Shown here: in pieces, positions 1 to 64,000 of the stretch
Position numbering within the stretch: the first letter of the stretch is position 1
How the letters are laid out: the number at the start of each line of letters is the position of its first letter
NCBI GenBank assembly: GCA_965116485.1
Contig: OZ220692.1
Span: forward strand, 3,250,134-3,314,133
Length of the DNA stretch: 64,000 bases
DNA from: Acidimicrobiales bacterium
GTDB taxonomy: Bacteria > Actinomycetota > Acidimicrobiia > Acidimicrobiales > Aldehydirespiratoraceae
Direction: 5' to 3'
Translations under genes and position numbers: made by a program
Notes under the pieces: generated by a model
Databases searched by the model: none
What the model saw: the letters and a program-made list of their open reading frames with translations, nothing else
Told to the model about the DNA's origin: nothing

Positions 1-735
1 AGGAGCCGGGACCAGGTGCGTCAGGACCAAGGTCTTCACTCCGTTGCGTGCGGCGGTCTGCGCTGCCTGCTCAACGCTTGAGTGATAGTCTAGGATGTCC
101 TGCATGCGCTCTATCGGCACCAGCTTCACTAGATCGTCGCGAATGACCGTCTGAACATACGCATCAGCGTTGTCGGTCAGCTCATCGAGTCCGGCACAAG
201 GGACCGTGTCGCCTGCCAGCGCCGCCACTTTGCCTTCCCGCTCCACTCGATAGCCGACAGTGGGCTCCACAGGAGTATGAACCGTCGGGTGAACGCTCAC
301 CTGCATCGAACCGAGCTCGAACGAATCACCCGCCTGCACTTCGCTGACTTCGACCAGCGGTCCCCAGTTCAGATCATCGTGGTGGGCGATCCGGTAACCG
401 ATGTCGGGTCCGAGTGCGTCCAAAGTGCGATCGACGAAGCGCCGGGTCCCGACAGGACCCCAGATCCTCAGAGGTCTGGGTTCATTGGTCATGACCCATT
501 GGGTGGTGATCACGTCGTTCAGGGCGCACAGGTGATCGCTGTGCAGATGGGTGACGAGAACACCCGACAGCAGAACCGGCAAAGAACCAACTGCCGCCAT
601 GCGCATCACGCAACCACGTCCAGCATCGATCAAGACCTGCTCCAGACCACCTTCACCGGCCTTGATCAGCGTTGCGGGACCGGCACGATTCGGATCAGGG
701 ATAGGCGAACCGGTCCCGAGCAGAACGATCTCCAT
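1..735 (-). CDS. MBL-fold metallo-hydrolase (RNase Z / beta-lactamase-like); 3' end lies outside the window
   Basis: Absent from the ORF track because it runs off the window edge. Reverse complement from ATG at 735 reads MEIVLLGTGSPIPDPNRAGPATLIKAG...SGVLVTHLHSDHLCALND (HxHxDH zinc motif) and stays open to position 1. Confidence 0.8.
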   Translation of the reverse strand, partial: MEIVLLGTGSPIPDPNRAGPATLIKAGEGGLEQVLIDAGRGCVMRMAAVGSLPVLLSGVLVTHLHSDHLCALNDVITTQWVMTNEPRPLRIWGPVGTRRFVDRTLDALGPDIGYRIAHHDDLNWGPLVEVSEVQAGDSFELGSMQVSVHPTVHTPVEPTVGYRVEREGKVAALAGDTVPCAGLDELTDNADAYVQTVIRDDLVKLVPIERMQDILDYHSSVEQAAQTAARNGVKTLVLTHLVPAP

Positions 736-748
736 CAGACCTGTCTCC

Positions 749-3331
749 TCAGTCGCCGCCGACCGGAACCGGGTTTCGGTCTGCGGCATCGCGTTTGGAC
801 AACACTCTCAGCATCATCTCGCGGGCCACCATGGGTCCGGCGTTCTGGTTCTGGCCGGTGATGAGATCGCCGTCGACGACGACATGGTTGGCGAAGATGT
901 CTCGGCGCCGATGGGTGCTCTGGAAATCAGCACCGATGCGGCGAAGCTCTGTCTCGGGGTGTTGCGGGGTGCTGCCGATGCCTAGTTCGGCGACCTGCTT
1001 GTCGGTGACCGCGGTGAGCGAGCGGCCCTTGACCAGCGGTTCCCCCTCAGCGGTCTTGGCTTTCAACAAACCCAGCGGTCCATGGCAGACCCCGCCGATC
1101 ACCTTGTTCTGCGCCGCGGCGACGGTCACCTGCTCCCCGACCTCATCGGACGTGCCGAGGTCCCACGCAGCTCCCCAACCACCGGCGAAATACACTATGT
1201 CGTAGTCGTCCATGTCGAGGTCTCCGATGGCCAGGCTGTTGGTGACCTTCTCCTTGGCCTCGTCGTCGGCCATGAACCGGTCGTCGTGATCAGAGCGAAC
1301 GATCGGAATGAACGACTTCGGGTCGAAAGGGATGTCGCCGCCCTTGGGCGAAGCAATATCCACCTCCATCCCGGCATCAAGGAACTCGTAGTAGGGTACG
1401 GTCAGCTCCGAGCCGAACACGCCCGTGGGCTTGCCAACCTCAAGAGTCGCCTGGTTGGTAGCGACGATGAGCGCACGGTGGCCTGCCAAGTCCAGCTTGA
1501 CGGACTCAGGATCGTCGGGATGAAGGCCGGCTTTTTGAAGCAGGCGTCGCAGGCCACGCGCCGGCAACGGCGGGCGCTTGGATTTGGGACGGTCCGCTCG
1601 ACGTTGGGCGGTGGGCCATTCGGCGTTGCGGGCCGGGACCCGTTCGCGGCGGATCCGCTTCAAGTCTTCAGTCAACACTTCAAATACCTCCGCAAATTCG
1701 GGATTGTTCCATTGGTTGTGCGCTTCGGCGGGATCGTCGCTGAGACAGTAGAGCTCCCATTGGTCAGGGATCGGTTTGCTCCGATACACCGGACCGCCCG
1801 GGCTGCGCGCCGAAAGTTGCCGCTCGAAGGGTTCGGTCCAGGTGGCGGGGTCGTCGAAGGTGCGGGCCAGCTTCCACAGCTTTTTGGCGACCGTGCCGAC
1901 GATCGCCTCCACATTGGTCGCCGCATGTGACGGGACCTTGATCTGCAGCGGGTACGGAGCATCGACACGCCCCCTGACCGCCAGCATCGCCGCACTCGAA
2001 CCGTCGCCCTCCAGCATGTTGTCGCGGGTGACGAGATAGACCGAGTCGGCCGGTGCTTGCTGAGGTGCCGACAGAAGCCCGCTCAGGTCTCGCCCGGGGA
2101 GGGGGTGGACTTCTGTATGGGTTTGCGCCAACTCCGCCGCCAGCGCCTTTTCGTCAGCGCCCGCGAGTCCAAGCAGCGTTGGGAGCAGGTCAATGTGGCT
2201 GGTCGGCGTGTCGACAACCGCCGGGGCGGTGGCGTCGGGTCCCGTGCGGACGATCTGCAGCGGCACCCGAGTCGCTTCGTCGTACAGCTGATACCACTTC
2301 TGATGCAGACCTCCGTGCGACCCGAGCAGATCGCCGTGATCGGCGCTGAACACTAGGACCGTTTCAGCCTCGCTCTGATCGGTGACCGCACGGCGAACCA
2401 CATCGATCGGCCCGTCCACGTCATGATGCAATCGGTAGTAGGTCTGGCGATAGCGCTCGGCGTTGCTCTCGTATGCACGCCGTATCAGCGGCGACGGGCC
2501 GTACGCCGAGTAGTAGCCGTCGCGGTAGGCCATCTGCAGTGCGGGTTTGTCGGAGAGGTCCTCGTCGTCGGTGGGTGACGGCGGGATCGGCGGCAGCTCT
2601 GCGGGCGACGGGGCGAATTCGTTGCCACGCCGCTTGTGCACGGCCAGTATCGGCCAGAGCACGATGTCGTGGGGGTTGACGAACGAGCAGATCAACAGGA
2701 ACGGTCTGGCCGCTTGCGGGTCGCCTTCGGCTCGGCGCTCGTAGCGGTCCTGCAGCCAAGCCGCCGCCCGTTGAGCGTAGATCGGGTCACGCACATAGCC
2801 GGTGTCTGACCAATCGCCACCGTGGGGTTCTGGCCCCACCCAACCCGAGAAGCCGAATTCGTCGAGCGGGTCCGCGGCGAGGTACGCATCGACTGCTTCG
2901 GGGATCAACTCCCCGGCGGAATTGTTGGTGCGGAGACGCCGGCCATCGACGGTGAGGTCCGCGTGGCTCACGTGCCATTTGCCCACGTAGGTGGTGTCGT
3001 AGCCTGCGGCGCGCAACCAGTCACCCATCGTGGGAACCTCATCGGGCCTGAGCCAGCGCATCCGGCTGTCGGTCGCCCGTTTGCCCAGCCCGTCGGTCTG
3101 GGTGACGCCGTGTACGTCGGGATACTGGCCGGTCATCAGACTCGGACGGCTCGGGACACATGCGGTCGACGCCACATAGTGACGCCGGAAGTCCACTCCG
3201 TTCTCGGTGAACCAGCGTCGGCCGGACAGATGCTGTTCGCGCCATGCTTGAATCTCGGCTGTCTCATATGCAGGCGCCGCCCGCTCTTCGTCGGTCAGCA
3301 CTATGACGATGTCGGGTTGTCGGTCGGCCAC
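749..3331 (-). CDS. Cys-type sulfatase fused to a C-terminal DJ-1/PfpI (class I glutamine amidotransferase-like) domain
   Basis: 860-aa ORF. N-terminal part has DIVIVLTDEE and the FGly motif CVPSRPSLMTGQYPDVHG. C-terminal ~240 aa has YDIVYFAGGWGAAWDL and the nucleophile elbow GGVCHGP, ending LITGQNQNAG. Confidence 0.8.
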   Translation of the reverse strand: MADRQPDIVIVLTDEERAAPAYETAEIQAWREQHLSGRRWFTENGVDFRRHYVASTACVPSRPSLMTGQYPDVHGVTQTDGLGKRATDSRMRWLRPDEVPTMGDWLRAAGYDTTYVGKWHVSHADLTVDGRRLRTNNSAGELIPEAVDAYLAADPLDEFGFSGWVGPEPHGGDWSDTGYVRDPIYAQRAAAWLQDRYERRAEGDPQAARPFLLICSFVNPHDIVLWPILAVHKRRGNEFAPSPAELPPIPPSPTDDEDLSDKPALQMAYRDGYYSAYGPSPLIRRAYESNAERYRQTYYRLHHDVDGPIDVVRRAVTDQSEAETVLVFSADHGDLLGSHGGLHQKWYQLYDEATRVPLQIVRTGPDATAPAVVDTPTSHIDLLPTLLGLAGADEKALAAELAQTHTEVHPLPGRDLSGLLSAPQQAPADSVYLVTRDNMLEGDGSSAAMLAVRGRVDAPYPLQIKVPSHAATNVEAIVGTVAKKLWKLARTFDDPATWTEPFERQLSARSPGGPVYRSKPIPDQWELYCLSDDPAEAHNQWNNPEFAEVFEVLTEDLKRIRRERVPARNAEWPTAQRRADRPKSKRPPLPARGLRRLLQKAGLHPDDPESVKLDLAGHRALIVATNQATLEVGKPTGVFGSELTVPYYEFLDAGMEVDIASPKGGDIPFDPKSFIPIVRSDHDDRFMADDEAKEKVTNSLAIGDLDMDDYDIVYFAGGWGAAWDLGTSDEVGEQVTVAAAQNKVIGGVCHGPLGLLKAKTAEGEPLVKGRSLTAVTDKQVAELGIGSTPQHPETELRRIGADFQSTHRRRDIFANHVVVDGDLITGQNQNAGPMVAREMMLRVLSKRDAADRNPVPVGGD

Positions 3332-3334
3332 GTG

Positions 3335-3811
3335 CTAGCTCCTCCCGGTTCTGTCGGTGGCGCTTCCAGCCGAGGCGGTCCGGGTTGCTGCAAGTGCCAA
3401 ATCGCTCAGCAAGCGTTGGTTGACCGAACCCATCTGTTTGGCCAGGAGCCGGGCCGCTAGCTTCATGGGCGGTTTGGGGCCTGGTTCGACCGTGGCGGTG
3501 AGCGCCAGGCGGGTGCGGTCTCCGTCGGGTTCGAGCGTCCACTCGTTGACAACCCTGCTGACCAGGGACGGCAGACCGACGATCTCATAAGCCAGTGTTT
3601 GTTCGGGTTCCCATACGGTGACTCGTTCGAGAACGACGTTGGTTCCGACCTGGACTCTGCGCTCGGTTCCGACACCCTCGCTGCGTTGGCTCAATCGGCA
3701 ACTATGGTCGATTTCTCGGGCCCAGTCAGCGATCCGGTCGAAGTCGGACAGCACGGCCCAGACCGCCTCGGCGGGGGCCGCGACGTTCGTTTCGTTCGTG
3801 ACCTCAACCAC
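3335..3811 (-). CDS. SRPBCC family protein (polyketide cyclase/dehydrase-like)
   Basis: 158 aa. The N-terminus VAAPAEAVWAVLSDFDRIADWA is typical of SRPBCC/START-like proteins. Only 3 nt separate it from the upstream TetR gene. Confidence 0.7.
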   Translation of the reverse strand: MVEVTNETNVAAPAEAVWAVLSDFDRIADWAREIDHSCRLSQRSEGVGTERRVQVGTNVVLERVTVWEPEQTLAYEIVGLPSLVSRVVNEWTLEPDGDRTRLALTATVEPGPKPPMKLAARLLAKQMGSVNQRLLSDLALAATRTASAGSATDRTGRS

Positions 3812-3814
3812 TGC

Positions 3815-4483
3815 TCACACCTTCGCTAACACCGCAGACAGCATGGACGAGAGGATCTCAGCAGTGGTCGGTCGGTCCAGTTCCCGCACATGACGAAGCA
3901 GGTCGATGACATCGAGTGAACACATAGCAGCCAGCGCCTCGGCCACGAATTCCGCGCGGTCCGGGTCGAGACCGTCGAGCTCGTTCGCGAAATGTTGCTT
4001 CATCTGTTCAACGTTGACCGCGGCCGTCTGTTCAAGGTTTCGTGCCAGGACCGGCTCGAAAGGGGCTCTCGTCTGACCGACGCGCCACACCGACGCGGCT
4101 GCGTCGTAGAGCGTGAGCCGTTGTTCAACGAGCCGTTCCACCCGCTCGTCAAGCGGTCCGATACCGGTGTCGGGCACCACCCAGAGGTCGAATATCGCCA
4201 TGAACTGGCGTTCAACAGCGACTCGGCACAACTCGCCAAGGTCATCGAAGTAGCGAAAGACGCTGCGGTGTGACACACCCGAGCGCTCGGCCACGGCGTT
4301 GACCGAGGGCCGCAGGTCACCCTCGCGGTACAACTCCAAAATCGCGTCGACAACCCGTTCCCGGTTGCGGTCGCGGCGGGCTCGTCGACCGTCGGTGTTG
4401 TCGCCGGGCGCAGCCGGAGCCGCGGCAGCTTCAACTGTGTTGTCGCCGGGCGCAGCCGGAACCTCAGAGGTTGTACGGGTCAT
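3815..4483 (-). CDS. TetR/AcrR family transcriptional regulator
   Basis: 222 aa with the HTH region RERVVDAILELYREGDLRPSVNAVAERSGVSHRSVFRYFDDLGEL. Confidence 0.85.
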   Translation of the reverse strand: MTRTTSEVPAAPGDNTVEAAAAPAAPGDNTDGRRARRDRNRERVVDAILELYREGDLRPSVNAVAERSGVSHRSVFRYFDDLGELCRVAVERQFMAIFDLWVVPDTGIGPLDERVERLVEQRLTLYDAAASVWRVGQTRAPFEPVLARNLEQTAAVNVEQMKQHFANELDGLDPDRAEFVAEALAAMCSLDVIDLLRHVRELDRPTTAEILSSMLSAVLAKV

Positions 4484-4530
4484 AACCGATCACGATACAT
4501 CTGTCATTCATACTGCCACAACTGATCGCA

Positions 4531-4795
4531 GCCGACGGAACGGCTGACCCGCACCAAACAACCACCGAACCCAACCCAGCAACAGCCGACGAAACGGCTG
4601 ACCCGCACCAAACAACCACCGAACCCAACCCAGCAACAGCCGACGAAACGGCTGACCCGCACCGAACAACCACCGAACCCAACCCAGCAACAGCCGACGG
4701 AACGGCTGACCCGCACCAAACAACCACCGAACCCAACCCAGCAACAGCCGACGGAACGGCTGACCCGCACCGAACAATCAGCAAGCCCAAACCAC
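4531..4795. repeat. 54-bp tandem repeat, about 4.8 copies, each unit carrying a CAGCCG-N6-CGGCTG palindrome
   Basis: Unit gccgacggaacggctgacccgcaccaaacaaccaccgaacccaacccagcaaca starts at 4531, 4585, 4639, 4693 and 4747 (the last copy degenerates). Only two polymorphic positions occur per unit. Confidence 0.95.
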
Positions 4796-4828
4796 CGCCA
4801 ACTGGTTCAACATATGCTGTAGCGGCTA

Positions 4829-5296
4829 TTGCTCCACCTCCATCTGCTGCATCTGAGAACAGGAAACAACTTCATCATGAAAAACAACGCCACCGCGGAG
4901 GCGATCGTGGACGGCTGGTTGCGCACCGGAGACGTCGCCATCACCGATGCCGACGGGTTCGTCTACATCCAGGACCGGATCAAGGACATGATCATCTCCG
5001 GCGGCGAGAACGTGTATCCCGCGGAGATCGAGAACGTGCTGATGGCAATGGACGGGGTCGCCGATGCCGCGGTCATCGGTATCGCCAGCGAGAAGTGGGG
5101 TGAGTCGCCCCTGGCGGTGATCGTGCGCGCAAGCGAGGACGTCACAGCCGAGGCAGTGCTCGCCCATTGCGACGGCAGGCTTGCCCGCTTCAAGATGCCC
5201 AAGGCCGTTGAGTTCACCGACGTCATCCCCCGCAACCCCACCGGAAAGGTGCTCAAGAGGGTGTTGCGCGAGCAGTACGACACGGAGTCGGCATGA
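4829..5296 (+). pseudogene. Orphan 3' fragment (C-terminal ~140 aa) of an AMP-dependent acyl-CoA synthetase/ligase
   Basis: DGWLRTGDVAITDADGFVYIQDRIKDMIISGGENVYPAEIE...KMPKAVEFTDVIPRNPTGKVLKRVLRE is the C-terminal subdomain only. The ~350-aa N-terminal adenylation domain is absent; the tandem array sits upstream instead. Confidence 0.8.
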
Positions 5297-6078
5297 CCGG
5301 CAGACTCGCCGGACATGTGGCTGTCATCACCGGCGGTGGTGGCGGCATCGGCGAGGCCTACTGCCGTCGCTTCGTCGCGGAAGGCGCCAAAGTCGCCGTC
5401 GTCGACATAGGCCGTGAGCAGGGAACTCGTGTCGCAGAATCACTCGGTGGCGACGCCATATTCGTCGCCGCCGACATCAGCGACGAGGCTTCGGTTGATG
5501 CCTGCCGCGACACCGTTCTCGACGCTTTCGGAACCGTCGACGTGCTGGTCAACAACGCCGCTGTCTACGGTGATCTGGACCTCTCGGACAACTCGGTCGC
5601 CTATCTGCGCCACGTCTACGACGTCAACGTGATCGGACAATGGTTGATGGCTAGGGCGTTCGCCCCCACGATGGTTCAGAAGGGTCGTGGGAGGATCATC
5701 AACATCGGCTCGATCGCCGGATATCTGCCTCTGGGTGCTCTGGGACCACCCGGGGATCCACAAACCTGGTCGCTGGGCTCGTATGCCTATCAGCAAACGA
5801 AGTTCGCTGTGCTGGGCCTGACCCGACAGCTCGCCGGAGAGCTGGGGAAATACGGGGTCACCGCCAACACCATCGCCCCGGGCCTGGTCATGACACCGGC
5901 GACCGACAAGCAGGTGCCGGCAGGTTTCGACCAGGTCTTCGCAGACATGTCCGCGGCCAAGCGCAACTCACAGGTCGAGGACATGTGCGGCCCGGTGTTG
6001 TTCCTGGCCGGCGACGACAGCGCGATGGTCAACGGCCAGGTCATCTGCGTCGACGGCGGCAACGTGATGCCCGCGTGA
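5293..6078 (+). CDS. SDR family oxidoreductase
   Basis: 261 aa with VAVITGGGGGIGEAY (TGxxxGxG) and NNAAV motifs. Its ATG overlaps the upstream stop (ATGA). Confidence 0.9.
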   Translation: MTGRLAGHVAVITGGGGGIGEAYCRRFVAEGAKVAVVDIGREQGTRVAESLGGDAIFVAADISDEASVDACRDTVLDAFGTVDVLVNNAAVYGDLDLSDNSVAYLRHVYDVNVIGQWLMARAFAPTMVQKGRGRIINIGSIAGYLPLGALGPPGDPQTWSLGSYAYQQTKFAVLGLTRQLAGELGKYGVTANTIAPGLVMTPATDKQVPAGFDQVFADMSAAKRNSQVEDMCGPVLFLAGDDSAMVNGQVICVDGGNVMPA

Positions 6079-6079
6079 G

Positions 6080-7189
6080 TTGAGCAATGCGATGACCAAG
6101 GCACTGGTTGTGGGCGGAACGGGTCCGACCGGTCCGCTGATCGTGGCAGGGCTCGAAGGCCGAGGCCACGACGTGACCATCTGCCACACCGGCACTCACG
6201 AAGTCGACGAGGTGCTGCATCTGCCGCACATTCACTGCGACGTACGCGACCATGACTCGCTGAGCGCCGCCATCGGAGCCCAGGACTGGGATCTCGCGGT
6301 GATCACCTACGGGCGCCTGCGGACCATCGCCGAAGTGCTCAGAGGACGTGTCGGACATTTCGTCTCCATCGGGGGCGGACCGGCACTGCGGGGCTACTTC
6401 GATCCGCACGCTTTCGACCCGCCCGGACTCCCGCTGCCGACCCCCGAAGACGCCCCCACGAGCAGCGAGGACGAAGACGGCAAGTCTTATCGGGTGGCAA
6501 GGACCGAACAGTACGTGTTCGAATGCCACCCGACCGCCACGCATTTCCGCTACCCCTACGTGTACGGGCCCCGCCAGCTCGTCCCCCGGGAATGGTGCGT
6601 CGTGAGGCGGATCCTCGACGGACGCCGCCAGATCGTGCTGGCCGACGGCGGGCAGTCGGCCCACAGCTTCGGATACGTCGACAACCTCGCGCATGCGGTT
6701 CACCTGGCGGTGGATCAGCCGGATCTCGCTGCCGGCCGGATCTTCCACGCAGCTGACGAGGAGGCCCTCACCGTTCGTCAAGTCGTGGAGATCTGCGCCA
6801 CCGCCTTGGGGGCGGAACTGGAGATTGTTTCGATGCCCGCGGAGCTGGCCGTTCCGGCCAGACCGCTGATGATGGGGCCTTCGACTCACCATCGGGTGTT
6901 CGACACCAGCGCCCTGCGCCACGTGCTCGGCTACCGAGACGTCGTGAACGCGCGGGAGGCCGTGGCCCGAACCGCTCGATGGCTGGCCGAGAATCCGCAT
7001 CCCCCGGGCGGCCTGATCGAACGGGTGCTCGAGGATCCTTTCGACTACGAGAACGAGGATCGGCTGATCGCCTGGTGGCGATCGGCAGTCGCTTCGCCGC
7101 CCGATCTGGTGTGGCAAACTCCGCCCGGTTACGGACTCAGCTACTCCGGTCCCGATGCCAGCTACCGACGCCCCGACACCCGCATCTAG
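6080..7189 (+). CDS. NAD(P)-dependent epimerase/dehydratase family protein
   Basis: 369 aa with an N-terminal Rossmann motif KALVVGGTGPTGPLIVAGLEGRGHDV. Confidence 0.75.
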   Translation: MSNAMTKALVVGGTGPTGPLIVAGLEGRGHDVTICHTGTHEVDEVLHLPHIHCDVRDHDSLSAAIGAQDWDLAVITYGRLRTIAEVLRGRVGHFVSIGGGPALRGYFDPHAFDPPGLPLPTPEDAPTSSEDEDGKSYRVARTEQYVFECHPTATHFRYPYVYGPRQLVPREWCVVRRILDGRRQIVLADGGQSAHSFGYVDNLAHAVHLAVDQPDLAAGRIFHAADEEALTVRQVVEICATALGAELEIVSMPAELAVPARPLMMGPSTHHRVFDTSALRHVLGYRDVVNAREAVARTARWLAENPHPPGGLIERVLEDPFDYENEDRLIAWWRSAVASPPDLVWQTPPGYGLSYSGPDASYRRPDTRI

Positions 7190-7198
7190 ATTCAACCC

Positions 7199-7711
7199 AT
7201 GAAGTCGCAGCACGGCACAGGGCCACGCTTAGATCTGCTGATCGGCGATATCACCGCGGAAGACGTCGACGCCATCGTCAATGCGGCCAACTCGTCTCTG
7301 CTGGGGGGCGGCGGCGTCGACGGCGCGATCCATCGAGCAGCAGGTCCCGAACTGGTCGAACACTGCCGAACACTCGGGGGCTGCGAGACCGGACAAGCCA
7401 AGATCACACCCGGGTTCAAGCTCGGGGCCCGCTGGGTGATTCACACGGTCGGTCCGGTGTGGCACGGCGGCACCAGGGGCGAACCGGAACTTCTTGCTTC
7501 GTGCTATCGGGAGTCGTTGGCCCGTGCCGATGAGGTGGGCGCCGCGTCCGTTGCCTTTCCGGCGATTTCCACCGGTGTGTACGGCTACCCGATCACCGCA
7601 GCGGCTGCAGTAGCTGTCGACACGCTCCGCTCCACCCCCACGAAGGTGGCAGAAGTGCGGCTGGTCGCATTCAACCAACAGACATCAGACGCCTACCGCG
7701 AACTCCTCTAG
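7199..7711 (+). CDS. Macro-domain protein (O-acetyl-ADP-ribose deacetylase, YmdB-like)
   Basis: 170 aa with [37 protein letters not shown] and [13 protein letters not shown]. Confidence 0.85.
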
Positions 7712-7838
7712 TCCTGCAGCGCCCGGCCGGCCGGTCACCTTTGGTGCCCGGCGGATGGGTTGTCTGAATATCATTTTAGATTGTTTGATAGTCTTTCACT
7801 CAGTGGCGGCGCAGTTCCAGAGACGATCTAGGCATCCA

Positions 7839-8039
7839 GTGAAGGACTTTGAAGCGCTCTTGCGCGCCGCCGAAAAGCAAGGTTGGCGGGTCAAACGAGG
7901 CAAGGGCTACTTCCGGGCTCTGTGCCCAGAATCCTGCGAGTGTTCACTTTCTATCGTGCTAACGCCGTCAAGCTCACGTACTCTGGTGAGCACGCGCAAG
8001 CGATTCGAGCGATGCAGCGGATGGCACAGGGAGGGATGA
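7839..8039 (+). CDS. Small Cys-rich hypothetical protein (HicA-sized; function unknown)
   Basis: In-frame GTG at 7839 within ORF 7755..8039 gives VKDFEALLRAAEKQGWRVKRGKGYFRALCPESCEC.... The stop overlaps the next ATG (ATGA at 8036-8039). The region is lower in GC. The start codon is uncertain. Confidence 0.35.
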   Translation: MKDFEALLRAAEKQGWRVKRGKGYFRALCPESCECSLSIVLTPSSSRTLVSTRKRFERCSGWHREG

Positions 8040-8467
8040 AAGTGGAAGGCACTCATCTTGAGGTGAGCTACAAAGCAACTCTCGCCGCTGTCGACAACGA
8101 CGTTGAGCGAAAGCTGACGAGCCAGGAGTTCTCAGCTGCGTTCGAGCGGATGGCTGACAAACTCCACGGGACCGACGGCTTGGTCGATCCGAGTCTGTGG
8201 GGCCAAGCCTCGAACGGCAAGATCGAAATCAACTTCTACTTGATCAACTCAGGCGACACAGAGCAGTTGACCGCTCGTGTCATGTCTGCCATAGCAAAGG
8301 TAGCCGCGGCTGGGGGTGTTGACATGGATCGATTCGGAGACCTCGCCGAGCACTGCCAAAGGGCGACTGCCAACGAGACGCCTCTCATTGCCAACCGCTC
8401 CGAGGACTATCCCTGCCTCGTGCTCAGTGGGGCGCAAGCGCGATCTTCACCACCTCAGCCTCATTGA
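8036..8467 (+). CDS. Hypothetical protein, translationally coupled to the preceding small ORF
   Basis: ATG at 8036 is preceded by GGGAGGG and is in frame with track ORF 7883..8467 (MKVEGTHLEVSYKATLAAVDND...). I recognise no domain. Confidence 0.45.
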   Translation: MKVEGTHLEVSYKATLAAVDNDVERKLTSQEFSAAFERMADKLHGTDGLVDPSLWGQASNGKIEINFYLINSGDTEQLTARVMSAIAKVAAAGGVDMDRFGDLAEHCQRATANETPLIANRSEDYPCLVLSGAQARSSPPQPH

Positions 8468-8755
8468 GTCCTGTCACTGCAATTCTCGTTGTTCGACGCC
8501 ATGTTGCTCCATAGCAGGGCGCATCGTTCAGGCTAGACGGCATGTGATGCGTTGCTATTGGACTAGGACTTGCTATGTGGTACCGGAGTGTAACTGTTCG
8601 GTGATTTTGTCTACTTGTCACCGTGCAGTGATATCATTCAGATTTCACCGTACGGTTGCACAAACTGGAGTGAAGGCATGCCTGAGCCGCTGGAAATCAG
8701 ATCCGTTGGCACATCAGATGGGCCGGTCCTGCGCCATGTTCATCGTTGCGACCTG

Positions 8756-9001
8756 ATGGGCGGCGCGATCAAGTCACTCCGCAACGCGCGCAGCCTGACC
8801 CAAGCCCAACTGGCAGCAAAGGCCGGGGTGTCCCGCAAGTGGCTTTCCGAGTTCGAGAACGGCAAGGACACGGTCGAGTTGGGGCTGTTCCTCAGATTGC
8901 TCAAGGGTCTCGACTATCGGATCGAACTGCATCCTTCGGCACCGGAGTTCGACCTCGATGCGTACCTCGACAGGTTCCGTCTCAGCGAGGATGTTCCTTG
9001 A
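8756..9001 (+). CDS. hipB: XRE-family HTH antitoxin (HipB-like)
   Basis: MGGAIKSLRNARSLTQAQLAAKAGVSRKWLSEFENGKDTVELGLFLRLLKGL. Its stop overlaps the hipA start. Confidence 0.75.
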   Translation: MGGAIKSLRNARSLTQAQLAAKAGVSRKWLSEFENGKDTVELGLFLRLLKGLDYRIELHPSAPEFDLDAYLDRFRLSEDVP

Positions 9002-10305
9002 GGCTCGACGTGTTGCTCAGCGGGAGACTCGCAGCGGTGGCGGACCTGCCTTCGGACGGGCCGCCGACCCTGCGCTACCACCCCGACTACGTGGCTGACC
9101 CTTCGGCGACTCCGCTCTCGAGCGGTCTTGTGCCACAGCCCGGAATAGTTGCCGGGGAAGGAGTTGGGAACTGGCTCGCCGGGCTGCTGCCCGACGATCC
9201 ACGGGTTCTCGCTGCGCTGCTGCAGCGTCATCAAATCGACCCGGCGATGCCTTCGCATTTGCTCGGCACGGCGCACGGGTACGACTGTGCCGGTGCTGTG
9301 CAGTTCAGTCGGCCAGACCGCACAGCCGATTTGCTGGCGCGCCAGGGGGGGCTGGACGCACTGGAGGATCACGAGGTATTTTCGTGGCTGCGAGAGATCC
9401 GAACGCGGCCCGAGTACCAGCCGAAGTGGCTGCCGGAGGGATTCGGGGCGAGTCTGCCGGGGGTTCAGCCCAAGCTTGCTCTGCGTTTGGAGGGCGACCA
9501 ATGGCACCTGCCTTGGGGGGCTGAACCGAGCAGCCACATACTCAAGGTGGCGCGCCGTGAGTACGACCATGAGGCGTTGCTTCAACATTTGACCCTGCGT
9601 ATCTCACAACGCATGGGTTCAGCGGTTCCCGACACCAGAGTTCTGCAAGAAGATGATCTTGAGGTTCTCGCTGTGGAGCGCTACGACCGCACTCGAGATT
9701 TTGCCGGTGATCTGGTTCGCTTGCATCAGGAGGACCTGTGCCAAGCACTCGGGCTGGCCCCCGAACAGAAGTTTGAGGCTTTCGGCGGACCCGGCGCCGA
9801 TGATGTGGCGGATCACTTGCGTACCGTGACCGATGCCGATGCGGAGCGCGCGCTTGAAACTTGGCGCGACATGTTGATCCTGCAATGGCTGCTCGCTCAC
9901 AACGACATGCATGGCAAGAACGTGTCGCTGCTTCTCGCCGGTTCAAGGTGTCAGATCGCTCCGTTGTACGACGTGTGCTCGTGGTTGCCGTACAGGGCAG
10001 GATCAGTTGAGGACATCTTGCTGGCGGTGAAGCTCGGGAACAGCCATCGTCTCGCCGAATGCGACACGCCGGACGCGCTGCTGACCTTGGCAGCGAAACT
10101 CAAGGTGCCGGCCAAAGCACTAGCCGAACGATGCGCCGATTTGGCGGTGGCTGTGCCCGGCGCGCTGAGGTTGTCAGTCGCGAGCCTCGACGACCAACAG
10201 CAGAGCCTGCCGATCATTGAGCAGTACATGGATGAGCAAACCAGCCGCTCGAATCATTGTCTTCAGGTCGCCGAGCAAGCGATGTCTGCAGCTCAGGCAA
10301 CTTGA
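8998..10305 (+). CDS. hipA: HipA-family serine/threonine kinase toxin
   Basis: Start is TTG at 8998 or GTG at 9010, in frame with track ORF 8746..10305. Motifs: LSGRLAAV, GVQPKLAL, SHILK and LAHNDMHGKNVSLL. Confidence 0.85.
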   Translation: MRLDVLLSGRLAAVADLPSDGPPTLRYHPDYVADPSATPLSSGLVPQPGIVAGEGVGNWLAGLLPDDPRVLAALLQRHQIDPAMPSHLLGTAHGYDCAGAVQFSRPDRTADLLARQGGLDALEDHEVFSWLREIRTRPEYQPKWLPEGFGASLPGVQPKLALRLEGDQWHLPWGAEPSSHILKVARREYDHEALLQHLTLRISQRMGSAVPDTRVLQEDDLEVLAVERYDRTRDFAGDLVRLHQEDLCQALGLAPEQKFEAFGGPGADDVADHLRTVTDADAERALETWRDMLILQWLLAHNDMHGKNVSLLLAGSRCQIAPLYDVCSWLPYRAGSVEDILLAVKLGNSHRLAECDTPDALLTLAAKLKVPAKALAERCADLAVAVPGALRLSVASLDDQQQSLPIIEQYMDEQTSRSNHCLQVAEQAMSAAQAT

Positions 10306-10756
10306 GCGTGGGCGAACTCTAGTTGTCGGTTCGCGTGAGGTTGTTGGCGCGTGATGCGGGCGGGCCGCTCGGGCCGCGGTCCTCGATGAAACGACTGCCG
10401 CAGTTGTCACAGACCACACGCCGCTGTTTCCACAACAACGTCGTGGCCCGACCCGACACGCCCAGGTCCCGCACCTCGCGCACACGACTGTCATGCACCC
10501 TGTGACACTTGAACCCGCAATCAACGCAACGCGGACGCGTCACAGCCGACTCCACAGCCACCCTCAACTCCTGGGGCGTGTCCACAACCACTTCCAACAC
10601 ACGTACCTGACACAGATGCAACCCCACCCGCATAACATCAACAGCCATCGAAGCCCTCCTGAACCGGCATTATTGCAATCACCGATTCCAGCAGGGCCTC
10701 GACCCCCACTCAGGGACCCTCAACCACCCCCCACCCCACGAATTCGCGAAGACTCG
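10306..10756 (-). mobile_element. ISL3-family IS remnant: terminal inverted repeat plus the first ~105 codons of the transposase
   Basis: ORF 10319..10648 (-) carries the N-terminal zinc-finger region (RPRCVDCGFKCHRVHD...VVCDNCGSRF) and then stops. The outer end on the minus strand reads GAGTCTTCGCGAATTCGTGGGG, which resembles the ISL3 IR GGCTCTTCGC. Confidence 0.7.
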
Positions 10757-10772
10757 ACATTACGGCCATACT

Positions 10773-11960
10773 GTGCCTATGACGATCCGGGTAGACGTAT
10801 CCCCGAGTTTGCTTCGATGGGCTCGGGTGCGGTCGGGTATTGACGACGAGATATGGCCTAAACGTTTCCCCCAGTATGAAACGTGGTTGAGCGAAACGAA
10901 GAGTCCGACCTTAAAACAGGTCGAGGAATTCGCGCGCAAGACTCACACCCCAGTCGGTTACTTCTTCTTGGATGAGCCACCAGTCGAAGACATACCGATT
11001 CCCGACTTCCGTACCGTGGGTGACCGCCCGGTGGCAACGGGACCGCCCGGTTCCCAGCACACCGTGACCGCGACCGCCGATCTTCTCGAAACCGTCTACA
11101 CCTGCCAAGCCCGCCAGGAGTGGTATCGCGATCATCAACTCTTGAACGGTGAAGAACCAATCACCTTCGTCGCTAGCGCGACCCTTGATTCTCCGGCGCA
11201 AGAAGTGGTTGCGGACATGCGCCAAGTTCTCAACTGGACCGCAGACACCCGTCGCCAATGCACGAATTCGGAAAGCGCGCTTACTCGGTTGCGTGAAAAC
11301 GCAGAAGAGGCCGGGGTGTTGGTGATGATCAGCGGAATCGTCGGCTCCAACAGTCACCGCAAACTCAACCCCGTCGAGTTTCGCGGATTTGCACTCGCAG
11401 ACCCCTACGCCCCGGTCGTGTTCGTGAACGGCGCGGATTCCAAGGCGGCCCAGTTGTTCACCCTGGCTCACGAGTTGGCCCACATCTGGCTAGGCGAAAC
11501 AGCCTTGTCCGACCTAGACCCGCGATCCATTCAGCACCATGTGCAGGAGCGCTGGTGCAACCAAGCCGCGGCCGAGATGCTGGTGCCCATGGAAGAGTTC
11601 CGTTCGGCTTTCAGCTCTGGCCAGGACATTCGGGAACAGCTGGGCCCGCTGGCTCGGACGTTCCGAGTCAGCACGCAGGTAGTCCTGGTGCGCATGCGTG
11701 AAGCTGGCGCATTGAACTGGGAAGAGTTCATGGACGAGATGCAGGTCGAACGCGAGCGGATCGCCGAGATCCTCGAACAGCGTGGCACCGGAGGCAACTT
11801 CTACAACACCAAACCGGTCCAAGTCGGCAAACGATTTGCGCGCGAACTGATCGCCAGCACCCTCGAAGGTCGGACCACCTACTCCGAGGCCTTCCGGCTC
11901 CTGAATCTCAAGAAGACCGCCACGTTCGAGGGGCTCGGCCAACAACTCGGAGTGCTGTAG
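10773..11960 (+). CDS. ImmA/IrrE-family metallopeptidase with an N-terminal HTH-like region
   Basis: 395 aa with the HEXXH motif in FTLAHELAHIWLGE. This type is typically paired with a DUF4411 gene, which follows here. Confidence 0.8.
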   Translation: MPMTIRVDVSPSLLRWARVRSGIDDEIWPKRFPQYETWLSETKSPTLKQVEEFARKTHTPVGYFFLDEPPVEDIPIPDFRTVGDRPVATGPPGSQHTVTATADLLETVYTCQARQEWYRDHQLLNGEEPITFVASATLDSPAQEVVADMRQVLNWTADTRRQCTNSESALTRLRENAEEAGVLVMISGIVGSNSHRKLNPVEFRGFALADPYAPVVFVNGADSKAAQLFTLAHELAHIWLGETALSDLDPRSIQHHVQERWCNQAAAEMLVPMEEFRSAFSSGQDIREQLGPLARTFRVSTQVVLVRMREAGALNWEEFMDEMQVERERIAEILEQRGTGGNFYNTKPVQVGKRFARELIASTLEGRTTYSEAFRLLNLKKTATFEGLGQQLGVL

Positions 11961-12205
11961 TGGCCTATTTGCTCGATTCGGACGTGTTCATCCGCGCCAA
12001 GAACGACCATTTTGGCTTCGATTTTTGCCCCGCGTTCTGGGATTGGTTGGTGCTAGCTCACTACGAGGACACCGTCGCGAGCGTCGAAGCGGTGTATCGA
12101 GAACTAATGGAGCTCTTCGCGTTTGAGGTCGGAGTCGGGGTTGTGGGGTGTCCGCGGTCAGTTGGGCGGGATCCTCCAGAATCGAGGCCGGTTCGCTTCG
12201 CTTAG
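11960..12205 (+). pseudogene. DUF4411 (PIN-like) gene truncated after ~50 codons by an IS end
   Basis: MAYLLDSDVFIRAKNDHFGFDFCPAFWDWL... is a DUF4411-type N-terminus. From ~12110 the reading frame runs through ISL3 terminal sequence (ELFAFEVGVGVVGC...). Confidence 0.7.
12110..12190 (+). mobile_element. Solo ISL3 terminal fragment (~80 bp)
   Basis: agctcttcgcgtttgaggtcggagtcggggttgtggggtg...gggcgggatcctccagaatcg is near-identical to the IS end at 52421-52500. Confidence 0.8.
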
Positions 12206-12597
12206 GCCCATATGACATCCACCTCGTACCGATCGAACGATTTGTCAGATGTCAATACTGCAACGTCGAGTTCTAGCGCCTGCGCGATGAGCAGCCGATC
12301 GAAGGGGTCGCGATGGTGCATCGGAAGGTTCCCCGCGTGAAGCGTGTGTAAGTGCTCGATCGCTATCGCGGTGAGCGCGGTGGCAGCGATTCTGCTCGGA
12401 ACGTAGATCACAGGAGGTTCGGGAAGGTGCAGCCGCCCCGTAGCGTGCTTGATCGCGATCTCCCATGACGAGACGGCCGAGAACAGCAGTTCCTCAGCCG
12501 GATCGACGATAATCGACTTCGCAAGCTCAGAGAGTCGTTGAGGCGCGGCGTTCATCCACAGGAACACTTGCGTGTCCAACAGGACAGCCAACGTCAC
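12202..12597 (-). CDS. vapC: VapC-family PIN-domain toxin
   Basis: 131 aa with LLDTQVFLW, SAVSSWEIAIKHATGRL and HHRDPFDRLLIAQA. Confidence 0.85.
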   Translation of the reverse strand: MTLAVLLDTQVFLWMNAAPQRLSELAKSIIVDPAEELLFSAVSSWEIAIKHATGRLHLPEPPVIYVPSRIAATALTAIAIEHLHTLHAGNLPMHHRDPFDRLLIAQALELDVAVLTSDKSFDRYEVDVIWA

Positions 12598-12827
12598 CTT
12601 CCTTCGAAGGAGTCGAGCAGGTCGTCTGGAAGGGGTTCGTTGAAGTCTTCGGGCACCTCGAACCGCCCGATGTCGATGCCCAGCTCACGCGGCTCCCGGA
12701 GTGCCGCCGACACAAGTTTCGCCACAGGGGTGCCTCCCCTGGTTATGACGACTTCTTCTCCAGCGTTCACCTTCTGGATGAGTTTCGAGAGCGTCGTCTT
12801 GGCTTCGTGCACTCCTACAGCAACCAT
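12594..12827 (-). CDS. Phd/YefM-type antitoxin
   Basis: 77 aa, MVAVGVHEAKTTLSKLIQKVNAGEEVVITRGGTPVAKLV. It overlaps the vapC start by 4 nt. Confidence 0.85.
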   Translation of the reverse strand: MVAVGVHEAKTTLSKLIQKVNAGEEVVITRGGTPVAKLVSAALREPRELGIDIGRFEVPEDFNEPLPDDLLDSFEGR

Positions 12828-13241
12828 GACGACACCTTACCAGCGTTCGCAGCGCATAGCTAGCTCATTAGCTAAGGACACCCCGAACGGGGCGCCAAAC
12901 CAACGGGGCACCCCAAGGGCAGTGGACGCGAACTACTGATCATTGTTCTGAGGACCGAGGGGGGTATCGATCGCCGCAGCGCGTCGGTTAGCCTGAGTGA
13001 GCCGCTAGACGCTCCGGTTGACAACACACACGACTGGTTCTGGGCAAACAACATGCCCGTTCAGCGGTTGCGCCACCTGATGTCCGATTGCCCGCTTACG
13101 CGACAATCAATTCCAACGATATGGATGGTGAACCTCATCGGTCTACCGTGGGTTACCGTAGATGGCGAGACGGATGCCACCACAAGACTCGTAGGGACGA
13201 CATTTCCCCTACTCTCAAAGCAAACGTCTATGGATACAACA

Positions 13242-14132
13242 TCAGATACAGATATTTCCAACGAGCCGGAAAAGTGCGTCTTGGTCGGGGGGGAGACCTG
13301 TTGGACGGCCCTCTGACTTGGCTCGCACGGGGTCGAAGTCGATGAACCAGGACTTTAACAGAGCATGAGCGAGGTCCTCCAAGGTCTTGCTCATGCGCCG
13401 ATTCAACTCGATCTTGTCATCCAAAGCTCCTAAGGTCCCAGAGATTCGCCGCTGTTCCTCAATCGGCGGTACGCGAATCTGAAGAGAATGCGCATTGTTG
13501 CGGTTCAGCCCAGGTACAGCGCGATCAGAATTCATTTGATCTAAACCGAGTTTGCTCAATGAAAAATATTTGAAACGCGCAATTTCAGGATCGGACTCTT
13601 CATGAAAGAAAGTTGTGTCGATAGGCCAACAAGGCACCGGTGAATAACTAATCGAGCCGACTGAACCTTTGCGTCCCACTACAATTGTGCGTCCTTTCGT
13701 CAAGGCTTTGTCATGGTATCCGATTATTCCATTAGAGCCATACACCGGAACGCCGCCACATGAATTTCGATCGCTCTTCTTTAGCGCCTTACCATAACTT
13801 AGTGGAGCAAACTGAATCAATGTCGACGATGGTCCATCTGTATGACGGTCTTGGATTGTCACAAATTGGTTGGCGATTTCTTGGCGAAAGGTCTCAGGGA
13901 TCGAGTGCCAGTCCATCACATCCACCGAAAATGGCAAGTCTGACTCTTCAAACGCTTCACGTAATGATGCTAAGATCATCGGATCCAGTGGTTCTGGTCC
14001 AACAACCGCCAAATCAAGATCTGAAGCATCCTTCGCCGACCAATTGACGCGCGACCCGTAAGCACGAACCGTATAGTCTGGAACGTATTCTTCCAGCACC
14101 TCCAGAACCATCACCAAATGGTCCGGACGCAT
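13242..14132 (-). CDS. hsdS: MNT-type nucleotidyltransferase domain fused in frame to a single-TRD, C-terminally truncated type I specificity subunit (HsdS)
   Basis: N-terminus has YGSRVNWSAKDASDLDLAVVG...ESDLPFSVDVMDWHSI (minimal NTase). It is followed by a TRD and the central conserved region LGALDDKIELNRRMSKTLEDLAHALLKSWFIDFDPVRAKSEGR, ending just where a second TRD should begin. ATG at 14132 lies 1 nt after the HEPN stop. Confidence 0.7.
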   Translation of the reverse strand: MRPDHLVMVLEVLEEYVPDYTVRAYGSRVNWSAKDASDLDLAVVGPEPLDPMILASLREAFEESDLPFSVDVMDWHSIPETFRQEIANQFVTIQDRHTDGPSSTLIQFAPLSYGKALKKSDRNSCGGVPVYGSNGIIGYHDKALTKGRTIVVGRKGSVGSISYSPVPCWPIDTTFFHEESDPEIARFKYFSLSKLGLDQMNSDRAVPGLNRNNAHSLQIRVPPIEEQRRISGTLGALDDKIELNRRMSKTLEDLAHALLKSWFIDFDPVRAKSEGRPTGLPPDQDALFRLVGNICI

Positions 14133-14133
14133 A

Positions 14134-14556
14134 TCAATCAGTGGCGAGTTCAAGCTTCTCAACCAAGTACTTTGCGTCATCGATAAAACCGTTGACAGTT
14201 GACGTTACGAAGTTCGCTATCGCTTCACTGTATTCATGTGTCGTCGAAATTCGTAGTTTGTGATGTTCCAGCCAATCCTCCGCGTCGGCAATAAGATGCT
14301 GCTCGGCAGCCAGGCGAAAAAGTGCCTTACGGGTGGTAGGGATCGGAAGAGGGACAAGTCCCGCCTCTTCAAGCCACCGTTTCATCAGTTTCCAAGACAA
14401 CTCGTATGTGATATCGAAGTTCTTGATGACACCCGCGCGCAGGCCATCCTTCTCGATGTCCGTGAATAGCGCCATCCGTATCTGGTCGGTCGTAACGGCC
14501 GCTAGGTTCGCGAGGTTTTCGACCGAACTGCGGAGCGAATCGACTTGGATGGTCAC
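14134..14556 (-). CDS. HEPN-domain protein (HI0074-family nucleotidyltransferase substrate-binding protein)
   Basis: 140 aa with GVIKNFDITYELSWKLMKRWLE and RKALFRLAAEQHLI, followed by the cognate MNT domain. Confidence 0.8.
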   Translation of the reverse strand: MTIQVDSLRSSVENLANLAAVTTDQIRMALFTDIEKDGLRAGVIKNFDITYELSWKLMKRWLEEAGLVPLPIPTTRKALFRLAAEQHLIADAEDWLEHHKLRISTTHEYSEAIANFVTSTVNGFIDDAKYLVEKLELATD

Positions 14557-14565
14557 GAGGCAACC

Positions 14566-16188
<1,623 letters not shown>

Positions 16189-16452
16189 GCGTCCTCACCT
16201 CCCGGCCCCTACCGTCGTAGCCACGTTACTTCTCGTTGGTTGTACGAAGTGTAGATTGCATGTGTGACAACTCATGTGCCGACGCGTTTCAGCGGTGAGG
16301 ACGGCAACGAAATCGGAGAGAGAATCGCCGAGTCGTTCGGGCTCCAACCGCAATCGGCCGAAGAAGAGACTTTCGCCACGTCCAATGCCATCGCGATGAC
16401 GGAAGCCGAATCTTGGTAGCACAAGGTTTGGGCGCTGAGGCGGCCGCCGACT

Positions 16453-18108
16453 TCAGAGAAGTGTGTCTTCGTAGATCTGGATGGTGCCGCCGTATGTGGC
16501 AACCCAGACTCGTCGAGTCTGCGGGTCGTAGGTGATGCCGATCGGGCGGTCGGGCGTGGCGATCCTCTGCAATTCGACCATGTCGGAGGTGCGCACTTTG
16601 CTGAAGGTGTCGGAGTGATAGTTGACAACGAAGATTGCAGTGCCGTCATCGCTGATGCTCATCGACCGTGGTCCTACTCCCGTGGCAGCCCTGCCGACCA
16701 CGGCTTTGCTCTCCAGGTCGATCTTCACCACGCCGCCGCCGTGGTTGAGGGTGGCGAACAGATAGCGGTCGTCGGCGCTGAGCACCAGAGACCGAGGACT
16801 CGTGCCGACTTCTGTGATCCACTCGAGCGGCGCGCCCAGGTTGTCGAGGTCGACCACTGCTATGTCACGACTGCCCATGACCGCGATGTAGGCCGTGGAA
16901 GAGTCGCTGGTCACCGCGATGCCCCGAGGGAAGCGTCCGACCGGCACACGGGCCGACTCCGTCCCGGTAAAGACGTCGACGACGCTGAGGTCGTAACCGC
17001 ACCAGTTGGTGACCAGGACCTTGGTGTCGTCGGGTGTGACGGCCACGAACTTCGGCACCGGCCCCACTCCGATGACCTGCTCGATGGTGAGTGACTCAAC
17101 GTCGATCCGGTACAGAAAGCTGCTGTCCCACGTACCGGACGAGCACGAATCTCCGCCGGGCCGGTCATAGCCCGGGCCGTACATCTGATAGTTCGACACG
17201 TAGGCGTAGCGGCCGTCGGATGTGAACGCAGCCTCCACCGGGGAACCCAGATAGGCCGTGCCGGGGTTGGCACCGGCGACACCGAACTCTGAGAGCACCA
17301 CTTGATCGCTGATCGTTCCCACCAGTGACAAAGACCTGTCGTACACGGTGATCGTGTGTCGGTACATCATGTTCTGGGCGAAGAACAGATCGACCCCGGA
17401 GAACACCACAGACTTGGGAGTGATCGCCCCTCTTATCTCGCCGACGTGGGTCAGGGTCAGAACATCTGAAGGCGGATTGCATCTCGGGCTGTCGGGATCC
17501 AATTCCACGGCAGGACTTCGGTTGTAGCGGTACAGGAAGGTCGCGAGTTGACCGCGGGTAATCGTGTCGTCGGGGGAGAACGTGGTGGCGCTTGTGCCCG
17601 TGGTGATCGATTCGGCGACCATCCACGCGACCGGCTGTTGCTGCTCGGGGTCCGTGACATCGCTGAACGGGTGCATTTGCGCCGCTGGTTGTCCGGCTAC
17701 TTGATGCAACATGGCTGCGAACTCGCCACGGGAAAGGGCCTTGTCGGGATGGAACGCGGTCCGGGTCGCGCCGACGACAGGTCCCAAGCCGGCCAGCCAG
17801 GAGATCGCCCCTTGCTGGTAGTGGGCGACGGCATCGTCGAATCCGTGCGCTCCAGCGTCGGGTTCACCCTCCATGCGCCACAGGAACGTCGCGGCCTGAC
17901 CGCGGGTTACCGGGTCGTCGGGGGAGAAACACGCCTCTGAAGTCCCTGTGGTGATGCCGTTGTCGACCATCCATTGCACGGCATGCGCGAAATATCGGGC
18001 CTCATCAACGTCACCGAATCCGGCTACTCCCTGTGCCGGTGACGGAGCGGCGACCACGCCACCAACCAGCAACGCGGCGGTCAGACCAAGCAGAAAGCCC
18101 CGCACCAC
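16453..18108 (-). CDS. Secreted protein with three SLH (S-layer homology) repeats and a C-terminal YVTN-type beta-propeller
   Basis: Signal-peptide-like N-terminus. A motif of the form FxDV...W(M)V..GITTGTS...FSPDD.(V/I)TRGQ(A/L)ATFL(W/Y)R occurs three times. The C-terminal half is rich in repeated (Y/F)V(T/S/V)N blades. Confidence 0.75.
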   Translation of the reverse strand: MVRGFLLGLTAALLVGGVVAAPSPAQGVAGFGDVDEARYFAHAVQWMVDNGITTGTSEACFSPDDPVTRGQAATFLWRMEGEPDAGAHGFDDAVAHYQQGAISWLAGLGPVVGATRTAFHPDKALSRGEFAAMLHQVAGQPAAQMHPFSDVTDPEQQQPVAWMVAESITTGTSATTFSPDDTITRGQLATFLYRYNRSPAVELDPDSPRCNPPSDVLTLTHVGEIRGAITPKSVVFSGVDLFFAQNMMYRHTITVYDRSLSLVGTISDQVVLSEFGVAGANPGTAYLGSPVEAAFTSDGRYAYVSNYQMYGPGYDRPGGDSCSSGTWDSSFLYRIDVESLTIEQVIGVGPVPKFVAVTPDDTKVLVTNWCGYDLSVVDVFTGTESARVPVGRFPRGIAVTSDSSTAYIAVMGSRDIAVVDLDNLGAPLEWITEVGTSPRSLVLSADDRYLFATLNHGGGVVKIDLESKAVVGRAATGVGPRSMSISDDGTAIFVVNYHSDTFSKVRTSDMVELQRIATPDRPIGITYDPQTRRVWVATYGGTIQIYEDTLL

Positions 18109-18206
18109 CCGAGCTTACAGTCTGCGCGAACCGGCCATCAATGCCAGACTCCAACGCCGCTGAAGACCACTGGTGATCATCATGTCGTTCGCACCGGTGC
18201 TTCGGT

Positions 18207-19688
18207 TTATTGGGCTTGGTGGGCGAGACCAGCTGCCACACGGTAGCGATCCCGCACGTTCGTGGCATCGGTGGCGGGGTCGATGCTCATACCCTCGCCA
18301 AGGTTCCACGCTTGCGCCACAGCGCCTAGGGGGCTGTCAGTGCTGATCGCCGCGGCTTGGAGCGCCGCGCCGACAGCCACGGTCTCGTCGTCGTCCGGCA
18401 CAGTCACCGGGGCACCGCCAAGGTCGGCCGCTCGCTGACGGTAGGCAGCCGAGCGCGAGCCGCCACCGATCAGCAGCAATCGGCCTGACGTATCGACTCC
18501 CGCCGCTGTCAGCGCGTCGTAACCGGCGAGCAGCCCGCACAGCACACCATCGTGGGCGGCAAGGGCCAGATCCTCCCGGCTCGTGTCGTTGCGAAGACCC
18601 GCGAACAGGCCGCTCGCTGCGGGCAGGTTGGGGGTGCGTTCGCCGTCGAAATACGGAATCAGCACCGGTGGTTCCTCCTGCGGTGCGGCGTCCAGTGCGA
18701 GAGTGGACAAACCGGCAGCATCGACCCCCAGCCAGCGAGCGACCGTGTCGGTGACCTTGGTGGCGTTGAGCGTGCACACGAGCGGCAGGAAATTGCCCGA
18801 GGCGTCGGCGAAACCGGCGACCGCCCCCGACTCATCGGCCGTCGCGGTCGACGACACCGCATAAACAGTGCCGGAAGTACCGAGCGAGATCACCACATCG
18901 CCGGGTTTCAGGCCGAGTCCGAGCGCAGCACCCATGTTGTCGCCGCTTCCGGGACCGACGACCACCCCCGAACCGAGTCCCAGCTGCGACGCCGCGTCGC
19001 CGCTCACCTCGCCCGCCGCGACATCGGGCGCAAGCACTTCGGGAAGCTTCGACTGCCATGAGGCTCCGTGCCCGACCCCCGCTCGTTCGAGCAGGTCGCT
19101 TCGGTAGACGTTGGCGCTCGGATCGAACCAGCCCGTGCCGGACGCATCACCTCGATCGGTCACATGCCGACCGGTCAAACGCCAGGTCAGGTAGTCGTGA
19201 GGGAGCATGATCTGAGCTGTTCGGTCGACAAGTTCAGGTTCGTGCTCGATCACCCAGGCCAATTTGGTGACGGTGAACGACGACACCGGCACGGAACCGC
19301 ATGCCTGGGTCCAGCCTGCTGCCCCGTATTCGGCGACCAGCCGCTCGGCTTGGGGTGCCGAGGTCGTGTCGTTCCACAGCTTCGCGGGTCGCAGCGGCAC
19401 ACCCGAGTCGTCGAGCAGCACCAGACCGTGCTGCTGTCCCGCGACGCTGATCGCGACGACATCCCGGCTGTGGCTCGACAACTGGGCGAAACACTCCACC
19501 AACGCTGCCCACCAGGACTCGGGGTGTTGTTCGCTCACCGGTGGAGATGTGGACCGATGTGGCGCTGTCGCACGCGCTACGAGCACTCCCGAGTCGATGT
19601 CACGGAGCTCCACCTTCGTGGACTGCGTCGAGGAATCAACCCCCGCCGCCAGTGTCCGCGGGGCTCGCGGCACTACGAAACACTCCAA
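18207..19688 (-). CDS. xylB: Xylulokinase (FGGY carbohydrate kinase)
   Basis: 493 aa, AGVDSSTQSTKV...ISVAGQQHGLV...LGTSGTVYA...LIGGGSRSAAYRQ. It lies immediately downstream of the xylA remnant. Confidence 0.85.
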   Translation of the reverse strand: MECFVVPRAPRTLAAGVDSSTQSTKVELRDIDSGVLVARATAPHRSTSPPVSEQHPESWWAALVECFAQLSSHSRDVVAISVAGQQHGLVLLDDSGVPLRPAKLWNDTTSAPQAERLVAEYGAAGWTQACGSVPVSSFTVTKLAWVIEHEPELVDRTAQIMLPHDYLTWRLTGRHVTDRGDASGTGWFDPSANVYRSDLLERAGVGHGASWQSKLPEVLAPDVAAGEVSGDAASQLGLGSGVVVGPGSGDNMGAALGLGLKPGDVVISLGTSGTVYAVSSTATADESGAVAGFADASGNFLPLVCTLNATKVTDTVARWLGVDAAGLSTLALDAAPQEEPPVLIPYFDGERTPNLPAASGLFAGLRNDTSREDLALAAHDGVLCGLLAGYDALTAAGVDTSGRLLLIGGGSRSAAYRQRAADLGGAPVTVPDDDETVAVGAALQAAAISTDSPLGAVAQAWNLGEGMSIDPATDATNVRDRYRVAAGLAHQAQ

Positions 19689-20254
19689 ACATGGCGGTTG
19701 ACCTCATTCTCGAGATGCTCTTGGCGCCCCGATCTGGGTACGGGGTCGATGTTGTTCTCAGTGGCACGGTCGGCCAGGGTCGCCAGGTAGAGCGATCCCC
19801 CGAGGATGTCGCGCCCCAGATCTCGGCCCCAGCCCTCATAGCGGGCGTCGCGAGCCGCTTCGACGCCGCCGTCGTTGATCATCGACTCCGCCACCAGCAA
19901 GGACCGGGCCAACGTGTCAATTCCGCCGACATGGCCGTGGAACAGGTCGGTGCGATCCACACTCTGACGGCGCAGCTTGGTGTCGAACAGGAACCCGCCC
20001 GTCTCGAACCCGCCGCCGAGCACGATCTCGTACAGCGCCAGCGACATCTCGTCGACCGAGTTGGGGAACTGGTCGGTGTCCCAGCCGTTCTGGGGGTCGC
20101 CGCGGTTGGCGTCGATGCTGCTTCTCAGGTGCTCCTCCATGCGCTTCCCGAGGACCAGGCGGTTCGGGTCGTACACCTGGTAGGCCAGGCATCCATCGGG
20201 AGTGCCGGTACCGGCGAACGGGATCGGATCGGCAACGTCAGCAAAGAAGGTCAT
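19673..20254 (-). pseudogene. xylA: Xylose isomerase with a large in-frame internal deletion (193 aa instead of ~440)
   Basis: N-terminal YDPNRLVLGKRMEEHLR joins directly to SSIDANRGDPQNGWDTDQFPNSV...TGG...RRQS...SGRQEHLEN. From memory of E. coli XylA these correspond to residues ~30-44 and ~293-440. Confidence 0.8.
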
Positions 20255-20302
20255 CGTGATCTCTCTCTCATCGGTCTGTTCGGGTTCTTCGATCTTCTAG
20301 GT

Positions 20303-21406
20303 CTAGTCGCCGGGCGGGGCAGCCGGAAGCAGGCGACCGTCGAGTGCTGCGCTGGCGAGCGCGACATCGGTCAGATGCTGGACGCGGGCGCCTGCTGCGA
20401 GGTCGGGGGAGGATGCCCGGCCGGCGATGATGTCATCGACCCAGCGCCGAGCCATCACATCGGTTGTGCGGAAGATGTCGCGATAGGTGTTGTGCACCGT
20501 GTCGAATCTCACGTGAGGCCATTGCCCGGCCAAATCGATCGCTCGGGCCGGGCCGGTGTCACCGCGCGCCAGCACCCGCACTTCCTGGGTCGTGTCCCAA
20601 TCACTGGTCGCGTAGATCGTGCCGCCGCTGCCGTGCGCATCGATGTGATGAGTCTGGCCAAAGGGCGTTCCTTCCCAGCTGGCGGCGCAGGCTTGCAGGG
20701 TTCCGAGCGCTCCGCTGGCGAAACGGACGCTGATGATGCAGGAGTCCTCGCCGCGCTCGTAGTCCGAGCCGTCGGGCCTCCGGTCCCGCTCAACGAACGC
20801 CGCGCCCATACAACCCAGCTCAGCGATCGGACCGAACAACCACTCGGCGTAATAGAGCCAATGAGAACCAAGATCACCGATGACTCCCGAACCGGCGATC
20901 TCCTTGTCGAAACGCCAACTGTACGACGGGTCGAACGCGAATTCGGTGAAGTATCTCAGGTTGAGATGGTGCGGTGTGCCCAGGAAGCCTGCGTCGATCA
21001 TGCGTTTGGCGGCTGCGAAGATGGGCATGTACTGGTAGGTGAACGGGACCATCGTGACCAGGCCGGTTTCAGCCGCTTCGGTCGCCATCAGGTCGGCTTC
21101 GGCGGCTGTCAGTGCCATCGGCTTCTCGCACAGCACGTGAAGTCCCCCGGCCAACGCCTGCCGTGTTATCGGCGCGTGGGTCTCGTTGCTGCTGGCGACG
21201 ATCACGGCGTCGATCTCTCCGCTCGTCACCAGCTCACGCCAGTCGGTGAATACCCGGCTGATCCCCCACTGCTTCGCTCGGGCCTGCGCCACCTCGGGGT
21301 TGCGACCGCAGATCGCCTCGACCCGACAACCGGGATGGCTCGCCAACGCAGGCAGGTACATCGAGTCGGTCCACCAGGATGTTCCGACGATTCCGACCCG
21401 GATCAC
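20303..21406 (-). CDS. Gfo/Idh/MocA family oxidoreductase
   Basis: 367 aa with MIRVGIVGTSWW and LCEKPMALT motifs. Confidence 0.85.
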   Translation of the reverse strand: MIRVGIVGTSWWTDSMYLPALASHPGCRVEAICGRNPEVAQARAKQWGISRVFTDWRELVTSGEIDAVIVASSNETHAPITRQALAGGLHVLCEKPMALTAAEADLMATEAAETGLVTMVPFTYQYMPIFAAAKRMIDAGFLGTPHHLNLRYFTEFAFDPSYSWRFDKEIAGSGVIGDLGSHWLYYAEWLFGPIAELGCMGAAFVERDRRPDGSDYERGEDSCIISVRFASGALGTLQACAASWEGTPFGQTHHIDAHGSGGTIYATSDWDTTQEVRVLARGDTGPARAIDLAGQWPHVRFDTVHNTYRDIFRTTDVMARRWVDDIIAGRASSPDLAAGARVQHLTDVALASAALDGRLLPAAPPGD

Positions 21407-21437
21407 CTGCCACCCTCACCTGTTCGCGGACCCATGT

Positions 21438-22310
21438 TCAGTAGGGCGAGACGTCGCGCCCGATCTGGACTGCGGCCTCGGCCTCGTCGAACAACTTCGG
21501 GTACGGATAGTCCATGGCCATGAGCTGACGCAGCATCGGCGTTGCACGTTCGACAACCTCATCGCTCACCCCGGACAGCTGATCTTCGAGGGGGGTGACG
21601 AACTTGGGCAGATATTCGATCAGGATGCCGGTGCGGTCCTGGTCCGATACGTTCGGCATCGCACAGTGCCAACACATGCCGTTGAAGATGACGCAGTCAC
21701 CCGGGTCGCCCTCCATTCGTGCGGCTTCGGCAAAGAAGCGCTCGCGGTCACCGGTTTCCGGGTAGATCAGCTCGCCTTGCGAATACGGCAGGAAGGCGGT
21801 GGCGCCGGTCTCGGGCGTGAAGGGGTCGAGCAGGACCGTTGCTTGGCAGTTGAGCGGATAGCTGGAGTTGATCTTCATCGGGAACGACGAGCGTTTGTAG
21901 AGGTCCCAATAGGGGTAGTCGATGTGGGGTTCCTGACCCGGACCGCCCGGCATCAGCCGGTTGGCCGCTACCGAACCCATGATGAACTCGTCGCCGAGGA
22001 ACGCTCCCACGATCTTCATCACCAGCGGGTGCTGCACCATCTGTTCAAACACTTCGCCCTTGTTCAACAGGTTCCAGACACGGCGCTGGAGGTTCACCTG
22101 ATCGCTGCTGGCCCCCAGGAAGTGGGTCTCCTTGTCGTCCTCTTCGGCTGTGTAGCGGTGGATCAAATCGCGGGCCTCTGAGATCATCTCAGCCGGAAAC
22201 GCCTGCTTGATGATGATCGCGCCAGAACCGCTGAGCATCTCTTCCAACAGATCGGGGAGTTGTTCTTCGATGCGGTCAGGATCAACGACCGCTATCGGGC
22301 TCGTCGACAC
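21438..22310 (-). CDS. Phytanoyl-CoA dioxygenase (PhyH) family Fe(II)/2-oxoglutarate oxygenase
   Basis: Start reassigned to GTG at 22310, preceded by AAGGAGA; the longer track ORF would overlap the lacI-type gene. Contains HIDYPYWD and a PhyH-like C-terminus. Confidence 0.7.
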   Translation of the reverse strand: MSTSPIAVVDPDRIEEQLPDLLEEMLSGSGAIIIKQAFPAEMISEARDLIHRYTAEEDDKETHFLGASSDQVNLQRRVWNLLNKGEVFEQMVQHPLVMKIVGAFLGDEFIMGSVAANRLMPGGPGQEPHIDYPYWDLYKRSSFPMKINSSYPLNCQATVLLDPFTPETGATAFLPYSQGELIYPETGDRERFFAEAARMEGDPGDCVIFNGMCWHCAMPNVSDQDRTGILIEYLPKFVTPLEDQLSGVSDEVVERATPMLRQLMAMDYPYPKLFDEAEAAVQIGRDVSPY

Positions 22311-22320
22311 GGTTCTCCTT

Positions 22321-23343
22321 TCATCGGGTCTCTTCGAGAGTTCGGCTCGACACCGGACCACTGGTGCTGCGACAGACGAGCGACGGAACCAGGAGATGGT
22401 GTACAGCTTCTTCACGACCTTCGTCGAGACGCTCGATCAGGTACCGCGCGGCGAGTCGGCCGAGCAGTTCGCAGGGTTGATCGACCGTCGTCAAGCTCAT
22501 TTGGTGCAACGCTGCCATCGCGGTGTTGTCGAACCCCACGAGCGACACATCCTCGGGGACGTTCAGACCTTCGAACTGGAGCCTGTTCAGCACCCCCGTT
22601 GCCATCAGGTCGTTCGCCGCAAAAATCGCTGAGGGCATCTCGCCGTCGGTCAAGAGCCTCTCGACCCCGACGGTTCCGGCCTGTTCGCTGTACTCCCCCG
22701 CAACGATGCGAACGTGCTCGGACAGTCCGCGTTGTTCCATTGCTGATTTGTAACCCTCGCGGCGTTTGCGCGCCCCGGCACCCGGACCACCGTCGATGTG
22801 AGCAATGCGACTGTGCCCGAGATCGATCAGATGGTCTACCACCAGCTTGGCCCCCAACTGGTCGTTGATGCTCACTGTGTCATAATTGTCCGAATCGGCG
22901 ACTCGCGCCGCGACGACCAGGTTGGTCTCGTCTGCGAGCCCCTCTAGTTCGGCTTCGGACAACTCGCTGCCCACGAGGATGACTCCGTCGGTACGGAACT
23001 CAAGAAAGGTGTCAACAGCAGCCTTTTCGCCGGCCAGGTTGCGTAGACCCGTGTTGATCACGATGCGATAACCGGCTTCGAGTGCCGCTTCGTGGATTCC
23101 ATCGGTCATCTCGGCGAAGAAGGGATTGTGCAGGTCGTTGAGCACCAACCCGATCGTCATTGTGCGGCGACTGGCCAAGTGATGGGCCATAAGGTTCCGC
23201 CGGTAGCCGAGCTCTTCCGCGGCTTCAAGAACCGCCGCGCGGGAATGCTCGCTCACCCTCGGTGAATTGCGCATCACCAGCGAGACGAGGGCCCGCGAGA
23301 CGCCTGCGCGGCTTGCGACATCTTCCATGGTCGGCTGAACCAA
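22321..23343 (-). CDS. LacI family transcriptional regulator
   Basis: 340 aa, TMEDVASRAGVSRALVSLVMRNSPRVSEHSRAAVLEAAEELGYRRN, plus a periplasmic-binding-fold C-terminus. Confidence 0.9.
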   Translation of the reverse strand: MVQPTMEDVASRAGVSRALVSLVMRNSPRVSEHSRAAVLEAAEELGYRRNLMAHHLASRRTMTIGLVLNDLHNPFFAEMTDGIHEAALEAGYRIVINTGLRNLAGEKAAVDTFLEFRTDGVILVGSELSEAELEGLADETNLVVAARVADSDNYDTVSINDQLGAKLVVDHLIDLGHSRIAHIDGGPGAGARKRREGYKSAMEQRGLSEHVRIVAGEYSEQAGTVGVERLLTDGEMPSAIFAANDLMATGVLNRLQFEGLNVPEDVSLVGFDNTAMAALHQMSLTTVDQPCELLGRLAARYLIERLDEGREEAVHHLLVPSLVCRSTSGPVSSRTLEETR

Positions 23344-23392
23344 AGCCCCGATCTCCTGTCACGCTTGACATCGACTGAAGAAAGGGTAATAG

Positions 23393-23425
23393 TTAGAGCG
23401 CTCTACAATCAATAGAGCGCTCTAA
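23393..23425. promoter_or_regulatory. Two copies of the perfect 12-bp palindrome TAGAGCGCTCTA (putative LacI-type operators) in the divergent intergenic region
   Basis: gTTAGAGCGCTCTAcaatcaaTAGAGCGCTCTAAc lies between the LacI-family gene (minus strand) and the iol operon (plus strand). Confidence 0.6.
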
Positions 23426-23460
23426 CAACTCTTGGGGAAGACGCGAGTGAGGCAACAGCG

Positions 23461-24360
23461 TTGATGACGACTGTATTGGAACGCACCGCCGCCGCGCCCA
23501 TCTCCTGGGGAGTGTGTGAAGTCCCTGGTTGGGGGATTCAACTTCCCGTAGAACGCGTGCTGCGCGAAATGTCCGAGGTGGGTCTGCGCGCCACCGAGTT
23601 GGGTTCGGTCGGCTATCTTCCGACGAACCCGGCCGAACTCACCCGAACGCTGCGCTCATTCGGGCTCGATCTCACCGGCGGGTTCAACTCGCTGGCACTC
23701 GCGGACGCCGACCGGCGGGAAGAGACCCTGCAACAAGTACACCAGAGCGCGCAACTGCTTGCCGACGCGGGTGCCACCGACTACGTGACCTGTGTTGTCA
23801 GTGATCCCCACGACTGGACCCGACCGGAACTGACAGACGCCCACTGGTCACACATCTTCTCCATGCTTGACGAAGTGGGAGGCGCGGTCGCAGGTTATGG
23901 GCTGACCCAGATGCTGCACCCGCACGTGGATTCCCTGATCGAAACCGCCCCGGAGGTTCAGCGGGTGCTCGACAATTCCGAAGTCCGCTGGGTTCTCGAC
24001 ACAGGACACCTCCTCATCGGCGGTTACGACCCGGTTGAGTTTGCGGAGAAGTACGCCGAACGAGTATCGCTGGTTCACCTCAAAGACCTCAGACTAGACA
24101 TTGCGGCCCAGCTGAACGCCGGGTCCTTGACCCTGATGCAAGCGGTCCAAGCCGGGCTGTTCGTTCCGCTCGGGCAGGGCGACGCTTCCATCGCAACCGT
24201 CGTGGGTGTGATGGAAGCACAGGGTTACGAGGGCTGGTACGTGATCGAACAAGACGTCGCCATCACCACCGGGGAACCCCCCGAGGGTGAAGGCCCAATT
24301 CGTGACGTTCAAAGGAGCGTCGCGTTCATCCGGAGCTTGGAAGCCGAGTTCGTCCCATAA
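23461..24360 (+). CDS. Sugar phosphate isomerase/epimerase (xylose-isomerase-like TIM barrel); probable inosose dehydratase (IolE-like)
   Basis: 299 aa with AAPISWGVCEVPGWG at the N-terminus. First gene of the iol-type operon. Confidence 0.65.
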   Translation: MMTTVLERTAAAPISWGVCEVPGWGIQLPVERVLREMSEVGLRATELGSVGYLPTNPAELTRTLRSFGLDLTGGFNSLALADADRREETLQQVHQSAQLLADAGATDYVTCVVSDPHDWTRPELTDAHWSHIFSMLDEVGGAVAGYGLTQMLHPHVDSLIETAPEVQRVLDNSEVRWVLDTGHLLIGGYDPVEFAEKYAERVSLVHLKDLRLDIAAQLNAGSLTLMQAVQAGLFVPLGQGDASIATVVGVMEAQGYEGWYVIEQDVAITTGEPPEGEGPIRDVQRSVAFIRSLEAEFVP

Positions 24361-24424
24361 ACGTATGAGACGAACGGTTCCGGCATCGGACACTTGCAAC
24401 CCCAAACAGGAGGGAATCCACAAC

Positions 24425-25411
24425 ATGAAGAAACTACGGTTTCTGTTAGCACTACTCGCGATCTTCTCGCTCTTCGCCGTTTCCTGCGGTGACGACGACA
24501 GCGCGGACGAGCCGGAACCAGCTGCCACACCCGACAGCGGGCTGATCTTCCACATGATCACGCACTCCGACGACGGGCCGTTCTGGTCAGTCGTCAAGCG
24601 CGGCGCTGAAGCCGCAGCCGCCGACGTCGGCGTGACGCTCGTCTGGAACCCGTCCAACAACGATCCCGGCGTTCAGGCCAGCGACATCGCTGCCGCCGTC
24701 GCGGCGAACTCCGACGGTATTGCCGCTTCGCTACCAAGTCCCGACCAGTTGATTCCGCCGCTGCAGGAGGCAGTCGCCGCCGGTATCCCCGTCTACACCC
24801 TGAACTCAGGTGTGAACGACTACCAGGCGATCGGTGCTACCAGCCACGTCGGTCAGACCGAGGTGATCGCCGGTAACGGCGCAGGCCTCCGCTTCAACGA
24901 CCTCGGCGCCACCAAGGTGCTGTGCGGTATCCAGGAGCAGGACAACGTTGCGCTCGGCGAGCGCTGCGACGGTCTCGCTGAGACCTTCAACGGCGAAGTC
25001 ATCCAGGGCTTCATGGACCTTGATGCCAACCAGGTAGCCCAGGAGGGCGCCATCAATGCGGCCCTCGCTGCCGACTCCGACATCGACGGCTTCCTCGGTG
25101 TTGGTCCGGTCATCGCCATGTCCGGTCTCAGTGCAGCCAACGCCCTCGGCAAGGACGTAGGAAACTCGTTCCATGTCGGCGGCTTCGACATTACGCCGGA
25201 CATCATCGATGCGATCGAAGCAGGCGAGGTTGCGTTCACCGTGGACCAGCAGCAGTACCTGCAGGGATACATCCCCGTCGTGTTGATGTACCTCGAGGCG
25301 ACCAACCAGAACACCCTCGGTGGTGGTCTCCCGATCCTCACCGGACCCGGCTTCGTGACCCCCGACAATGCCGCTGCCGTCAAGGCACTGGTAGCTGCCG
25401 GAACTCGATAG
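24425..25411 (+). CDS. Sugar ABC transporter substrate-binding lipoprotein
   Basis: Start moved to ATG at 24425: MKKLRFLLALLAIFSLFAVSCGDDD (lipobox). Periplasmic-binding-protein type I body. Confidence 0.85.
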   Translation: MKKLRFLLALLAIFSLFAVSCGDDDSADEPEPAATPDSGLIFHMITHSDDGPFWSVVKRGAEAAAADVGVTLVWNPSNNDPGVQASDIAAAVAANSDGIAASLPSPDQLIPPLQEAVAAGIPVYTLNSGVNDYQAIGATSHVGQTEVIAGNGAGLRFNDLGATKVLCGIQEQDNVALGERCDGLAETFNGEVIQGFMDLDANQVAQEGAINAALAADSDIDGFLGVGPVIAMSGLSAANALGKDVGNSFHVGGFDITPDIIDAIEAGEVAFTVDQQQYLQGYIPVVLMYLEATNQNTLGGGLPILTGPGFVTPDNAAAVKALVAAGTR

Positions 25412-25421
25412 TCAAGAACAG

Positions 25422-25500
25422 CTGACCAAGTTCGCTTGGTCAGCCAGCAATTACAGCTAATCGGAGTGGGGTTGCCACCCTCAGGGCCGGCAACCCCACT
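25422..25500 (+). terminator. Two strong hairpins downstream of the binding-protein gene (intra-operon attenuator or mRNA stabiliser)
   Basis: ctgaccaag-ttcg-cttggtcag (9-bp stem, 25422-25443) and agtggggttgcc...ggcaaccccact (12-bp stem, 25465-25500). There is no clear U-tract. Confidence 0.45.
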
Positions 25501-25619
25501 ATCCGACCTCCCACCTCACATTTGAGGCGATCCCTGCTCGGGCGACGCTGGAGCCCTACGGGGTTTGAGAATAGTGTCCGGCGATATGCGCCCAACGCTG
25601 GCGCACCGAAGGGGGAAAC

Positions 25620-27689
25620 ATGACAGACGTAGCGGCTAACCCAGACGCCGACGAAGGTCAGCCCGACGAACGCCTCGCATACCGGGGTGTCTTCACTCGG
25701 ATGCTGGTCAGGCCTGAGATCGGGGCTGTCATCGGCTCCGCTGCCATCTGGCTTTTCTTTTGGGCAGTTTCCGAACAGTTCGGCACCGCAGGTGGTCTGT
25801 CCGGAGTGCTCGACGTCTCAGCCACGCTCGGCATCATGGCCGTCGCTGTGGCTTTGTTGATGATCGGCGGGGAATTCGACCTTTCTTCGGGCGCAGCCAC
25901 CGGCGCTCTGGGCATCGTGACCATTCTGCTGGTCAAGGACATCGGCGAACTCGGCGGCGCAGGCTTGAGCCTCTTCATCGCCATACCTCTGTCGTTCGTG
26001 GTCGCAATGGCCCTCGGTTGGTACAACGGCACGGTCGTTGAGCGAACCGGTCTGCCGAGCTTCATTGTCACGCTGGCGACTTTCTTCGTGTTGCGCGGCT
26101 TCAAGCTCGGCTTCTCGAAACTCACCATCGACAACATTTCTGTGGGCCGCATCGACGACGGTCACGGTTTCGACTTCTGGCATCCGATCTTCGCTGGTGT
26201 CTGGGTCCGCAATGAACACGTCTGGGACACCCGCGATGTGGTCTACACCATCGGAATCCTGCTTGGTCTCGCCCTTTTCGTGCTCGCCATCTACGAGGGA
26301 AACTACCTGCGCAAAAAGGAGATGAACCCCGCCGGTCTGCTTATGTTCGCAGCCGGGGCTGCGGGCACTTGCTTCGGTGTGGTCCTGATGCACTTGACCG
26401 ACGGCGTTGCCAACGATGTCCTTTCAGGCGCAGTGATCGCGGCATCAATGATCCTCGGCTTCATCGGGGTCGCCCTGTGGCGCTATGAACCCATCGCCGG
26501 TCACAACTCGATCCATCTGGATTCGAGGGTTCTGGAACTCGCCGGAGGTGGGATCGTTGTGATCGTGATCGGTGTTGTCTGCGCTCTGGTAGTGGACGTG
26601 GACGGGCAACAGACCATCCTCGACCGGCTCCCGGTCGTTGTCGAATGGCTGATAACCGTCGCAGCCCTCGCGCTCACCAGCGCAATTGTCTGGCGTCGCA
26701 ACATTGACGGGGCTTCAGGCTCCGAGCAGCGAAAGGCTCTGTTCCAAGCCGGCCGGGCCGGCCTGGTCGGCGCCGTCTCCATCCTCGCTTTCATGTTCAT
26801 GACGACAGAGCAAGGTTTGCGGGCCATCCTGTTCGTCGGTATGGCGACAACCGGTCTGATCTTTCTGGCGATGGCGGCTCTGCGAGCCCGCAAGAGTTCA
26901 GCTCTGTCGGGCTCGTTGATCCTGGCGCTCAATTCACTGGTGATCGCCGCTCTGGCCCTGTTCATTCAGATTGAGTCAGGCCATCCGAAGTTCCGCACCG
27001 AGATATTCAGTGTGATGATGTTCGGCGCCGCGGTGGTCTTGGCTTGGGCGCTCGTCAGCAGCCGCTACCAACAGCGCAGAGCCGCTGACCATGACGCCGA
27101 CCGCTTGTCGAAACTCCTGTCGGCCGCGGGGCTCGTCGCAGTGCTCGTCGGTCTGATCTCTCGGCTGTTGTGGACCACAACCGCCGAAAACGACTCTGGA
27201 GTCGCTTTTGCCTCCTTCCGCATGAGCATCCTCTGGTTCATCGCTGTGACCGCGGTCGCAACCTTCGTTCTGGGACGGACCAAGTTCGGCAGCTGGATCT
27301 TCGCTGTGGGAGGCAACAAGGAAGCCGCACGCCAAGTGGGTGTTCCCGCAGCCAAGACCAAGACACAACTGTTCATGATCGTCTCCGGTGCAGCCTGGTT
27401 GGTCGGCCTGCTGCTGGCCTTCCGCTTGCAGACGCTTCAGTCCGGCACCGGCAACGGACTGGAGTTCGAGTACATCATCGCCGCTGTGGTGGGCGGGACG
27501 GCGCTGACCGGCGGTTACGGCTCCGTGCTCGGCGCCGCCATAGGCGCGTTCATCATGGCCATGTCGAAACAGGGCATCGGGTTGGCTCTGTGGAACTCCG
27601 ACTGGCGTTTCGCATTCCTGGGCATGATCCTCCTCGGAGCGGTCATGGCCAACAACTTCATCAAGGCGAAAGCAGAGGCGGTCCGATGA
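25620..27689 (+). CDS. Sugar ABC transporter permease (AraH/RbsC type) with a ~350-aa multi-TM central insertion
   Basis: 689 aa. The canonical N-terminal part (MIGGEFDLSSGA) and C-terminal part (FGSWIFAVGGNKEAARQVGV...GGTALTGGYGSVLGA) are separated by many extra hydrophobic helices. Confidence 0.8.
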   Translation: MTDVAANPDADEGQPDERLAYRGVFTRMLVRPEIGAVIGSAAIWLFFWAVSEQFGTAGGLSGVLDVSATLGIMAVAVALLMIGGEFDLSSGAATGALGIVTILLVKDIGELGGAGLSLFIAIPLSFVVAMALGWYNGTVVERTGLPSFIVTLATFFVLRGFKLGFSKLTIDNISVGRIDDGHGFDFWHPIFAGVWVRNEHVWDTRDVVYTIGILLGLALFVLAIYEGNYLRKKEMNPAGLLMFAAGAAGTCFGVVLMHLTDGVANDVLSGAVIAASMILGFIGVALWRYEPIAGHNSIHLDSRVLELAGGGIVVIVIGVVCALVVDVDGQQTILDRLPVVVEWLITVAALALTSAIVWRRNIDGASGSEQRKALFQAGRAGLVGAVSILAFMFMTTEQGLRAILFVGMATTGLIFLAMAALRARKSSALSGSLILALNSLVIAALALFIQIESGHPKFRTEIFSVMMFGAAVVLAWALVSSRYQQRRAADHDADRLSKLLSAAGLVAVLVGLISRLLWTTTAENDSGVAFASFRMSILWFIAVTAVATFVLGRTKFGSWIFAVGGNKEAARQVGVPAAKTKTQLFMIVSGAAWLVGLLLAFRLQTLQSGTGNGLEFEYIIAAVVGGTALTGGYGSVLGAAIGAFIMAMSKQGIGLALWNSDWRFAFLGMILLGAVMANNFIKAKAEAVR

Positions 27690-27723
27690 GCATCATTCCA
27701 GCTAGTGCAGAGGAGGCCAGCCG

Positions 27724-28512
27724 ATGAGCAACCTCATCGAACTCGACAATGTGGGCAAGTTCTACGGCAACATCATTGCCCTCAAAGGAGTCACCACCAC
27801 GGTGAACGCGGGCGAAGTCACCTGCGTGCTCGGCGACAACGGTGCAGGCAAGTCCACTCTGATCAAGATCCTTTCGGGGGTACACGATCACAGCGAGGGA
27901 ACCTACGTCTTCGAGGGCGAACAGTGCGCCTTCACATCGCCCCGCCAAGCCCTGGACCGTGGAATCGCCGCGGTCTACCAGGACCTGGCGATGGTGCCGT
28001 TGATGTCGGTCTGGCGGAACTTCTTCCTCGGCGCCGAACCCACGGTCGGTCGCTGGCCGATCCGTTGGGTCAACAAGGCCAAGGCCAAGTCCATCGCCAA
28101 AGAGGAGATGGCCAAGATGGGCATCGATATCCGTGACACCGAACAACCGGTGGGCACGCTGTCGGGTGGCGAACGCCAGTCGGTCGCCATTGCCCGCGCC
28201 GTGTATTTCGGGGCCAAGGTGCTGATTCTGGACGAGCCGACCTCGGCGTTGGGCGTCAAGCAGTCCGGGGTGGTGCTCCGATACATCGTCGAGGCGCGCA
28301 ATCGCGGTTTGGGAGTGATCTTCATCACCCACAACCCGAGCCACGCCTACCCCGTCGGGGATCGTTTCCTGATCCTCAACCGAGGTCACTCCATGGGGAA
28401 CTTCGCCAAGGAAGACATCTCCCTGTCCGAGTTGACGCAGCTCATGGCCGGTGGTGCCGAACTCGAACAGCTCCAACATGAGCTTGAACAAGCAGTGTCG
28501 GGTGGCGGCTGA
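27724..28512 (+). CDS. ABC transporter ATP-binding protein
   Basis: 262 aa with Walker [10 protein letters not shown], signature LSGGERQ and Walker [10 protein letters not shown]. Confidence 0.9.
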
Positions 28513-29491
28513 TCCCGCCCGTAGCCTTGAACTGCTCACCGTCGGACGAGTAAGTGTCGATATCTACGCGCAGCAGCTCGGTGTGTCGATGACCGAAGCA
28601 ACAACATTCCGCAAGTCCATCGGCGGGACGTCCACCAATGTGGCGGTCGCGGCGTCTCGTCTGGGACACCGCTGCGCAACGGTCACCCGCGTCGGAGACG
28701 ACGAGTTCGGTGCGTATGTCCGCCATGCCCTAGAGCACACCTTCGGAGTTGACACACGCTTTGTGGGAACCGATCCCGAACTGAAGACGCCGCTCGCTTT
28801 CGCTGAGCTCGACCCGCCCGAAGATCCCAACATCATCTTCTACCGCGAACCCCGGGCTCCGGATCAGAACCTGTCGCTCGACGATGTGGACCTTGATGTG
28901 GTGCGCGAGGTCCCGGTCTTCTGGGTTCCCGCTTCTCGCTTCGCCTGGGAACCGAGCCGGTCCGCGGTCGCCGCGATGCTGCGCGAGCGTCAGCGTCGGC
29001 CGCACACGGTTCTCGACCTCGACTGGCGGCCGATGTTCTGGGACTCCCCTACGGCGGCGAGCGAACAGATCGCGCCGATGCTCGATCTCTTCAGCATCGC
29101 CGTCGGCAACCGCGACGAGTGCGAGATCGCGGTCGGAACCCGCGAGCCCGACGAGGCCGCCGATCGCCTGCTGGAACGAGGACTCAGCGCCGCGATAGTC
29201 AAGCTGGGCGCAGACGGCGTGATGGTCGCTCTCGCCGACGGAACCCGCGAGACGATCGCGCCGTTTCCGGTCGAGGTCGTATGCGGCCTCGGATCAGGTG
29301 ACGCCTTCGGCGGGGCGTTCTGCCACGGGCTGCTCAACGGCTGGGATCTGATCTCCACTGTCGAGTACGGAAACGCTGCAGGTGCCATCGTCGCGAATCG
29401 GTTGATGTGCGCCGACGACATGCCGACGACGGCTGAGATCGACGATTTCCTCGCCTCCAGACTCTCAACCGAACGAAAGCAGGCGAGATGA
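28478..29491 (+). CDS. iolC: 5-dehydro-2-deoxygluconokinase (PfkB family)
   Basis: [17 protein letters not shown]...[15 protein letters not shown]...[12 protein letters not shown]. The start is uncertain (ATG at 28478 or GTG at 28502). Confidence 0.75.
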
Positions 29492-30423
29492 GCGAGATGC
29501 CGCCGATCTATGTCGACCGGACAATGCCCCCCGGTTTCGAGGAGATGTTCACCAACAGAGCCATAGTGGTCGGGCCCGAAGTGTCAGCTCTCGCAACGGC
29601 GCAGGGGGTTGTCGCCGGCGGTTCGGTGTGGGACGGACCGCGCATGGACACCGCACCACTGCTCCAAGTCATCTCGCGGGCCGGGATCGGATTCGACGCC
29701 GTCGACCTTCGAGCAGCCACCGAACGCGGAGTCGTCGTCTGCAACGCACCCGAGTCACCGACTGTTTCCACCGCTGAGCACACGATGGCCCTGCTGCTGC
29801 ATGTCGCCAAGTCACTCAGCTCCAATCAGCGACGGCTGCGAGGCCACATCGGTGACTACTACGTCGACAACGAAGGCATCGAACTGGCAGGCCGAACCCT
29901 CGGAGTGGTCGGTTACGGACCCATCGGCCGCAGGGTCGTCAAAGCGGCGCGCGGACTCGACATGGAGGTTCTCGCCCATGATCCCTACCTCGACCCGAAC
30001 AACGAGGACGTCGAACTGGTCTCATTCAACGAACTGCTCGAACGCAGCGATGTTGTCAGTGCCCACTGTCCGCTGACCGACGAAACCCATGAGCTCTTCA
30101 ACCGCGACGCCTTCGCGAAGATGCGCCGCGGTTCGTTGTTCATCAACGCGGCGCGTGGAGGCGTCGTGGATCAGCCCGCCCTCGTAGCGGCCCTCGATTC
30201 GGGGCACATCGCCGGAGCGGGACTGGATGTGACCGTGCCCGAACCGCTCCCGACCGATCATCCCCTGCAGGGACGCGACAACGTGATGATCACCCCGCAC
30301 ATCGCTTCGGCGACCGAGGAGGGCCGTCGCCGGATGTACCAAGCGGCGCTCGACAACGCGATGACATGCCTCAACGGCAACCGCGTCGCCACGTGCGTGA
30401 ACCCGGAGGTTTACGAGATATGA
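29488..30423 (+). CDS. D-2-hydroxyacid dehydrogenase family protein
   Basis: 311 aa with GVVGYGPIGRRV and a catalytic-region motif (ITPHIAS). ATGA overlap with iolC. Confidence 0.85.
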   Translation: MSEMPPIYVDRTMPPGFEEMFTNRAIVVGPEVSALATAQGVVAGGSVWDGPRMDTAPLLQVISRAGIGFDAVDLRAATERGVVVCNAPESPTVSTAEHTMALLLHVAKSLSSNQRRLRGHIGDYYVDNEGIELAGRTLGVVGYGPIGRRVVKAARGLDMEVLAHDPYLDPNNEDVELVSFNELLERSDVVSAHCPLTDETHELFNRDAFAKMRRGSLFINAARGGVVDQPALVAALDSGHIAGAGLDVTVPEPLPTDHPLQGRDNVMITPHIASATEEGRRRMYQAALDNAMTCLNGNRVATCVNPEVYEI

Positions 30424-31595
30424 CCCGCACCTCGATCGGTATCGGCGTTATCGGTTTTGGCTGGATGGGTCAGGCTCACTCCCGCTCTGCGAAACGGATC
30501 CCTTCGCTGTTTCCAGAGCGGGAGTTTGACCCTCGCCTAGTCATGTGCTGTGACAATGTCGCCGAGCGGCGGACCGAAGCGCTCGAGAGCTTCGGTTTCG
30601 ACCGTGTCGCCGATGACTGGCAGAGCGTCGTGTCGGATCCCGAGGTCGACGTGGTCTACGTCACCGCACCCAACATGCTGCACGAACCCCTGGCGATAGC
30701 AGCAGCCGAACACAACAAGCACGTCTTCTGTGAGAAACCGGTGGGGGGCACTCCTGAGCAGACTGTGCGAATCGACGCCGCCGCGGCTGCCGCGGGAGTG
30801 ATTACCGGCGTCGGTTACAACTACCGCTGGGCGCCGCTGGTACAACATGCCAAAGCGCTCATCGACTCGGGCGCACTCGGCCAGATCACCAACTATCGAG
30901 GACGATTCTTCTCGATGTACGGCAGCGACCGGCTCGGCACGCTGTCGTGGCGCTACCTGATCGACCAGGCCGGTTACGGCGTGTCGTCAGACATCATGAG
31001 CCACGCGGTCGACTTAGCGCACATGCTCGTCGGGCACATCACCACAGTCATGGGGACCATGGAGACGTTCATCAAACAGCGGCCTCTCCCCTCGACCAAC
31101 GGCACTCACTACGACCAGGGCAAGCCCGGCGACCCGACCGGCGAGGTGACCAACGAGGACTACGCCGCAGCCATGGTCGTGTTCGAGAACGGTGCTCGCG
31201 GCACGTTCGAATCGTCGCGCTCAATTGTCGGACCCGAGAGCCAAATGGCGTTCGACGTCTATGGGACCAAGGGTGCGCTGCGCTGGAATCTGGAGACGAT
31301 GAACGAACTCGAGGTCTTCATCATCGACGACGAAGGCACGGCCCCACGCGGCTACACCAAGGTCTATTCCGGAGACCGCTACCCGTACCACGGACATTTC
31401 GTGCCCGGCGACGCCAACAGCATCGGCTATGAAGACCTCAAAGTCATCGAGAACTACGAATTCCTGAGCGCAGTGGCGAGAGGCGAGCAGCACCAACCGG
31501 GTTTCGCCAACGCCGTCGATTACGTGAGCTTTCAAGATGCCTGGTTGCGCTCGTGCGAAACAGGCTCCTGGACCAAGGTGGAGCGCTTGTCGTGA
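30420..31595 (+). CDS. Gfo/Idh/MocA family oxidoreductase (inositol dehydrogenase-like)
   Basis: Start at ATG 30420 (ATGA overlap with the upstream stop): MTRTSIGIGVIGFGWMGQAHS...FCEKPVGGT. Confidence 0.85.
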   Translation: MTRTSIGIGVIGFGWMGQAHSRSAKRIPSLFPEREFDPRLVMCCDNVAERRTEALESFGFDRVADDWQSVVSDPEVDVVYVTAPNMLHEPLAIAAAEHNKHVFCEKPVGGTPEQTVRIDAAAAAAGVITGVGYNYRWAPLVQHAKALIDSGALGQITNYRGRFFSMYGSDRLGTLSWRYLIDQAGYGVSSDIMSHAVDLAHMLVGHITTVMGTMETFIKQRPLPSTNGTHYDQGKPGDPTGEVTNEDYAAAMVVFENGARGTFESSRSIVGPESQMAFDVYGTKGALRWNLETMNELEVFIIDDEGTAPRGYTKVYSGDRYPYHGHFVPGDANSIGYEDLKVIENYEFLSAVARGEQHQPGFANAVDYVSFQDAWLRSCETGSWTKVERLS

Positions 31596-31638
31596 CACTG
31601 TCCGAGTCCAGCGCAGACGCGGCCCGATTGGAGCTGAG

Positions 31639-33504
31639 ATGAAGACAGTACGACTCACCACGAGCCAAGCCATCGTCAAATACTTGATGGCACAGAAGAT
31701 CATCATCGATGACGAGCTGAAACCGATCTTCCCCGGCGTGTTCGCCATCTTCGGGCACGGCAACGTCACCTGCCTCGGTACCGCCCTTGAAGAGGTCAAA
31801 GAGGACTTTCCCACCTGGAGAGGACAGAACGAGCAGGGAATGGCCTTGGCCGCTACTGCCTACGCCAAGGCCTCCAAACGTCGCCTGATCATGGTTGCAA
31901 CCTCGTCTGTGGGTCCGGGCGCAACCAACATGGTGACAGCCGCGGCAGTCGCCATGGCCAACCGCATGCCCCTGCTCCTGCTGGCCGGCGACACCTTTCA
32001 GAGCCGTATCCCCGATCCTGTGCTTCAGCAGGTGGAGCAGTTCGGTGATCCGTCGACCACGGTCAACGACTGCTTCAGGCCGGTCGTGCGCTATTGGGAT
32101 CGCATCACACACCCGGCCCAGGTCGTTCACTCGCTGCCCCACGCCCTGAATACGATGTTTGATCCGGGAGACTGTGGACCGGCGTTCATCGGCTTGCCTC
32201 AGGACATCGCCGCTGACGCCTACGACTACCCGGTGCGCTGTTTCGACGACACGGTCCACGAAATCCGTCGGCCTCGACCTGACCGCTCCGAGCTGGCCCG
32301 TGCAGCCGCGCTGTTGAGCCAGGCCGAAAAACCGTTGATCATCAGCGGTGGAGGTGTTCACTGGTCCGAAGCGGAGGCTGCACTCGCCGATTTCGTCGAG
32401 ACTCACAACGTGCCGGTGGTCGAAACGGTGGCCGGGCGAACCTGCTTGGCGCAGTCACATCGACTGCACGCGGGGACCATTGGTGTGACCGGATGCACAT
32501 CGGCTAACGCTCTGGCCGCTCAGGCTGATGTTGTGCTTGCGGTCGGCACTCGGCTGGGGGATTTCGCCACAGGGTCCTGGACCGTGTTCGCCAACGAAGC
32601 GGTCAGGATCATCGGGATAAACACCGCTCGCTTCGATGCCACCAAACACCTGGCGGTGCCGCTCGTGGCCGACGCCCGCGAGGCACTCACCGAACTGTCG
32701 GCCGCTCTCGGGGACTACCGCTCCTCACAGTCGTGGTCCGACACCTGCGCCTCCGAGGCCGCCCAGTATCACGCCTACATCGACAAGCTGGCCGCACCCG
32801 ACGACCCCTCGTCGCCCGCTGATTCACAGACACTCCCCACCTACGCGCAAGTCGTCGGGGTCGTCGATCGGGCAGCGGACGAACGCACCTACGCCCTCAC
32901 CGCCGCCGGCGGATTCCCCGGCGAACTCGTGAACGGCTGGCGCAGCGACACCGTGCATTCTTTCGACGCCGAATACGGCTATTCGTGCATGGGCTATGAG
33001 ATCTCTGGGGGCTGGGGGGCGAAGATGGCGCTGCCGGACCGCGATGTGGTGGTTTTCGTCGGCGACGGCTCCTACATGATGATGAACAGCGATCTGTACA
33101 GTTCGGTGCTGTCGGGCCACAAACTCATCGTCATCGTCTGCGACAACGGCGGCTTCGCGGTGATCAACCGGCTGCAAACCAACCAGGGCGGTGTCCCGTT
33201 CAACAACCTCATCGCCGATTCCAAGACCGTCGAGGAGGTACGCGTCGATTTCGCGGCCCACGCTGCGGCGATGGGCGCCGAATCTGAGACCGTCTCCACG
33301 ATCGCTGAACTGACCGAGGCTTTCGAGCGGGCGCGGGCCGCCGATCGCAGCTATGTGATCGCGTTGCAGACTTCGGCCTACGACTGGACCGAAGGCGGTG
33401 CCTGGTGGGAAGTCGGCGTTCCGGAAGTCTCGAACCGTCAAGAAATCAGAGATGCGAGGGCTGAACTCGACGAAGGCAGAGCCTCCCAGAGAGTGGGTTG
33501 GTGA
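31639..33504 (+). CDS. iolD: 3D-(3,5/4)-trihydroxycyclohexane-1,2-dione acylhydrolase (TPP enzyme)
   Basis: Start at ATG 31639: MKTVRLTTSQAIVKYLMAQK...IFGHGNVTCLG...GDGSYMMMNSDL. Confidence 0.88.
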   Translation: MKTVRLTTSQAIVKYLMAQKIIIDDELKPIFPGVFAIFGHGNVTCLGTALEEVKEDFPTWRGQNEQGMALAATAYAKASKRRLIMVATSSVGPGATNMVTAAAVAMANRMPLLLLAGDTFQSRIPDPVLQQVEQFGDPSTTVNDCFRPVVRYWDRITHPAQVVHSLPHALNTMFDPGDCGPAFIGLPQDIAADAYDYPVRCFDDTVHEIRRPRPDRSELARAAALLSQAEKPLIISGGGVHWSEAEAALADFVETHNVPVVETVAGRTCLAQSHRLHAGTIGVTGCTSANALAAQADVVLAVGTRLGDFATGSWTVFANEAVRIIGINTARFDATKHLAVPLVADAREALTELSAALGDYRSSQSWSDTCASEAAQYHAYIDKLAAPDDPSSPADSQTLPTYAQVVGVVDRAADERTYALTAAGGFPGELVNGWRSDTVHSFDAEYGYSCMGYEISGGWGAKMALPDRDVVVFVGDGSYMMMNSDLYSSVLSGHKLIVIVCDNGGFAVINRLQTNQGGVPFNNLIADSKTVEEVRVDFAAHAAAMGAESETVSTIAELTEAFERARAADRSYVIALQTSAYDWTEGGAWWEVGVPEVSNRQEIRDARAELDEGRASQRVGW

Positions 33505-34316
33505 TGGCGCAGCGTTTCGCCGGGAAGGTGGCGCTGGTCACGGGTTCGACTCAGGGAGTCGGAGCCGCCCTGTTGAACCTGATGGCCGACGAGGGACTAG
33601 CCGGTGCGGTGGTCGCCGGGCGCGACGCAGACCGGGGGTCCGCTGTTCAGGCAGCGCTCGAAGCCAAGGGTTGCACGGCGGTCTTCGTGCGTGCGGACCT
33701 GGCGGCCGCAGAGCAGGTTGAAGCGCTGATCGCGGCCGCCGACGAGCACTTCGGACGGATCGACCATCTGGCCAACTGCGGGGCCCTCACCGACCGCGGC
33801 AACGTCTGGGACACCAGCGTCGAGCTGTTCGACTCGATGATGGCAGTAAACGCCCGCGCACCGTTCCAACTGATTCAGGGAGTTGCCCGGATCGCCAGAC
33901 GCAACGGCGCGCCGGCCTCGGTGGTAAACGTCGGCAGCACGTCGGGCCACGGCGGTCAGCCTTTCATCACCGCCTACTGCATCTCCAAGGGCGCGTTGAT
34001 GACCATGACCAAGAACTTGGCCTACCAGTTGATGCGGCACCGCGTGCGCGTGGTCACCGTCAACCCGGGTTGGATGGACACGCCCGGCGAGGACGCGACC
34101 CAACGCAAACACCACGGAGCCACCGACGGCTGGCTGGAGGCCGCCTCCGCTACGAGACCGTGGGGACGTTTGGTGTCGATAGCCGAACTCGTCAACACCA
34201 TGGCTTTCGTGCTCAGCGACGAGGCCGGGTTGATGAGCGGAACCATCATCGACCTCGACCAGTCCGTGCAGGGAGCGGGCAACCCGCCAGTACCACCCGC
34301 CAAGCTCGGCCCATGA
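33504..34316 (+). CDS. SDR family oxidoreductase
   Basis: MAQRFAGKVALVTGSTQGVGAA.... TGATG overlap with the iolD stop. Confidence 0.85.
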   Translation: MAQRFAGKVALVTGSTQGVGAALLNLMADEGLAGAVVAGRDADRGSAVQAALEAKGCTAVFVRADLAAAEQVEALIAAADEHFGRIDHLANCGALTDRGNVWDTSVELFDSMMAVNARAPFQLIQGVARIARRNGAPASVVNVGSTSGHGGQPFITAYCISKGALMTMTKNLAYQLMRHRVRVVTVNPGWMDTPGEDATQRKHHGATDGWLEAASATRPWGRLVSIAELVNTMAFVLSDEAGLMSGTIIDLDQSVQGAGNPPVPPAKLGP

Positions 34317-34362
34317 CCGCTTACACCAGAACACGCGCAGAGTCCCAGATCCGGGACCGGCG

Positions 34363-35844
34363 ATGACCGCGGCGTTGCGAGACTACAGCCTGGCCGGCCC
34401 CGAGAACCGGCGCGCCCGCGAGAACGGACTGGCCGGTGCCCCGTGGTGGAGACCGCCCATCGACGAGAACCGGCTCGCTGAGTTGATGACGCGCAGCAAT
34501 GCCCGCGCCGCGCGTGACACCGCTCTGTGGCTCGGCGGGATAATCGCCTTGGCGGTGGTGATCGTGCTCAGCTGGTTCTCCTGGTATTCGCTGCCGTTGC
34601 TGTTCGTCTACGGAGCTCTCTACGGCGGAGCTGCCGACTCTCGGTGGCACGAATGCGGCCACGGGACAGCCTTCCGTTCGACGACCGCCAACAATGTCGT
34701 CTACTACATCGCCTCGTTCATGCTGTGGCGGGAACCCACCATGTGGCGCTGGTCGCACTACCGCCATCACAGCGACACCATCATCGTGGGACGAGACGCT
34801 GAGATCATCTTTCCGCGTCCGCCCAACGTGCGATCGCTGCCGTTGACATTCTCCCATGTCGTCAACGGCCCCAGGATGCTGTGGCGGTTGCTGCAACACG
34901 CCGCGGGCCGCATTGATGCCGACGCCGCCGATTTCATTCCCGCCCCTGAGCATCGGCGGTTGATCCTCGAGGATCGGATCTTCGCGGCAATCCTGGCGGC
35001 CGCTGTCGCAGGGTCAGTCATCCTGTGGCATCCGCTACCGGTGCTGTTGATCGGGTTGCCCACCATCTACGGCGGATGGCTGGTCGTGTTCTTCGGGATC
35101 ACCCAACATGCCGGCTTGCAGGAAGACGTGCTCGATCATCGCCTGAACACCCGCACCGTGTACATGAACCCGTTGTTCAGGTTCCTGTACTCGAACATGA
35201 ACTATCACATCGAGCATCACCTATTCCCGGGGGTGCCCTACCACGCCCTGCCCGCGCTTCACGAAGAGATCAAGGATTCGCTGCCACCGGCTCTGCCCAA
35301 CACCCGGGCCGCTTACCGAGAACTGCTTCAGGCGATGCGTCGACAATCAACCGACGTCACCTGGGAGATACCCGACCGAGGCGTTCCCGAGGTGCCGGAT
35401 GCCGCCCTGAGCCTGGTCGATCACGGCCCGATAGTCCCCGACGACCCGCAAGCGGCGAGCGCGTCGGTCGGGGCCGGCCGCGCCGATCTTGGAGCGTTGA
35501 ACGAGATCGCGGTCGGGCGGGCGCGCCGCTGCGACATCGGCGATCAAACCTATGCCCTTTATCGGCTCAACGAGTCCGAGGTTGCGCTCAGCGACGGGCT
35601 GTGCACTCACGCTGCGGCGCATCTGGCCGAGGGGCTGATCCTCGACGGGGCGATCGAATGTCCCAAGCACAACGGCCGGTTCGATCTGCGAACCGGCGAG
35701 CCGTTGCGCAGACCAGCCAAAGACCCGCTCAAGATCTATCCGTGCGAGGTCGTCGGAAGGCGGATCGTGGCGGATCTGTCCAGCACCGAGACACCAGGCA
35801 CCCCGAATGCCGACAACCACAGCAACAACAAGGAGACGTCGTGA
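34363..35844 (+). CDS. Membrane fatty-acid-desaturase-family di-iron protein fused to a C-terminal Rieske [2Fe-2S] domain
   Basis: Three His boxes (HECGH, HYRHH, HIEHH) and TM segments, then CTHAAAHL...ECPKHNGRF (CxH...CxxH). Confidence 0.8.
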   Translation: MTAALRDYSLAGPENRRARENGLAGAPWWRPPIDENRLAELMTRSNARAARDTALWLGGIIALAVVIVLSWFSWYSLPLLFVYGALYGGAADSRWHECGHGTAFRSTTANNVVYYIASFMLWREPTMWRWSHYRHHSDTIIVGRDAEIIFPRPPNVRSLPLTFSHVVNGPRMLWRLLQHAAGRIDADAADFIPAPEHRRLILEDRIFAAILAAAVAGSVILWHPLPVLLIGLPTIYGGWLVVFFGITQHAGLQEDVLDHRLNTRTVYMNPLFRFLYSNMNYHIEHHLFPGVPYHALPALHEEIKDSLPPALPNTRAAYRELLQAMRRQSTDVTWEIPDRGVPEVPDAALSLVDHGPIVPDDPQAASASVGAGRADLGALNEIAVGRARRCDIGDQTYALYRLNESEVALSDGLCTHAAAHLAEGLILDGAIECPKHNGRFDLRTGEPLRRPAKDPLKIYPCEVVGRRIVADLSSTETPGTPNADNHSNNKETS

Positions 35845-36854
35845 AAGATGTGCGAATCGGAGTCCTGGGTGTCGGTCGAATAGGTCGGATGCACGCGGAG
35901 TTGATTCAACGCCGCACCGATGGTGCATCAGTGGCCGCGGTGTACGACGTGTTCGACCAGAGCGCGCAGAGTGTCGCTGCAGAGTTCGGCACTCGCGTGG
36001 CCGCGTCACCCGACGAGTTGATCAACGCAACCGATGTCGACGCGGTAGCGGTGTGTACACCCACCGACACCCACATCGACTTTCTGGTAGCCGCGGCGCA
36101 GGCCCGCAAACCCGCCTTCATCGAGAAGCCCCTCTCGCTGAATCTTTCTGAAGTTGATCGTGGCATCGCGGCCGCCGAAGCTGCCGGGGTCGCCGTGCAA
36201 ATCGGTTTCAACCGCCGTTTCGACGCGAGCCACAAGTCGGTTCGAGACACGGTGGCCAACGGTGAGATAGGTGACGTGCAGATGGTGCGGATCACCAGTC
36301 GCGACCCCGCTCCTCCGCCTCTGTCATATCTCGACGGATCAGGCGGGATCTTCCTGGACATGACCATCCACGACTTCGACATGGCCCGATATGTGACCGG
36401 CAGCGAAGTGGTCGAGGTGTACGCCACGGGAGCAGTGATGGTGGATCCCGCCATCGGCGAGGCCGGCGATCTCGACACGGTGGTTGTGGTCATGACTCAC
36501 GAAAACGGTGCGATCACCACCATCGACAACAGCCGTCAGGCCGTATACGGCTACGATCAGCGTGTGGAGGCGTTCGGTTCAGCGGGGATCGTGGCCTCGG
36601 ACAACCCCGGTGTCACCACCACGACGATGCGCACCGCCGCAGGCTCAGCGGGATCGACCATCCCGTATTTCTTCTTGGACCGCTACATACCATCGTACCT
36701 GGCCGAATGGACGGATTTCACAGCGATGGTCCGGGACGGTGCGCCGTCGCCGGTCACTCTGCACGATGGACGAGCCCCGCTGGTGATCGGGCTGGCTGCT
36801 TGGCGTTCGTACCACGAGGGTCGCCCAGTCAAGACCAAGGAGATCACACCATGA
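35841..36854 (+). CDS. iolG: Inositol 2-dehydrogenase-like Gfo/Idh/MocA oxidoreductase
   Basis: Start at GTG 35841 (GTGA overlap): VKDVRIGVLGVGRIGRMHAELI...FIEKPLSL. The upstream part of track ORF 35025..36854 is an out-of-frame overlap with the desaturase gene. Confidence 0.8.
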   Translation: MKDVRIGVLGVGRIGRMHAELIQRRTDGASVAAVYDVFDQSAQSVAAEFGTRVAASPDELINATDVDAVAVCTPTDTHIDFLVAAAQARKPAFIEKPLSLNLSEVDRGIAAAEAAGVAVQIGFNRRFDASHKSVRDTVANGEIGDVQMVRITSRDPAPPPLSYLDGSGGIFLDMTIHDFDMARYVTGSEVVEVYATGAVMVDPAIGEAGDLDTVVVVMTHENGAITTIDNSRQAVYGYDQRVEAFGSAGIVASDNPGVTTTTMRTAAGSAGSTIPYFFLDRYIPSYLAEWTDFTAMVRDGAPSPVTLHDGRAPLVIGLAAWRSYHEGRPVKTKEITP

Positions 36855-37720
36855 CCGCCACTCCCCCAGCGCCCGCATCGTCGGCCTCCGCCACAGGACC
36901 GATCCGACCAGGAGTCGGCCCCGGCCGAATCCTGGAAATCACCCCCGAGACCGCCGATTGGACCTACCTGAGCTTCGCGGTTCACGAACTGAACGCGGAC
37001 ACGCCGTTCGTCGACACTGCAGATGGTCGCGAGACGGCGATCGTGCCGCTGAGCGGATCGGGTCGGGTGCGCGCAGGCGGCGAAGTCTTCGATCTGGCCC
37101 GCTCGTCGGTCTTTGAGCAGAAACCCCACATCGGCTACGTGCCACCCGGTGTCGAGTTCGCCATTGCCACGAACGGTTCGTTCACGTGCGCGGTGGGGTC
37201 TGCGCCTGCGGAGGGGAAGCTGCCGTTGCGTTTGGTCCGTCCCGACGAGATGCGCAGCGAGATTCGCGGCGGAGGCGCAGCGCATCGCCAGGTGGTTCAC
37301 GCGCTCGCCTCACCGTTGCCTGCCGAACGACTGATCCTCTATGAGGTTTATGTGCCGAGGGGGACTTGGTCGGGTTGGCCGCCCCACTGCCATGACGGGC
37401 GCGACGGTTCGCCATACCTTGAGGAGGTCTACTACTTCCGGCTCGACCGACCCGAAGGCTATGCACAGCATCGGAACTGGCGTTCCGACGAGGACTTCGA
37501 CGAGACCGTGGTGATCAACGACGGAGATGTGGCCCTGGTGCCGAAGGGTTACCACACCTCGGTGGCGTGCCCGGGATCGAACATGTACTTCCTCAACTAC
37601 CTGGCCGGTGAACTCGAAGGCGACGAACGCGCCACACCCCCGTGTTTCGCCGCCGAGCACACTTGGATCGAGAGCGACTGGACGGCGGGCGAGTGGGGCC
37701 TCCCCGTCGTGACCTCATGA
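36851..37720 (+). CDS. iolB: 5-deoxy-glucuronate isomerase
   Basis: Start at ATG 36851 (ATGA overlap). Cupin core ...EVYYFRLDRPEGYAQHR...VALVPKGYHTSVACPGSNMYFLNYLAGE. Confidence 0.85.
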   Translation: MTATPPAPASSASATGPIRPGVGPGRILEITPETADWTYLSFAVHELNADTPFVDTADGRETAIVPLSGSGRVRAGGEVFDLARSSVFEQKPHIGYVPPGVEFAIATNGSFTCAVGSAPAEGKLPLRLVRPDEMRSEIRGGGAAHRQVVHALASPLPAERLILYEVYVPRGTWSGWPPHCHDGRDGSPYLEEVYYFRLDRPEGYAQHRNWRSDEDFDETVVINDGDVALVPKGYHTSVACPGSNMYFLNYLAGELEGDERATPPCFAAEHTWIESDWTAGEWGLPVVTS

Positions 37721-37766
37721 GCCTCGCGTCATGAGCCTGGTTTCATGAGCCTGGTTTCATGAGCCT
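37715..37766 (+). repeat. 14-nt tandem repeat x4 (TCATGAGCCTnnnn) at the iolB/aldolase junction
   Basis: tcatgagcct occurs at 37715, 37729, 37743 and 37757. Each copy contains an overlapping ATG/TGA (ATGA). Confidence 0.9.
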
Positions 37767-38616
37767 CGAGGGCATTTCACACAACGGCCGCTTCTGCGTG
37801 CTCGCGATCGACCACCGTGATTCGTTGCTGAAGTTCCTGTCACCGGCTGATCTCGACGCGGTTTCGGCTGATCAGCTCACCACCCTGAAGACCGACATCG
37901 TGCGTGAACTGGCGCCGTTGGCCACCGGGGTGATGCTCGAACCCGAGTATTCGATCCCCCAGGTCGCTGACGCCGGAGCTCTGCCTGAAGGCATCGGTTT
38001 CGTGGCCGCTCTCGAGTCGCAGGGCTACCTCGGCGAGTTGGGTTCTGCGCCCACGACCGTTCTCGACGGCTGGTCTGTTGAGGCGGCCGCGGCCAGCGGC
38101 GCGGCTGCTGTGAAGCTGCTGCTGCCGTACCATCCCGACCGTGCTCTGGCCTCCGTGCAGCGGGCGGTTGCCGCAGAGGTGATCGCCGAGTGCCGCCGAG
38201 TCGGAATCCCGTTGGTCCTCGAACCGCTGTATTACGATCTCGACAGCCCGCACGACAGGCGCCGAGTCGTCATCGAAACCGCCCGAGCGTTCGCCGCGGC
38301 CGACCCTCATCTGCTGAAGCTGCCGTTCCCGGTCGATCCGACCCTTGAGCCTGACCGCAGCGTCTGGCTCGACGCCTGTGTGGAGATGAACGCGCTGATT
38401 CCGATGCCGTGGACGCTGCTGTCGGGCGGCGGCGACTTCGATTCGTTCTTCGCGCAGGTCGAGGTTGCGCTCGAGGCCGGTGCGGCGGGATGCATGGTCG
38501 GCCGTGCCCTCTGGGGCGAAGCAGCCCAAGCCCCCAACTCCGACCGCCTCACAGTCCTGAACACCCTGATCGCCCCCCGCCTGTCCCGCCTCCACTCCTT
38601 GATCTGCAACCCCTAG
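37759..38616 (+). CDS. Class I aldolase of the LacD/YihT family (probable 5-dehydro-2-deoxyphosphogluconate aldolase of the iol pathway)
   Basis: 285 aa. NGRFCVLAIDHRDSL, KLLLPYHPD and MPWTLLSGGGDFDSFFAQVEVALEAGAAGCMVGRALWGE resemble tagatose-bisphosphate/sulfofructosephosphate aldolases. Confidence 0.75.
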   Translation: MSLEGISHNGRFCVLAIDHRDSLLKFLSPADLDAVSADQLTTLKTDIVRELAPLATGVMLEPEYSIPQVADAGALPEGIGFVAALESQGYLGELGSAPTTVLDGWSVEAAAASGAAAVKLLLPYHPDRALASVQRAVAAEVIAECRRVGIPLVLEPLYYDLDSPHDRRRVVIETARAFAAADPHLLKLPFPVDPTLEPDRSVWLDACVEMNALIPMPWTLLSGGGDFDSFFAQVEVALEAGAAGCMVGRALWGEAAQAPNSDRLTVLNTLIAPRLSRLHSLICNP

Positions 38617-38732
38617 CGTCCACGATTCGGCGAGCCGACCGTAGGAAATTGATTAATTTTCAATATTTTCCAATATAGTTTGTTCAGCCGTATACAGTGA
38701 GATTTCAAGACCAAGCGTTAGCAGAGTACGCT
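38376..38732 (+). repeat. Direct repeat copy 1 (attL-like): last ~80 codons of the aldolase gene plus 116 bp downstream
   Basis: Aligns without indels to 50946-51302 (offset 12570). I count ~16 mismatches, and the final ~80 bp are identical. Confidence 0.95.
38668..38696 (+). promoter_or_regulatory. Candidate sigma70-type promoter TTCCAA-N17-TATACA inside the AT-rich part of the direct repeat (second copy at 51238-51266)
   Basis: AT-rich segment gaaattgattaattttcaatattttccaatatagtttgttcagccgtataca in otherwise GC-rich DNA. It lies directly upstream of the first ORF on each side. Confidence 0.35.
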
Positions 38733-38762
38733 AGAAACAACGTTGCGCTGAGAGGACAAGCG

Positions 38763-38966
38763 ATGGCCACCAAGCACTTGCAGCAAGGGCTCGCCTCAGT
38801 CAGCGACCAAGAAGAGGACGAACAAACTCTGACCATTGAGGATCTCAAGGCCAGCACCGGCAAAGGGCCGCGCCTGGATTCCGAGGACATCGCCAACACC
38901 TACTACAGCGACGAGGAATTTCTCGCCGCGCTCGAGGCTAGGCGCAACAAAAACTCAACCGCGTAA
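38763..38966 (+). CDS. Small acidic protein, putative antitoxin of the following RelE/ParE-like gene
   Basis: ATG at 38763 preceded by GAGAGGA; 67 aa, MATKHLQQGLASVSDQEEDEQTLTIEDLK.... The assignment rests on position upstream of the toxin-like gene. Confidence 0.45.
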   Translation: MATKHLQQGLASVSDQEEDEQTLTIEDLKASTGKGPRLDSEDIANTYYSDEEFLAALEARRNKNSTA

Positions 38967-38977
38967 GCGGCCGTCCA

Positions 38978-39280
38978 TTGCCCACTCACTTCGAGACGCA
39001 AGCGTTCTTGCGCGATCAACGCAGACTCACGCCCCAGCAAGCGGACCGCTTCCGAGTCCGCCTAGGGGATTTCATTGACGACCTGCGGGAGATGGAAGAA
39101 GGGCGACGACGCTGGTTCCGTTCGGGACTTCGCGTCAAGAAGCTGTCCGCTGCATCAGGAATGTACGAGATGTCGTGGGCTCCAGACGGCCGCGCGACTT
39201 TCGCAATCGGTGACCCCATCGTCAGTGGCAAATTGCACATTGTGTGGTTGCGGGTCGGCGGTCATGAAGTCCTTCCGTAA
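38978..39280 (+). CDS. RelE/ParE-superfamily toxin-like protein
   Basis: 100 aa. The pattern F..D...L......F...L......GLRVKKL....GMYEMSWAPDGRATF......HIVWLRVGGH is typical of RelE/ParE-fold toxins. Confidence 0.6.
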   Translation: MPTHFETQAFLRDQRRLTPQQADRFRVRLGDFIDDLREMEEGRRRWFRSGLRVKKLSAASGMYEMSWAPDGRATFAIGDPIVSGKLHIVWLRVGGHEVLP

Positions 39281-39368
39281 GCCCTCCAGTTGACCGACTT
39301 CCCAACAATCGACGGTCATCAGTGGGACGCCTTGAGAGTCAGCGGATCTGCCGGGTAGGGTTTCCGGC

Positions 39369-42300
39369 GTGAGCGAATCAGACGGTGGGGGCCTGTTCAT
39401 CGTCGACAACAGCGTCTCGGGCTGGACGGGGCTGGAGTATCTCCGCCAATGGAGCGACTTGGCCCGGTCGTTCGACATCGCGACGGGGTTCTTCGAAATT
39501 GGGGCTCTGCTTGCACTTGATGGCGACTGGCAGAAACTTGAGAAGATCCGCTTGCTGATGGGCGACGAGGTGTCGCTTCGCACCAAGGCGGTGTTCACGG
39601 AAGCGCTCCGGAAACGTGTAGGCCGGCTCAACGACAGTTTGGAGCGAGAAAAGGGGCCTAATCCGTTCCTTGAGGGTGTCGCGGCGGTGGTTGAGGCGAT
39701 TGCTGAAGGGCGGATCGAGTGCCGCGTGTACCGGCGCGACAAGTTCCACGCGAAGACCTACATCACCCACGCCAAGTTCGATGTCGTCGGTGCACAGGCC
39801 TTGGTCGGTTCCAGCAACTTCACCAACCCAGGGCTCACTCAGAACATTGAGTTGAACATTCAGGTCCAGAGTGGGCGCGAAGTGGCCCAGCTCCAAGATT
39901 GGTTCGACACGCACTGGGCCGATGGGGAGGACGTAACGGCCGATGTGTTACGCACAATTCAGCGACATACGGCTGAGTATTCGCCGTTTGACGTGTACGC
40001 CAAAGCACTGCACGAGTTCTTCCGCGGCCGTGAGTTGACGGCCGGTGAGTGGGACGAATCTCATTCAAAGATGTTCGGACATCTCGATCGCTACCAGCAC
40101 GAGGCTTACTGGTCGTTGATGAAAATTGCCCGTCGTTACGGCGGTGCTTTCTTATGCGACGGCGTGGGTCTCGGTAAGACCTTCGTAGGACTGATGCTGA
40201 TTGAACGGTTGGTGTTGCATGAGAACAAGAGGGTGGTGTTGTTCGCTCCGAAAGCAGCTCGTGAGGGGGTGTGGGAACCCCATCTGCAGCGTTGGCTTCC
40301 CCACATAGGCGGGGTCGGCGGTGGTGCCGACTTCTCTAGCCTGAGCGTGTTCAGCCATACCGACTTAGGGCGTGGCGGCGACTTTCCTATGAGGTTTGAG
40401 CGCATCACAGATCTCGCTGACGCGGTGATAGTCGATGAAGCCCACCATTTTCGCAATCGGGGAAGTCGCGGCAATCCCAGCAACGGCTCCGACATCGTGC
40501 AGGGCACCGATGATTCCCAAGACCGTCGTTCTCGTTACTACCGGCTCTACGACATGCTGGACAGCTCCCAGCGCTCAAAGATGCTGTTCTTGTTGACAGC
40601 CACACCGGTCAATAACCGGCTCGCTGATTTCCGCCACATGACCGAGTTGTTCACCCGCGGCGACGAAGCCTTCTTTTCTGACAGTCTTGGAGTAAACAAC
40701 CTTTCGGCACACTTCAACGTTAAGGAACGTGCCCTACAGAGTTCTCTCAGAAGCAGTGATCCGGACGAGAGTTCCGAGCGCGCCGGTTCGATTCTCTCCG
40801 AGGGGATGACTCCTGAGGCTCGTGATGCGCTAGCGGCAGATGAGGTGTTCAGCGCGCTGGTAGTGCAACGCAGCCGCTCCTACGCCAAAGCCAGTCAGAT
40901 TCAGGAGCGAGGCGAGTCGGCTGCGTTCCCCGAGCGCAAGTCTCCTCGGGTTGCGGATTATTCGATCAGATCTTCCTACGGACAGGTTCTCGAAATGTTC
41001 GAGACGGCATTCCAACGCCAGCAGCCGCTCTTCTCGCTGGCTATGTATTATCCGCTCGCCCACTACATCGGTCCTGATGACATCAACCCGCTTGAGGAAA
41101 ACCGCCAGCGCCAAGTGGTTGGGCTTATTCGCACAATGTTCTTGAAGCGGTTTGAGAGCTCGGTCTACGCGTTCGAGAAATCACTCGATCGACTGCTGCG
41201 CAAGTTGCTGGCTTTCGCGGTTGTCCATTGTGAGCCGGGAGCAGAACAGGATCGCCTCGACATCTGGAAGCGTCAGCACGCGGAAGTAATCGGTTATCGC
41301 CCCGAGGTCCAGTTGGAGCTCGACCTGACCGATGCGGAGACCGATGACGAAGATGCCGACGAGGATGTGGTGCCTCAGGAACTGTTGGAGGCGGTGACCG
41401 ATCTCGACCGCGCCGACTACGACGTAGCGGCGATCCTTGAGAAGACGTTTGAGGACCTTGACGAGATTGTCAGGTTCCAAGCTGCCATTAGTCAGATCAC
41501 GCCCGATCAAGACGACAAGGTGCGCAAACTCATCCGATTACTGAGCACGAAGGACCTAGCAAATCGCAAGGTGCTTGTGTTTACCGAGTTTGCGGACACA
41601 GCTCGTTATGTGGAGTCGCGGCTCGTTGCCGCTGGAGTGACTGGACTCGCCCGAATCGACGGTGGGTCAACGGCGGATCGCGCTGATGTAATCCGTCGGT
41701 TCTCGCCTTACTACAACGGCACCAACACGGAGGAATTGCGCAATCGAGGGCAGGACGAGATCCGGGTACTGATCTCTACAGATGTGCTCTCCGAAGGTCT
41801 CAATCTCCAGGACGCCACACGATTGGTCAACTACGACCTTCATTGGAATCCGGTCCGGTTGATGCAAAGAATCGGCCGTGTGGACCGTCGCATGAGCCCT
41901 GAGATTGAACGGTGTCTAACCGAGGACCACCCTGAGTCAGCCGCCGACCGGGGCACGGTACGGTACTGGAACTTCCTTCCGCCAGAAGACCTTGAACGAA
42001 TACTGAAGCTATACGAGCGGGTCACCGGCAAGACTCTGCTCATCTCAAGCACGCTGGGCATTGAGGGTCGCAAGCTGCTTCGCCCTGATGACGACTACGA
42101 CCCGTTACGAGAGTTCAACGCCAACTACGAGGGCACCCGGACGACCGTGGAGGAGATGCATCTGGAGTACCAAGCACTACTCCAGCGCAATCCCGATCTA
42201 CCCGAGCGTCTTGACGGATTGCCTGGTTCGGTCTTCTCCGGCCGCAAGCAGCTCGCAAAGGGTCTACGCGGCGTTTTCTTCTGCTATTCCCTCCCTGCTC

Positions 42301-42578
42301 TTGACTCTGACCGCGGCGCTTTCACGCTGGAGGCCGGCCCCACTCGTTGGTACCTGTACGACTTGGACGACGACACGATTATCGAATCTCCTAATGAGAT
42401 AGTCGCGAGCATTCGTTCCAAACCCAATACCCCTCGTCGCTGTTCTACCGCACGCGGGACCTTAACGGAGGTCCGCGATAAGGTCGCGCGCCATCTGCGT
42501 AACACCTACCTCAAACAGGTCAACGCCCCCATTGACGCCCCAGATCCCGCTTTGCGCTGCTGGATGGAACTGAACTGA
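39369..42578 (+). CDS. PLD-family (HKD) nuclease domain fused to an SNF2-family helicase
   Basis: 1069 aa. N-terminal FHAKTYITHA...LVGSSNFTNPGL. Helicase motifs LCDGVGLGKT, VIVDEAHHFRN, LLTATPVNN, then STDVLSEGLNLQD and LHWNPVRLMQRIGRVDR. Confidence 0.9.
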   Translation: MSESDGGGLFIVDNSVSGWTGLEYLRQWSDLARSFDIATGFFEIGALLALDGDWQKLEKIRLLMGDEVSLRTKAVFTEALRKRVGRLNDSLEREKGPNPFLEGVAAVVEAIAEGRIECRVYRRDKFHAKTYITHAKFDVVGAQALVGSSNFTNPGLTQNIELNIQVQSGREVAQLQDWFDTHWADGEDVTADVLRTIQRHTAEYSPFDVYAKALHEFFRGRELTAGEWDESHSKMFGHLDRYQHEAYWSLMKIARRYGGAFLCDGVGLGKTFVGLMLIERLVLHENKRVVLFAPKAAREGVWEPHLQRWLPHIGGVGGGADFSSLSVFSHTDLGRGGDFPMRFERITDLADAVIVDEAHHFRNRGSRGNPSNGSDIVQGTDDSQDRRSRYYRLYDMLDSSQRSKMLFLLTATPVNNRLADFRHMTELFTRGDEAFFSDSLGVNNLSAHFNVKERALQSSLRSSDPDESSERAGSILSEGMTPEARDALAADEVFSALVVQRSRSYAKASQIQERGESAAFPERKSPRVADYSIRSSYGQVLEMFETAFQRQQPLFSLAMYYPLAHYIGPDDINPLEENRQRQVVGLIRTMFLKRFESSVYAFEKSLDRLLRKLLAFAVVHCEPGAEQDRLDIWKRQHAEVIGYRPEVQLELDLTDAETDDEDADEDVVPQELLEAVTDLDRADYDVAAILEKTFEDLDEIVRFQAAISQITPDQDDKVRKLIRLLSTKDLANRKVLVFTEFADTARYVESRLVAAGVTGLARIDGGSTADRADVIRRFSPYYNGTNTEELRNRGQDEIRVLISTDVLSEGLNLQDATRLVNYDLHWNPVRLMQRIGRVDRRMSPEIERCLTEDHPESAADRGTVRYWNFLPPEDLERILKLYERVTGKTLLISSTLGIEGRKLLRPDDDYDPLREFNANYEGTRTTVEEMHLEYQALLQRNPDLPERLDGLPGSVFSGRKQLAKGLRGVFFCYSLPALDSDRGAFTLEAGPTRWYLYDLDDDTIIESPNEIVASIRSKPNTPRRCSTARGTLTEVRDKVARHLRNTYLKQVNAPIDAPDPALRCWMELN

Positions 42579-45500
42579 TGAAGGGCCCGATCCAGTCCAA
42601 CCACGACGAATTCTTGCGTAATATCCGCACGTTCTCAGATGTCTGCGAGTACTTCGTTGACGAACTCGGGTGGCCGCTTGACGCATCGGCTCTTGAGGAC
42701 GAGAGTCTGAGTGACATCACCTTCGATTGGCACCCCAGCGAATTGGGTATCCCAGAAGAGCGGCTCAAGGACCTTAACCGGTTCCAACAGATGCGACCAT
42801 TGGCCACAGGCCAGCCATGGGGTGTGTTCTTCCTGGAGTTCGTCGGGCCGAAGTTACCCAGGACGCAAATCCGTCGGTTGCTGCTCGCGCTTGTTCAACG
42901 AAAACGCCAAACTCCGAATCCGGCACTACCGACCTGGGGACTTGATGACCTGTTGTTTGTGGTGCTGACCGGGGATGGTGACTCCTTAGAGGTGCATCTG
43001 CTCGCTTTCCGCGGCAGAACCCCTGGGTCGGCGGATTTCTTTTCGCTGTCGTGGCGCCCGGCACAGTCGCCAAATGCTCATCTAGGCCGCCTCCGCAACG
43101 AATTGTTGCCCAATCTGGCGTGGCCTCAAGACGTTGACGCCGAATCGTGGAGGACAGCCTGGCGAGAGGCATTCAAGTTACCGGTCGGCCAAGTAATCAA
43201 GGACTCGGCGCGCCTTGCCGAAAGAATGGCCAAGACCGCCCGCGATTTGAGAGACCAGATTCTTGACGAGCTTGGCAGAGAGCGAGCTCGGGAAGGTCGT
43301 CGGCAAGGAGACAACAGCAACAACATCGACGCCGACCTCTTGAACGGCGGTCGAATCACCACGGCACCGTTCTCTGGGTTGATGGGAGACATCAAATCGC
43401 AGCTTGTCGGCGACATCACTCGTGAGAGCTTTGCCGACATGTGCGCTCAGACTCTCGTGTACGGAACCTTGAGCAGCAGGGTGTCCAACCCTGAAGACTT
43501 TGGGTCTTCGCCTGTCTTTTCGACGATTCCGCTCGGTAACCCGTTTCTTGAAGCCTTCTTTGAGCAGGTCCACGATCAAGCCGTGGAACTCGATCTACCC
43601 GGTAGTGACCTTCCTCAACTGGTCGCCGACTTGCGGGAGACCAACATCGAGCACATTCTCGACCAGATCGGTTCTACAGCCAAGGGCGGTGACCCGGTCA
43701 TTCACTTTTACGAGGACTTTCTTAAGCAGTACGACCGGGAGATGCGTGCCGACGCCGGTGCTTTCTACACACCGCAACCTGCAGTGGAGTTCATCGTCCG
43801 CATGGTTGACGAACTACTGCGATCCCGATTCGGCCTGCCGCTGGGGTTGGCCGACGACGCCACATGGCAGGAGGTGGCCCAACACAACGATTTCGAAGTG
43901 CCAGAAGGTGTCGATCCTGCCAAGCCCTTTGTGTCGATGATTGATCCGGCCACCGGGACCGGGACGTTCCTAGTGGAGTGGCTACGCCGAGCTCAGATCT
44001 CTTACGAGCGGGCACAGAGTTCCAACAATTGGCCGAAGCACCTGCGTGAGCAGGTCCTAGGGTCGATGCACGCGTTCGAACTGATGCTTGCGCCATACAC
44101 CATTGCCCACCTCAAAGTCGCGCTCGAGTTGCACCAAGCAGGCGTTACCGATGGTGACACCTGTATTCGGATACTGCTCACCGACACGCTGGAGCACGCT
44201 GCCCGTCAAGGGCAATTCGAAACGATGAGCGACCCCGTTGCGGAAGAAGGCGAACGGGCCGCCAACCTCAAGGACAGTGAACGATTTACCGTTGTCATCG
44301 GAAACCCACCATGGGACCGCGAGCAGCAATCGGCAGAGGACACGGGAAAACGCAAGGGAGGTGTCGTCCGTCATGGAACCGGCGGAGTCGACGCGCTCCT
44401 CAAAGCCATGACGGAGCCCATGAAGACCGCGGGTCTCGGCCAACACATCAAGAATCTCTACAACGATTACGTCTATTTTTGGCGTTGGGCCACATGGCAG
44501 GCCACCGAAATGCCACCGGGCCCAGGAATTGTCGCACTTATCACGGCTTCGTCCTTTTTGGACGGAATTTCCATGTCTGGAGTACGTCACCATCTGCGGA
44601 ACGCCTTCGATTGTCTGTGGATTGTCGACTTAGGCGGAGATGGACGCGGCGCGCTCGCGGAAGAGAACATCTTCGACATTCAGACCCCAGTGGCTATAGC
44701 CATTGGAGTGCGCACTGGATTGCAGAGCAGCAACGAATGCAGGGTCCGTTACCTTAGGGTCGCCGGTACCCGACCCGAGAAGCTCGACCGCTTACGCCAA
44801 ATCAGCCTTGATGACATAACGGACAAGATCTCCGGTGATGGTTTTGACGTATTAACGCCTCGCAGCGACAGCCAGTACTACGACTGGCCCGAAATCGCCG
44901 AGTTATTTCCCTGGAGTCACTCTGGATGCCAACTAAAGCGGACATGGCCCATTGCCGAGAACCGGAACATCTTGGAAAAGCGGTGGCGCAAGTTGCTTGG
45001 CACCGTCCCCCGGCAACGTAAACCGCTGCTCAAAGAGACGAGGGACCGAAAGATTGAAACCACCCCTTTACCACTGCTGCGCTCTGGACCTCGACTGCAA
45101 CCGCTTGATCGCCTTGATCGGGACGACCAACCTGAAGGCCTAGAGAGATACGGATACCGTAGCTTCGATCGACAGTGGATGATTGCCGACAATCGTCTAG
45201 CCGACTTTCCGAGGCCTAACCTTTGGCGGCACCGTGGCTCACACCAGGTGTTCTTGACAACCCTGACCTCAACCAAGTTGGGACACGGCCCAGTGCTCAC
45301 CGCCACGCCCTACGTGCCAGACCTCCACTACTTCCGCGGTTCTTTTGGTGCCAAGAACGTTATGCCGCTCTATCGCGACGCGGCCGCTAACGAACCCAAC
45401 GCCACTCAGGACCTTCTCGCCACACTGAGCACGAAACTAGGCACCGAGATCACCGCCCAAGAGTTGTTTGCTTACGTTTACGCCCTAGGTGCCACATCCG

Positions 45501-46069
45501 CTTTCAGCGAGCGATTCGACGATGTGCTCGCCGAGCAGGCCGGACCCATCCATGTTCCGATCACCGCAGAAACTATCCTCTTCGAGCAGGCGGTTACACT
45601 CGGACGCGATCTTCTCTGGTGGCATACCTGGGGTGAACGCTTTCGTCCCGCCCGCCAAGCCCGTCTCCCAGATGGCCAAGCGACTGAAATCGAAGCTGTA
45701 GACGGACTGCCGGAATCGTTCGGCTACGACTCTGGTGCCCACGAGCTCAAGGTGGGCACCGGTGTCTTCGGCCCTGTGAGCCAAGAGGCTTGGGATTTCG
45801 AAGTATCCGGCCTGAGGGTCCTGCACTCCTGGCTCAGCTACAGAAAGAAGACCCGCAAAGGTAGAAAGTCCAGCCCACTAGACGATATCCGACCCACCCG
45901 CTGGACTCAGACCAACGAACTGCTCCTACTCCTATCCATCATTGAGCACACAATCGAGGTCACCCCCAAAGCCGCCGAACTCCTCGCCGAGATCGTCTCA
46001 GGCCCCCTGATCCCCGCCTCCGAACTCCCCACCCCCACCCCCGCCAACCGCAAACCCCCAAGGCAGTGA
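42578..46069 (+). CDS. Large N6-adenine DNA methyltransferase with a Type ISP-like C-terminal (specificity) region
   Basis: 1163 aa with GAFYTPQPAVEFIV, DPATGTGTFL and VIGNPPWD (motif IV). The C-terminal WDFEVSGLRVLHSWLSYRKK resembles the Type ISP C-terminal domain. The start overlaps the helicase stop (TGATG). Confidence 0.88.
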   Translation: MKGPIQSNHDEFLRNIRTFSDVCEYFVDELGWPLDASALEDESLSDITFDWHPSELGIPEERLKDLNRFQQMRPLATGQPWGVFFLEFVGPKLPRTQIRRLLLALVQRKRQTPNPALPTWGLDDLLFVVLTGDGDSLEVHLLAFRGRTPGSADFFSLSWRPAQSPNAHLGRLRNELLPNLAWPQDVDAESWRTAWREAFKLPVGQVIKDSARLAERMAKTARDLRDQILDELGRERAREGRRQGDNSNNIDADLLNGGRITTAPFSGLMGDIKSQLVGDITRESFADMCAQTLVYGTLSSRVSNPEDFGSSPVFSTIPLGNPFLEAFFEQVHDQAVELDLPGSDLPQLVADLRETNIEHILDQIGSTAKGGDPVIHFYEDFLKQYDREMRADAGAFYTPQPAVEFIVRMVDELLRSRFGLPLGLADDATWQEVAQHNDFEVPEGVDPAKPFVSMIDPATGTGTFLVEWLRRAQISYERAQSSNNWPKHLREQVLGSMHAFELMLAPYTIAHLKVALELHQAGVTDGDTCIRILLTDTLEHAARQGQFETMSDPVAEEGERAANLKDSERFTVVIGNPPWDREQQSAEDTGKRKGGVVRHGTGGVDALLKAMTEPMKTAGLGQHIKNLYNDYVYFWRWATWQATEMPPGPGIVALITASSFLDGISMSGVRHHLRNAFDCLWIVDLGGDGRGALAEENIFDIQTPVAIAIGVRTGLQSSNECRVRYLRVAGTRPEKLDRLRQISLDDITDKISGDGFDVLTPRSDSQYYDWPEIAELFPWSHSGCQLKRTWPIAENRNILEKRWRKLLGTVPRQRKPLLKETRDRKIETTPLPLLRSGPRLQPLDRLDRDDQPEGLERYGYRSFDRQWMIADNRLADFPRPNLWRHRGSHQVFLTTLTSTKLGHGPVLTATPYVPDLHYFRGSFGAKNVMPLYRDAAANEPNATQDLLATLSTKLGTEITAQELFAYVYALGATSAFSERFDDVLAEQAGPIHVPITAETILFEQAVTLGRDLLWWHTWGERFRPARQARLPDGQATEIEAVDGLPESFGYDSGAHELKVGTGVFGPVSQEAWDFEVSGLRVLHSWLSYRKKTRKGRKSSPLDDIRPTRWTQTNELLLLLSIIEHTIEVTPKAAELLAEIVSGPLIPASELPTPTPANRKPPRQ

Positions 46070-46256
46070 TGAATCAAGGAGGATCTGCTCACACGCTGAG
46101 AACTGCATCACGAAACACCGGGACACACTTGAGTCGGTTCCAAAACATGTCCAAAAGGACATCCGAGTCTGGCTCCAGACATTCTGCGTTAGCCGCTACA
46201 CCGCGTCGAGCGCCGATCAAGATTGATTCTTGCTCTGGCGACTTGAACTTTGAGCC

Positions 46257-49049
46257 ATGCGCGTAAGTGAACAACAAAAGATTGGCAAAGACGGCGAGCA
46301 CGCGGTTATCGGCCATTTTCGAAAGATTGGCTGGGAGCCAAGCTACGACAAGTCTTACGATGTGGGCACCGATTTTTTTGTTCACGCGCTCGACCCTGAG
46401 CGATTCGATCTTGGCGTCCAGCTCGGCGTGCAGGTCAAAACCGGATCTAGCTACTTCAGGGACAAGGTTATCCAAGGCGATGAACTCATTGGTTGGTGGT
46501 ACTACGAATCCAACACTCGCCATTTCGACCATTGGTCACAGCACAGTGTTCCGCACCTGCTTGTTCTACACGACCTTAGTAGCGAGACCTCACACTGGGT
46601 TCACGTCACTGAGGAGGCGCTCGTCTCCACTGGAAAGGGATGCAAGATCCTCGTACCAGCGGGACAAACGATAGACGAAGCCCACCGTGACGATATCCTT
46701 GTTGTGGCTTACAAGCGACCGACCTACGAACTGGAGGGGTCGGCGCTCGCGGGTGAAGCCCGCGACATCCCGCAGGAACATCGACTTCGTCATGCACTAG
46801 TTGCGCCCAGATTAGTCGTGCCACACCGTAACTCAGGCTTCCGAGACGAGATTGATGCCGTCCAAGCAGTCGCTCTTTTGACACAAGGTAGATTCCGCGA
46901 TCTCAAGCAATTCGCCAAGCAGCATCAATCCGTTCCCGACCCAGAAAGTACCAACCCGGATCCAGATTGGACCTGGCGGTTCGTCGCGGCGATATGGGAT
47001 TGGGCGCAAAATGACTCCATTACCCAGCTGAAGGACGCATTCGAATCCGCGCTCGAAAATAGATCCACGGTGGCAAGTGGCATTTTTCTAGCCTGCGCCC
47101 TCCAGCGGATTGAGCAATACGACGAAGCACTCGAAGTACTCGACAAGTTGGTAGCGATCGAAGGTCTCGAATCCGCCGACTACGGATGGGCTCTCGTTCA
47201 GCGAGCACGAACGAGGACCGAGGTTGGCGATAGAGACGGATGCCGCACCGACGCAACCACCGCGAAGAACTGTCTTGAGGCCACCAAGAAAGACGTAACC
47301 GTGTCTGCGTTCGCCGCTGCCGCTTCATCGCAACTCTTTGCTTTCAAAGAGCCCCGAAGCCTAAACGAGAGCGACTTCCGGGGACTGCTGGCAGCCGCCG
47401 ACCACACCGTCTCATGGTGGCGATCTCTGACTATCTCGTGGGCGCTAAGTGACTCAGTCGATTCACAGTTCAAAGCTTGGACCGAAAACCGATCACACGT
47501 TTGGATTAGCGAGGACAGGGAGGCTCTCAACCTATTTTCCGCCGAGCTCATGGCAGATCTCGCGGGCGAACACACTACATGGCGAGCGACATCAGCACTT
47601 GGAGCACGACAAAAACTCATTCGCGCCGCGACCTCCGAAGACGAACAAGCACAGCTAACCGAAGGGCTTGACACTCTCCGCCGCAGCGGAGACAACCAGT
47701 CCCTCAGGGCGGCCATCACCCATCTCCATCGGGTTGGCCCAATCAAACCGGTAGCAACAGCCATAGAAAAAGTCCCGCTGAATGGATGGACTCACACGAC
47801 CGCGGCTGCGAATTTCGAGGCTCTAGCGCAGGCTGGCGACCTTCTGAATGAGCAAGTTGCTAGTGAATTTCTTATTTGGAGCGCACGGATCGCTGCTGGG
47901 GATTCTGCGGAGTTCATAATTCTCGTCCGACCGATGTTCGCTGTCGAACACTACGCACTCAAAGCAGTGGCGCGCCTTCTGCCAGCGGCCGGTCCACCCG
48001 CGCATCGCGAACTTGCCAGCATTCTTTCTGCCCTACCAACCCCAACTCCAGATTCCCTAGTTCAAGATCTCGCGGCCATTGTCGAAGACCTCGGATTCGA
48101 CCTCATCGCAGAATCCGAGCGTGAGGGACTCTGGGCACTATGCGAACGAGATCAAGGGCCGGTTGGGAATGCCACACTCGGCTGGTTCGCATCTAATGGC
48201 AACCTGCATGCCCGTACTCAATTGAAAGCGCGCTCCGTAGGCGGTGATCTCGACGCGTTATCAACCCTTGGCGACGTTACCGCACTGGACACCTCGGAGG
48301 CTGCAGTCCTTATCCCCCACGTTGAGAGAATGGTTGCCGCTGGGTTATCCGACGCTCGAAACCACAAATACTCTCTCGGCGGTTTCGACGTAACCGAGAT
48401 ACTGACTCTATTGAACTTGTGGTTCCCCGACCAAGCAAGTTGGGATACCGTACTTTCACTGCTTAGCGAGCCCCTCGTGTCCACACGTGGCAAGCGCCGA
48501 ACCTGTTATCTCATATCAAGACTATCCACACGGCTACCTGAAGACGTTCAATCACACCTCAGGTCGAACATTGAGGACATACAGTCCGCCACTCCATTTT
48601 TTGGAGGAGAACCAGGAATCGGTGGAACGGGCCTCATGCTCGCTATCGCTACAGGTGCAATCGGCGAAGAGGCCGCCACCGTCGAGGCCATGAAACTCGC
48701 ATCAGGGTCTCCCCGGGATCGCTGCGATCTCGCTCGATTGCTAGGACTGGGTCAATGTTCACAAATCCAATCCATCTTGGCAGCACTTGTGGGCGACGGC
48801 CACTTTGAGGTGCGGCGTGTCGCAACCACCGCTCTTGGACAAATCGTATGCAATGACTCGAACACGTCACTGCACGATCTTGTGTGGGACATTGCGAACA
48901 AAGACGGCACTGACCTGCCCGTCGCGCTCCTAGTCGGCTTGGCTCGGGGTGAGGCACCACTGCCCGAGATCGGTTCAGAGATAGTGCAACAGCTTAAGCA
49001 CCATCGATCAGCGCTGGTAAGAGGTTACGCTAATCGCCTCTTGCGTTAG
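46257..49049 (+). CDS. DUF4365-like PD-(D/E)xK nuclease domain fused to a ~750-aa helical-repeat (TPR/HEAT-like) region
   Basis: 930 aa. N-terminal IGKDGEHAVIGHFRKIGWE...YDVGTDFFVH...LGVQVKTGSSYF. C-terminal HEAT-like HFEVRRVATTALGQI and HHRSALVRGYANRLL. I saw no P-loop. Confidence 0.7.
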   Translation: MRVSEQQKIGKDGEHAVIGHFRKIGWEPSYDKSYDVGTDFFVHALDPERFDLGVQLGVQVKTGSSYFRDKVIQGDELIGWWYYESNTRHFDHWSQHSVPHLLVLHDLSSETSHWVHVTEEALVSTGKGCKILVPAGQTIDEAHRDDILVVAYKRPTYELEGSALAGEARDIPQEHRLRHALVAPRLVVPHRNSGFRDEIDAVQAVALLTQGRFRDLKQFAKQHQSVPDPESTNPDPDWTWRFVAAIWDWAQNDSITQLKDAFESALENRSTVASGIFLACALQRIEQYDEALEVLDKLVAIEGLESADYGWALVQRARTRTEVGDRDGCRTDATTAKNCLEATKKDVTVSAFAAAASSQLFAFKEPRSLNESDFRGLLAAADHTVSWWRSLTISWALSDSVDSQFKAWTENRSHVWISEDREALNLFSAELMADLAGEHTTWRATSALGARQKLIRAATSEDEQAQLTEGLDTLRRSGDNQSLRAAITHLHRVGPIKPVATAIEKVPLNGWTHTTAAANFEALAQAGDLLNEQVASEFLIWSARIAAGDSAEFIILVRPMFAVEHYALKAVARLLPAAGPPAHRELASILSALPTPTPDSLVQDLAAIVEDLGFDLIAESEREGLWALCERDQGPVGNATLGWFASNGNLHARTQLKARSVGGDLDALSTLGDVTALDTSEAAVLIPHVERMVAAGLSDARNHKYSLGGFDVTEILTLLNLWFPDQASWDTVLSLLSEPLVSTRGKRRTCYLISRLSTRLPEDVQSHLRSNIEDIQSATPFFGGEPGIGGTGLMLAIATGAIGEEAATVEAMKLASGSPRDRCDLARLLGLGQCSQIQSILAALVGDGHFEVRRVATTALGQIVCNDSNTSLHDLVWDIANKDGTDLPVALLVGLARGEAPLPEIGSEIVQQLKHHRSALVRGYANRLLR

Positions 49050-49124
49050 AATTCTCGCACTGCGACGACTCGGAACGAGCTGGGAAACTCATTCCTTCGC
49101 AACTTGGTGTCCATTCGTACCCAG

Positions 49125-50915
49125 CTACCACCAACGGCTTGATTTGAACGATTCCTCATAGGACACTCGGATCTCGTCCAAATGTTCAGTGCTCTCAAAA
49201 ACCCCAGCTGCAATCAATAGGTCTGCGTTGCGTTCAACCATTGCGCCGGGGCGTCGGCTCGTGCCCGACAACCGCCAAGCCGCTCTGCCCACCGGGCCGG
49301 TGTCCCAACCGGATCCGCTCACGAATGCGAGTCCGATTAGGAATTCAGTTTCGTCGAACAGGCCCTCAAACTGCTCATCCTCTCTAACGATCTCCAACAT
49401 CGCCGGGCGAAGCATCGCTAGGAGGTGATCCGAAACTGGTGTCTTGCGCCGCTCGAAACCATCGATCGATCGCTTTACCCAGTCAGGATCAAGCACATGC
49501 CACGACGCCGCTGCTACAGCCACAGGTTCAATTGAATTAAGTCCCTTCGCAGAAACTGTTCCTAGAACACGGGCGATCGAGTCCAGCCGGTTTGCTGCCG
49601 CAGCTCCCAAAGCAATGGCGTAGAGACAAAGTAGCGAAGGGTACTGCTGCATATAGAGCAGTACGGTCTTACCACTGCTTTCTGTTCTTCTGTTGGCGAG
49701 CCGGTCCACGGTTCTAGCCAAGAGCTGGTCGTGATCAGCACGATCCGAAAAGAAAGCTCCGGTGGCAAGGAGTTTAAGGAGGCCGGCAGTCGCTTCTTCA
49801 TATACCTGCATCTGTTCCCTGTACCGCTGCGGTCCGACCTGACCGTTCACCGATAACTCGTGCACGCGATCAATCACCTCATCAGTCGCACTCATCACGA
49901 GATCATGGAGCTTGATGCGATGGACAGGATCGGGGAGGTACTTCTTCAGTTGGGTCACCGCGATAGCCGTATCTATGGGACGCTGATCGATCGCCTCGCG
50001 AAGCGATTCGACCTTGTCCGCTAGTGACTCGAAGGCGTCGTCTGCGTCTTGAATCGAAAAATCGATTGCATCGCGGTGCGTCACGATCTCTTGTGCCTCT
50101 GGTTTCAGCCGTCCACGGTGGAGCCAATACGTGGCGAACCGACGACCGGGTGATCGAAGAATCGCGTCCCTGAGAGCTTTGTCCCACTCAGCCGACCACC
50201 CACAGACCACGAGTCCGTATTGGTCGAACACCTCGTCAAGCAGTGTGTCGATCTCCGCGTCGTAGCCCGCCAACTCGTCAACCGTGTTCTTAAGATCGGC
50301 TGACATGTAGTCGCCATGAACCTTGACAATTGTGCACCCACTATGGGTGATCGGCGTTGCACCAGCCGCGTGAACTGGGCTCGAAATCACAGTGGGCTGA
50401 ACTCCTGCATCCGTAAGCGCGAGTTCAAGCAACCGATCGAAGTTCGTAGTGACGATTACCTTGACAAAACCACCCGCAACCATTCGGGCGATCGCGTGAT
50501 GAGCCTTCGTCGGGAGTTTCAGACCTTGTTCCTTATCCTCCTCTGAGGGCTGAAAGTACTTTTCCAAGAGATTCCTTCGATCGCTTGGAGATGGAGCTAA
50601 CTCGCCTAGAAGAGCGGAGTAGTCAGGATCGCCCTCGGTTTGGCTTTGGTACCAGGACAACGGGTCATCTCCGGTATCTTCACCTCGCAACGTTGCGAGC
50701 CGCTTAGTGAGATCAAGCGTTACGTCCCAACCAGTCGGAACGCCCGAGTTGGCGCTAATGCCCGAACCGAGCAACAACGCGAATGTATTTGGGCCAGCAT
50801 GAATGCTGGACGCAAGCGAAACCATTGGGTCAGACGACACGGTGTCGAATCTACCGGACTCCTGTGACAACTCGGAGTCGCCCTTGCTTGGGGCGGCACG
50901 AACTTCGGGGTTCAT
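49125..50915 (-). CDS. SIR2-like (SIR2_2 type) NADase-family protein with a C-terminal helical domain of unknown function
   Basis: Start reassigned to ATG at 50915 (MNPEVRAAP...). FALLLGSGISANSGVPTGWD, VIVTTNFDRLLE and IVKVHGDY are the defence-type SIR2 motifs. The first 88 codons of the track ORF are antisense to the aldolase relic. Confidence 0.8.
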   Translation of the reverse strand: MNPEVRAAPSKGDSELSQESGRFDTVSSDPMVSLASSIHAGPNTFALLLGSGISANSGVPTGWDVTLDLTKRLATLRGEDTGDDPLSWYQSQTEGDPDYSALLGELAPSPSDRRNLLEKYFQPSEEDKEQGLKLPTKAHHAIARMVAGGFVKVIVTTNFDRLLELALTDAGVQPTVISSPVHAAGATPITHSGCTIVKVHGDYMSADLKNTVDELAGYDAEIDTLLDEVFDQYGLVVCGWSAEWDKALRDAILRSPGRRFATYWLHRGRLKPEAQEIVTHRDAIDFSIQDADDAFESLADKVESLREAIDQRPIDTAIAVTQLKKYLPDPVHRIKLHDLVMSATDEVIDRVHELSVNGQVGPQRYREQMQVYEEATAGLLKLLATGAFFSDRADHDQLLARTVDRLANRRTESSGKTVLLYMQQYPSLLCLYAIALGAAAANRLDSIARVLGTVSAKGLNSIEPVAVAAASWHVLDPDWVKRSIDGFERRKTPVSDHLLAMLRPAMLEIVREDEQFEGLFDETEFLIGLAFVSGSGWDTGPVGRAAWRLSGTSRRPGAMVERNADLLIAAGVFESTEHLDEIRVSYEESFKSSRWW

Positions 50916-50945
50916 CGAAGGCGCACGGTCCAGGACGCTTGATGG

Positions 50946-51186
50946 CTGTGAGGAGATGAACGCGCTGATTCCGATGCCGTGGACGCTGCTGTCGGGCGGC
51001 GGCGACTTCGAGTCGTTCTTCGCGCAGGTCGTGGTTGCGCTCGAAGCCGGTGCAGCGGGTTGCATGGTCGGCCGTGCCCTCTGGGGAGAGGCAGCCCAAG
51101 CCCCCAACTCCGACCGCCCCAGAGTCCTCAAAACCCTGATCGCCCCCCGCCTGTCCCGCCTCCACTCGTTGATCTGCAACCCCTAG
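50946..51186 (+). pseudogene. Orphan 3' fragment of the LacD/YihT-type aldolase gene
   Basis: Encodes ...EEMNALIPMPWTLLSGGGDFESFFAQVVVALEAGAAGCMVGRALWGEAAQAPNSDRPRVLKTLIAPRLSRLHSLICNP*, a paralogue of residues ~206-285 of the gene at 37759..38616. No upstream part is present. Confidence 0.9.
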
Positions 51187-51302
51187 CGTCCACGATTCGA
51201 CGATCCGACCGTAGGAAAATGATTAATTTTCAATATTTTCCAATATAGTTTGTTCAGCCGTATACAGTGAGATTTCAAGACCAAGCGTTAGCAGAGTACG
51301 CT
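50946..51302 (+). repeat. Direct repeat copy 2 (attR-like)
   Basis: See copy 1. It has the same length and ~95% identity by my count. Confidence 0.95.
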
Positions 51303-51316
51303 GGCATAAACATGTC

Positions 51317-51466
51317 GTGGACGTTATTGTTCAGAATGTCGCCGTTAGCATCGTATGCGGCGGGGTCGGATTTCTGGTCGGAGGACCGATCGGTTCATTT
51401 GTCGGGAGTGCCGTTTGCAGTACAATTATGGCTGTCACTATCTATGTCTGGGGGCCGAGCCACTAA
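51317..51466 (+). CDS. Small glycine-zipper membrane peptide (~49 aa; below the ORF-track size cutoff)
   Basis: Hand translation from GTG 51317: VDVIVQNVAVSIVCGGVGFLVGGPIGSFVGSAVCSTIMAVTIYVWGPSH*. The stop overlaps the next ATG (TAATG at 51464-51468). The start codon is uncertain. Confidence 0.4.
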   Translation: MDVIVQNVAVSIVCGGVGFLVGGPIGSFVGSAVCSTIMAVTIYVWGPSH

Positions 51467-51765
51467 TGCGACGTCACAAGGGTTTCATCATCTCCGAGCA
51501 ACAGCCGGACGCCGCTTACAGGAGCGTCCGCGAAGCTGTCACCATCTGGGTCGCATTCTTCGTCGTTTCTTTGACATCCCGACTTTGGGCCGACTTCGGC
51601 AACTTCGAAGCATTTCCCGCGATCGCGTTGATCACCACTTCGGTGTCGGCATGGGCGCTATGCAGTTTTTTGTGGGTCCGCTTCGGGCGGCAGCGTTTCC
51701 CCCTCCCTGACAAAGCCCGTGGGGTTGGCCATGGGTCAATCTCGCCGGACACGGTGTCCGAGTGA
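51466..51765 (+). CDS. Small 2-TM membrane protein
   Basis: MRRHKGFIISEQQPDAAYRSVREAVTIWVAFFVVSLTSRLWADFGNFEAFPAIALITTSVSAWALCSFLWVRF..., in frame with track ORF 51355..51765. The stop overlaps the next GTG. Confidence 0.45.
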   Translation: MRRHKGFIISEQQPDAAYRSVREAVTIWVAFFVVSLTSRLWADFGNFEAFPAIALITTSVSAWALCSFLWVRFGRQRFPLPDKARGVGHGSISPDTVSE

Positions 51766-52046
51766 GACAGTTCTTCGCTGCAACATCTTTCGCGCGTGGT
51801 CTAGTGGTTTTGGCGGTGGCGCTCACGGCATGTGGTAATTCCGTGGACGCTGGCGAGTGCCACGACGCGGCGATCGCCCAAGCAGTGGCTGAGCAGGCTT
51901 GGGCTTCGGTTATCGAGACCCACAACGCCGCTCACATCGACTCGATGGACGAGCATCCCGAGTTGGAAGGGGCGTTGTTGTCGAGCCGTGTTGACGTAAT
52001 TCTCGCTACCGAAGCAACGCGGCGAGCCTGCGGATCGTCGGCTTAG
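51762..52046 (+). CDS. Small lipoprotein with a conserved Cys pair (paralogue of 63112..63393)
   Basis: Signal peptide plus lipobox LVVLAVALTAC. The core C.DAAIAQAVAEQAWASVIETHNAAH...RVDVILATEATRRACG aligns with the 63-kb paralogue. Confidence 0.6.
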   Translation: MRQFFAATSFARGLVVLAVALTACGNSVDAGECHDAAIAQAVAEQAWASVIETHNAAHIDSMDEHPELEGALLSSRVDVILATEATRRACGSSA

Positions 52047-52047
52047 A

Positions 52048-52102
52048 GGCCCCGCAAATAGGCAGAGGATTTGCGAGTGCGAACGGCTTGATTTGCGGGG
52101 CC
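52048..52102 (+). terminator. 12-bp perfect inverted repeat immediately after the lipoprotein stop
   Basis: ggccccgcaaat (52048-52059) pairs with atttgcggggcc (52091-52102). The loop is long (~31 nt) and there is no U-tract. Confidence 0.35.
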
Positions 52103-52420
52103 GTGGCCCGAGCGGCCCGCCCGCGGCCTGAGCGGCCCGGTGAGCGCAGCGAACAAGAGCGGGAAATGGAGCGAAGCGAGCCAAGAGCGGGAAACAACGG
52201 GCTGCAACTCGAAGGCTTGCCTATTTGCGCGCGTTCTTAGCCTGAATCCACCGTGGCGATGTGGTTGTGGTGGCTGGTTGGGGGTTGTGGGTTGGTGTTG
52301 GGCTGGTGCGGGGTGCGGGAGCGTGGTTGGGCGTGTTGAGCCGGCGTTTGGGGTTGGGGCTGGTTGGTGGCGCTGGGGTGTGTGCTGGGAGGCGCCATGT
52401 CCCGGGGGGCCGGGGTTTGG

Positions 52421-53155
52421 GGCTCTTCGCGTTTGAGGTCGGAGTCGGGGTTGTGGGGTGTTAGCGGTTGGTTGGGCGGGATCCTCCAGAATCGGGGTCA
52501 TAAACCACACCTGAACCTGGAGGATCGGTGTGGTGTGTGACCCTATAGGCATGTGTGAGTTGTTGGTGGGCCTCGGCGATGTCGACGTGTTGGGCGTCGA
52601 CGACGACCGTGGCGGCGGGCCGTTGAGGTTGAGTGTGCGAAGCCGGACTGCGCGTCCGTCGTGTGCGGGTTGTGGCGGCAAGTTGTGGTCCAAAGGAGAC
52701 CGGGCGGTGGAGCTGGTGGATCTGCCGAGCTTCGGCCGCCCGGCGAGGTTGGTGTGGCACAAACACCGGTGGAGATGCCCGAGTGAGGATTGCGGCGCGG
52801 GTTCGGTGACTGAACACAACCCTCAGGTCGCGCCGCCGCGGGCGTTGTTGACGACACGAGCAGCGCGTTGGGCGACACGCCAAGTCGGCCGTGGCCGTCC
52901 GGTGAGCGACGTCGCTTCGGACCTGGCGTGTTGCTGGTCGGCGGTGAACGACACGGTGCTGTGCTGGGGTCAAACGCTGCTCGACGCTGACACTGACCGG
53001 ATCGGCGCAACGACCGCACAGGGTCTCGACGAAACCCTGTTCTGTCGTGAGGGCCGTTATAGACACAAGGCGTGGGCGACCAGCATCGTCGACGTCGCCG
53101 GCGGCAAACTGTTGGACATAGTGCCTCACAGAACAGCTGAACCAGGTGCTCTACT
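52421..53155 (+). mobile_element. Truncated ISL3-family IS: left IR plus the first ~209 codons of the transposase (52530..53159)
   Basis: IR GGCTCTTCGCGTTTGAGGTCGG at 52421. The transposase N-terminus has RPSCAGCGGKLWSKGD...HRWRCPSEDCG and ends at a repeat array. No right end was found. Confidence 0.8.
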
Positions 53156-53267
53156 GTGAACGGTAGCTTGATGTGGAACGGTAGCGTAGATGTGCAATGG
53201 TAGCGTAGATGTGGAACGGTAGCGTAGATGTGGAACGGTAGCGTAGACTAAGTCGGCACGGTAGACC
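53156..53267 (+). repeat. 19-bp tandem repeat (GTGGAACGGTAGCGTAGAT), ~5 copies plus a degenerate unit
   Basis: gtgaacggtagcttgat / gtggaacggtagcgtagat / gtgcaatggtagcgtagat / gtggaacggtagcgtagat / gtggaacggtagcgtagac / taagtcggcacggtagacc. Confidence 0.9.
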
Positions 53268-53290
53268 ACCGACCAGAAGGAGGGACGCAA

Positions 53291-54589
53291 ATGGCTGCTG
53301 ACTCTCTCGAAGGCGGCGACCCGCTGGCTTATCGGCCCAGGGTCGTGGACAAAGACCTGCCTGCGCTCCTGCGTGCGCTGCCCGCGATCAGCATCGAAGG
53401 GGCGCGTGCTGTGGGCAAGACTCGCACGGCACGAGAGTTCGCCAACACCGTCTACAACCTCGACGACCCCGACATCATGAGCGAGGTGCAGTCCGACCCG
53501 CGACTGCTTCTCTCCGGGCAGCCGCCGATCCTGATCGACGAATGGCAGAGGTTCCCGCCGGCATGGGACCTGGTGCGTCGCGCCGTCGACGACTCATTCA
53601 CTCCCGGGCGCTTCATACTCACCGGATCGGCCCGACCCAGCGAGTCTCCCACGCACTCGGGCGCAGGTCGGATTGTCACGGTACGAATGCGGACCATGAC
53701 ACTCTGCGAGCGCTGGCAACAGTCCGCAGTGAGCCTCGCACAGCTCCTCACCGGCGATAGGGCACCGATCGACGCCGTGTCGGAAGTACTGCTCGAGGAA
53801 TATGTCGACGCGATCATCGCGGGCGGGTTTCCCGGCTGGCAGTCAGCCGGCGAGCGCGCGAGAAGGCTGCTCACCGATGGCTACCTGCACCGCGTCGTCG
53901 AGCACGACATGCCCCTCGCCGGCAGCCGGGTGCGGAATCCGGCGGCGTTGAACCGCTGGCTTGAGGCGTACGCAGCGGCCGTGTCCACCTCAGCCTCCTA
54001 CGAGGCGATTCGGGACGCTGCGACAGCCGGAGAGCATTCCAAGCCTGCCAAGTCCACGACATTGGCCTATCGCGACACCCTCGAGTCGATGTGGGTACTG
54101 GAACCACTTCCGGCGTGGCTCCCCAAAGGCGGCCATCTCAACCGGCTCAAGCGGTCGCCCAAGCACCACCTCGCCGACACGGCGCTGGCCGTCCGCCTCC
54201 TCGGGGCCACCCGAGAGACGCTGCTCGGGCTGGAAGCTCCGGTTGGCACGCACCGAGACGACCGGTCGCTGCTGGGGCATCTCTTCGAGTCCCTCGTGAC
54301 CCGGGATGTGCGCGTCTACGCCCAATCCTGCGATGCCCGAGTGGGGCATCTCCGCACTTGGAACGGTGCCCAAGAGGTGGATCTGATCGTGGAACACGAC
54401 CGCGGCGTGCTGGCCGTTGAGGTCAAGCTCGCCGCCGAGGCAAACCCGCGAGACACGCGGCACATCCGATGGCTGCGAGACCGACTCGGGCCGGCTCTTC
54501 TTGACGCAGTGGTGGTGACCACGGGCCGGCGCGCCTACCGCGACGACGACGGCATCGCCGTGGTCCCCGCCGCATTGCTCGGCCCCTAG
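53291..54589 (+). CDS. AAA-type ATPase with DUF4143 domain
   Basis: 432 aa with ISIEGARAVGKTRTA (P-loop), ILIDEWQR (Walker B) and RFILTGSA. Confidence 0.8.
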   Translation: MAADSLEGGDPLAYRPRVVDKDLPALLRALPAISIEGARAVGKTRTAREFANTVYNLDDPDIMSEVQSDPRLLLSGQPPILIDEWQRFPPAWDLVRRAVDDSFTPGRFILTGSARPSESPTHSGAGRIVTVRMRTMTLCERWQQSAVSLAQLLTGDRAPIDAVSEVLLEEYVDAIIAGGFPGWQSAGERARRLLTDGYLHRVVEHDMPLAGSRVRNPAALNRWLEAYAAAVSTSASYEAIRDAATAGEHSKPAKSTTLAYRDTLESMWVLEPLPAWLPKGGHLNRLKRSPKHHLADTALAVRLLGATRETLLGLEAPVGTHRDDRSLLGHLFESLVTRDVRVYAQSCDARVGHLRTWNGAQEVDLIVEHDRGVLAVEVKLAAEANPRDTRHIRWLRDRLGPALLDAVVVTTGRRAYRDDDGIAVVPAALLGP

Positions 54590-54634
54590 ACCCTGTCTGG
54601 CAGGTCGGTCATCTTGTGGGGTCTCGCAGGGCGA

Positions 54635-54990
54635 TCAATTGCGTGCGTGAGACCAGTCTCGGATTGCCGAGTCGAAGGTCGCCAACTCCATTCCGGTACG
54701 CAGGGCCGTAGCGACGATCCGTTGGTCTGCGGGGTCGCGGTGGAATCCCGAATTCATCAAAAGGACGGACTCAACAGCAAGGTCGCCGTCAATGGGGACC
54801 TCCCGCAAGCCGGACATCAAGCGTTCCCGGCGCCAGGTCGCAGGGTGACATCCCAGATCGATACGTCGGTCATGATGCAGCCGGGTCGTCTCCATGCTCC
54901 AACCACATTCGGCCGAAGGCGGGTAGCGTTAGCGGGCTTGCGGTCTGGTTCGGCCAGGGCTGATCTTGCTTGTTGATGAGGACTGAGAAC
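54635..54990 (-). pseudogene. Frameshifted VapC-type PIN-domain gene
   Basis: The C-terminal part FHRDPADQRIVATALRTGMELATFD is in one frame (54635..54895). The upstream SIWDVTL(R)PG, compare SSWEIAIKHATG of the vapC at 12202, lies in another frame (ORF 54817..55038). Confidence 0.5.
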
Positions 54991-54991
54991 T

Positions 54992-56224
54992 GTGTCGGAA
55001 ACACGCGTGAGTCCGATGATCCCGGTGGGCTTGTTCATGCTCGCGGCCTCGATCGGGATGGTGTTCGCGCTTCTGCATGAACTGCGCGACGCACACGATC
55101 TGAGTGGAGGCGCGATCGGCTGGATCGCTGGAGTCTCCTTCTTCGCCGCTGTTGCTTCACAACTCCTGATCGCCCCGTTTGCGGACCGCGGCTACGCCCG
55201 CCGGGTCATGGCGCTGTCGATATTCGGCGGCGCGATCGCCTCTATCACCTTCGCGTTGGCGACCGAACCGTGGCAGTTCGTTCTTGCTCGGATTGCTGCG
55301 GGGCTTGCCTTCGGCGCCTTCTTGCCCGCGGCGCAAGCGGTGGTGACCGCGGCCGAACCCGAGCGTGCGGGACGACATCTAGGCAGACTCGCCGGCATCC
55401 AGACCGCCGGATTGATGGTCGGCCCTGGTGTCGGCGCCGGGTTGGTCGCAGCCTGGGGTCTTGATGCCCCGTTCTACTGTCTTGCCGTCGCTCTGGCGTT
55501 GCTCGTCGGTCCGGTTGCAAGGACCAACGTCAACGAAGTGGTCCCTGAAGAACCTCCGCTCGGGGCGCTGCGAACCGCAGCCGACATGCTGTTGACGATG
55601 GCACGGATCAGCCGCCGTCGAGAGGCGCTGGCCGCCACGATCCTAAGCGCCGCGTTGATAATGCCAGCCGGAATGTATGAGGCGATCTGGGCAATCTTCC
55701 TGCAGGATCTGGGGGCCTCAACCACGTTCATCGGCATCAGCCTGGTGCTGTACGGACTGCCGTTCATGATCGCCGCGCCCATCGGCGGGCGGCTCGCGGA
55801 CCGCCACGGACCGATGCGGGTCGCCATAGCCGCACTGACGATGGTCGTCCCCCTCACCGTGGTCTACGGGCATCTCACCGTGCCGTTGCTGCTGATGAGC
55901 CTGGCGATGATCGAAGGGGCCGCCAACGGCCTCGGAATACCGTCGGCCCAGACGCTCATGGCCATCTCGACCAAGGACGGAGAACGTGCCACCGGGCAAG
56001 GACTGGCTGCCGGAACGGGACAGCTCGCGGCAGGGGTGAGCGCGCTCGTCGCACCGATTCTGTTTGAGAACTACGGACCTGAGTGGACCTTCTTCTGGGT
56101 TGCGGTAGCGATCGCCGTTCTGGGCGCGTTGGGCGTCGCGGTCGCCCCCAGCGAGCGCACTAGGCGACAGTCTCTGCCGATCCGCAGCTACGGACTGTTG
56201 CGAATCCGCGGCGGTAGCCGCTGA
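54992..56224 (+). CDS. MFS transporter
   Basis: 410 aa with about 12 hydrophobic segments and the FADRGYARRV loop motif. The start may be the downstream ATG (~55016). Confidence 0.85.
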   Translation: MSETRVSPMIPVGLFMLAASIGMVFALLHELRDAHDLSGGAIGWIAGVSFFAAVASQLLIAPFADRGYARRVMALSIFGGAIASITFALATEPWQFVLARIAAGLAFGAFLPAAQAVVTAAEPERAGRHLGRLAGIQTAGLMVGPGVGAGLVAAWGLDAPFYCLAVALALLVGPVARTNVNEVVPEEPPLGALRTAADMLLTMARISRRREALAATILSAALIMPAGMYEAIWAIFLQDLGASTTFIGISLVLYGLPFMIAAPIGGRLADRHGPMRVAIAALTMVVPLTVVYGHLTVPLLLMSLAMIEGAANGLGIPSAQTLMAISTKDGERATGQGLAAGTGQLAAGVSALVAPILFENYGPEWTFFWVAVAIAVLGALGVAVAPSERTRRQSLPIRSYGLLRIRGGSR

Positions 56225-56232
56225 GCGGCCTG

Positions 56233-57411
56233 TTAAACGGCCCGCTGGGTCAGCGCCAGTCCGTTGCTGCGCATGATCTTGCGGATCTCCGAGGAGTCGA
56301 AACCCTCCAGATCGTGAACAAAATCGGTGGGTTCGGGTAGGCCCTCAGCATGCGGCCAGTCCGAGCCGAACAGCATGTGGTCTGCGCCGATCTTGCCTCG
56401 CAAGTCCAACAGATCGTCCTCGTAATAGGGCGACACCCAGACCTGTCGACAGAACACTTCAATCGGATCCTCGGCGAACATGTGCTTCTGCTGCCGATAA
56501 GTCTTGTCGAACTTCTTGAACAGCGGCTGGACCCATTCTGAACCGGTCTCGATGGTGGCAACCCGAATATTGGTGTGCTCGCTCAACACGCCTTCACCAA
56601 TCAAAGAAGCCAACGCATCGCTGATCGGTGAGTAGGTGAGCAGCGACTTGAACGCGTTCTGGCGGAACGACTCGAACTCGGCGGTCATACCCCAGTAGTC
56701 GCTCAAGAACTCATAACCGGCGTCACCTGAGTGCATGGCGAGGGTGATGCCGTGCTGGTTCATCTTCTTCCAGAAGGGGTCATGGGCGGGGTCTCCGAGC
56801 GACCGGCGTCCACCTTTCCCGTCCGGTACCGAGGACGGGCGCATGTTGACCACGCGCACATCCCGTTCGATCATCCAGTCGAGTTGGTCGAGAGCCCAGT
56901 CGACATCGGCAAGAGTGATGTATCCCGCCGCGAAGATCCGATGCTTGTACGAAAACCCCCAGTCTTCATGAATCCACTTGTTGAACGCATCGAAAGCCGT
57001 CAGCACGGCTTCGGTGTCGTGGTCGAGCGATGACTCCATCCCTACCCCGAGGGTCGGGAACAGGAAGCACGCCTCCAGATTCTGACGGTCCATCACCGAG
57101 AGCCGCTTGTCGCGGTCACGGTACTCATCGGGAATCGGCACAAGTTCGCCGAACGCGGCAACGATGTCGTCTTTGGCCACCTTGCCTCGGAAATAGTCGT
57201 CGAGGCAGCCCGGCCGGGCCACGGGGTCAAAGGTCGGGTTGGGAATGAACCGGTTGACTTTGCCCCCCACGAGCAAACGCTTGCGCCCGTTGATCTCGGC
57301 CCACTGCATGCATCGCTTGTGCATCTTCGGGTCGACATGGCGGATGAATGCGTCCTCCGCCTCGTAGTAGTGGTTGTCGGCGTCGAACGCCTGGAAATCA
57401 AGTGCAGTCAT
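56233..57411 (-). CDS. Amidohydrolase-2 family protein (ACMSD-like metal-dependent hydrolase/decarboxylase)
   Basis: 392 aa with FDADNHYYE at the N-terminus and MLFGSDWPHAEG near the C-terminus. Confidence 0.8.
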   Translation of the reverse strand: MTALDFQAFDADNHYYEAEDAFIRHVDPKMHKRCMQWAEINGRKRLLVGGKVNRFIPNPTFDPVARPGCLDDYFRGKVAKDDIVAAFGELVPIPDEYRDRDKRLSVMDRQNLEACFLFPTLGVGMESSLDHDTEAVLTAFDAFNKWIHEDWGFSYKHRIFAAGYITLADVDWALDQLDWMIERDVRVVNMRPSSVPDGKGGRRSLGDPAHDPFWKKMNQHGITLAMHSGDAGYEFLSDYWGMTAEFESFRQNAFKSLLTYSPISDALASLIGEGVLSEHTNIRVATIETGSEWVQPLFKKFDKTYRQQKHMFAEDPIEVFCRQVWVSPYYEDDLLDLRGKIGADHMLFGSDWPHAEGLPEPTDFVHDLEGFDSSEIRKIMRSNGLALTQRAV

Positions 57412-57463
57412 GAAGCCACTCTACGCACGCGGCACAAACCGGCAAAAGTTGACCGCTCCCCGA

Positions 57464-58633
57464 TTACAGGCCGTAGATCGCAGCCGCATTGTCGTGGAGG
57501 ATCTTCTGCAGCGTTGCGTCATCAAGCGAGGACAGCGCGCCCGTGGCGTACTCACGGGGGTACTGGGCGGGTGTGGCCGGACCCGGGAACTGGCAGGTCG
57601 GATGCGGATAATCGGTCTCGTACAAGATGTTGTCCGGGTAGAGCTCGATCGCGAATCTGGCCGCAGCCTGCTCGAACCAGAAGCAACCGTAGATCTGTCG
57701 CCTGAAATACTCGCTGGGCAACAGGTCGTATTCGGGGTGCTCCTCGGTCACTCCTCCGTTGCGCCACTGCCAGTCGAACGATTCGAGCGCGCCGGGGATC
57801 CAACCCGCGCCGCTCTCCACCGAGACCAGCGCCAGTTCCGGGAAGCGGTGGCACACCCCGCCGAAGATCAGGTCTGCGATGCAGCGCATGTTGTCCAGAA
57901 AGATCAACGACGACACTTTGGCGAAGTTGGTCATCCAGCCCATACCGGCGGTGTCCTGCATCAACGTGCCCATTGATCCACCGCCCACATGAAAGCTCAC
58001 TGAAACCCCCGCCTCCTGGGCAACCGACCAGATCGGGTCCCAGTGCCTCGAAGCCAACGCCGGCATTCCATGCTCCTGGGGCTGGTTGCAGAAGTTGATG
58101 GCGCGGTGTCCCGCTTCCACACAACGGGTGATCTCGGCAACTGCGAAGTCGATGTCCCAGAACGGCACCGCGGTCACACCGACGAGCCGGTCGCGGTCAG
58201 CAGCGGTCCAGTCGGTCACCCAGTCGTTGAAGGCTCGCACGCACTCCTTCACCACTTCCGGTTCGCCCATCTTCATGAAGTAGGCGTTGCCGAAACCGCC
58301 GACGTTGGGGTAGAGGACCTGCGCTCGTATGCCTTGATCGTCCATGAACTTGAGTCGTTCACCGTTGTCGTACATAGACGGATGGATCTCCTCGAAGGTG
58401 TTGGGCACCTTCAAGGGCATGAGGCCGTCGAAGCCGGCCATCGAGTAGAAGCCGGGCTGCCCCAACCGGTTGCCGTCACACATCCAGACGTCCTGTCCGT
58501 CGATCCGTTCCACATGGGGGACCTTGTCGTGCATGGACGCCGGAGTCCGGGCTGTCCACACGTCCGGCGGTTCGGTCACATGGGTGTCGACGTCGATGAC
58601 GTCGAAGCGTTCGAAGAGATTTGCGGTGCTCAC
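57464..58633 (-). CDS. Amidohydrolase-2 family protein
   Basis: 389 aa with VIDVDTHVTEP, SFHVGGG and ILYETDYPHP. Confidence 0.8.
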   Translation of the reverse strand: MSTANLFERFDVIDVDTHVTEPPDVWTARTPASMHDKVPHVERIDGQDVWMCDGNRLGQPGFYSMAGFDGLMPLKVPNTFEEIHPSMYDNGERLKFMDDQGIRAQVLYPNVGGFGNAYFMKMGEPEVVKECVRAFNDWVTDWTAADRDRLVGVTAVPFWDIDFAVAEITRCVEAGHRAINFCNQPQEHGMPALASRHWDPIWSVAQEAGVSVSFHVGGGSMGTLMQDTAGMGWMTNFAKVSSLIFLDNMRCIADLIFGGVCHRFPELALVSVESGAGWIPGALESFDWQWRNGGVTEEHPEYDLLPSEYFRRQIYGCFWFEQAAARFAIELYPDNILYETDYPHPTCQFPGPATPAQYPREYATGALSSLDDATLQKILHDNAAAIYGL

Positions 58634-59039
58634 AGCTACAAGACTCGCGCTGTCGCGGCCACCAACGCCAATTCAGCGCGTATCAAGCCAAAAGGGACTC
58701 GGGTCCGGCTAGCTGCTGATGCCAACCGGACCCTGTTTTCCCTGGAGGGGGACGGGAATTGTTCCCGAGTCTGAAGCATCCGGCCCTGCGCCCAGATGAC
58801 CTCGAACCCAGACCCACACTAGTACAAAGACCGCATCTTTTTCAACATTCAAGCAAAGAAATTGCAACGAAAAAGTAATGAACTGGGGAAAACTGTACAT
58901 TATTTTCATTGAAATATCATAAAATTTATTGTATTGTTTGGCAGGAAATGATGGAAATGCTTCACTCGTGTTTCGATAGTCGTCACACAAGCCCAACGTG
59001 TCAGACGAAGCCGGCGACGTGTCGGGGCTGAGTGTCGGC

Positions 59040-59831
59040 CTAAGTGTCGAAGAACTCGCCGGCGTTCACCAACAGGCGCTGCCCGGTGATCATCCGAGCC
59101 CGGTCCGATGCGAAGAACACCGCCGCCTCGGCCACGTCCGCGTCGGTTGGCATGACCCGCAGTGCCATGCCCTGCGCGATCTCGTCCCGCACCTCTTCTG
59201 CAGTGATGCCTCTTTCGGAGGCCTGCCACTCGCAGTACATCTGCACGTTCGGTCCCCACATCCAGGTCGGGATGACCGTGTTGACGCGAATTCCCTGCGG
59301 GCCGAGTTCTGATGCCATGTTCCGAGCCATGGCGAGCAACGCGGACTTGGCGGCCGCATAGGCGAACTGCGGGATCGCAGGAACTGGCTTGAGGGAGGCC
59401 TGCGAACCGATCAGCACAACGGAGCCGCCCCGTTCGTTCGCCGCGAGTGCGGGCGTGACCGAGCGGACCACATTCGCTGCACCCAGCGTGTTGATCTCCA
59501 GCACTGTTCGCAAACTCTCGTCGTCGAGGTCAGCGAATGTCCCCATCGTTGCATCCATCGCCGCAACGTTGATCACCGCATCGATCCTGCCGAAGCGTTC
59601 CACTCCGGCGCTGACCGCGGACTTGAGCGACTCCAGATCCATCATGTCGGCGCCGGCGACAAGCATCCGTTCGCCTGAGGCGTCGAGTGCGGTCGCTGTC
59701 GCCTGCAGCCGCTCCAGATTGCGAGCCACCGCGATCACGTTGGCGCCGTCGCGCAGAGCCGCAGCAGCGCACGACCGGCCGAGGCCCGGACCCACTCCGA
59801 CCACCATCACTGTCGAGTCTTGAAGAATCAT
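59040..59831 (-). CDS. SDR family oxidoreductase
   Basis: 263 aa with VVGVGPGLGRS, NVAA, YAAAKSAL and GIRVNTV. Confidence 0.9.
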   Translation of the reverse strand: MILQDSTVMVVGVGPGLGRSCAAAALRDGANVIAVARNLERLQATATALDASGERMLVAGADMMDLESLKSAVSAGVERFGRIDAVINVAAMDATMGTFADLDDESLRTVLEINTLGAANVVRSVTPALAANERGGSVVLIGSQASLKPVPAIPQFAYAAAKSALLAMARNMASELGPQGIRVNTVIPTWMWGPNVQMYCEWQASERGITAEEVRDEIAQGMALRVMPTDADVAEAAVFFASDRARMITGQRLLVNAGEFFDT

Positions 59832-59843
59832 TGCGTCGCTCCT

Positions 59844-60647
59844 TTACCAGAGTTGGTCGGTGTAGGTGTCGGTGCCCACGATCGTCGGCAGGAACGGCGC
59901 GGCGAAAACCACCTCACCGATTCCACTGGCTGCAAGATCGTCGGCGTAGGCACGGAATCGATCCCACACGGCTGTCGGTTCGTCGTCGAGGAAGAAACAC
60001 TGCAACTGGCGATCGGTGGGTCCGGGCGGCATGCCCAGATCCATCGGCGCACGGTCGGTGTCACCGCTCCCTGAGTCTTGGTAGTGCCACGACACCATGC
60101 TCGCGACCGGGGAGTCTTTCATCAGCGCAGGCAGAGCCTCAGCGTCGAGATGGGCAACCAACTGCGCCTCGCTCACACCCTCCGCAGGATCGACCGCAAC
60201 CACGCCCAGTCCTTTGTAGGGGTGGTCCAGAGCGAGCTCGATCGGAACGGGATCAGTGTCGCGATAGTGGCAACCAGGGCGTTCCAACAGAACCGTGTGG
60301 GCATGGACCCGGTTCGCGAAGCCCCGGTTGTTGCTGTAGAGCCACACCACCTGATCCGCTCCCCATGCAAAGTGCTCCGCGTGGCCTCCTTCGAGAACGT
60401 AATAGATGGCCAGATAGGAACCCGCCTCGACGGGACTGGCCACCGGCGTGTCGCCGCGAGGGAAGCGCAGATCCTTCAGTTCTTTGGTGGCGACCCAACG
60501 CTTCCCCGCGAACAGCTTCGGGCCGATCATGCAACCCGCGTAGAAATGATCGCGTTCATACCAGCGGTTGTACTCGACCTCGTGGCCCTTGGCGGGGTCG
60601 ACCATCGTGAACAACATGGAACCGACCCTGATCGGATAATCGTTCAT
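59844..60647 (-). CDS. Conserved hypothetical protein
   Basis: 267-aa ORF with good coding appearance (MLFTMVDPAKGHEVEYNRWYERDHFYAG...), tightly packed in an operon. I cannot assign a domain with confidence. Confidence 0.55.
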   Translation of the reverse strand: MNDYPIRVGSMLFTMVDPAKGHEVEYNRWYERDHFYAGCMIGPKLFAGKRWVATKELKDLRFPRGDTPVASPVEAGSYLAIYYVLEGGHAEHFAWGADQVVWLYSNNRGFANRVHAHTVLLERPGCHYRDTDPVPIELALDHPYKGLGVVAVDPAEGVSEAQLVAHLDAEALPALMKDSPVASMVSWHYQDSGSGDTDRAPMDLGMPPGPTDRQLQCFFLDDEPTAVWDRFRAYADDLAASGIGEVVFAAPFLPTIVGTDTYTDQLW

Positions 60648-60700
60648 CCCTACTCCCTTTCGGTCGGGTGACTCGGCTTTTGCTTCGAGAGTTCCAGCAA

Positions 60701-61171
60701 CTAGCTATCAAAAACGATCCGGCCGATCCATTCGGCAACGAGAGCAGGCTTCGGAGATCCTTCTATCTCGACGGTGACGACGCGAGTGCTGTTGATCGCC
60801 GTTCCCTTCAACTCCACTTTGCTGATCACGCTGGCGGCTCGAACTCGACTCCCCGAGAGGACCGGGTTCAAGAACCGAACGCGGTCAAAGCCGTAGTTGA
60901 TGCCCATCATCACCCCGTCCAGAAGCGGGAGGTCCCCTTCGATGGAGTTCGTGAGATACGTCAGCATCGACAACGTCAGGAATCCGTGGGCGATCGTTCC
61001 GCCGAACACCGGCGCGGCGCGTTGCGGATCAATGTGGATGAACTGATGGTCTATGGTGCAATCGGCGAACTGGTTGATCTGGTCCTGGGTTATCTCGAAC
61101 CAGTCCCCGTGGCCCTCATCCACCCCCTCTCTGGGTTTGAGAAGTTCGTAGGCGTTTGCTGCGTTGCTCAT
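60701..61171 (-). CDS. MaoC-like (R)-specific enoyl-CoA hydratase/dehydratase
   Basis: Start at ATG 61171, preceded by GGAGG. FEITQDQINQFADCTIDHQFIHIDPQRA...GGTIAHGFLTLS. Confidence 0.8.
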   Translation of the reverse strand: MSNAANAYELLKPREGVDEGHGDWFEITQDQINQFADCTIDHQFIHIDPQRAAPVFGGTIAHGFLTLSMLTYLTNSIEGDLPLLDGVMMGINYGFDRVRFLNPVLSGSRVRAASVISKVELKGTAINSTRVVTVEIEGSPKPALVAEWIGRIVFDS

Positions 61172-61295
61172 CGGGGCCTCCATGACTCGCTGACCGTTCG
61201 ACTGTCGTGACGGTCGCGACTCTAGAACGAACCCGCGCCGCGCAACACTTCGAGCAGCGGACCCGATTCTCACACGGCGTCCTTATGCTCAGGAG

Positions 61296-62597
61296 ATGAC
61301 TGCTCGTGACATCGCTCCGCCCAACGGCAAGCTCGGAGTGCTCACCCCTGGAATGGGTGCGGTGGCCTCCACCTTCACCGCGGGTGTGCTCGCCGCCCGC
61401 CAGAGCGGCGTTGCTCCGCTCGGTTCGGTCAGCCAGATGGCCCATATTCGTCTCGGAACCCGAGACGAGAACCGCAATCCGTTGATCCGGGAATTCGTGC
61501 CCTTGGCCTCCCTCGACGACATCGTGTTCGGCGGCTGGGATCCGATCTCGGCCAATGCCCTTGAGGCGGCCCGAACCTGCGGGGTTCTCGAAGAACGCGA
61601 CCTGGCTCCGATCTCCGCGGAGATGGAGGGCATCATCGCCATGGACGCGGTGTTCGACCAGAAGTGGGTCAGCCGTCTCGACGGGGCGCGGGTGAAGACC
61701 GAGACCAACATGTGGGATCAGGCGATGGCGCTCATGTCCGACATTGAGAACTTCCGCATCGAGAACGACTGCGAGCGTTTGGTCATGGTGTGGTGCGGTT
61801 CGACCGAAGCCTTCCAGGAACCGAGCGAAGTGCATGCCACCATCGAGTCGTTCGAGAACGGCCTCAAGAACAACGACGACAACATCTCCCCCAGCCAGAT
61901 CTACGTTTATGCGGCGCTGCAGTCCGGTGTGCCCTTCGCCAACGGGGCCCCCAACCTGTCGACCGATCTGCCGTGCATGATCGAGTTGGCGCATCGCAAT
62001 CGCGTGCCCATCGCCGGGAAGGACTTCAAGACGGGCCAGACCCTCATGAAGACCCTGATCGCCCCGGGTCTCAAGGCTCGGATGCTGGGACTGCGAGGAT
62101 GGTACTCCACCAACATTCTCGGCAACCGCGACGGTGAGGTGCTCGACGCTCCGGAGAACTTCAAGACCAAGGAGGAGTCGAAGCTGGGGGTTCTGCACAC
62201 GATCCTGCAGCCCGAGACTTACCCCGACCTCTACGGAAACGTCGACCACGTGGTCCGGATCAACTACTACCCGCCGCGTGGCGACAACAAGGAGGGTTGG
62301 GACGCCATCGACATCTTCGGATGGATGGGCTATCCCATGCAGATCAAGATCGACTTCCTGTGCCGCGATTCGATCCTCGCCGCCCCGATCGTGTTGGATC
62401 TGGCCCTGTTCATGGACCTGGCCGCACGGGCCGGTGAGTTCGGCGTGCAGGAATGGTTGAGTTTCTACCTCAAAGCTCCACAGGCCGCGGGGGACGTTCC
62501 CGCCGAACAGGACCTGTTCATTCAGCAGACCAAACTCAAGAACACTCTGCGGGAATGGATGGGCGAACCCGCCGTCACCCACTCAGAAGCCGGCTAG
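61296..62597 (+). CDS. ino1: Inositol-3-phosphate synthase (myo-inositol-1-phosphate synthase)
   Basis: 433 aa, GVLTPGMGAVASTFTAGV...VMVWCGSTE...GAPNLS...GKDFKTGQTLMKT...NILGNRDG. Confidence 0.85.
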   Translation: MTARDIAPPNGKLGVLTPGMGAVASTFTAGVLAARQSGVAPLGSVSQMAHIRLGTRDENRNPLIREFVPLASLDDIVFGGWDPISANALEAARTCGVLEERDLAPISAEMEGIIAMDAVFDQKWVSRLDGARVKTETNMWDQAMALMSDIENFRIENDCERLVMVWCGSTEAFQEPSEVHATIESFENGLKNNDDNISPSQIYVYAALQSGVPFANGAPNLSTDLPCMIELAHRNRVPIAGKDFKTGQTLMKTLIAPGLKARMLGLRGWYSTNILGNRDGEVLDAPENFKTKEESKLGVLHTILQPETYPDLYGNVDHVVRINYYPPRGDNKEGWDAIDIFGWMGYPMQIKIDFLCRDSILAAPIVLDLALFMDLAARAGEFGVQEWLSFYLKAPQAAGDVPAEQDLFIQQTKLKNTLREWMGEPAVTHSEAG

Positions 62598-62951
62598 TCG
62601 CCCGCTGTCAGGTCGATCTCCAGCACTCCCTCGGCCACTAGATCCTCGATCTCGGCGTCGTTGAGGCCGAGCCATTCCGAGGCTACTTCGCGGGTGTGCT
62701 CGCCGAGCCCCGGAGCCGGGAAAATGATTGCCTCGGGGTTGCACTGAGCCGGGGACCAGTGATTCCTTGGCCAGCAGATCGCCGATCGTTGAAACTGCTT
62801 GTTCGACCTGGCAGACCTCCACGTGCGCCCCGCCGGTCGCGGAGCCTCGCTGTTGGCCGAGCAGGTGGGCCATTACCGCCACAGCACAGACCCGCCCCGC
62901 GAGATGATCGGGGTAGATCGCCTGGTTTCTCAATCTCAAACAGCGAATCAA
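62596..62951 (-). pseudogene. Frameshifted C-terminal relic of a family III (CaiB/BaiF) CoA-transferase
   Basis: One frame gives AVAVMAHLLGQQRGSATGGAHVEVCQVEQA. A second frame gives PAPGLGEHTREVASEWLGLNDAEIEDLVAEGVLEI...*. The N-terminal ~250 aa are absent. Confidence 0.6.
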
Positions 62952-63111
62952 GAATCTTGAACGATCAACGTCAGGTCAACAACTCGAATCCCGGCAAGTG
63001 GATGTAGGGCCACATTTCCCCCTTGAAGTTTCACGACTGATTGTAGCGCTGACAACCTCACGCGAACTGACACCCAATCGAAGCGTCAAGCCAAAGGGGA
63101 ACCTCATCAGC

Positions 63112-63393
63112 TCATCCACATGCGTTTCGCACTTCTGCCTCCGCGATGATGGTGCTGACCCTCCATGCGGTGAGTTCGTCGTGAGTGTCGTGCTCGTCGT
63201 CCGCTGCATGGGCTGCGTTGTGCGCCTGCAGCGCCTCAGCCCAAGCGCTCTCCGCATGTGCCTGGGCAACCGCAGCGCTCTCACAGTCAGCGGAGCTACC
63301 GCCGCCGCACGCACCCGACAGCACCCCTGCCAACACCACGGCAGCAACGCGCGCCGCCAATCTCAGAGGGCGACGCAGTGGCTCAACATTCAT
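63112..63393 (-). CDS. Small lipoprotein, paralogue of 51762..52046
   Basis: Lipobox VLSGAC. CESAAVAQAHAESAWAEALQAHNAAH...RVSTIIAEAEVRNACG. Confidence 0.6.
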   Translation of the reverse strand: MNVEPLRRPLRLAARVAAVVLAGVLSGACGGGSSADCESAAVAQAHAESAWAEALQAHNAAHAADDEHDTHDELTAWRVSTIIAEAEVRNACG

Positions 63394-63491
63394 ATCCTTC
63401 TGTTCCTTCGTCTATGTTTGTTTAGTGGGTCGTGCGGCAGGGCCGAACGCAGTTTTGCTAAATCGGCTGAACCGGCCCTGCCGCACTCCTG

Positions 63492-63899
63492 ATGTGGCAA
63501 ATCCCGCCACCACGAATGGCGGTTGTGCCTTTCTTTTTTGCAAACACCCGCAGAATGTGTATGCTGGTCGTGATGACGGTCGCATCCAGACAAAGACAAC
63601 CAAAGCGTCAAGGCTCCTGGTCTTGGCGTTTGGAACCTGTGCCTCTGGCGCACCTTAGCTTCGGCGAGAAAGCAAACCTCTGGCAACGATTCTGGCTCTC
63701 CGGCCACACCCCCGCCGTGGGGGGTTTGACAGGAGCATTTGCCATTTTCTCTATCTTTTTCTTTGTCACCGACTCGGGATTGCCTTCAGTAGTGCTGCTC
63801 GTAGCTGCGATATGCGCTGCCGCAATTTCCATTGTATCGTCGCTATTCCGCCGTAAACATCGACTAATGGCCAGTTCCTTGGTACGTGGCAAACGCTGA
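63492..63899 (+). CDS. Small 2-TM membrane protein (start uncertain)
   Basis: The C-terminal part GGLTGAFAIFSIFFFVTDSGLPSVVLLVAAICAAAISIVSSLF has two hydrophobic helices. It is divergent from the lipoprotein gene. Confidence 0.4.
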   Translation: MWQIPPPRMAVVPFFFANTRRMCMLVVMTVASRQRQPKRQGSWSWRLEPVPLAHLSFGEKANLWQRFWLSGHTPAVGGLTGAFAIFSIFFFVTDSGLPSVVLLVAAICAAAISIVSSLFRRKHRLMASSLVRGKR

Positions 63900-64000
63900 C
63901 GCGCACACAGTTCCAATACCCAATCCAGCCCACGGATTAATGCTGACGAGGATTGTCACGCCCCCGACTCCCGTACAGGTGACCACTCCGATCCAAGGGT

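Follow-up and report, generated by a model that had tools for sequence, protein, structure and literature searches.

The 12.2-kb block of anti-phage genes found in an uncultured, sponge-associated lineage of Acidimicrobiia was bracketed by a direct repeat, and this repeat is probably a scar of host recombination in which alternative haplotypes were brought together by one homologous and one illegitimate join. Whichever route formed it, the 357-bp repeat makes the block cleanly removable. The mechanism is an ordinary one, and the locus is an instructive example of it.

Gene Content and Setting of the Block

The window, i.e., the whole 64-kb stretch of DNA that was analysed, originated from a metagenome-assembled contig of 3.5 Mb. 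The features of the locus are given below by coordinates and strand.

37759..38616, +, aldolase, intact, DeoC/LacD family, in an iol-type sugar cluster, 285 aa (Pfam DeoC, 2.9e-19)
38367..38732, +, direct repeat copy 1 (38376-38732 in the preliminary description), the last 80 codons of the aldolase and 116 bp downstream
38650..38732 and 51220-51302, no strand, 83-bp tract identical in both copies, 35% GC
38760..38966, +, small acidic protein, 68 aa, putative antitoxin, called from position only
38978..39280, +, toxin candidate with a RelE/YafQ/ParE fold, 100 aa (structure match)
39369..42578, +, PLD(HKD) nuclease-SNF2 helicase fusion, 1069 aa (Pfam PLDc_2, SNF2-rel_dom, Helicase_C)
42578..46069, +, N6-adenine methyltransferase with a Type ISP C-terminal specificity domain, 1163 aa (Pfam Type_ISP_C 7e-70, N6_Mtase, Eco57I)
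46257..49049, +, DUF4365 (restriction-endonuclease-like) N-terminal domain and a long helical/HEAT-like region, 930 aa (Pfam DUF4365 5e-17; HEAT_2 weak)
49125..50915, -, SIR2_2-domain protein, PADLOC candidate PDC-S65 (Pfam SIR2_2; PADLOC PDC-S65 1.5e-190)
50937..51302, +, direct repeat copy 2, orphan aldolase 3' fragment and downstream tail, assigned from its sequence to an allele of another lineage
51466..52046, +, small membrane protein (99 aa) and lipoprotein-like protein (94 aa)
52421..53159, +, ISL3 insertion-sequence remnant, outside the repeat-bounded block (Pfam Zn_ribbon_ISL3, HTH_Tnp_ISL3)

The 12,213 bp between the repeat copies had a GC content of 57.1%, compared with 63.8% in the left flank and approximately 61.5% in the right flank. 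The dip noted in the preliminary description was therefore real, yet less deep than the 50-55% given there. Six tightly packed genes with intergenic gaps of 30-187 bp lay inside the repeats and encoded a toxin pair with a RelE fold, a split restriction-modification (RM) system resembling Type ISP, the DUF4365-HEAT protein and the SIR2 protein; the gene content first proposed (a toxin-antitoxin pair and defence-type proteins) was confirmed by domain searches.

The aldolase gene is the left core flank of a hotspot. The protein scored 162 bits against the NCBIfam tagatose-bisphosphate aldolase subfamily, which was under the cut-off, and the genes upstream were KduI/IolB-like, GFO_IDH, TPP-enzyme and PfkB. 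The 68-aa putative antitoxin gave no match in family searches (Pfam, NCBIfam), and the position of its gene before the toxin-fold gene was conserved in L003-L006, L010, L011, L014, L015 and L094. The 100-aa protein had no sequence match in Pfam, NCBIfam or PDB. Its AlphaFold model (pLDDT 92.5) was matched by Foldseek to YafQ, RelE and YoeB in the PDB (probability 1.0, TM 0.58-0.65), and YafQ is the JGI name on some homologues. The model points to a RelE/YafQ/ParE-fold toxin candidate, in agreement with the toxin-antitoxin pair proposed earlier.

The PLD-SNF2 protein was assigned by PADLOC to HKD+Snf2 (1.8e-50), with an additional DrmD-like match, and is the motor/nuclease half of the split Type ISP-like restriction system. 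The methyltransferase, whose start shares one base with the PLD-SNF2 stop (TGATG), was assigned to REase_MTase_IIG (2e-223), and its PDB sequence matches were LlaBIII and LlaGI. A 930-aa orthologue of the DUF4365-HEAT protein adjoined SIR2 in L010 and L094. The SIR2 start codon was either GTG at 50840 or ATG at 50915, and the region upstream of this gene met the left edge of copy 2 at a non-homologous junction (50936|50937). The membrane and lipoprotein-like proteins had no family match.

A truncated ISL3 transposase just outside the block had been overlooked. The inverted-repeat end of this remnant (GGCTCTTCGCG...) lay at 52421, followed by the N-terminal 209 aa of the transposase (52530-53159); the same end was present again at 12112 and was inserted at 39074 in strains L091/L092.

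The Direct Repeat and the Allele of Copy 2

Exact comparison of 38376-38732 with 50946-51302 reproduced the repeat as first described, the copies being 12,570 bp apart throughout, with no indels and 16 mismatches in 357 bp (95.5% identity). Copy 1 lay in the intact aldolase gene, including its TAG stop codon (38614-38616), and copy 2 was an orphan 3' fragment, as had been stated. The homology reached 9 bp further leftward, to 38367/50937, with 3 extra mismatches (366 bp, 19 mismatches). The last mismatch was at 38649, and the final 83 bp were the longest uninterrupted identity between the copies, beside a divergence of 5.8% outside this tract. The probability of a mismatch-free final 83 bp was approximately 0.013 if 16 mismatches were evenly spread. 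The tract was invariant in 8/8 conspecific sequences examined, including a third haplotype, and many of its positions differed in sister species.

The third haplotype (L091, from JGI 3300003175, and L092) had an intact aldolase gene with copy-2 bases at 7 of the 16 variable positions (38381, 38442, 38462, 38475, 38484, 38490 and 38520). Its divergent patch (38163-38520) ran left beyond the orphan edge, and hence full-length genes of that type exist. Polarisation against 12 relatives gave approximately 5 derived sites in copy 1 and 7 in copy 2. Copy 1 was derived at 38381, 38442, 38549 and 38559, where copy 2 had the state of 11-12 relatives; the changes unique to copy 2 were at 38462, 38552, 38598, 38630 and 38649. 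Moreover, 9 of the 16 coding differences between the copies were synonymous, compared with 26% expected (P approximately 0.01). On these sequence comparisons, copy 2 is a piece of a functional aldolase allele of another lineage in the same species complex, and the earlier view that it was imported and not copied locally was upheld. Neither an intact gene nor a donor bearing the full copy-2 allele was detected among the strains examined.

Related Loci

The same left junction (...TTAGCAGAGTACGCT|AGAAAC...) was present in sister-species loci L003-L006 and L011, where the genes of the toxin pair, of PLD-SNF2 and of the methyltransferase came next; in L018, L020 and L010, PLD-SNF2 and the methyltransferase directly followed the aldolase. 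The nucleotide identity of PLD-SNF2 to four sister species was 88/87/81/81%, in line with the flanks (87-90/87-90/82-84/82-84%). No distal repeat was found within 10 kb in the sister species with the same cargo at the same junction. These comparisons show that the RM genes have been long resident at the aldolase locus, the cargo being apparently ancestral there, and the recent arrival proposed earlier was not supported. The sister species also had the lower GC in the island; the offset, previously read as a sign of recent import, is therefore no indicator of recent arrival.

The empty sites expected from a comparison with related genomes were found in four Logan metagenome assemblies (L001, L002, L008 and L009; 98.4-99.8% identical). 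The exact order was aldolase to 38732, then 51303 to 52070 with the island absent, and the membrane and lipoprotein-like gene pair directly followed the aldolase tail. The contigs had private SNPs (e.g., 51422), so that they represented a separate strain, not a mis-join. In public data, the locus co-exists in at least three haplotypes. Copy-1 bases occupied 16/16 variable positions in all four contigs. Consequently, the intact gene does not end in a foreign replacement sequence, contrary to the preliminary description.

As had been claimed, integrase, recombinase and transposase domains were absent from the six island genes according to Pfam, PADLOC and NCBIfam. The gaps between the genes left no room for a recombinase gene. 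The same profile searches found no recombinase or integrase in the other large ORFs of the 64-kb window; the ISL3 transposase remnant lay outside the island. No tRNA or Rfam RNA was found at the site. In 80 related loci, neither an att-like repeat nor an integrase occupied the corresponding position, and searches of viral and JGI contigs did not find the tail pattern.

The interval from the aldolase to the conserved MFS-transporter/amidohydrolase flank is an integrase-free hypervariable defence hotspot. The aldolase-MFS distance ranged from 0.4 kb to >10 kb across 11 related species, and the cargo, in which integrase was absent, comprised DUF6791-ThiF, nSTAND, AAA_14-DUF4143, MmeI-like and other Type IIG methyltransferases, and IS4 and ISL3 transposases. 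The search for the aldolase 3'-end arrangement with other cargo was successful in L094, in which an additional 3' piece of the aldolase gene, ~96 bp long and sharing 90.6% identity with the first copy, lay 10,348 bp downstream. The pair bracketed an MmeI-type RM, DUF4365, SIR2 and reverse transcriptase, and the toxin pair followed. This orphan was shown to be a second, independent aldolase fragment around different cargo in another genome. Its repeat ended at the stop codon without the tail, at junction positions unlike those of the window, and hence there is no common core. In L016, a 730-bp direct repeat starting 58 bp past the aldolase stop bracketed an IS4 transposase and a STAND NTPase.

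Alternative Explanations

The repeats had been regarded as attL and attR of an element integrating at a gene 3' end. In this reading, the element would be site-specific, with its integrase lost or supplied in trans (CIME-like), and the crossover core would lie in the 83-bp tail. This origin is unlikely. It would explain the direct repeats around foreign-looking cargo at a gene 3' end, the perfectly identical distal 83 bp, the precise empty site, the second orphan in L094, and the 15 bp TTAGCAGAGTACGCT at the junction, which were unchanged in sister species only 82-88% identical nearby. However, the sequence adjoining these 15 bp, ahead of the first small gene, is just as conserved, and the L094 repeat stops elsewhere. 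Instead of a short core with unrelated arms, the homology consists of allelic gene sequence over 357-366 bp, in which the differences are scattered and mostly synonymous. Furthermore, the sister species hold the cargo without the repeat, no integrase was detected in the island, the window or the cargo of the related loci examined, and the viral and JGI contigs were without the tail pattern. Among the three options considered previously (mobilisation in trans, homologous recombination and a lost recombinase), insertion by homologous recombination is the closest fit.

That the repeat arose in this lineage as a local segmental duplication, with the orphan aldolase 3' end then decaying as a pseudogene, is quite improbable. 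Copy 2 lacks the 5' part and is unable to code for an aldolase, some changes are unique to it, and its complete donor was not found, all of which suit decay; against this, the differences were almost evenly split between the copies and largely synonymous, seven copy-2 variants occurred in the intact gene of another strain, and the non-coding last 83 bp, expected to decay fastest, were identical. An assembly artefact, in which island-bearing and island-free haplotypes were concatenated in the metagenome-assembled chromosome, has a very low probability. The source of the contig, the co-existing haplotypes and the right junction, which occurred in this assembly only with no matching independent contig or read, would be compatible with it. 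However, unrelated sequences meet at 50936|50937, so that no repeat was there to mislead the assembler, the 16-19 differing positions suffice for accurate long reads to separate the copies, and the independent assembly L094 has an analogous orphan fragment.

Proposed Recombination Routes

In the formation of a host-recombination scar, the homologous join would use the aldolase 3' end and/or the shared flank, and the illegitimate join would lie at 50936|50937. Both the route and the direction are inferred; the island may have been gained by the window strain or lost from its sister strains. In route (a), a circularised segment from an island-bearing strain (aldolase 3' piece, tail, toxin pair through SIR2) would enter an island-free chromosome by a single crossover. 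In route (b), a linear fragment from an island-free strain (aldolase 3' piece, tail, membrane/lipoprotein genes and onward) would be added to the right of the resident island by homology-facilitated illegitimate recombination. Both routes suit the data equally well. The full parent was observed neither for route (a), an island-bearing strain with the complete copy-2 allele, nor for route (b), an island-free strain with the copy-2 allele, and no circle or hybrid allele (copy 1 left, copy 2 right) was found. All this counts against the scar, as does the right junction, to which no independent contig or read could be matched. Homology-facilitated illegitimate recombination has proved rare in the cases measured (PMC5361080 and its references). 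Moreover, a recombination core would also look like an identical 83 bp beside 5.8% divergence, although the tract is equally invariant in every conspecific sequence, the third haplotype included.

The 83-bp tract is the only place where a crossover yields the observed empty site. RecA-type recombination within it would remove exactly 12,570 bp and leave the aldolase intact, and a circle of the block with one repeat copy could re-enter any chromosome with this aldolase end.

Comparison With Known Systems

Integrase islands at the 3' ends of tRNA or protein genes, and the integrase-less CIMEs (cis-mobilisable elements) described in work on Streptococcus ICEs, have direct repeats at their ends, an intact target gene at one end with the displaced 3' fragment at the other, and a precise empty site. 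The present block shares the end repeats, the intact gene with a displaced 3' fragment and the precise empty site. It differs in that no recombinase was found here or at the site in relatives, the repeat is a long allelic gene segment and not a short core, the cargo is ancestral at the locus, and the intact gene ends in the empty-site allele. As in Campbell-type single-crossover integration of a circular DNA with a chromosomal fragment, direct repeats of the shared fragment enclose the cargo, divergence between donor and recipient accounts for the differences between the copies, and the event is reversible via the repeats; in contrast to that process, neither a circle nor a replicon or transfer function was detected here, and circle formation would itself require one illegitimate join. 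The RM system resembles the Type ISP enzymes LlaGI and LlaBIII in its methyltransferase with a C-terminal specificity domain and its coupled SF2 ATPase and nuclease, whereas it is split into two translationally coupled proteins, with a PLD/HKD instead of an Mrr-like nuclease and an SNF2/DrmD-like motor.

The core defence hotspots of Pseudomonas aeruginosa (PMC10250203) and chromosomal hotspots of horizontal gene transfer (PMC5635113) are flanked by core genes and variable in content between strains. They are usually integrase-free, and homologous recombination in the flanks is considered to drive their turnover (PMC10250203; PMC5635113). The aldolase locus likewise has core genes on both sides and defence-rich cargo that varies by strain and species. 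In contrast, its host is an uncultured sponge symbiont, and a second copy of the 3' end of one flanking gene lies beyond the cargo, an arrangement that is not a product of plain double-crossover replacement. The orphan arrays of T6SS effector-immunity, Rhs and CDI modules are attributed to homology-facilitated illegitimate recombination (PMC5361080 and the Rhs "C-terminal displacement" work cited there). In these arrays, as proposed here, a conserved upstream segment anchors the incoming module while the other end joins illegitimately, and the older module is left downstream as an orphan together with part of the conserved segment; hence, the modules of the arrays stack and are not replaced. 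The anchor at the present locus is a metabolic gene without a part in cargo function, the cargo is anti-phage defence and not toxin/immunity, and a single orphan is present and not an array. The repeated segments of orphan arrays later recombine and delete the intervening module, as summarised in PMC5361080 from Koskiniemi 2014.

Direct Repeat and Composition of the Defence Block

The two repeat copies were evaluated via an exact pairwise comparison. Copy 1 (38376-38732) and copy 2 (50946-51302) were aligned at a constant offset of 12,570 bp with zero indels and 16 mismatches over 357 bp. The rightmost mismatch was located at 38649 and the final 83 bp were identical, so that the repeat was as the preliminary description had given it. 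A mismatch-free stretch of 83 bp has P ~0.013 under an even spread of the 16 mismatches. The homology reached 9 bp further left, to 38367/50937, with 3 more mismatches (repeat span 357-366 bp, 95% identical); these last 9 bp held 6 matches, and the homology stopped there. Copy 1 comprised the last 80 codons of an intact aldolase gene, its stop codon and 116 bp downstream, and copy 2 was an orphan that lacked the upstream portion of the gene. The aldolase was the last gene of an iol-type sugar cluster, with KduI/IolB-like, GFO_IDH, TPP-enzyme and PfkB genes as neighbours. The aldolase and the six genes of the block were as follows.

37759-38616, intact aldolase of the DeoC/LacD family
38760-38966, small acidic protein, 5' of the 100-aa toxin-fold gene
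38978-39280, 100-aa protein, RelE/YafQ-fold toxin candidate (AlphaFold model and Foldseek)
39369-42578, PLD-SNF2 protein, putative motor/nuclease half of a split Type ISP-like restriction-modification (RM) system
42578-46069, N6-adenine methyltransferase with a Type ISP specificity domain
46257-49049, DUF4365 protein with a helical/HEAT-like region
Opposite strand, SIR2_2 protein (PADLOC PDC-S65, 1.5e-190)

The DNA between the copies measured 12,213 bp, with a GC content of 57.1% against 63.8% in the left flank and approximately 61.5% in the right flank. The GC drop reported earlier was real, but it was smaller than first estimated. The block was gene-tight, with intergenic gaps of 30-187 bp. 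Recombinase, integrase and transposase domains were absent from the six block genes and from the other large ORFs of the window, apart from an ISL3 remnant outside the block, which agrees with the integrase-free content originally described. The tRNA and Rfam scans of the window were empty, indicating that the site was not an RNA gene target. A promoter/terminator consensus scan of the AT-rich tail behind the aldolase stop codon returned nothing notable.

The 100-aa protein had no sequence-family match. Its AlphaFold model (pLDDT 92.5) matched YafQ, RelE and YoeB in Foldseek with a probability of 1.0 and TM values of 0.58-0.65, and its partner gene was conserved upstream of it. The pair fits a predicted type II toxin-antitoxin system of the RelE/ParE superfamily, according to the fold and the preceding small gene; the toxin-antitoxin pair named earlier was hence backed at the fold level. 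The stop of the PLD-SNF2 gene and the start of the methyltransferase gene overlapped by one base (TGATG), and the pair of proteins resembles a Type ISP-like RM system split in two. Type ISP as defined is one polypeptide with an Mrr nuclease, an SF2 motor, a methyltransferase and a specificity domain, whereas here two proteins carried a PLD nuclease with an SNF2 motor and a methyltransferase-specificity half, and only the latter half matched. Judged by domain content, the system appears Type ISP-like in its working and falls outside Type ISP as defined. The motor/nuclease half was 81-88% identical in nucleotides and 89-93% in amino acids across five related loci (L011, L005, L018, L020 and L010). 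A well-kept motor/nuclease half beside a methyltransferase half at 71-80% nucleotide identity is consistent with specificity switching.

The 930-aa DUF4365-HEAT-like protein and SIR2_2 (PDC-S65) formed a convergent pair in three genomes, at 46257-50915 in the window, 10001-14618 in L010 and 10001-14796 in L094, with identities of approximately 70-75%. The neighbouring RM system varied, being split ISP-like in the window and L010 and MmeI-type in L094. The two genes may belong to a single two-gene defence system instead of being independent of each other.

Empty Sites and Origin of the Orphan Copy

The aldolase homologues placed the window in sponge-associated Acidimicrobiia, and the best named relatives were MAGs of Acidimicrobiaceae and 'Ca. 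Aldehydirespiratoraceae'. Four Logan assemblies from four runs (L001, L002, L008 and L009), 98.4-99.8% identical to the window, continued from the aldolase through 38732 straight into 51303-52070, with the island absent; such empty sites had been anticipated in the preliminary description. These contigs had SNPs of their own and were unbroken across both repeat borders, indicating a real island-free strain. All four carried the copy-1 base at 16/16 variable positions. Hence, a single unit of exactly 12,570 bp separates the window from them, and the crossover falls inside the 83-bp identical stretch. The empty sites consisted of copy 1 plus the right flank, as a deletion product would, and the crossover interval (38650-38732) was the longest identity tract, ahead of tracts of 60, 35 and 31 bp.

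A third haplotype, represented by L091 (JGI 3300003175) and L092, had an intact aldolase that matched copy 2 at seven of the 16 variable sites (38381-38490 and 38520) and copy 1 at the others. Behind this aldolase came the tail and then the toxin pair, split at 39074 by an ISL3 end. The divergent patch of L091/L092 spanned 38163-38520 and passed the left edge of the orphan, indicating that full-length genes of that allele type exist. The 16 sites were polarised with 12 relatives: approximately five were derived in copy 1, approximately seven in copy 2, and four were ambiguous. The derived changes of copy 1 included E->V, E->D and P->L at otherwise conserved residues. Moreover, 9 of 16 coding differences in the extended repeat were synonymous, compared with 26% expected for random changes (P ~0.01). 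The variants common to L091/L092, the symmetric divergence and the synonymous excess bore out the earlier proposal that the repeat was imported. From these comparisons, copy 2 derives from a functional allele of another lineage and is not a decayed local copy.

At aldolase codons 208, 228 and 264 (38381, 38442 and 38549), the window and the empty-site strains carried derived V, D and L, whereas 11-12 relatives and the orphan copy carried E, E and P. These replacements were an unusual cluster in the C-terminal part of a working gene.

The junction between SIR2 and the orphan was known from this assembly alone. Exact-protein look-ups gave no match for the junction-spanning ORF (50803-51186), nor for the aldolase, the toxin-like protein, the SIR2 call (P0121) or the membrane protein of the window. 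A 40-bp pattern across the right junction was absent from JGI metagenome contigs. A degenerate 34-bp tail pattern was absent from JGI and viral contigs, which is a weak negative since the pattern missed the JGI-derived L091. Neither full parent haplotype was seen complete among the sequences examined.

Residence of the Cargo in Sister Species

In L003-L006 and L011, sister loci with aldolases 89-91% identical to that of the window, the left junction (...TTAGCAGAGTACGCT|AGAAAC...) was as in the window and led into the toxin pair, with PLD-SNF2 and the methyltransferase behind it. In L018, L020 and L010, PLD-SNF2 and the methyltransferase lay right after the aldolase, without the tail or the toxin pair. 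The nucleotide identity of PLD-SNF2 to four species was 88, 87, 81 and 81%, which was the level of the flanking core genes. That of the methyltransferase was lower (71-80%), as expected of a specificity subunit. The low GC of the island was also seen in the sister species. The cargo is thus, judging from shared order and identity levels, no newcomer but ancestral at the locus; a reading as a recent foreign element does not agree with cargo and low GC common to sister species or with a PLD-SNF2 gene that tracks the flanks. A second aldolase fragment within 10 kb was found in none of the sister loci bearing the cargo. Among viral contigs, PLD-SNF2 had one relative, which was 49% identical and uninformative. 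L005 had a 140-146-bp insertion in the aldolase tail (approximately 10964-11105), between the homologues of 38717 and 38718, just 5' of the conserved TTAGCAGAGTACGCT and with TTAG at both edges.

Hotspot and Recurrence

The interval from the aldolase to the MFS transporter/amidohydrolase was explored in 11 related species. Its flanking genes were kept in all 11, its contents varied, and its length ranged from 0.4 kb (L012, L013, L017 and L021) to >10 kb. The cargo included DUF6791-ThiF, nSTAND, AAA_14-DUF4143 ATPases, MmeI-like and other Type IIG enzymes, PIN toxin modules, a reverse transcriptase, and IS4 and ISL3 transposases. The locus was enriched in defence functions: three RM kinds, SIR2, DUF4365, STAND NTPases, toxin-antitoxin modules, a reverse transcriptase and DUF6791-ThiF. 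No integrase was found in the intervals of the 11 species, and the hotspot cargo of related loci held no recombinase but IS transposases only.

One related locus, L094, had a comparable arrangement. In the orientation of the window, its order was the aldolase 3' 379 bp, an MmeI-type RM system, DUF4365, SIR2 (70% identical to that of the window), a reverse transcriptase, a second aldolase 3' fragment, the toxin pair, a PIN module and MFS. The second fragment was approximately 96 bp long, 90.6% identical to the first and located 10,348 bp downstream. Its start and end positions differed from those of the window, indicating that the same kind of event had occurred independently. When 80 aldolase loci were screened for self-similarity, seven "extra copies" came up, six of which were paralogous coding sequences or a hairpin repeat. 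The only comparable direct repeat was that of L016 (10910-11636 and 14741-15498; ~730 bp, 90-98% identical), which began 58 bp past the aldolase stop and enclosed an IS4-family transposase and an nSTAND NTPase. The L016 repeat units contained 33-bp tandem repeats.

Neighbourhood of the Block

A truncated ISL3 transposase with an inverted-repeat end lay just outside the block (52421-53159). The ISL3-type terminal inverted repeat (GGCTCTTCGCGTTTGAGG...) occurred as two remnants in the window (12112-12187 and 52421-52497) and also in L091 (11317-11385) and L092 (2717-2746), where it interrupted the toxin-like gene at window position 39074. In L020, an intact ISL3 transposase followed the methyltransferase. 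Four tandem 19-bp units (GATGTGGAACGGTAGCGTA) at 53170-53245 stood directly 5' of an AAA_14-DUF4143 ATPase gene (53291-54589) and could be an operator or iteron-like array. Another tandem array, with a 54-bp period and approximately six units (91-98% identical among inner units), occupied 4475-4798, in or beside a TetR-like ORF region. Approximately 22 kb upstream of the block, a second defence-type cluster (8746-16188) held a HipA kinase toxin, an IrrE-like M78 peptidase protein, a nucleotidyltransferase-HsdS (Type I specificity) fusion and HsdM, with an ISL3 end remnant inside it. The contigs of L002, L008 and L009 ended at window position 52070, 24 bp past the lipoprotein-like gene, which suggests another strain-variable boundary. 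The GC skew was unusually strong and positive, up to 0.27, at 51.5-53 kb.

Formation of the Repeat-Flanked Block

A cargo plus a 3' fragment of the flank gene, contiguous with the downstream DNA of an alternative haplotype, is the pattern that one homologous and one illegitimate join between two versions of the locus would yield. Two routes would lead to it. In route (a), an island-bearing chromosome would give rise to a circle holding its aldolase 3' piece, tail and island, and a single crossover in the tail would insert the circle into an island-free chromosome; the empty-site strains would then represent the unoccupied state. In route (b), a linear fragment that starts inside the aldolase gene of an island-free chromosome would attach on the right-hand side of a resident island, joined homologously in the right flank and illegitimately beside SIR2; the empty-site strains would then be later deletions between the repeats. 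The window differed from the empty-site strains at 39 positions over 2,374 bp and from the third haplotype at 100 over 2,716 bp, and the third haplotype and the sister species had the toxin pair after the tail. With the window nearer the empty-site strains, the most parsimonious history on ((window, empty-site strains), third haplotype, sister species) is, by a small margin, an island present in the ancestor and deleted afterwards. An island re-inserted into an island-free sister accounts for the data just as well, and the SNP mosaics examined for insertion versus deletion were compatible with either.

The preliminary description had read the repeat as attL/attR of an element that supplied a replacement 3' end. 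Direct repeats were present at both block ends, as in a site-specific integrative island, but no recombinase was found here or in the site of the relatives, no short core was shared, the end of the intact gene was the empty-site allele, and the cargo was ancestral at the locus. The same short core around unrelated cargo was not found, and in 80 aldolase loci neither the aldolase nor the tail was repeated distally within 10 kb. An att core shared with L094 was rejected, as the L094 repeat ends elsewhere than that of the window. A model in which the arriving island supplies a new 3' end and pushes the resident end aside was likewise rejected, since the sister empty-site lineage has the copy-1 allele: all four empty sites carried the proximal allele and not the distal one, a result that can be escaped only if the empty sites are secondary deletions. 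Furthermore, the 83 bp were invariant in 8/8 conspecific sequences, the third haplotype included, so their perfect identity needs no special enzyme; as the longest identity tract, they are the likeliest place for RecA-type exchange. It is very improbable that the AT-rich 83-bp tail ending in TTAGCAGAGTACGCT is the docking site of an unrecognised trans-acting recombinase encoded elsewhere in the genome. If it were, a trans recombinase would shuttle integrase-less defence cassettes through this site in sponge symbionts, and the orphan fragments would be by-products. Of the earlier interpretation, the imported repeat, the absent integrase and the empty sites were retained, whereas attL/attR was not supported, nor was a recent foreign element.

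Significance and Comparison with Known Systems

The locus provides a nucleotide-level example of the gain, stacking and loss of defence genes without a dedicated mobility gene, in an uncultured symbiont lineage. The occupied block, four exact empty sites, a third haplotype whose working gene carries the 'foreign' allele and cargo-keeping sister species can all be compared at one locus. A duplicated gene end with low GC does not suffice to diagnose an integrative element, and a resident defence block can become a removable, possibly re-insertable, cassette through a direct-repeat scar. The recurrence in L094 suggests that the 'haplotype stacking' of T6SS/Rhs toxin loci may also act in defence hotspots.

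The locus is a new, well-documented example of an already known kind of process. It did not qualify as an integrase-type island or as an integrase-less derivative of one. Integrase-free, core-gene-flanked defence hotspots have been described in Pseudomonas and other bacteria (PMC10250203, PMC5635113), and the locus behaves like them. The orphan aldolase fragment parallels the orphan modules that arise from displacement at T6SS, Rhs and CDI loci.

Follow-up and report, generated by a model that had tools for sequence, protein, structure and literature searches.

In Type ISP restriction enzymes such as LlaGI and LlaBIII (PDB 5ffj, 4xqk), a single polypeptide carries an Mrr/PD-(D/E)XK nuclease, an SF2 helicase and a coupler, followed by a gamma-class N6-adenine methyltransferase (MTase) and a C-terminal target-recognition domain (TRD); the site is asymmetric and one strand is methylated. 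Type IIL/IIG enzymes of the MmeI family, including MmeI and DrdV (PDB 7lo5), cut with an active PD-ExK nuclease at the N-terminus and work without an ATPase. Type III restriction-modification (R-M) systems comprise two subunits, encoded in the order mod-res. Mod is a beta-class MTase whose TRD is internal, and neither modification nor restriction occurs without it; Res, a Rad25-like SF2 helicase with a PD-(D/E)XK nuclease, depends on Mod. These systems act at asymmetric sites, rely on hemimethylation and use ATP.

Gene pairs encoding an Snf2 protein and an MTase form the shared core of DISARM, ARMADA, BREX-3 and BR systems. Class 1 DISARM (DrmD-DrmMI-DrmA-DrmB-DrmC) combines an Snf2 helicase, DrmD, with a separate PLD protein, DrmC, an N6-adenine MTase, DrmMI, which methylates a non-palindromic site, and the core proteins DrmA and DrmB (DUF1998). 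In MANTIS (MtsA-D, also Gao_RL or BREX-related type 2), asymmetric sites are hemimethylated by an N6-adenine MTase, which a PLD(HKD)-SF2 effector accompanies. The system also requires MtsA, a DUF499 AAA+ ATPase, and the small MtsB, whose domain is DUF3780 in the NAR paper but appears in print as DUF3870 in the preprint on MANTIS. Restriction by the PLD-SF2 dimer of MANTIS (MtsC/MtsD) depends on the methylase complex and favors inverted sites; according to the preprint, one PLD site is made by an MtsD dimer. Aravind and colleagues had already placed fusions of HKD and SWI2/SNF2 domains in R-M systems (Iyer/Aravind 2006-2012). Both kinds of arrangement, the HKD-Snf2 fusion in an R-M context and the Snf2-methylase module (DISARM, ARMADA, BR/MANTIS), are already on record.

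We analyzed a 64,000-nt stretch of an Acidimicrobiales genome (GCA_965116485.1, contig OZ220692.1; hereafter the window), in which an initial annotation had described two overlapping genes as a split Type ISP-like or minimal DISARM-like module, perhaps a distinct two-component R-M-like system. Both open reading frames were confirmed in their coordinates, their lengths of 1069 and 1163 aa and their 1-nt overlap at TGATG. We refer to the genes and their products as A and B.

39369..42578, + strand: gene A, 1069 aa, GTG start; predicted restriction/motor subunit
39747..39818, + strand: HKD catalytic motif of A, H127-A-K129...G147-S-S-N150, one copy
40161..40445, + strand: ATPase motif I to motif II of A, GVGLGKT at aa 265-271 and DEAH at aa 356-359
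41517..41891, + strand: RecA2 lobe/Helicase_C of A, with motif VI QRIGRVDRR at aa 833-841
42576..42580, + strand: TGATG junction (...AAC TGA TG AAG...), in which the A stop TGA and the B start ATG share one base
42578..46069, + strand: gene B, 1163 aa, ATG start; predicted modification/recognition subunit

A Pfam search showed A to be a single-HKD PLD nuclease domain (PLDc_2, aa 105-183) fused to an intact Snf2-type SF2 ATPase (SNF2-rel_dom/ResIII, aa 239-313; Helicase_C, aa 717-840), as the initial annotation had proposed. An alignment of 13 sequences shows no variation at the HKD residues, and every residue of GVGLGKT, DEAH, TATP and QRIGRVDRR is unchanged across the 13 homologs. Matches to RE_NgoFVII (Pfam) and to BfiI place the PLD domain in a nuclease-type family. 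Because A has only one HKD copy, its active site would need a dimer, by the precedent of BfiI, SauUSI and MtsD. Its helicase part is nearest by sequence, among solved structures, to RapA, with no match to LlaGI or LlaBIII found, and the Pfam search revealed no recognizable DNA-specificity or modified-base reader domain. Homologs of A (53-93% identical) are spread over many phyla.

The best PADLOC matches of A were the 'HKD+Snf2' model C3a139 (1.8e-50), which has the same architecture, and DrmD (3.8e-32), its best named helicase match; in NCBIfam these were DrmD (6e-39) and the anti-phage PLD-helicase model NF042964 (6e-41). Such matches, and the Snf2-MTase core common to several systems, would suit a remnant or minimal form of class 1 DISARM, of BR type 2/MANTIS/Gao_RL or of ARMADA, with its partners elsewhere. 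However, the NCBIfam bit scores of A all fall far below cut-off (134 versus 610; 141 versus 1100, the latter for the PLD-helicase model; 28 versus 133), and B has its own TRD and matches no DrmMI model. Among the large open reading frames of the window we found no DrmA, DrmB/DUF1998, DUF499 or DUF3780 protein, nor does one recur among 80 related loci examined with 10-kb flanks; MtsA and MtsB are missing both here and in those loci. What recurs across these loci, from at least 12 phyla, is A and B alone. With 72 intact pairs in many phyla arguing against repeated identical decay, we consider a remnant highly improbable. The label of a minimal DISARM holds at the level of domains and fails at that of families, A lying far under the NCBIfam DrmD and DrmC cut-offs. 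The reported absence of drmA and drmB stands, as does the proposal of a distinct two-component system, only A and B being conserved together.

The linkage between the two genes is strict and exclusive across phyla. B directly follows A in 72 of the approximately 75 loci with enough downstream sequence, in many phyla, so the pairing is not a product of chance. In the three informative exceptions, respectively, A is truncated, an IS1595 element has inserted or the contig ends. Most junctions are tight (a 4-nt gap, or overlaps of -1, -4 or -8), and a search outward from B likewise found a PLD-Snf2 gene 4 nt upstream. Conservation is higher in A (53-89% identity) than in B (26-69%), a pattern that would be expected of a constant motor served by a diversifying specificity subunit.

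B consists of an N-terminal domain, a helical linker, a gamma-class N6-adenine MTase and a Type ISP-type TRD, with matches to the Pfam families N6_Mtase, Eco57I and Type_ISP_C.

42578..43177, + strand: N-terminal domain of B, aa 1-200, alpha/beta, family-specific; predicted adaptor for A
43190..43687, + strand: helical linker of B, aa 205-370, from AF2 secondary structure
43688..44887, + strand: MTase core of B, aa 371-770, with FYTP, motif I and motif IV
43943-43969, + strand: motif I of B, DPATGTGTF, intact
44303-44314, + strand: motif IV of B, NPPW, intact
44900..45919, + strand: TRD of B, Type_ISP_C, aa 775-1114

The Type_ISP_C match (E 7e-70) covers 338 of 342 profile positions and bears out the claimed resemblance to the Type ISP specificity domain. 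In profile comparisons, the MTase and TRD align lengthwise with DrdV (3e-72), LlaBIII (5.5e-69) and LlaGI (1e-62), the TRD itself aligning to those of DrdV and LlaBIII; the same three enzymes are nearest by fold, DrdV being best (2e-21). The TRD is the least conserved region of the system, with 19% identity to distant homologs and a mean pairwise identity of 34%. Tools do assign B to described types: PADLOC matches it to REase_MTase_IIG at 2.4e-223, and NCBI names its homologs 'type ISP restriction/modification enzyme'. We treat both labels as mis-annotations because they presuppose a nuclease (and, for Type ISP, a helicase) that B lacks. The notion of a split Type ISP enzyme is sound for the homologous MTase-TRD half and for the shared logic of nuclease, SF2 motor, MTase and TRD, but fission is not supported: the nuclease is of the single-HKD PLD type and not Mrr, the motor is of the Snf2/RapA/DrmD-like kind, B has a novel N-terminal domain in place of nuclease, helicase and coupler, and its MTase-TRD is equally similar to that of the Type IIL enzyme DrdV.

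The N-terminus of B, approximately 350 aa that had been described as unassignable, comprises a novel domain, about 200 aa long, and the helical linker. The domain still has no Pfam or PDB sequence match. Its AF2 model is confident (pLDDT 88.7, pTM 0.84), the full-length model of B being poor (pLDDT 65), and a fold search gave no significant match. The linker aligns weakly in structure with the helical regions that precede the MTase in LlaGI and DrdV. We found 653 representative clusters carrying the N-terminal domain; in all of the best 150 it is N-terminal, and among these neither a fused A-B protein nor a helicase fusion of the domain occurs. The domain is present behind A in all 72 loci counted above; at one of them (L073) it sits on a different, PglX-like class of MTase, again beside an A homolog.

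Could A and B be independent genes that travel together, B as a Type IIG/IIL enzyme with a divergent nuclease domain and A as an autonomous PLD-helicase nuclease, SauUSI-like, modification-dependent or otherwise self-sufficient? PADLOC's IIG assignment and the colinearity of B with DrdV (N-terminal domain, helical region, MTase, TRD) point this way, as do the top fold match of the N-terminal domain, non-significant and also to DrdV, and the weak PD-(D/E)XK matches scattered among the fold results; PLD-SF2 enzymes such as SauUSI and MtsD can, moreover, be effectors themselves. However, unlike DrdV and MmeI, the domain conserves no acidic/lysine triad, D...(D/E)xK or otherwise, and what is conserved in it is mainly aromatic or Pro/Gly/Arg. 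A has no recognizable reader domain of its own, its homologs without B are degraded or IS-disrupted, and a near-obligate linkage in fixed order, often with overlap, would be unusual for separate systems. Independence thus appears quite unlikely. Distances in the N-terminal domain follow those in the RecA2 and insert regions of A better than MTase or TRD distances do, and co-variation is strongest with the RecA2 lobe/Helicase_C region, although the pairs behind this signal are non-independent and it is modest among distant ones (rho 0.44 and 0.30). Because it co-varies with the helicase lobe of A, we infer that the N-terminal domain is an adaptor coupling the methylase to A.

The pair is not a broken Type ISP enzyme, and it is not a fragment of DISARM either. 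Most likely it is a self-contained phage defense of R-M type that annotation pipelines currently mislabel, and we think it probable that the two proteins constitute an autonomous, ATP-dependent R-M system of two subunits, in which B recognizes and modifies and A restricts. The most likely mechanism, judged from homologous systems, is that B marks DNA and recruits or activates dimeric A at unmodified sites. The Type ISP/DrdV-type TRD would read a short asymmetric site, and the MTase would methylate one adenine on one strand, marking self DNA. On unmethylated foreign DNA, site-bound B, with its N-terminal domain and linker docking or activating A, would license A, an Snf2-type dsDNA translocase with half a PLD active site, to hydrolyze ATP, move along the DNA or remodel it, and cleave as a dimer. 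Cleavage probably requires a pair of sites or of complexes, like that of Type ISP, Type III and MANTIS systems; freshly replicated, hemimethylated host DNA would thereby be spared, and a site-orientation rule presumably applies. Such a division of labor would resemble that of Type III systems, with the order reversed (res-mod), a gamma-class MTase bearing a C-terminal TRD and a PLD-Snf2 partner. From MANTIS, the pair differs in the TRD and novel N-terminal domain of B. The literature that we searched neither names nor tests this two-gene system, and reports of HKD-SWI2/SNF2 fusions among those papers are generic, describing neither an obligate methylase with this N-terminal domain and Type_ISP_C nor two-gene autonomy.

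Alternatively, the pair might practice methylation-guided exclusion in the style of BREX or DISARM, with A making no site-directed double-strand breaks and acting as a remodeler or nickase that blocks replication, or with its PLD domain acting on non-DNA substrates. In BREX and class 1 DISARM, asymmetric m6A marks operate without classical restriction, and a lost methylase is not toxic; in the MANTIS preprint, cleavage could not be reproduced in vitro. However, the HKD motif of A is strictly conserved within a nuclease-type family, restriction by MANTIS is abolished by PLD H122A and by Walker A mutants, and its methylase-dead mutant is tolerated only alongside a nuclease mutation. We regard exclusion as unlikely. 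A model in which Mod recruits Res may nonetheless be too simple, because additional ATPases or scaffolds are needed in related methylation-based systems (MtsA/B in MANTIS, BrxC in BREX) and because MtsD, in the same preprint, neither cleaved in vitro nor bound MtsA-C in SEC.

The pair lies in a 12.6-kb island in which GC content falls to approximately 0.57 and which also holds the defense-type genes SIR2 (PDC-S65) and DUF4365. Promoter and terminator scans gave no informative signal. Direct repeats bound the island:

38367..38666, + strand: left 300-nt direct repeat, 3' end of an aldolase gene
50937..51236, + strand: right 300-nt direct repeat, a 94% identical copy

This setting bears on whether an Snf2 remodeler and an orphan methylase might serve a housekeeping role in epigenetic regulation or DNA repair. 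No solved helicase is closer to A in sequence than RapA, and some orphan m6A methylases have regulatory roles. Against such a role stand the repeat-bounded, low-GC island, the combination of a hypervariable TRD with a conserved nuclease motif, and a patchy distribution across phyla at 53-64% identity, which indicates horizontal transfer; we give it very little credence. In other genomes, the neighbors of the pair include GmrSD, HEPN-Snf2 and toxin-antitoxin genes, and a minority of loci (8) add a third gene, encoding an SF1 helicase.

Two genes, here called A and B, lie on the forward strand and encode a nuclease-motor protein and a methylase, respectively, with the following features.

39369–42578, + strand: gene A, 1069 aa, GTG start, single-HKD PLD nuclease fused to an Snf2-type ATPase
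A, aa 105–183: PLDc_2, with one copy of the H127-x-K129...G147-S-S-N150 motif
A, aa 239–313: SNF2/ResIII N-lobe
A, aa 717–840: Helicase_C
42578–46069, + strand: gene B, 1163 aa, ATG start, methylase with N6_Mtase and Eco57I signatures
B, aa 137–193 (window ~42986–43156): WP-x-D...W-R-x-x-W-x-x-A-F motif
B, aa 775–1114: Type_ISP_C (E 7e-70, 338 of 342 profile positions)

Both open reading frames were found exactly where the initial annotation had placed them, as was the 1-nt overlap (TGATG): the junction reads AAC-TGA-TG-AAG, and one base is common to the stop codon of A and the start codon of B. The Type ISP-like C-terminus it had ascribed to the methylase was borne out by the near full-length Type_ISP_C match. 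In a 13-sequence alignment of A, the HKD residues and the GVGLGKT, DEAH, TATP, and QRIGRVDRR motifs are invariant. The elements of B are arranged as in the gamma class, with motif I (DPATGTGTF) ahead of motif IV (NPPW) and the TRD at the C-terminus. A Pfam domain search found no recognizable DNA-specificity domain in A, and a Mrr domain is absent from both proteins. Promoter and terminator scans gave results at or below shuffle expectation and were uninformative on operon structure.

Homologs of A number in the thousands, the closest being encoded by sponge-associated Acidimicrobiia MAGs. Scanning one genome for each species, we obtained at least 558 relatives and retained 80 loci with 10-kb flanks. 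These derive from Acidimicrobiia, Acidobacteriota, Alpha-, Gamma-, and Deltaproteobacteria, Planctomycetota, Chloroflexota, Verrucomicrobiota, Spirochaetales, Gemmatimonadota, and others, with Bradyrhizobium, Chromatium okenii, and Roseomonas among the cultured carriers. By tblastn and ORF clustering, no protein other than A and B is shared across the 80 loci. No extra gene, whether drmA, drmB, or another, is recurrent, and the central suggestion of the initial annotation, that the pair is a distinct two-component R-M-like system, holds. An HMM of the N-domain of B (its N-terminal ~200 aa, followed by a helical linker) detected this domain in the ORF immediately following A in 72/80 loci. Of the other eight loci, five are cut off by the contig end; in one, A is C-terminally truncated and a kinase comes next; in another, A precedes an IS1595 transposase; and in the last, it precedes an NYN-domain gene close to the contig end. 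A and B are mostly separated by 4 nt or overlap slightly, and distant B homologs are likewise preceded, at a distance of 4 nt, by a PLD-Snf2 gene. Identity is 53%–89% for A versus 26%–69% for B, in which the TRD is the most variable segment. Such a pattern is the signature of a putative mobile two-gene R-M-type module, in which a constant motor subunit would accompany a diversifying specificity subunit. The plasmid collection contained relatives of A only at 24%–30% identity, and viral contigs yielded one locus.

An SF1 helicase (AAA_30/UvrD_C_2, RecD/UvrD-like) of ~1270 aa directly follows B in 8/80 loci; those inspected in detail are from Terracidiphilus (Acidobacteriota) and Bradyrhizobium genomes.

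L025, 17141–20806: SF1 helicase after B
L036, 17244–21059: SF1 helicase after B
L037, 17246–21070: SF1 helicase after B
L081, 12157–15972: SF1 helicase after B

The gene recalls ArmD of ARMADA type II. Because so few loci carry it, it is not a general feature, and we ruled out this third gene as a general requirement. GmrSD is an accessory gene at one locus. Two further variations concern B itself. In the MAG loci L001, L006, L011, L012, L015, L017, L033, and L060, it is broken into two or three ORFs, which could reflect assembly frameshifts, pseudogenization, or phase variation. Some homologs bear extra C-terminal domains (Peptidase_S24/LexA-like, SLFN_AlbA_2, or GmrSD_N), among them the L050 protein (13134–17684), P0256 and many P02xx–P03xx proteins, and A5 members; the S24 fusion hints that some systems may be under autoproteolytic or SOS-linked control.

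Upstream of the pair in the window is an inositol-catabolism operon (GFO/IDH/MocA oxidoreductases, a TPP enzyme, KduI/IolB, and a DeoC-type aldolase), and the surrounding features are as follows.

37759–38616: DeoC/LacD-type aldolase gene, its 3' end duplicated by the repeat
38367–38666 and 50937–51236: 300-nt direct repeat, 94% identity, copies 12.57 kb apart
38763–38966 and 38978–39280, + strand: two small adjoining ORFs, 67 and 100 aa, at the left edge of the island, no Pfam match
46257–49049, + strand: DUF4365 (Mrr-like) protein, 930 aa, nuclease domain N-terminal
49125–51179, − strand: SIR2-domain protein, 684 aa, matching the PADLOC candidate single-gene system PDC-S65 (2e-190)

The left repeat copy consists of the final 250 nt of the aldolase gene and 50 nt downstream. 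Because GC content drops from ~0.63 to ~0.57 in the repeat-bounded stretch, we place the pair in an inserted island of 12.6 kb, whose other cargo is the two small ORFs, the DUF4365 protein, and the SIR2 protein. No tRNA gene or integrase ORF was found, and the island looks like an integration scar or a defense-gene hotspot at the end of the inositol-catabolism operon. The DUF4365 domain resembles Argonaute-associated REase domains (PADLOC Aga_REase, 2.9e-13), and the C-terminal ~750 aa of the same protein give only a weak HEAT/WYL hint. The annotated TTG start of the SIR2 gene is probably over-extended into the repeat copy, and the size and arrangement of the small ORFs suggest a toxin-antitoxin pair. 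Neither the DUF4365 gene nor the small ORFs recur in the 80 loci, where SIR2 is represented by just one 90-residue fragment, in the closest relative (L001). Since none of these neighbors is conserved beside the pair, we ruled them out as components of the system.

The initial annotation had likened the pair to a split Type ISP enzyme. For the MTase-TRD portion this is a matter of homology, as B carries a gamma N6-adenine MTase and then a Type ISP TRD. Profile matches over this portion are to DrdV (3e-72, spanning positions 432–1099 of alignment A2), LlaBIII (5.5e-69), and LlaGI (1e-62). Fold comparison ranked them in the same order (DrdV Foldseek 2e-21), with BrxX/PglX far behind; the full-length model of B used here was poor (pLDDT 65) and served for coarse ranking only. 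With DrdV equally close to the MTase-TRD of B, "Type ISP-like" is accurate but not specific for the TRD. The other parts differ. Type ISP enzymes hold all activities in one polypeptide, whereas here there are two ORFs; their nuclease is an N-terminal Mrr-family PD-(D/E)XK domain, whereas that of A is PLDc_2/HKD; and they employ an SF2 helicase-like motor with a coupler, whereas A has no match to LlaGI or LlaBIII. The resemblance to a split Type ISP enzyme is thus an analogy and does not confer membership.

Type IIG/IIL enzymes are also close to B, which contains an MmeI/DrdV-like MTase-TRD module and matches the PADLOC Type IIG model at 742 bits (2e-223). MmeI and DrdV, however, have an N-terminal PD-ExK nuclease in the same chain and no ATPase partner, whereas the N-domain lacks a conserved triad and B has A as an obligate ATPase partner. 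In subunit logic, the nearest system is the Mod/Res pair of Type III, but the modules are unrelated: Mod is beta-class with an internal TRD and Res is Rad25-like with PD-(D/E)XK, whereas B is gamma-class with a C-terminal TRD and A is PLD-Snf2.

We searched aa 1–360 of B against 1.84 billion cluster representatives, of which 653 matched, 118 of them at E ≤ 1e-30. Among the best 150 of the 653 clusters, the matching region starts within the first few residues (~residue 5), complete proteins are ~1050–1555 aa long, and neither an A-B fusion (~2200 aa expected) nor a helicase fusion was present. Type_ISP_C was found in 42/42 diverse full-length members tested. An AlphaFold2 model of aa 1–372 built from an 86-sequence alignment was confident (pLDDT 88.7, pTM 0.84) and contains an alpha/beta domain at aa ~10–200 and then long helices at aa 205–362. 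The ~350-aa N-terminus, which the initial annotation had found unassignable, can in this way be divided in two; its N-domain HMM has no match in Pfam or PDB sequences. Foldseek likewise found no significant PDB fold match for the aa 1–372 model. Its top, non-significant hit was the N-terminal part of DrdV (E 0.04, colinear over 377 columns); LlaGI aligned over 190 columns (probability 0.77), most plausibly on the helical part of the model, the output being without coordinates, and a few PD-(D/E)XK nucleases were listed at low probability. We set aside a non-significant match (E 0.62) between the WP-x-D...W-R-x-x-W-x-x-A-F motif that ends the N-domain and the Mfd UvrB-homology module (residues 186–238 of PDB 2b2n).

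Conserved positions of the N-domain are mostly Trp, Phe, Pro, Gly, and Arg (W32, P33, Q79, P80, G82, F84, R99, R110, W120, D124, F127, W159, W182, P183, W191, W195, and F199). Across 20–86 aligned N-domains, we found no D...(D/E)xK pattern or conserved catalytic triad, and we conclude that the domain is non-catalytic. It occupies the nuclease slot of Type IIL and the nuclease-helicase-coupler slot of Type ISP enzymes. At one locus (L073, Bacterium BMS3Abin06), a 54%-identical A precedes a methylase of a different class that starts with the N-domain (E 1.3e-29).

L073, 13544–18073: methylase with Eco57I, MmeI_Mtase, and DUF7008, without Type_ISP_C

By its domains we read this methylase as PglX-like, and the presence of the same domain on a different methylase class suggests a portable partner-adaptor role for the N-domain. 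In pairwise comparisons, N-domain divergence follows that of the RecA2 lobe and inter-lobe insert of A (Spearman 0.75 and 0.71) more closely than does divergence of the MTase (0.56 and 0.55) or the TRD (0.55 and 0.51). When only pairs whose A proteins are less than 70% identical are considered, the coefficients are 0.44 and 0.30 for the N-domain, 0.07 and 0.02 for the MTase, and 0.16 and 0.05 for the TRD. This co-variation is suggestive only, since the pairs are not independent. L073 and the co-variation together point to docking of partner A as the probable role of the N-domain.

Aravind and colleagues have described fusions of HKD domains to SWI2/SNF2 ATPases as parts of R-M systems in bacteria (PMC3417536; see also PMC2292703), and a Snf2-methylase gene pair forms the core of class 1 DISARM (bioRxiv 10.1101/2021.12.28.474362), ARMADA (bioRxiv 10.1101/2025.09.15.676423), and both BREX type 3 and DUF499-centered BREX-related systems (PMC12839542). 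No close relative of A has a solved structure; the best sequence match is RapA, and only around motifs V–VI. PADLOC matches of A are to C3a139 "HKD+Snf2" (1.8e-50) and DrmD (3.8e-32, the best PADLOC helicase match), both given without a curated cut-off, and to PLD_Helicase (3e-23). Against NCBIfam models, it scores 134 bits for DISARM_DrmD (cut-off 610), 141 bits for the anti-phage PLD-helicase NF042964 (cut-off 1100), and 28 bits for DISARM_DrmC_I (cut-off 133), and DrmMI models do not match B. The pair is therefore below family level for DrmD, DrmC, and DrmMI of class 1 DISARM, and Pfam and PADLOC searches of all large ORFs of the window found neither the core DrmA helicase nor DrmB (DUF1998). 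Of the "minimal DISARM" comparison in the initial annotation, an analogous domain inventory stands, but membership does not.

MtsD, the HKD-helicase effector of MANTIS (also known as BR type 2 or Gao_RL), has a PLD-SF2 architecture like that of A; compared by profile, A scores far below the NF042964 cut-off. MtsD forms a dimer making one PLD site, and its restriction activity needs the methylase complex MtsABC and prefers inverted site pairs (bioRxiv 10.64898/2026.09.23.753747). The DUF499 AAA+ ATPase MtsA and the small MtsB (DUF3780 in PMC12839542, printed DUF3870 in the MANTIS preprint, bioRxiv 10.64898/2026.09.23.753747) are absent from the window, including all its large ORFs for DUF499, and from recurrent neighbors in the 80 loci. 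DISARM, ARMADA, BREX, and MANTIS need further core proteins (DrmA/B, YprA-like ArmC, DUF499, DUF3780) that are absent here. HKD-Snf2 components of R-M systems were recognized earlier in generic terms, and BR, MANTIS, and ARMADA have been described recently; the literature we searched, with paywalled papers and REBASE outside its scope, contains only generic HKD-Snf2 mentions and related multi-gene systems, and the two-gene system is undescribed there.

We tentatively propose, with confidence a little short of even, that the pair represents a widespread, autonomous, unnamed class of ATP-dependent R-M enzymes, in which the N-domain, as a previously undescribed adaptor, plugs a portable PLD-Snf2 motor-nuclease into different methylase chassis (mostly Type ISP-type, PglX-type in L073), and that it represents the Snf2-methylase core of DISARM, ARMADA, BREX-3, and MANTIS in its simplest natural form. 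In the mechanism that we infer for the pair, the TRD of B would bind a short asymmetric site at which B would methylate one adenine on one strand. At an unmethylated site, the N-domain and linker would recruit or switch on A, which would hydrolyze ATP and translocate along or remodel DNA. Two A protomers would then join half-sites into one HKD catalytic center and cut. If cutting required two sites or two converging complexes, hemimethylated daughter DNA would be protected; Type ISP and Type III systems solve the problem in this way, as MANTIS apparently does. Given that A has no recognizable DNA-specificity domain, A without B should be harmless, which fits the res-then-mod gene order and translational coupling.

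Several B homologs are named "type ISP restriction/modification enzyme" (NCBI) or "predicted helicase" (JGI), and A homologs carry only the label "helicase-related protein." The NCBI, JGI, and PADLOC Type IIG labels imply activities absent from B, and automated tools consequently probably call a single-gene Type IIG/ISP enzyme and miss its nuclease-motor partner. The system is widespread, simple, experimentally tractable, and currently mis-annotated. Methylation-guided defenses that combine an Snf2 helicase with a large N6-adenine methylase (DISARM, BREX-3, ARMADA, Hma/BR, MANTIS) are being actively studied; each of them depends on additional ATPases or scaffolds, and for MANTIS, in vitro reconstitution of the restriction step has yet to be achieved. 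If our proposal is true, the pair would be a tractable two-protein model for coupling unmethylated-site recognition to a translocating nuclease, and a two-protein version present in many phyla, with a TRD and a dedicated partner domain on the methylase itself, would be the simplest in which to ask how site recognition licenses a PLD-Snf2 nuclease.

Elsewhere in the window, a 19-nt tandem repeat (GATGTGGAACGGTAGCGTA, 4–5 copies, 53170–53264) lies directly upstream of an AAA_14/DUF4143 ATPase gene (53291–54589) and adjoins an N-terminal fragment of an ISL3 transposase (52530–53159). A HipA-family kinase and a Type I HsdM methylase (8746–10305 and 14566–16188) are located in or near a second lower-GC patch at 12–16 kb, which suggests a further defense/TA islet in the window.
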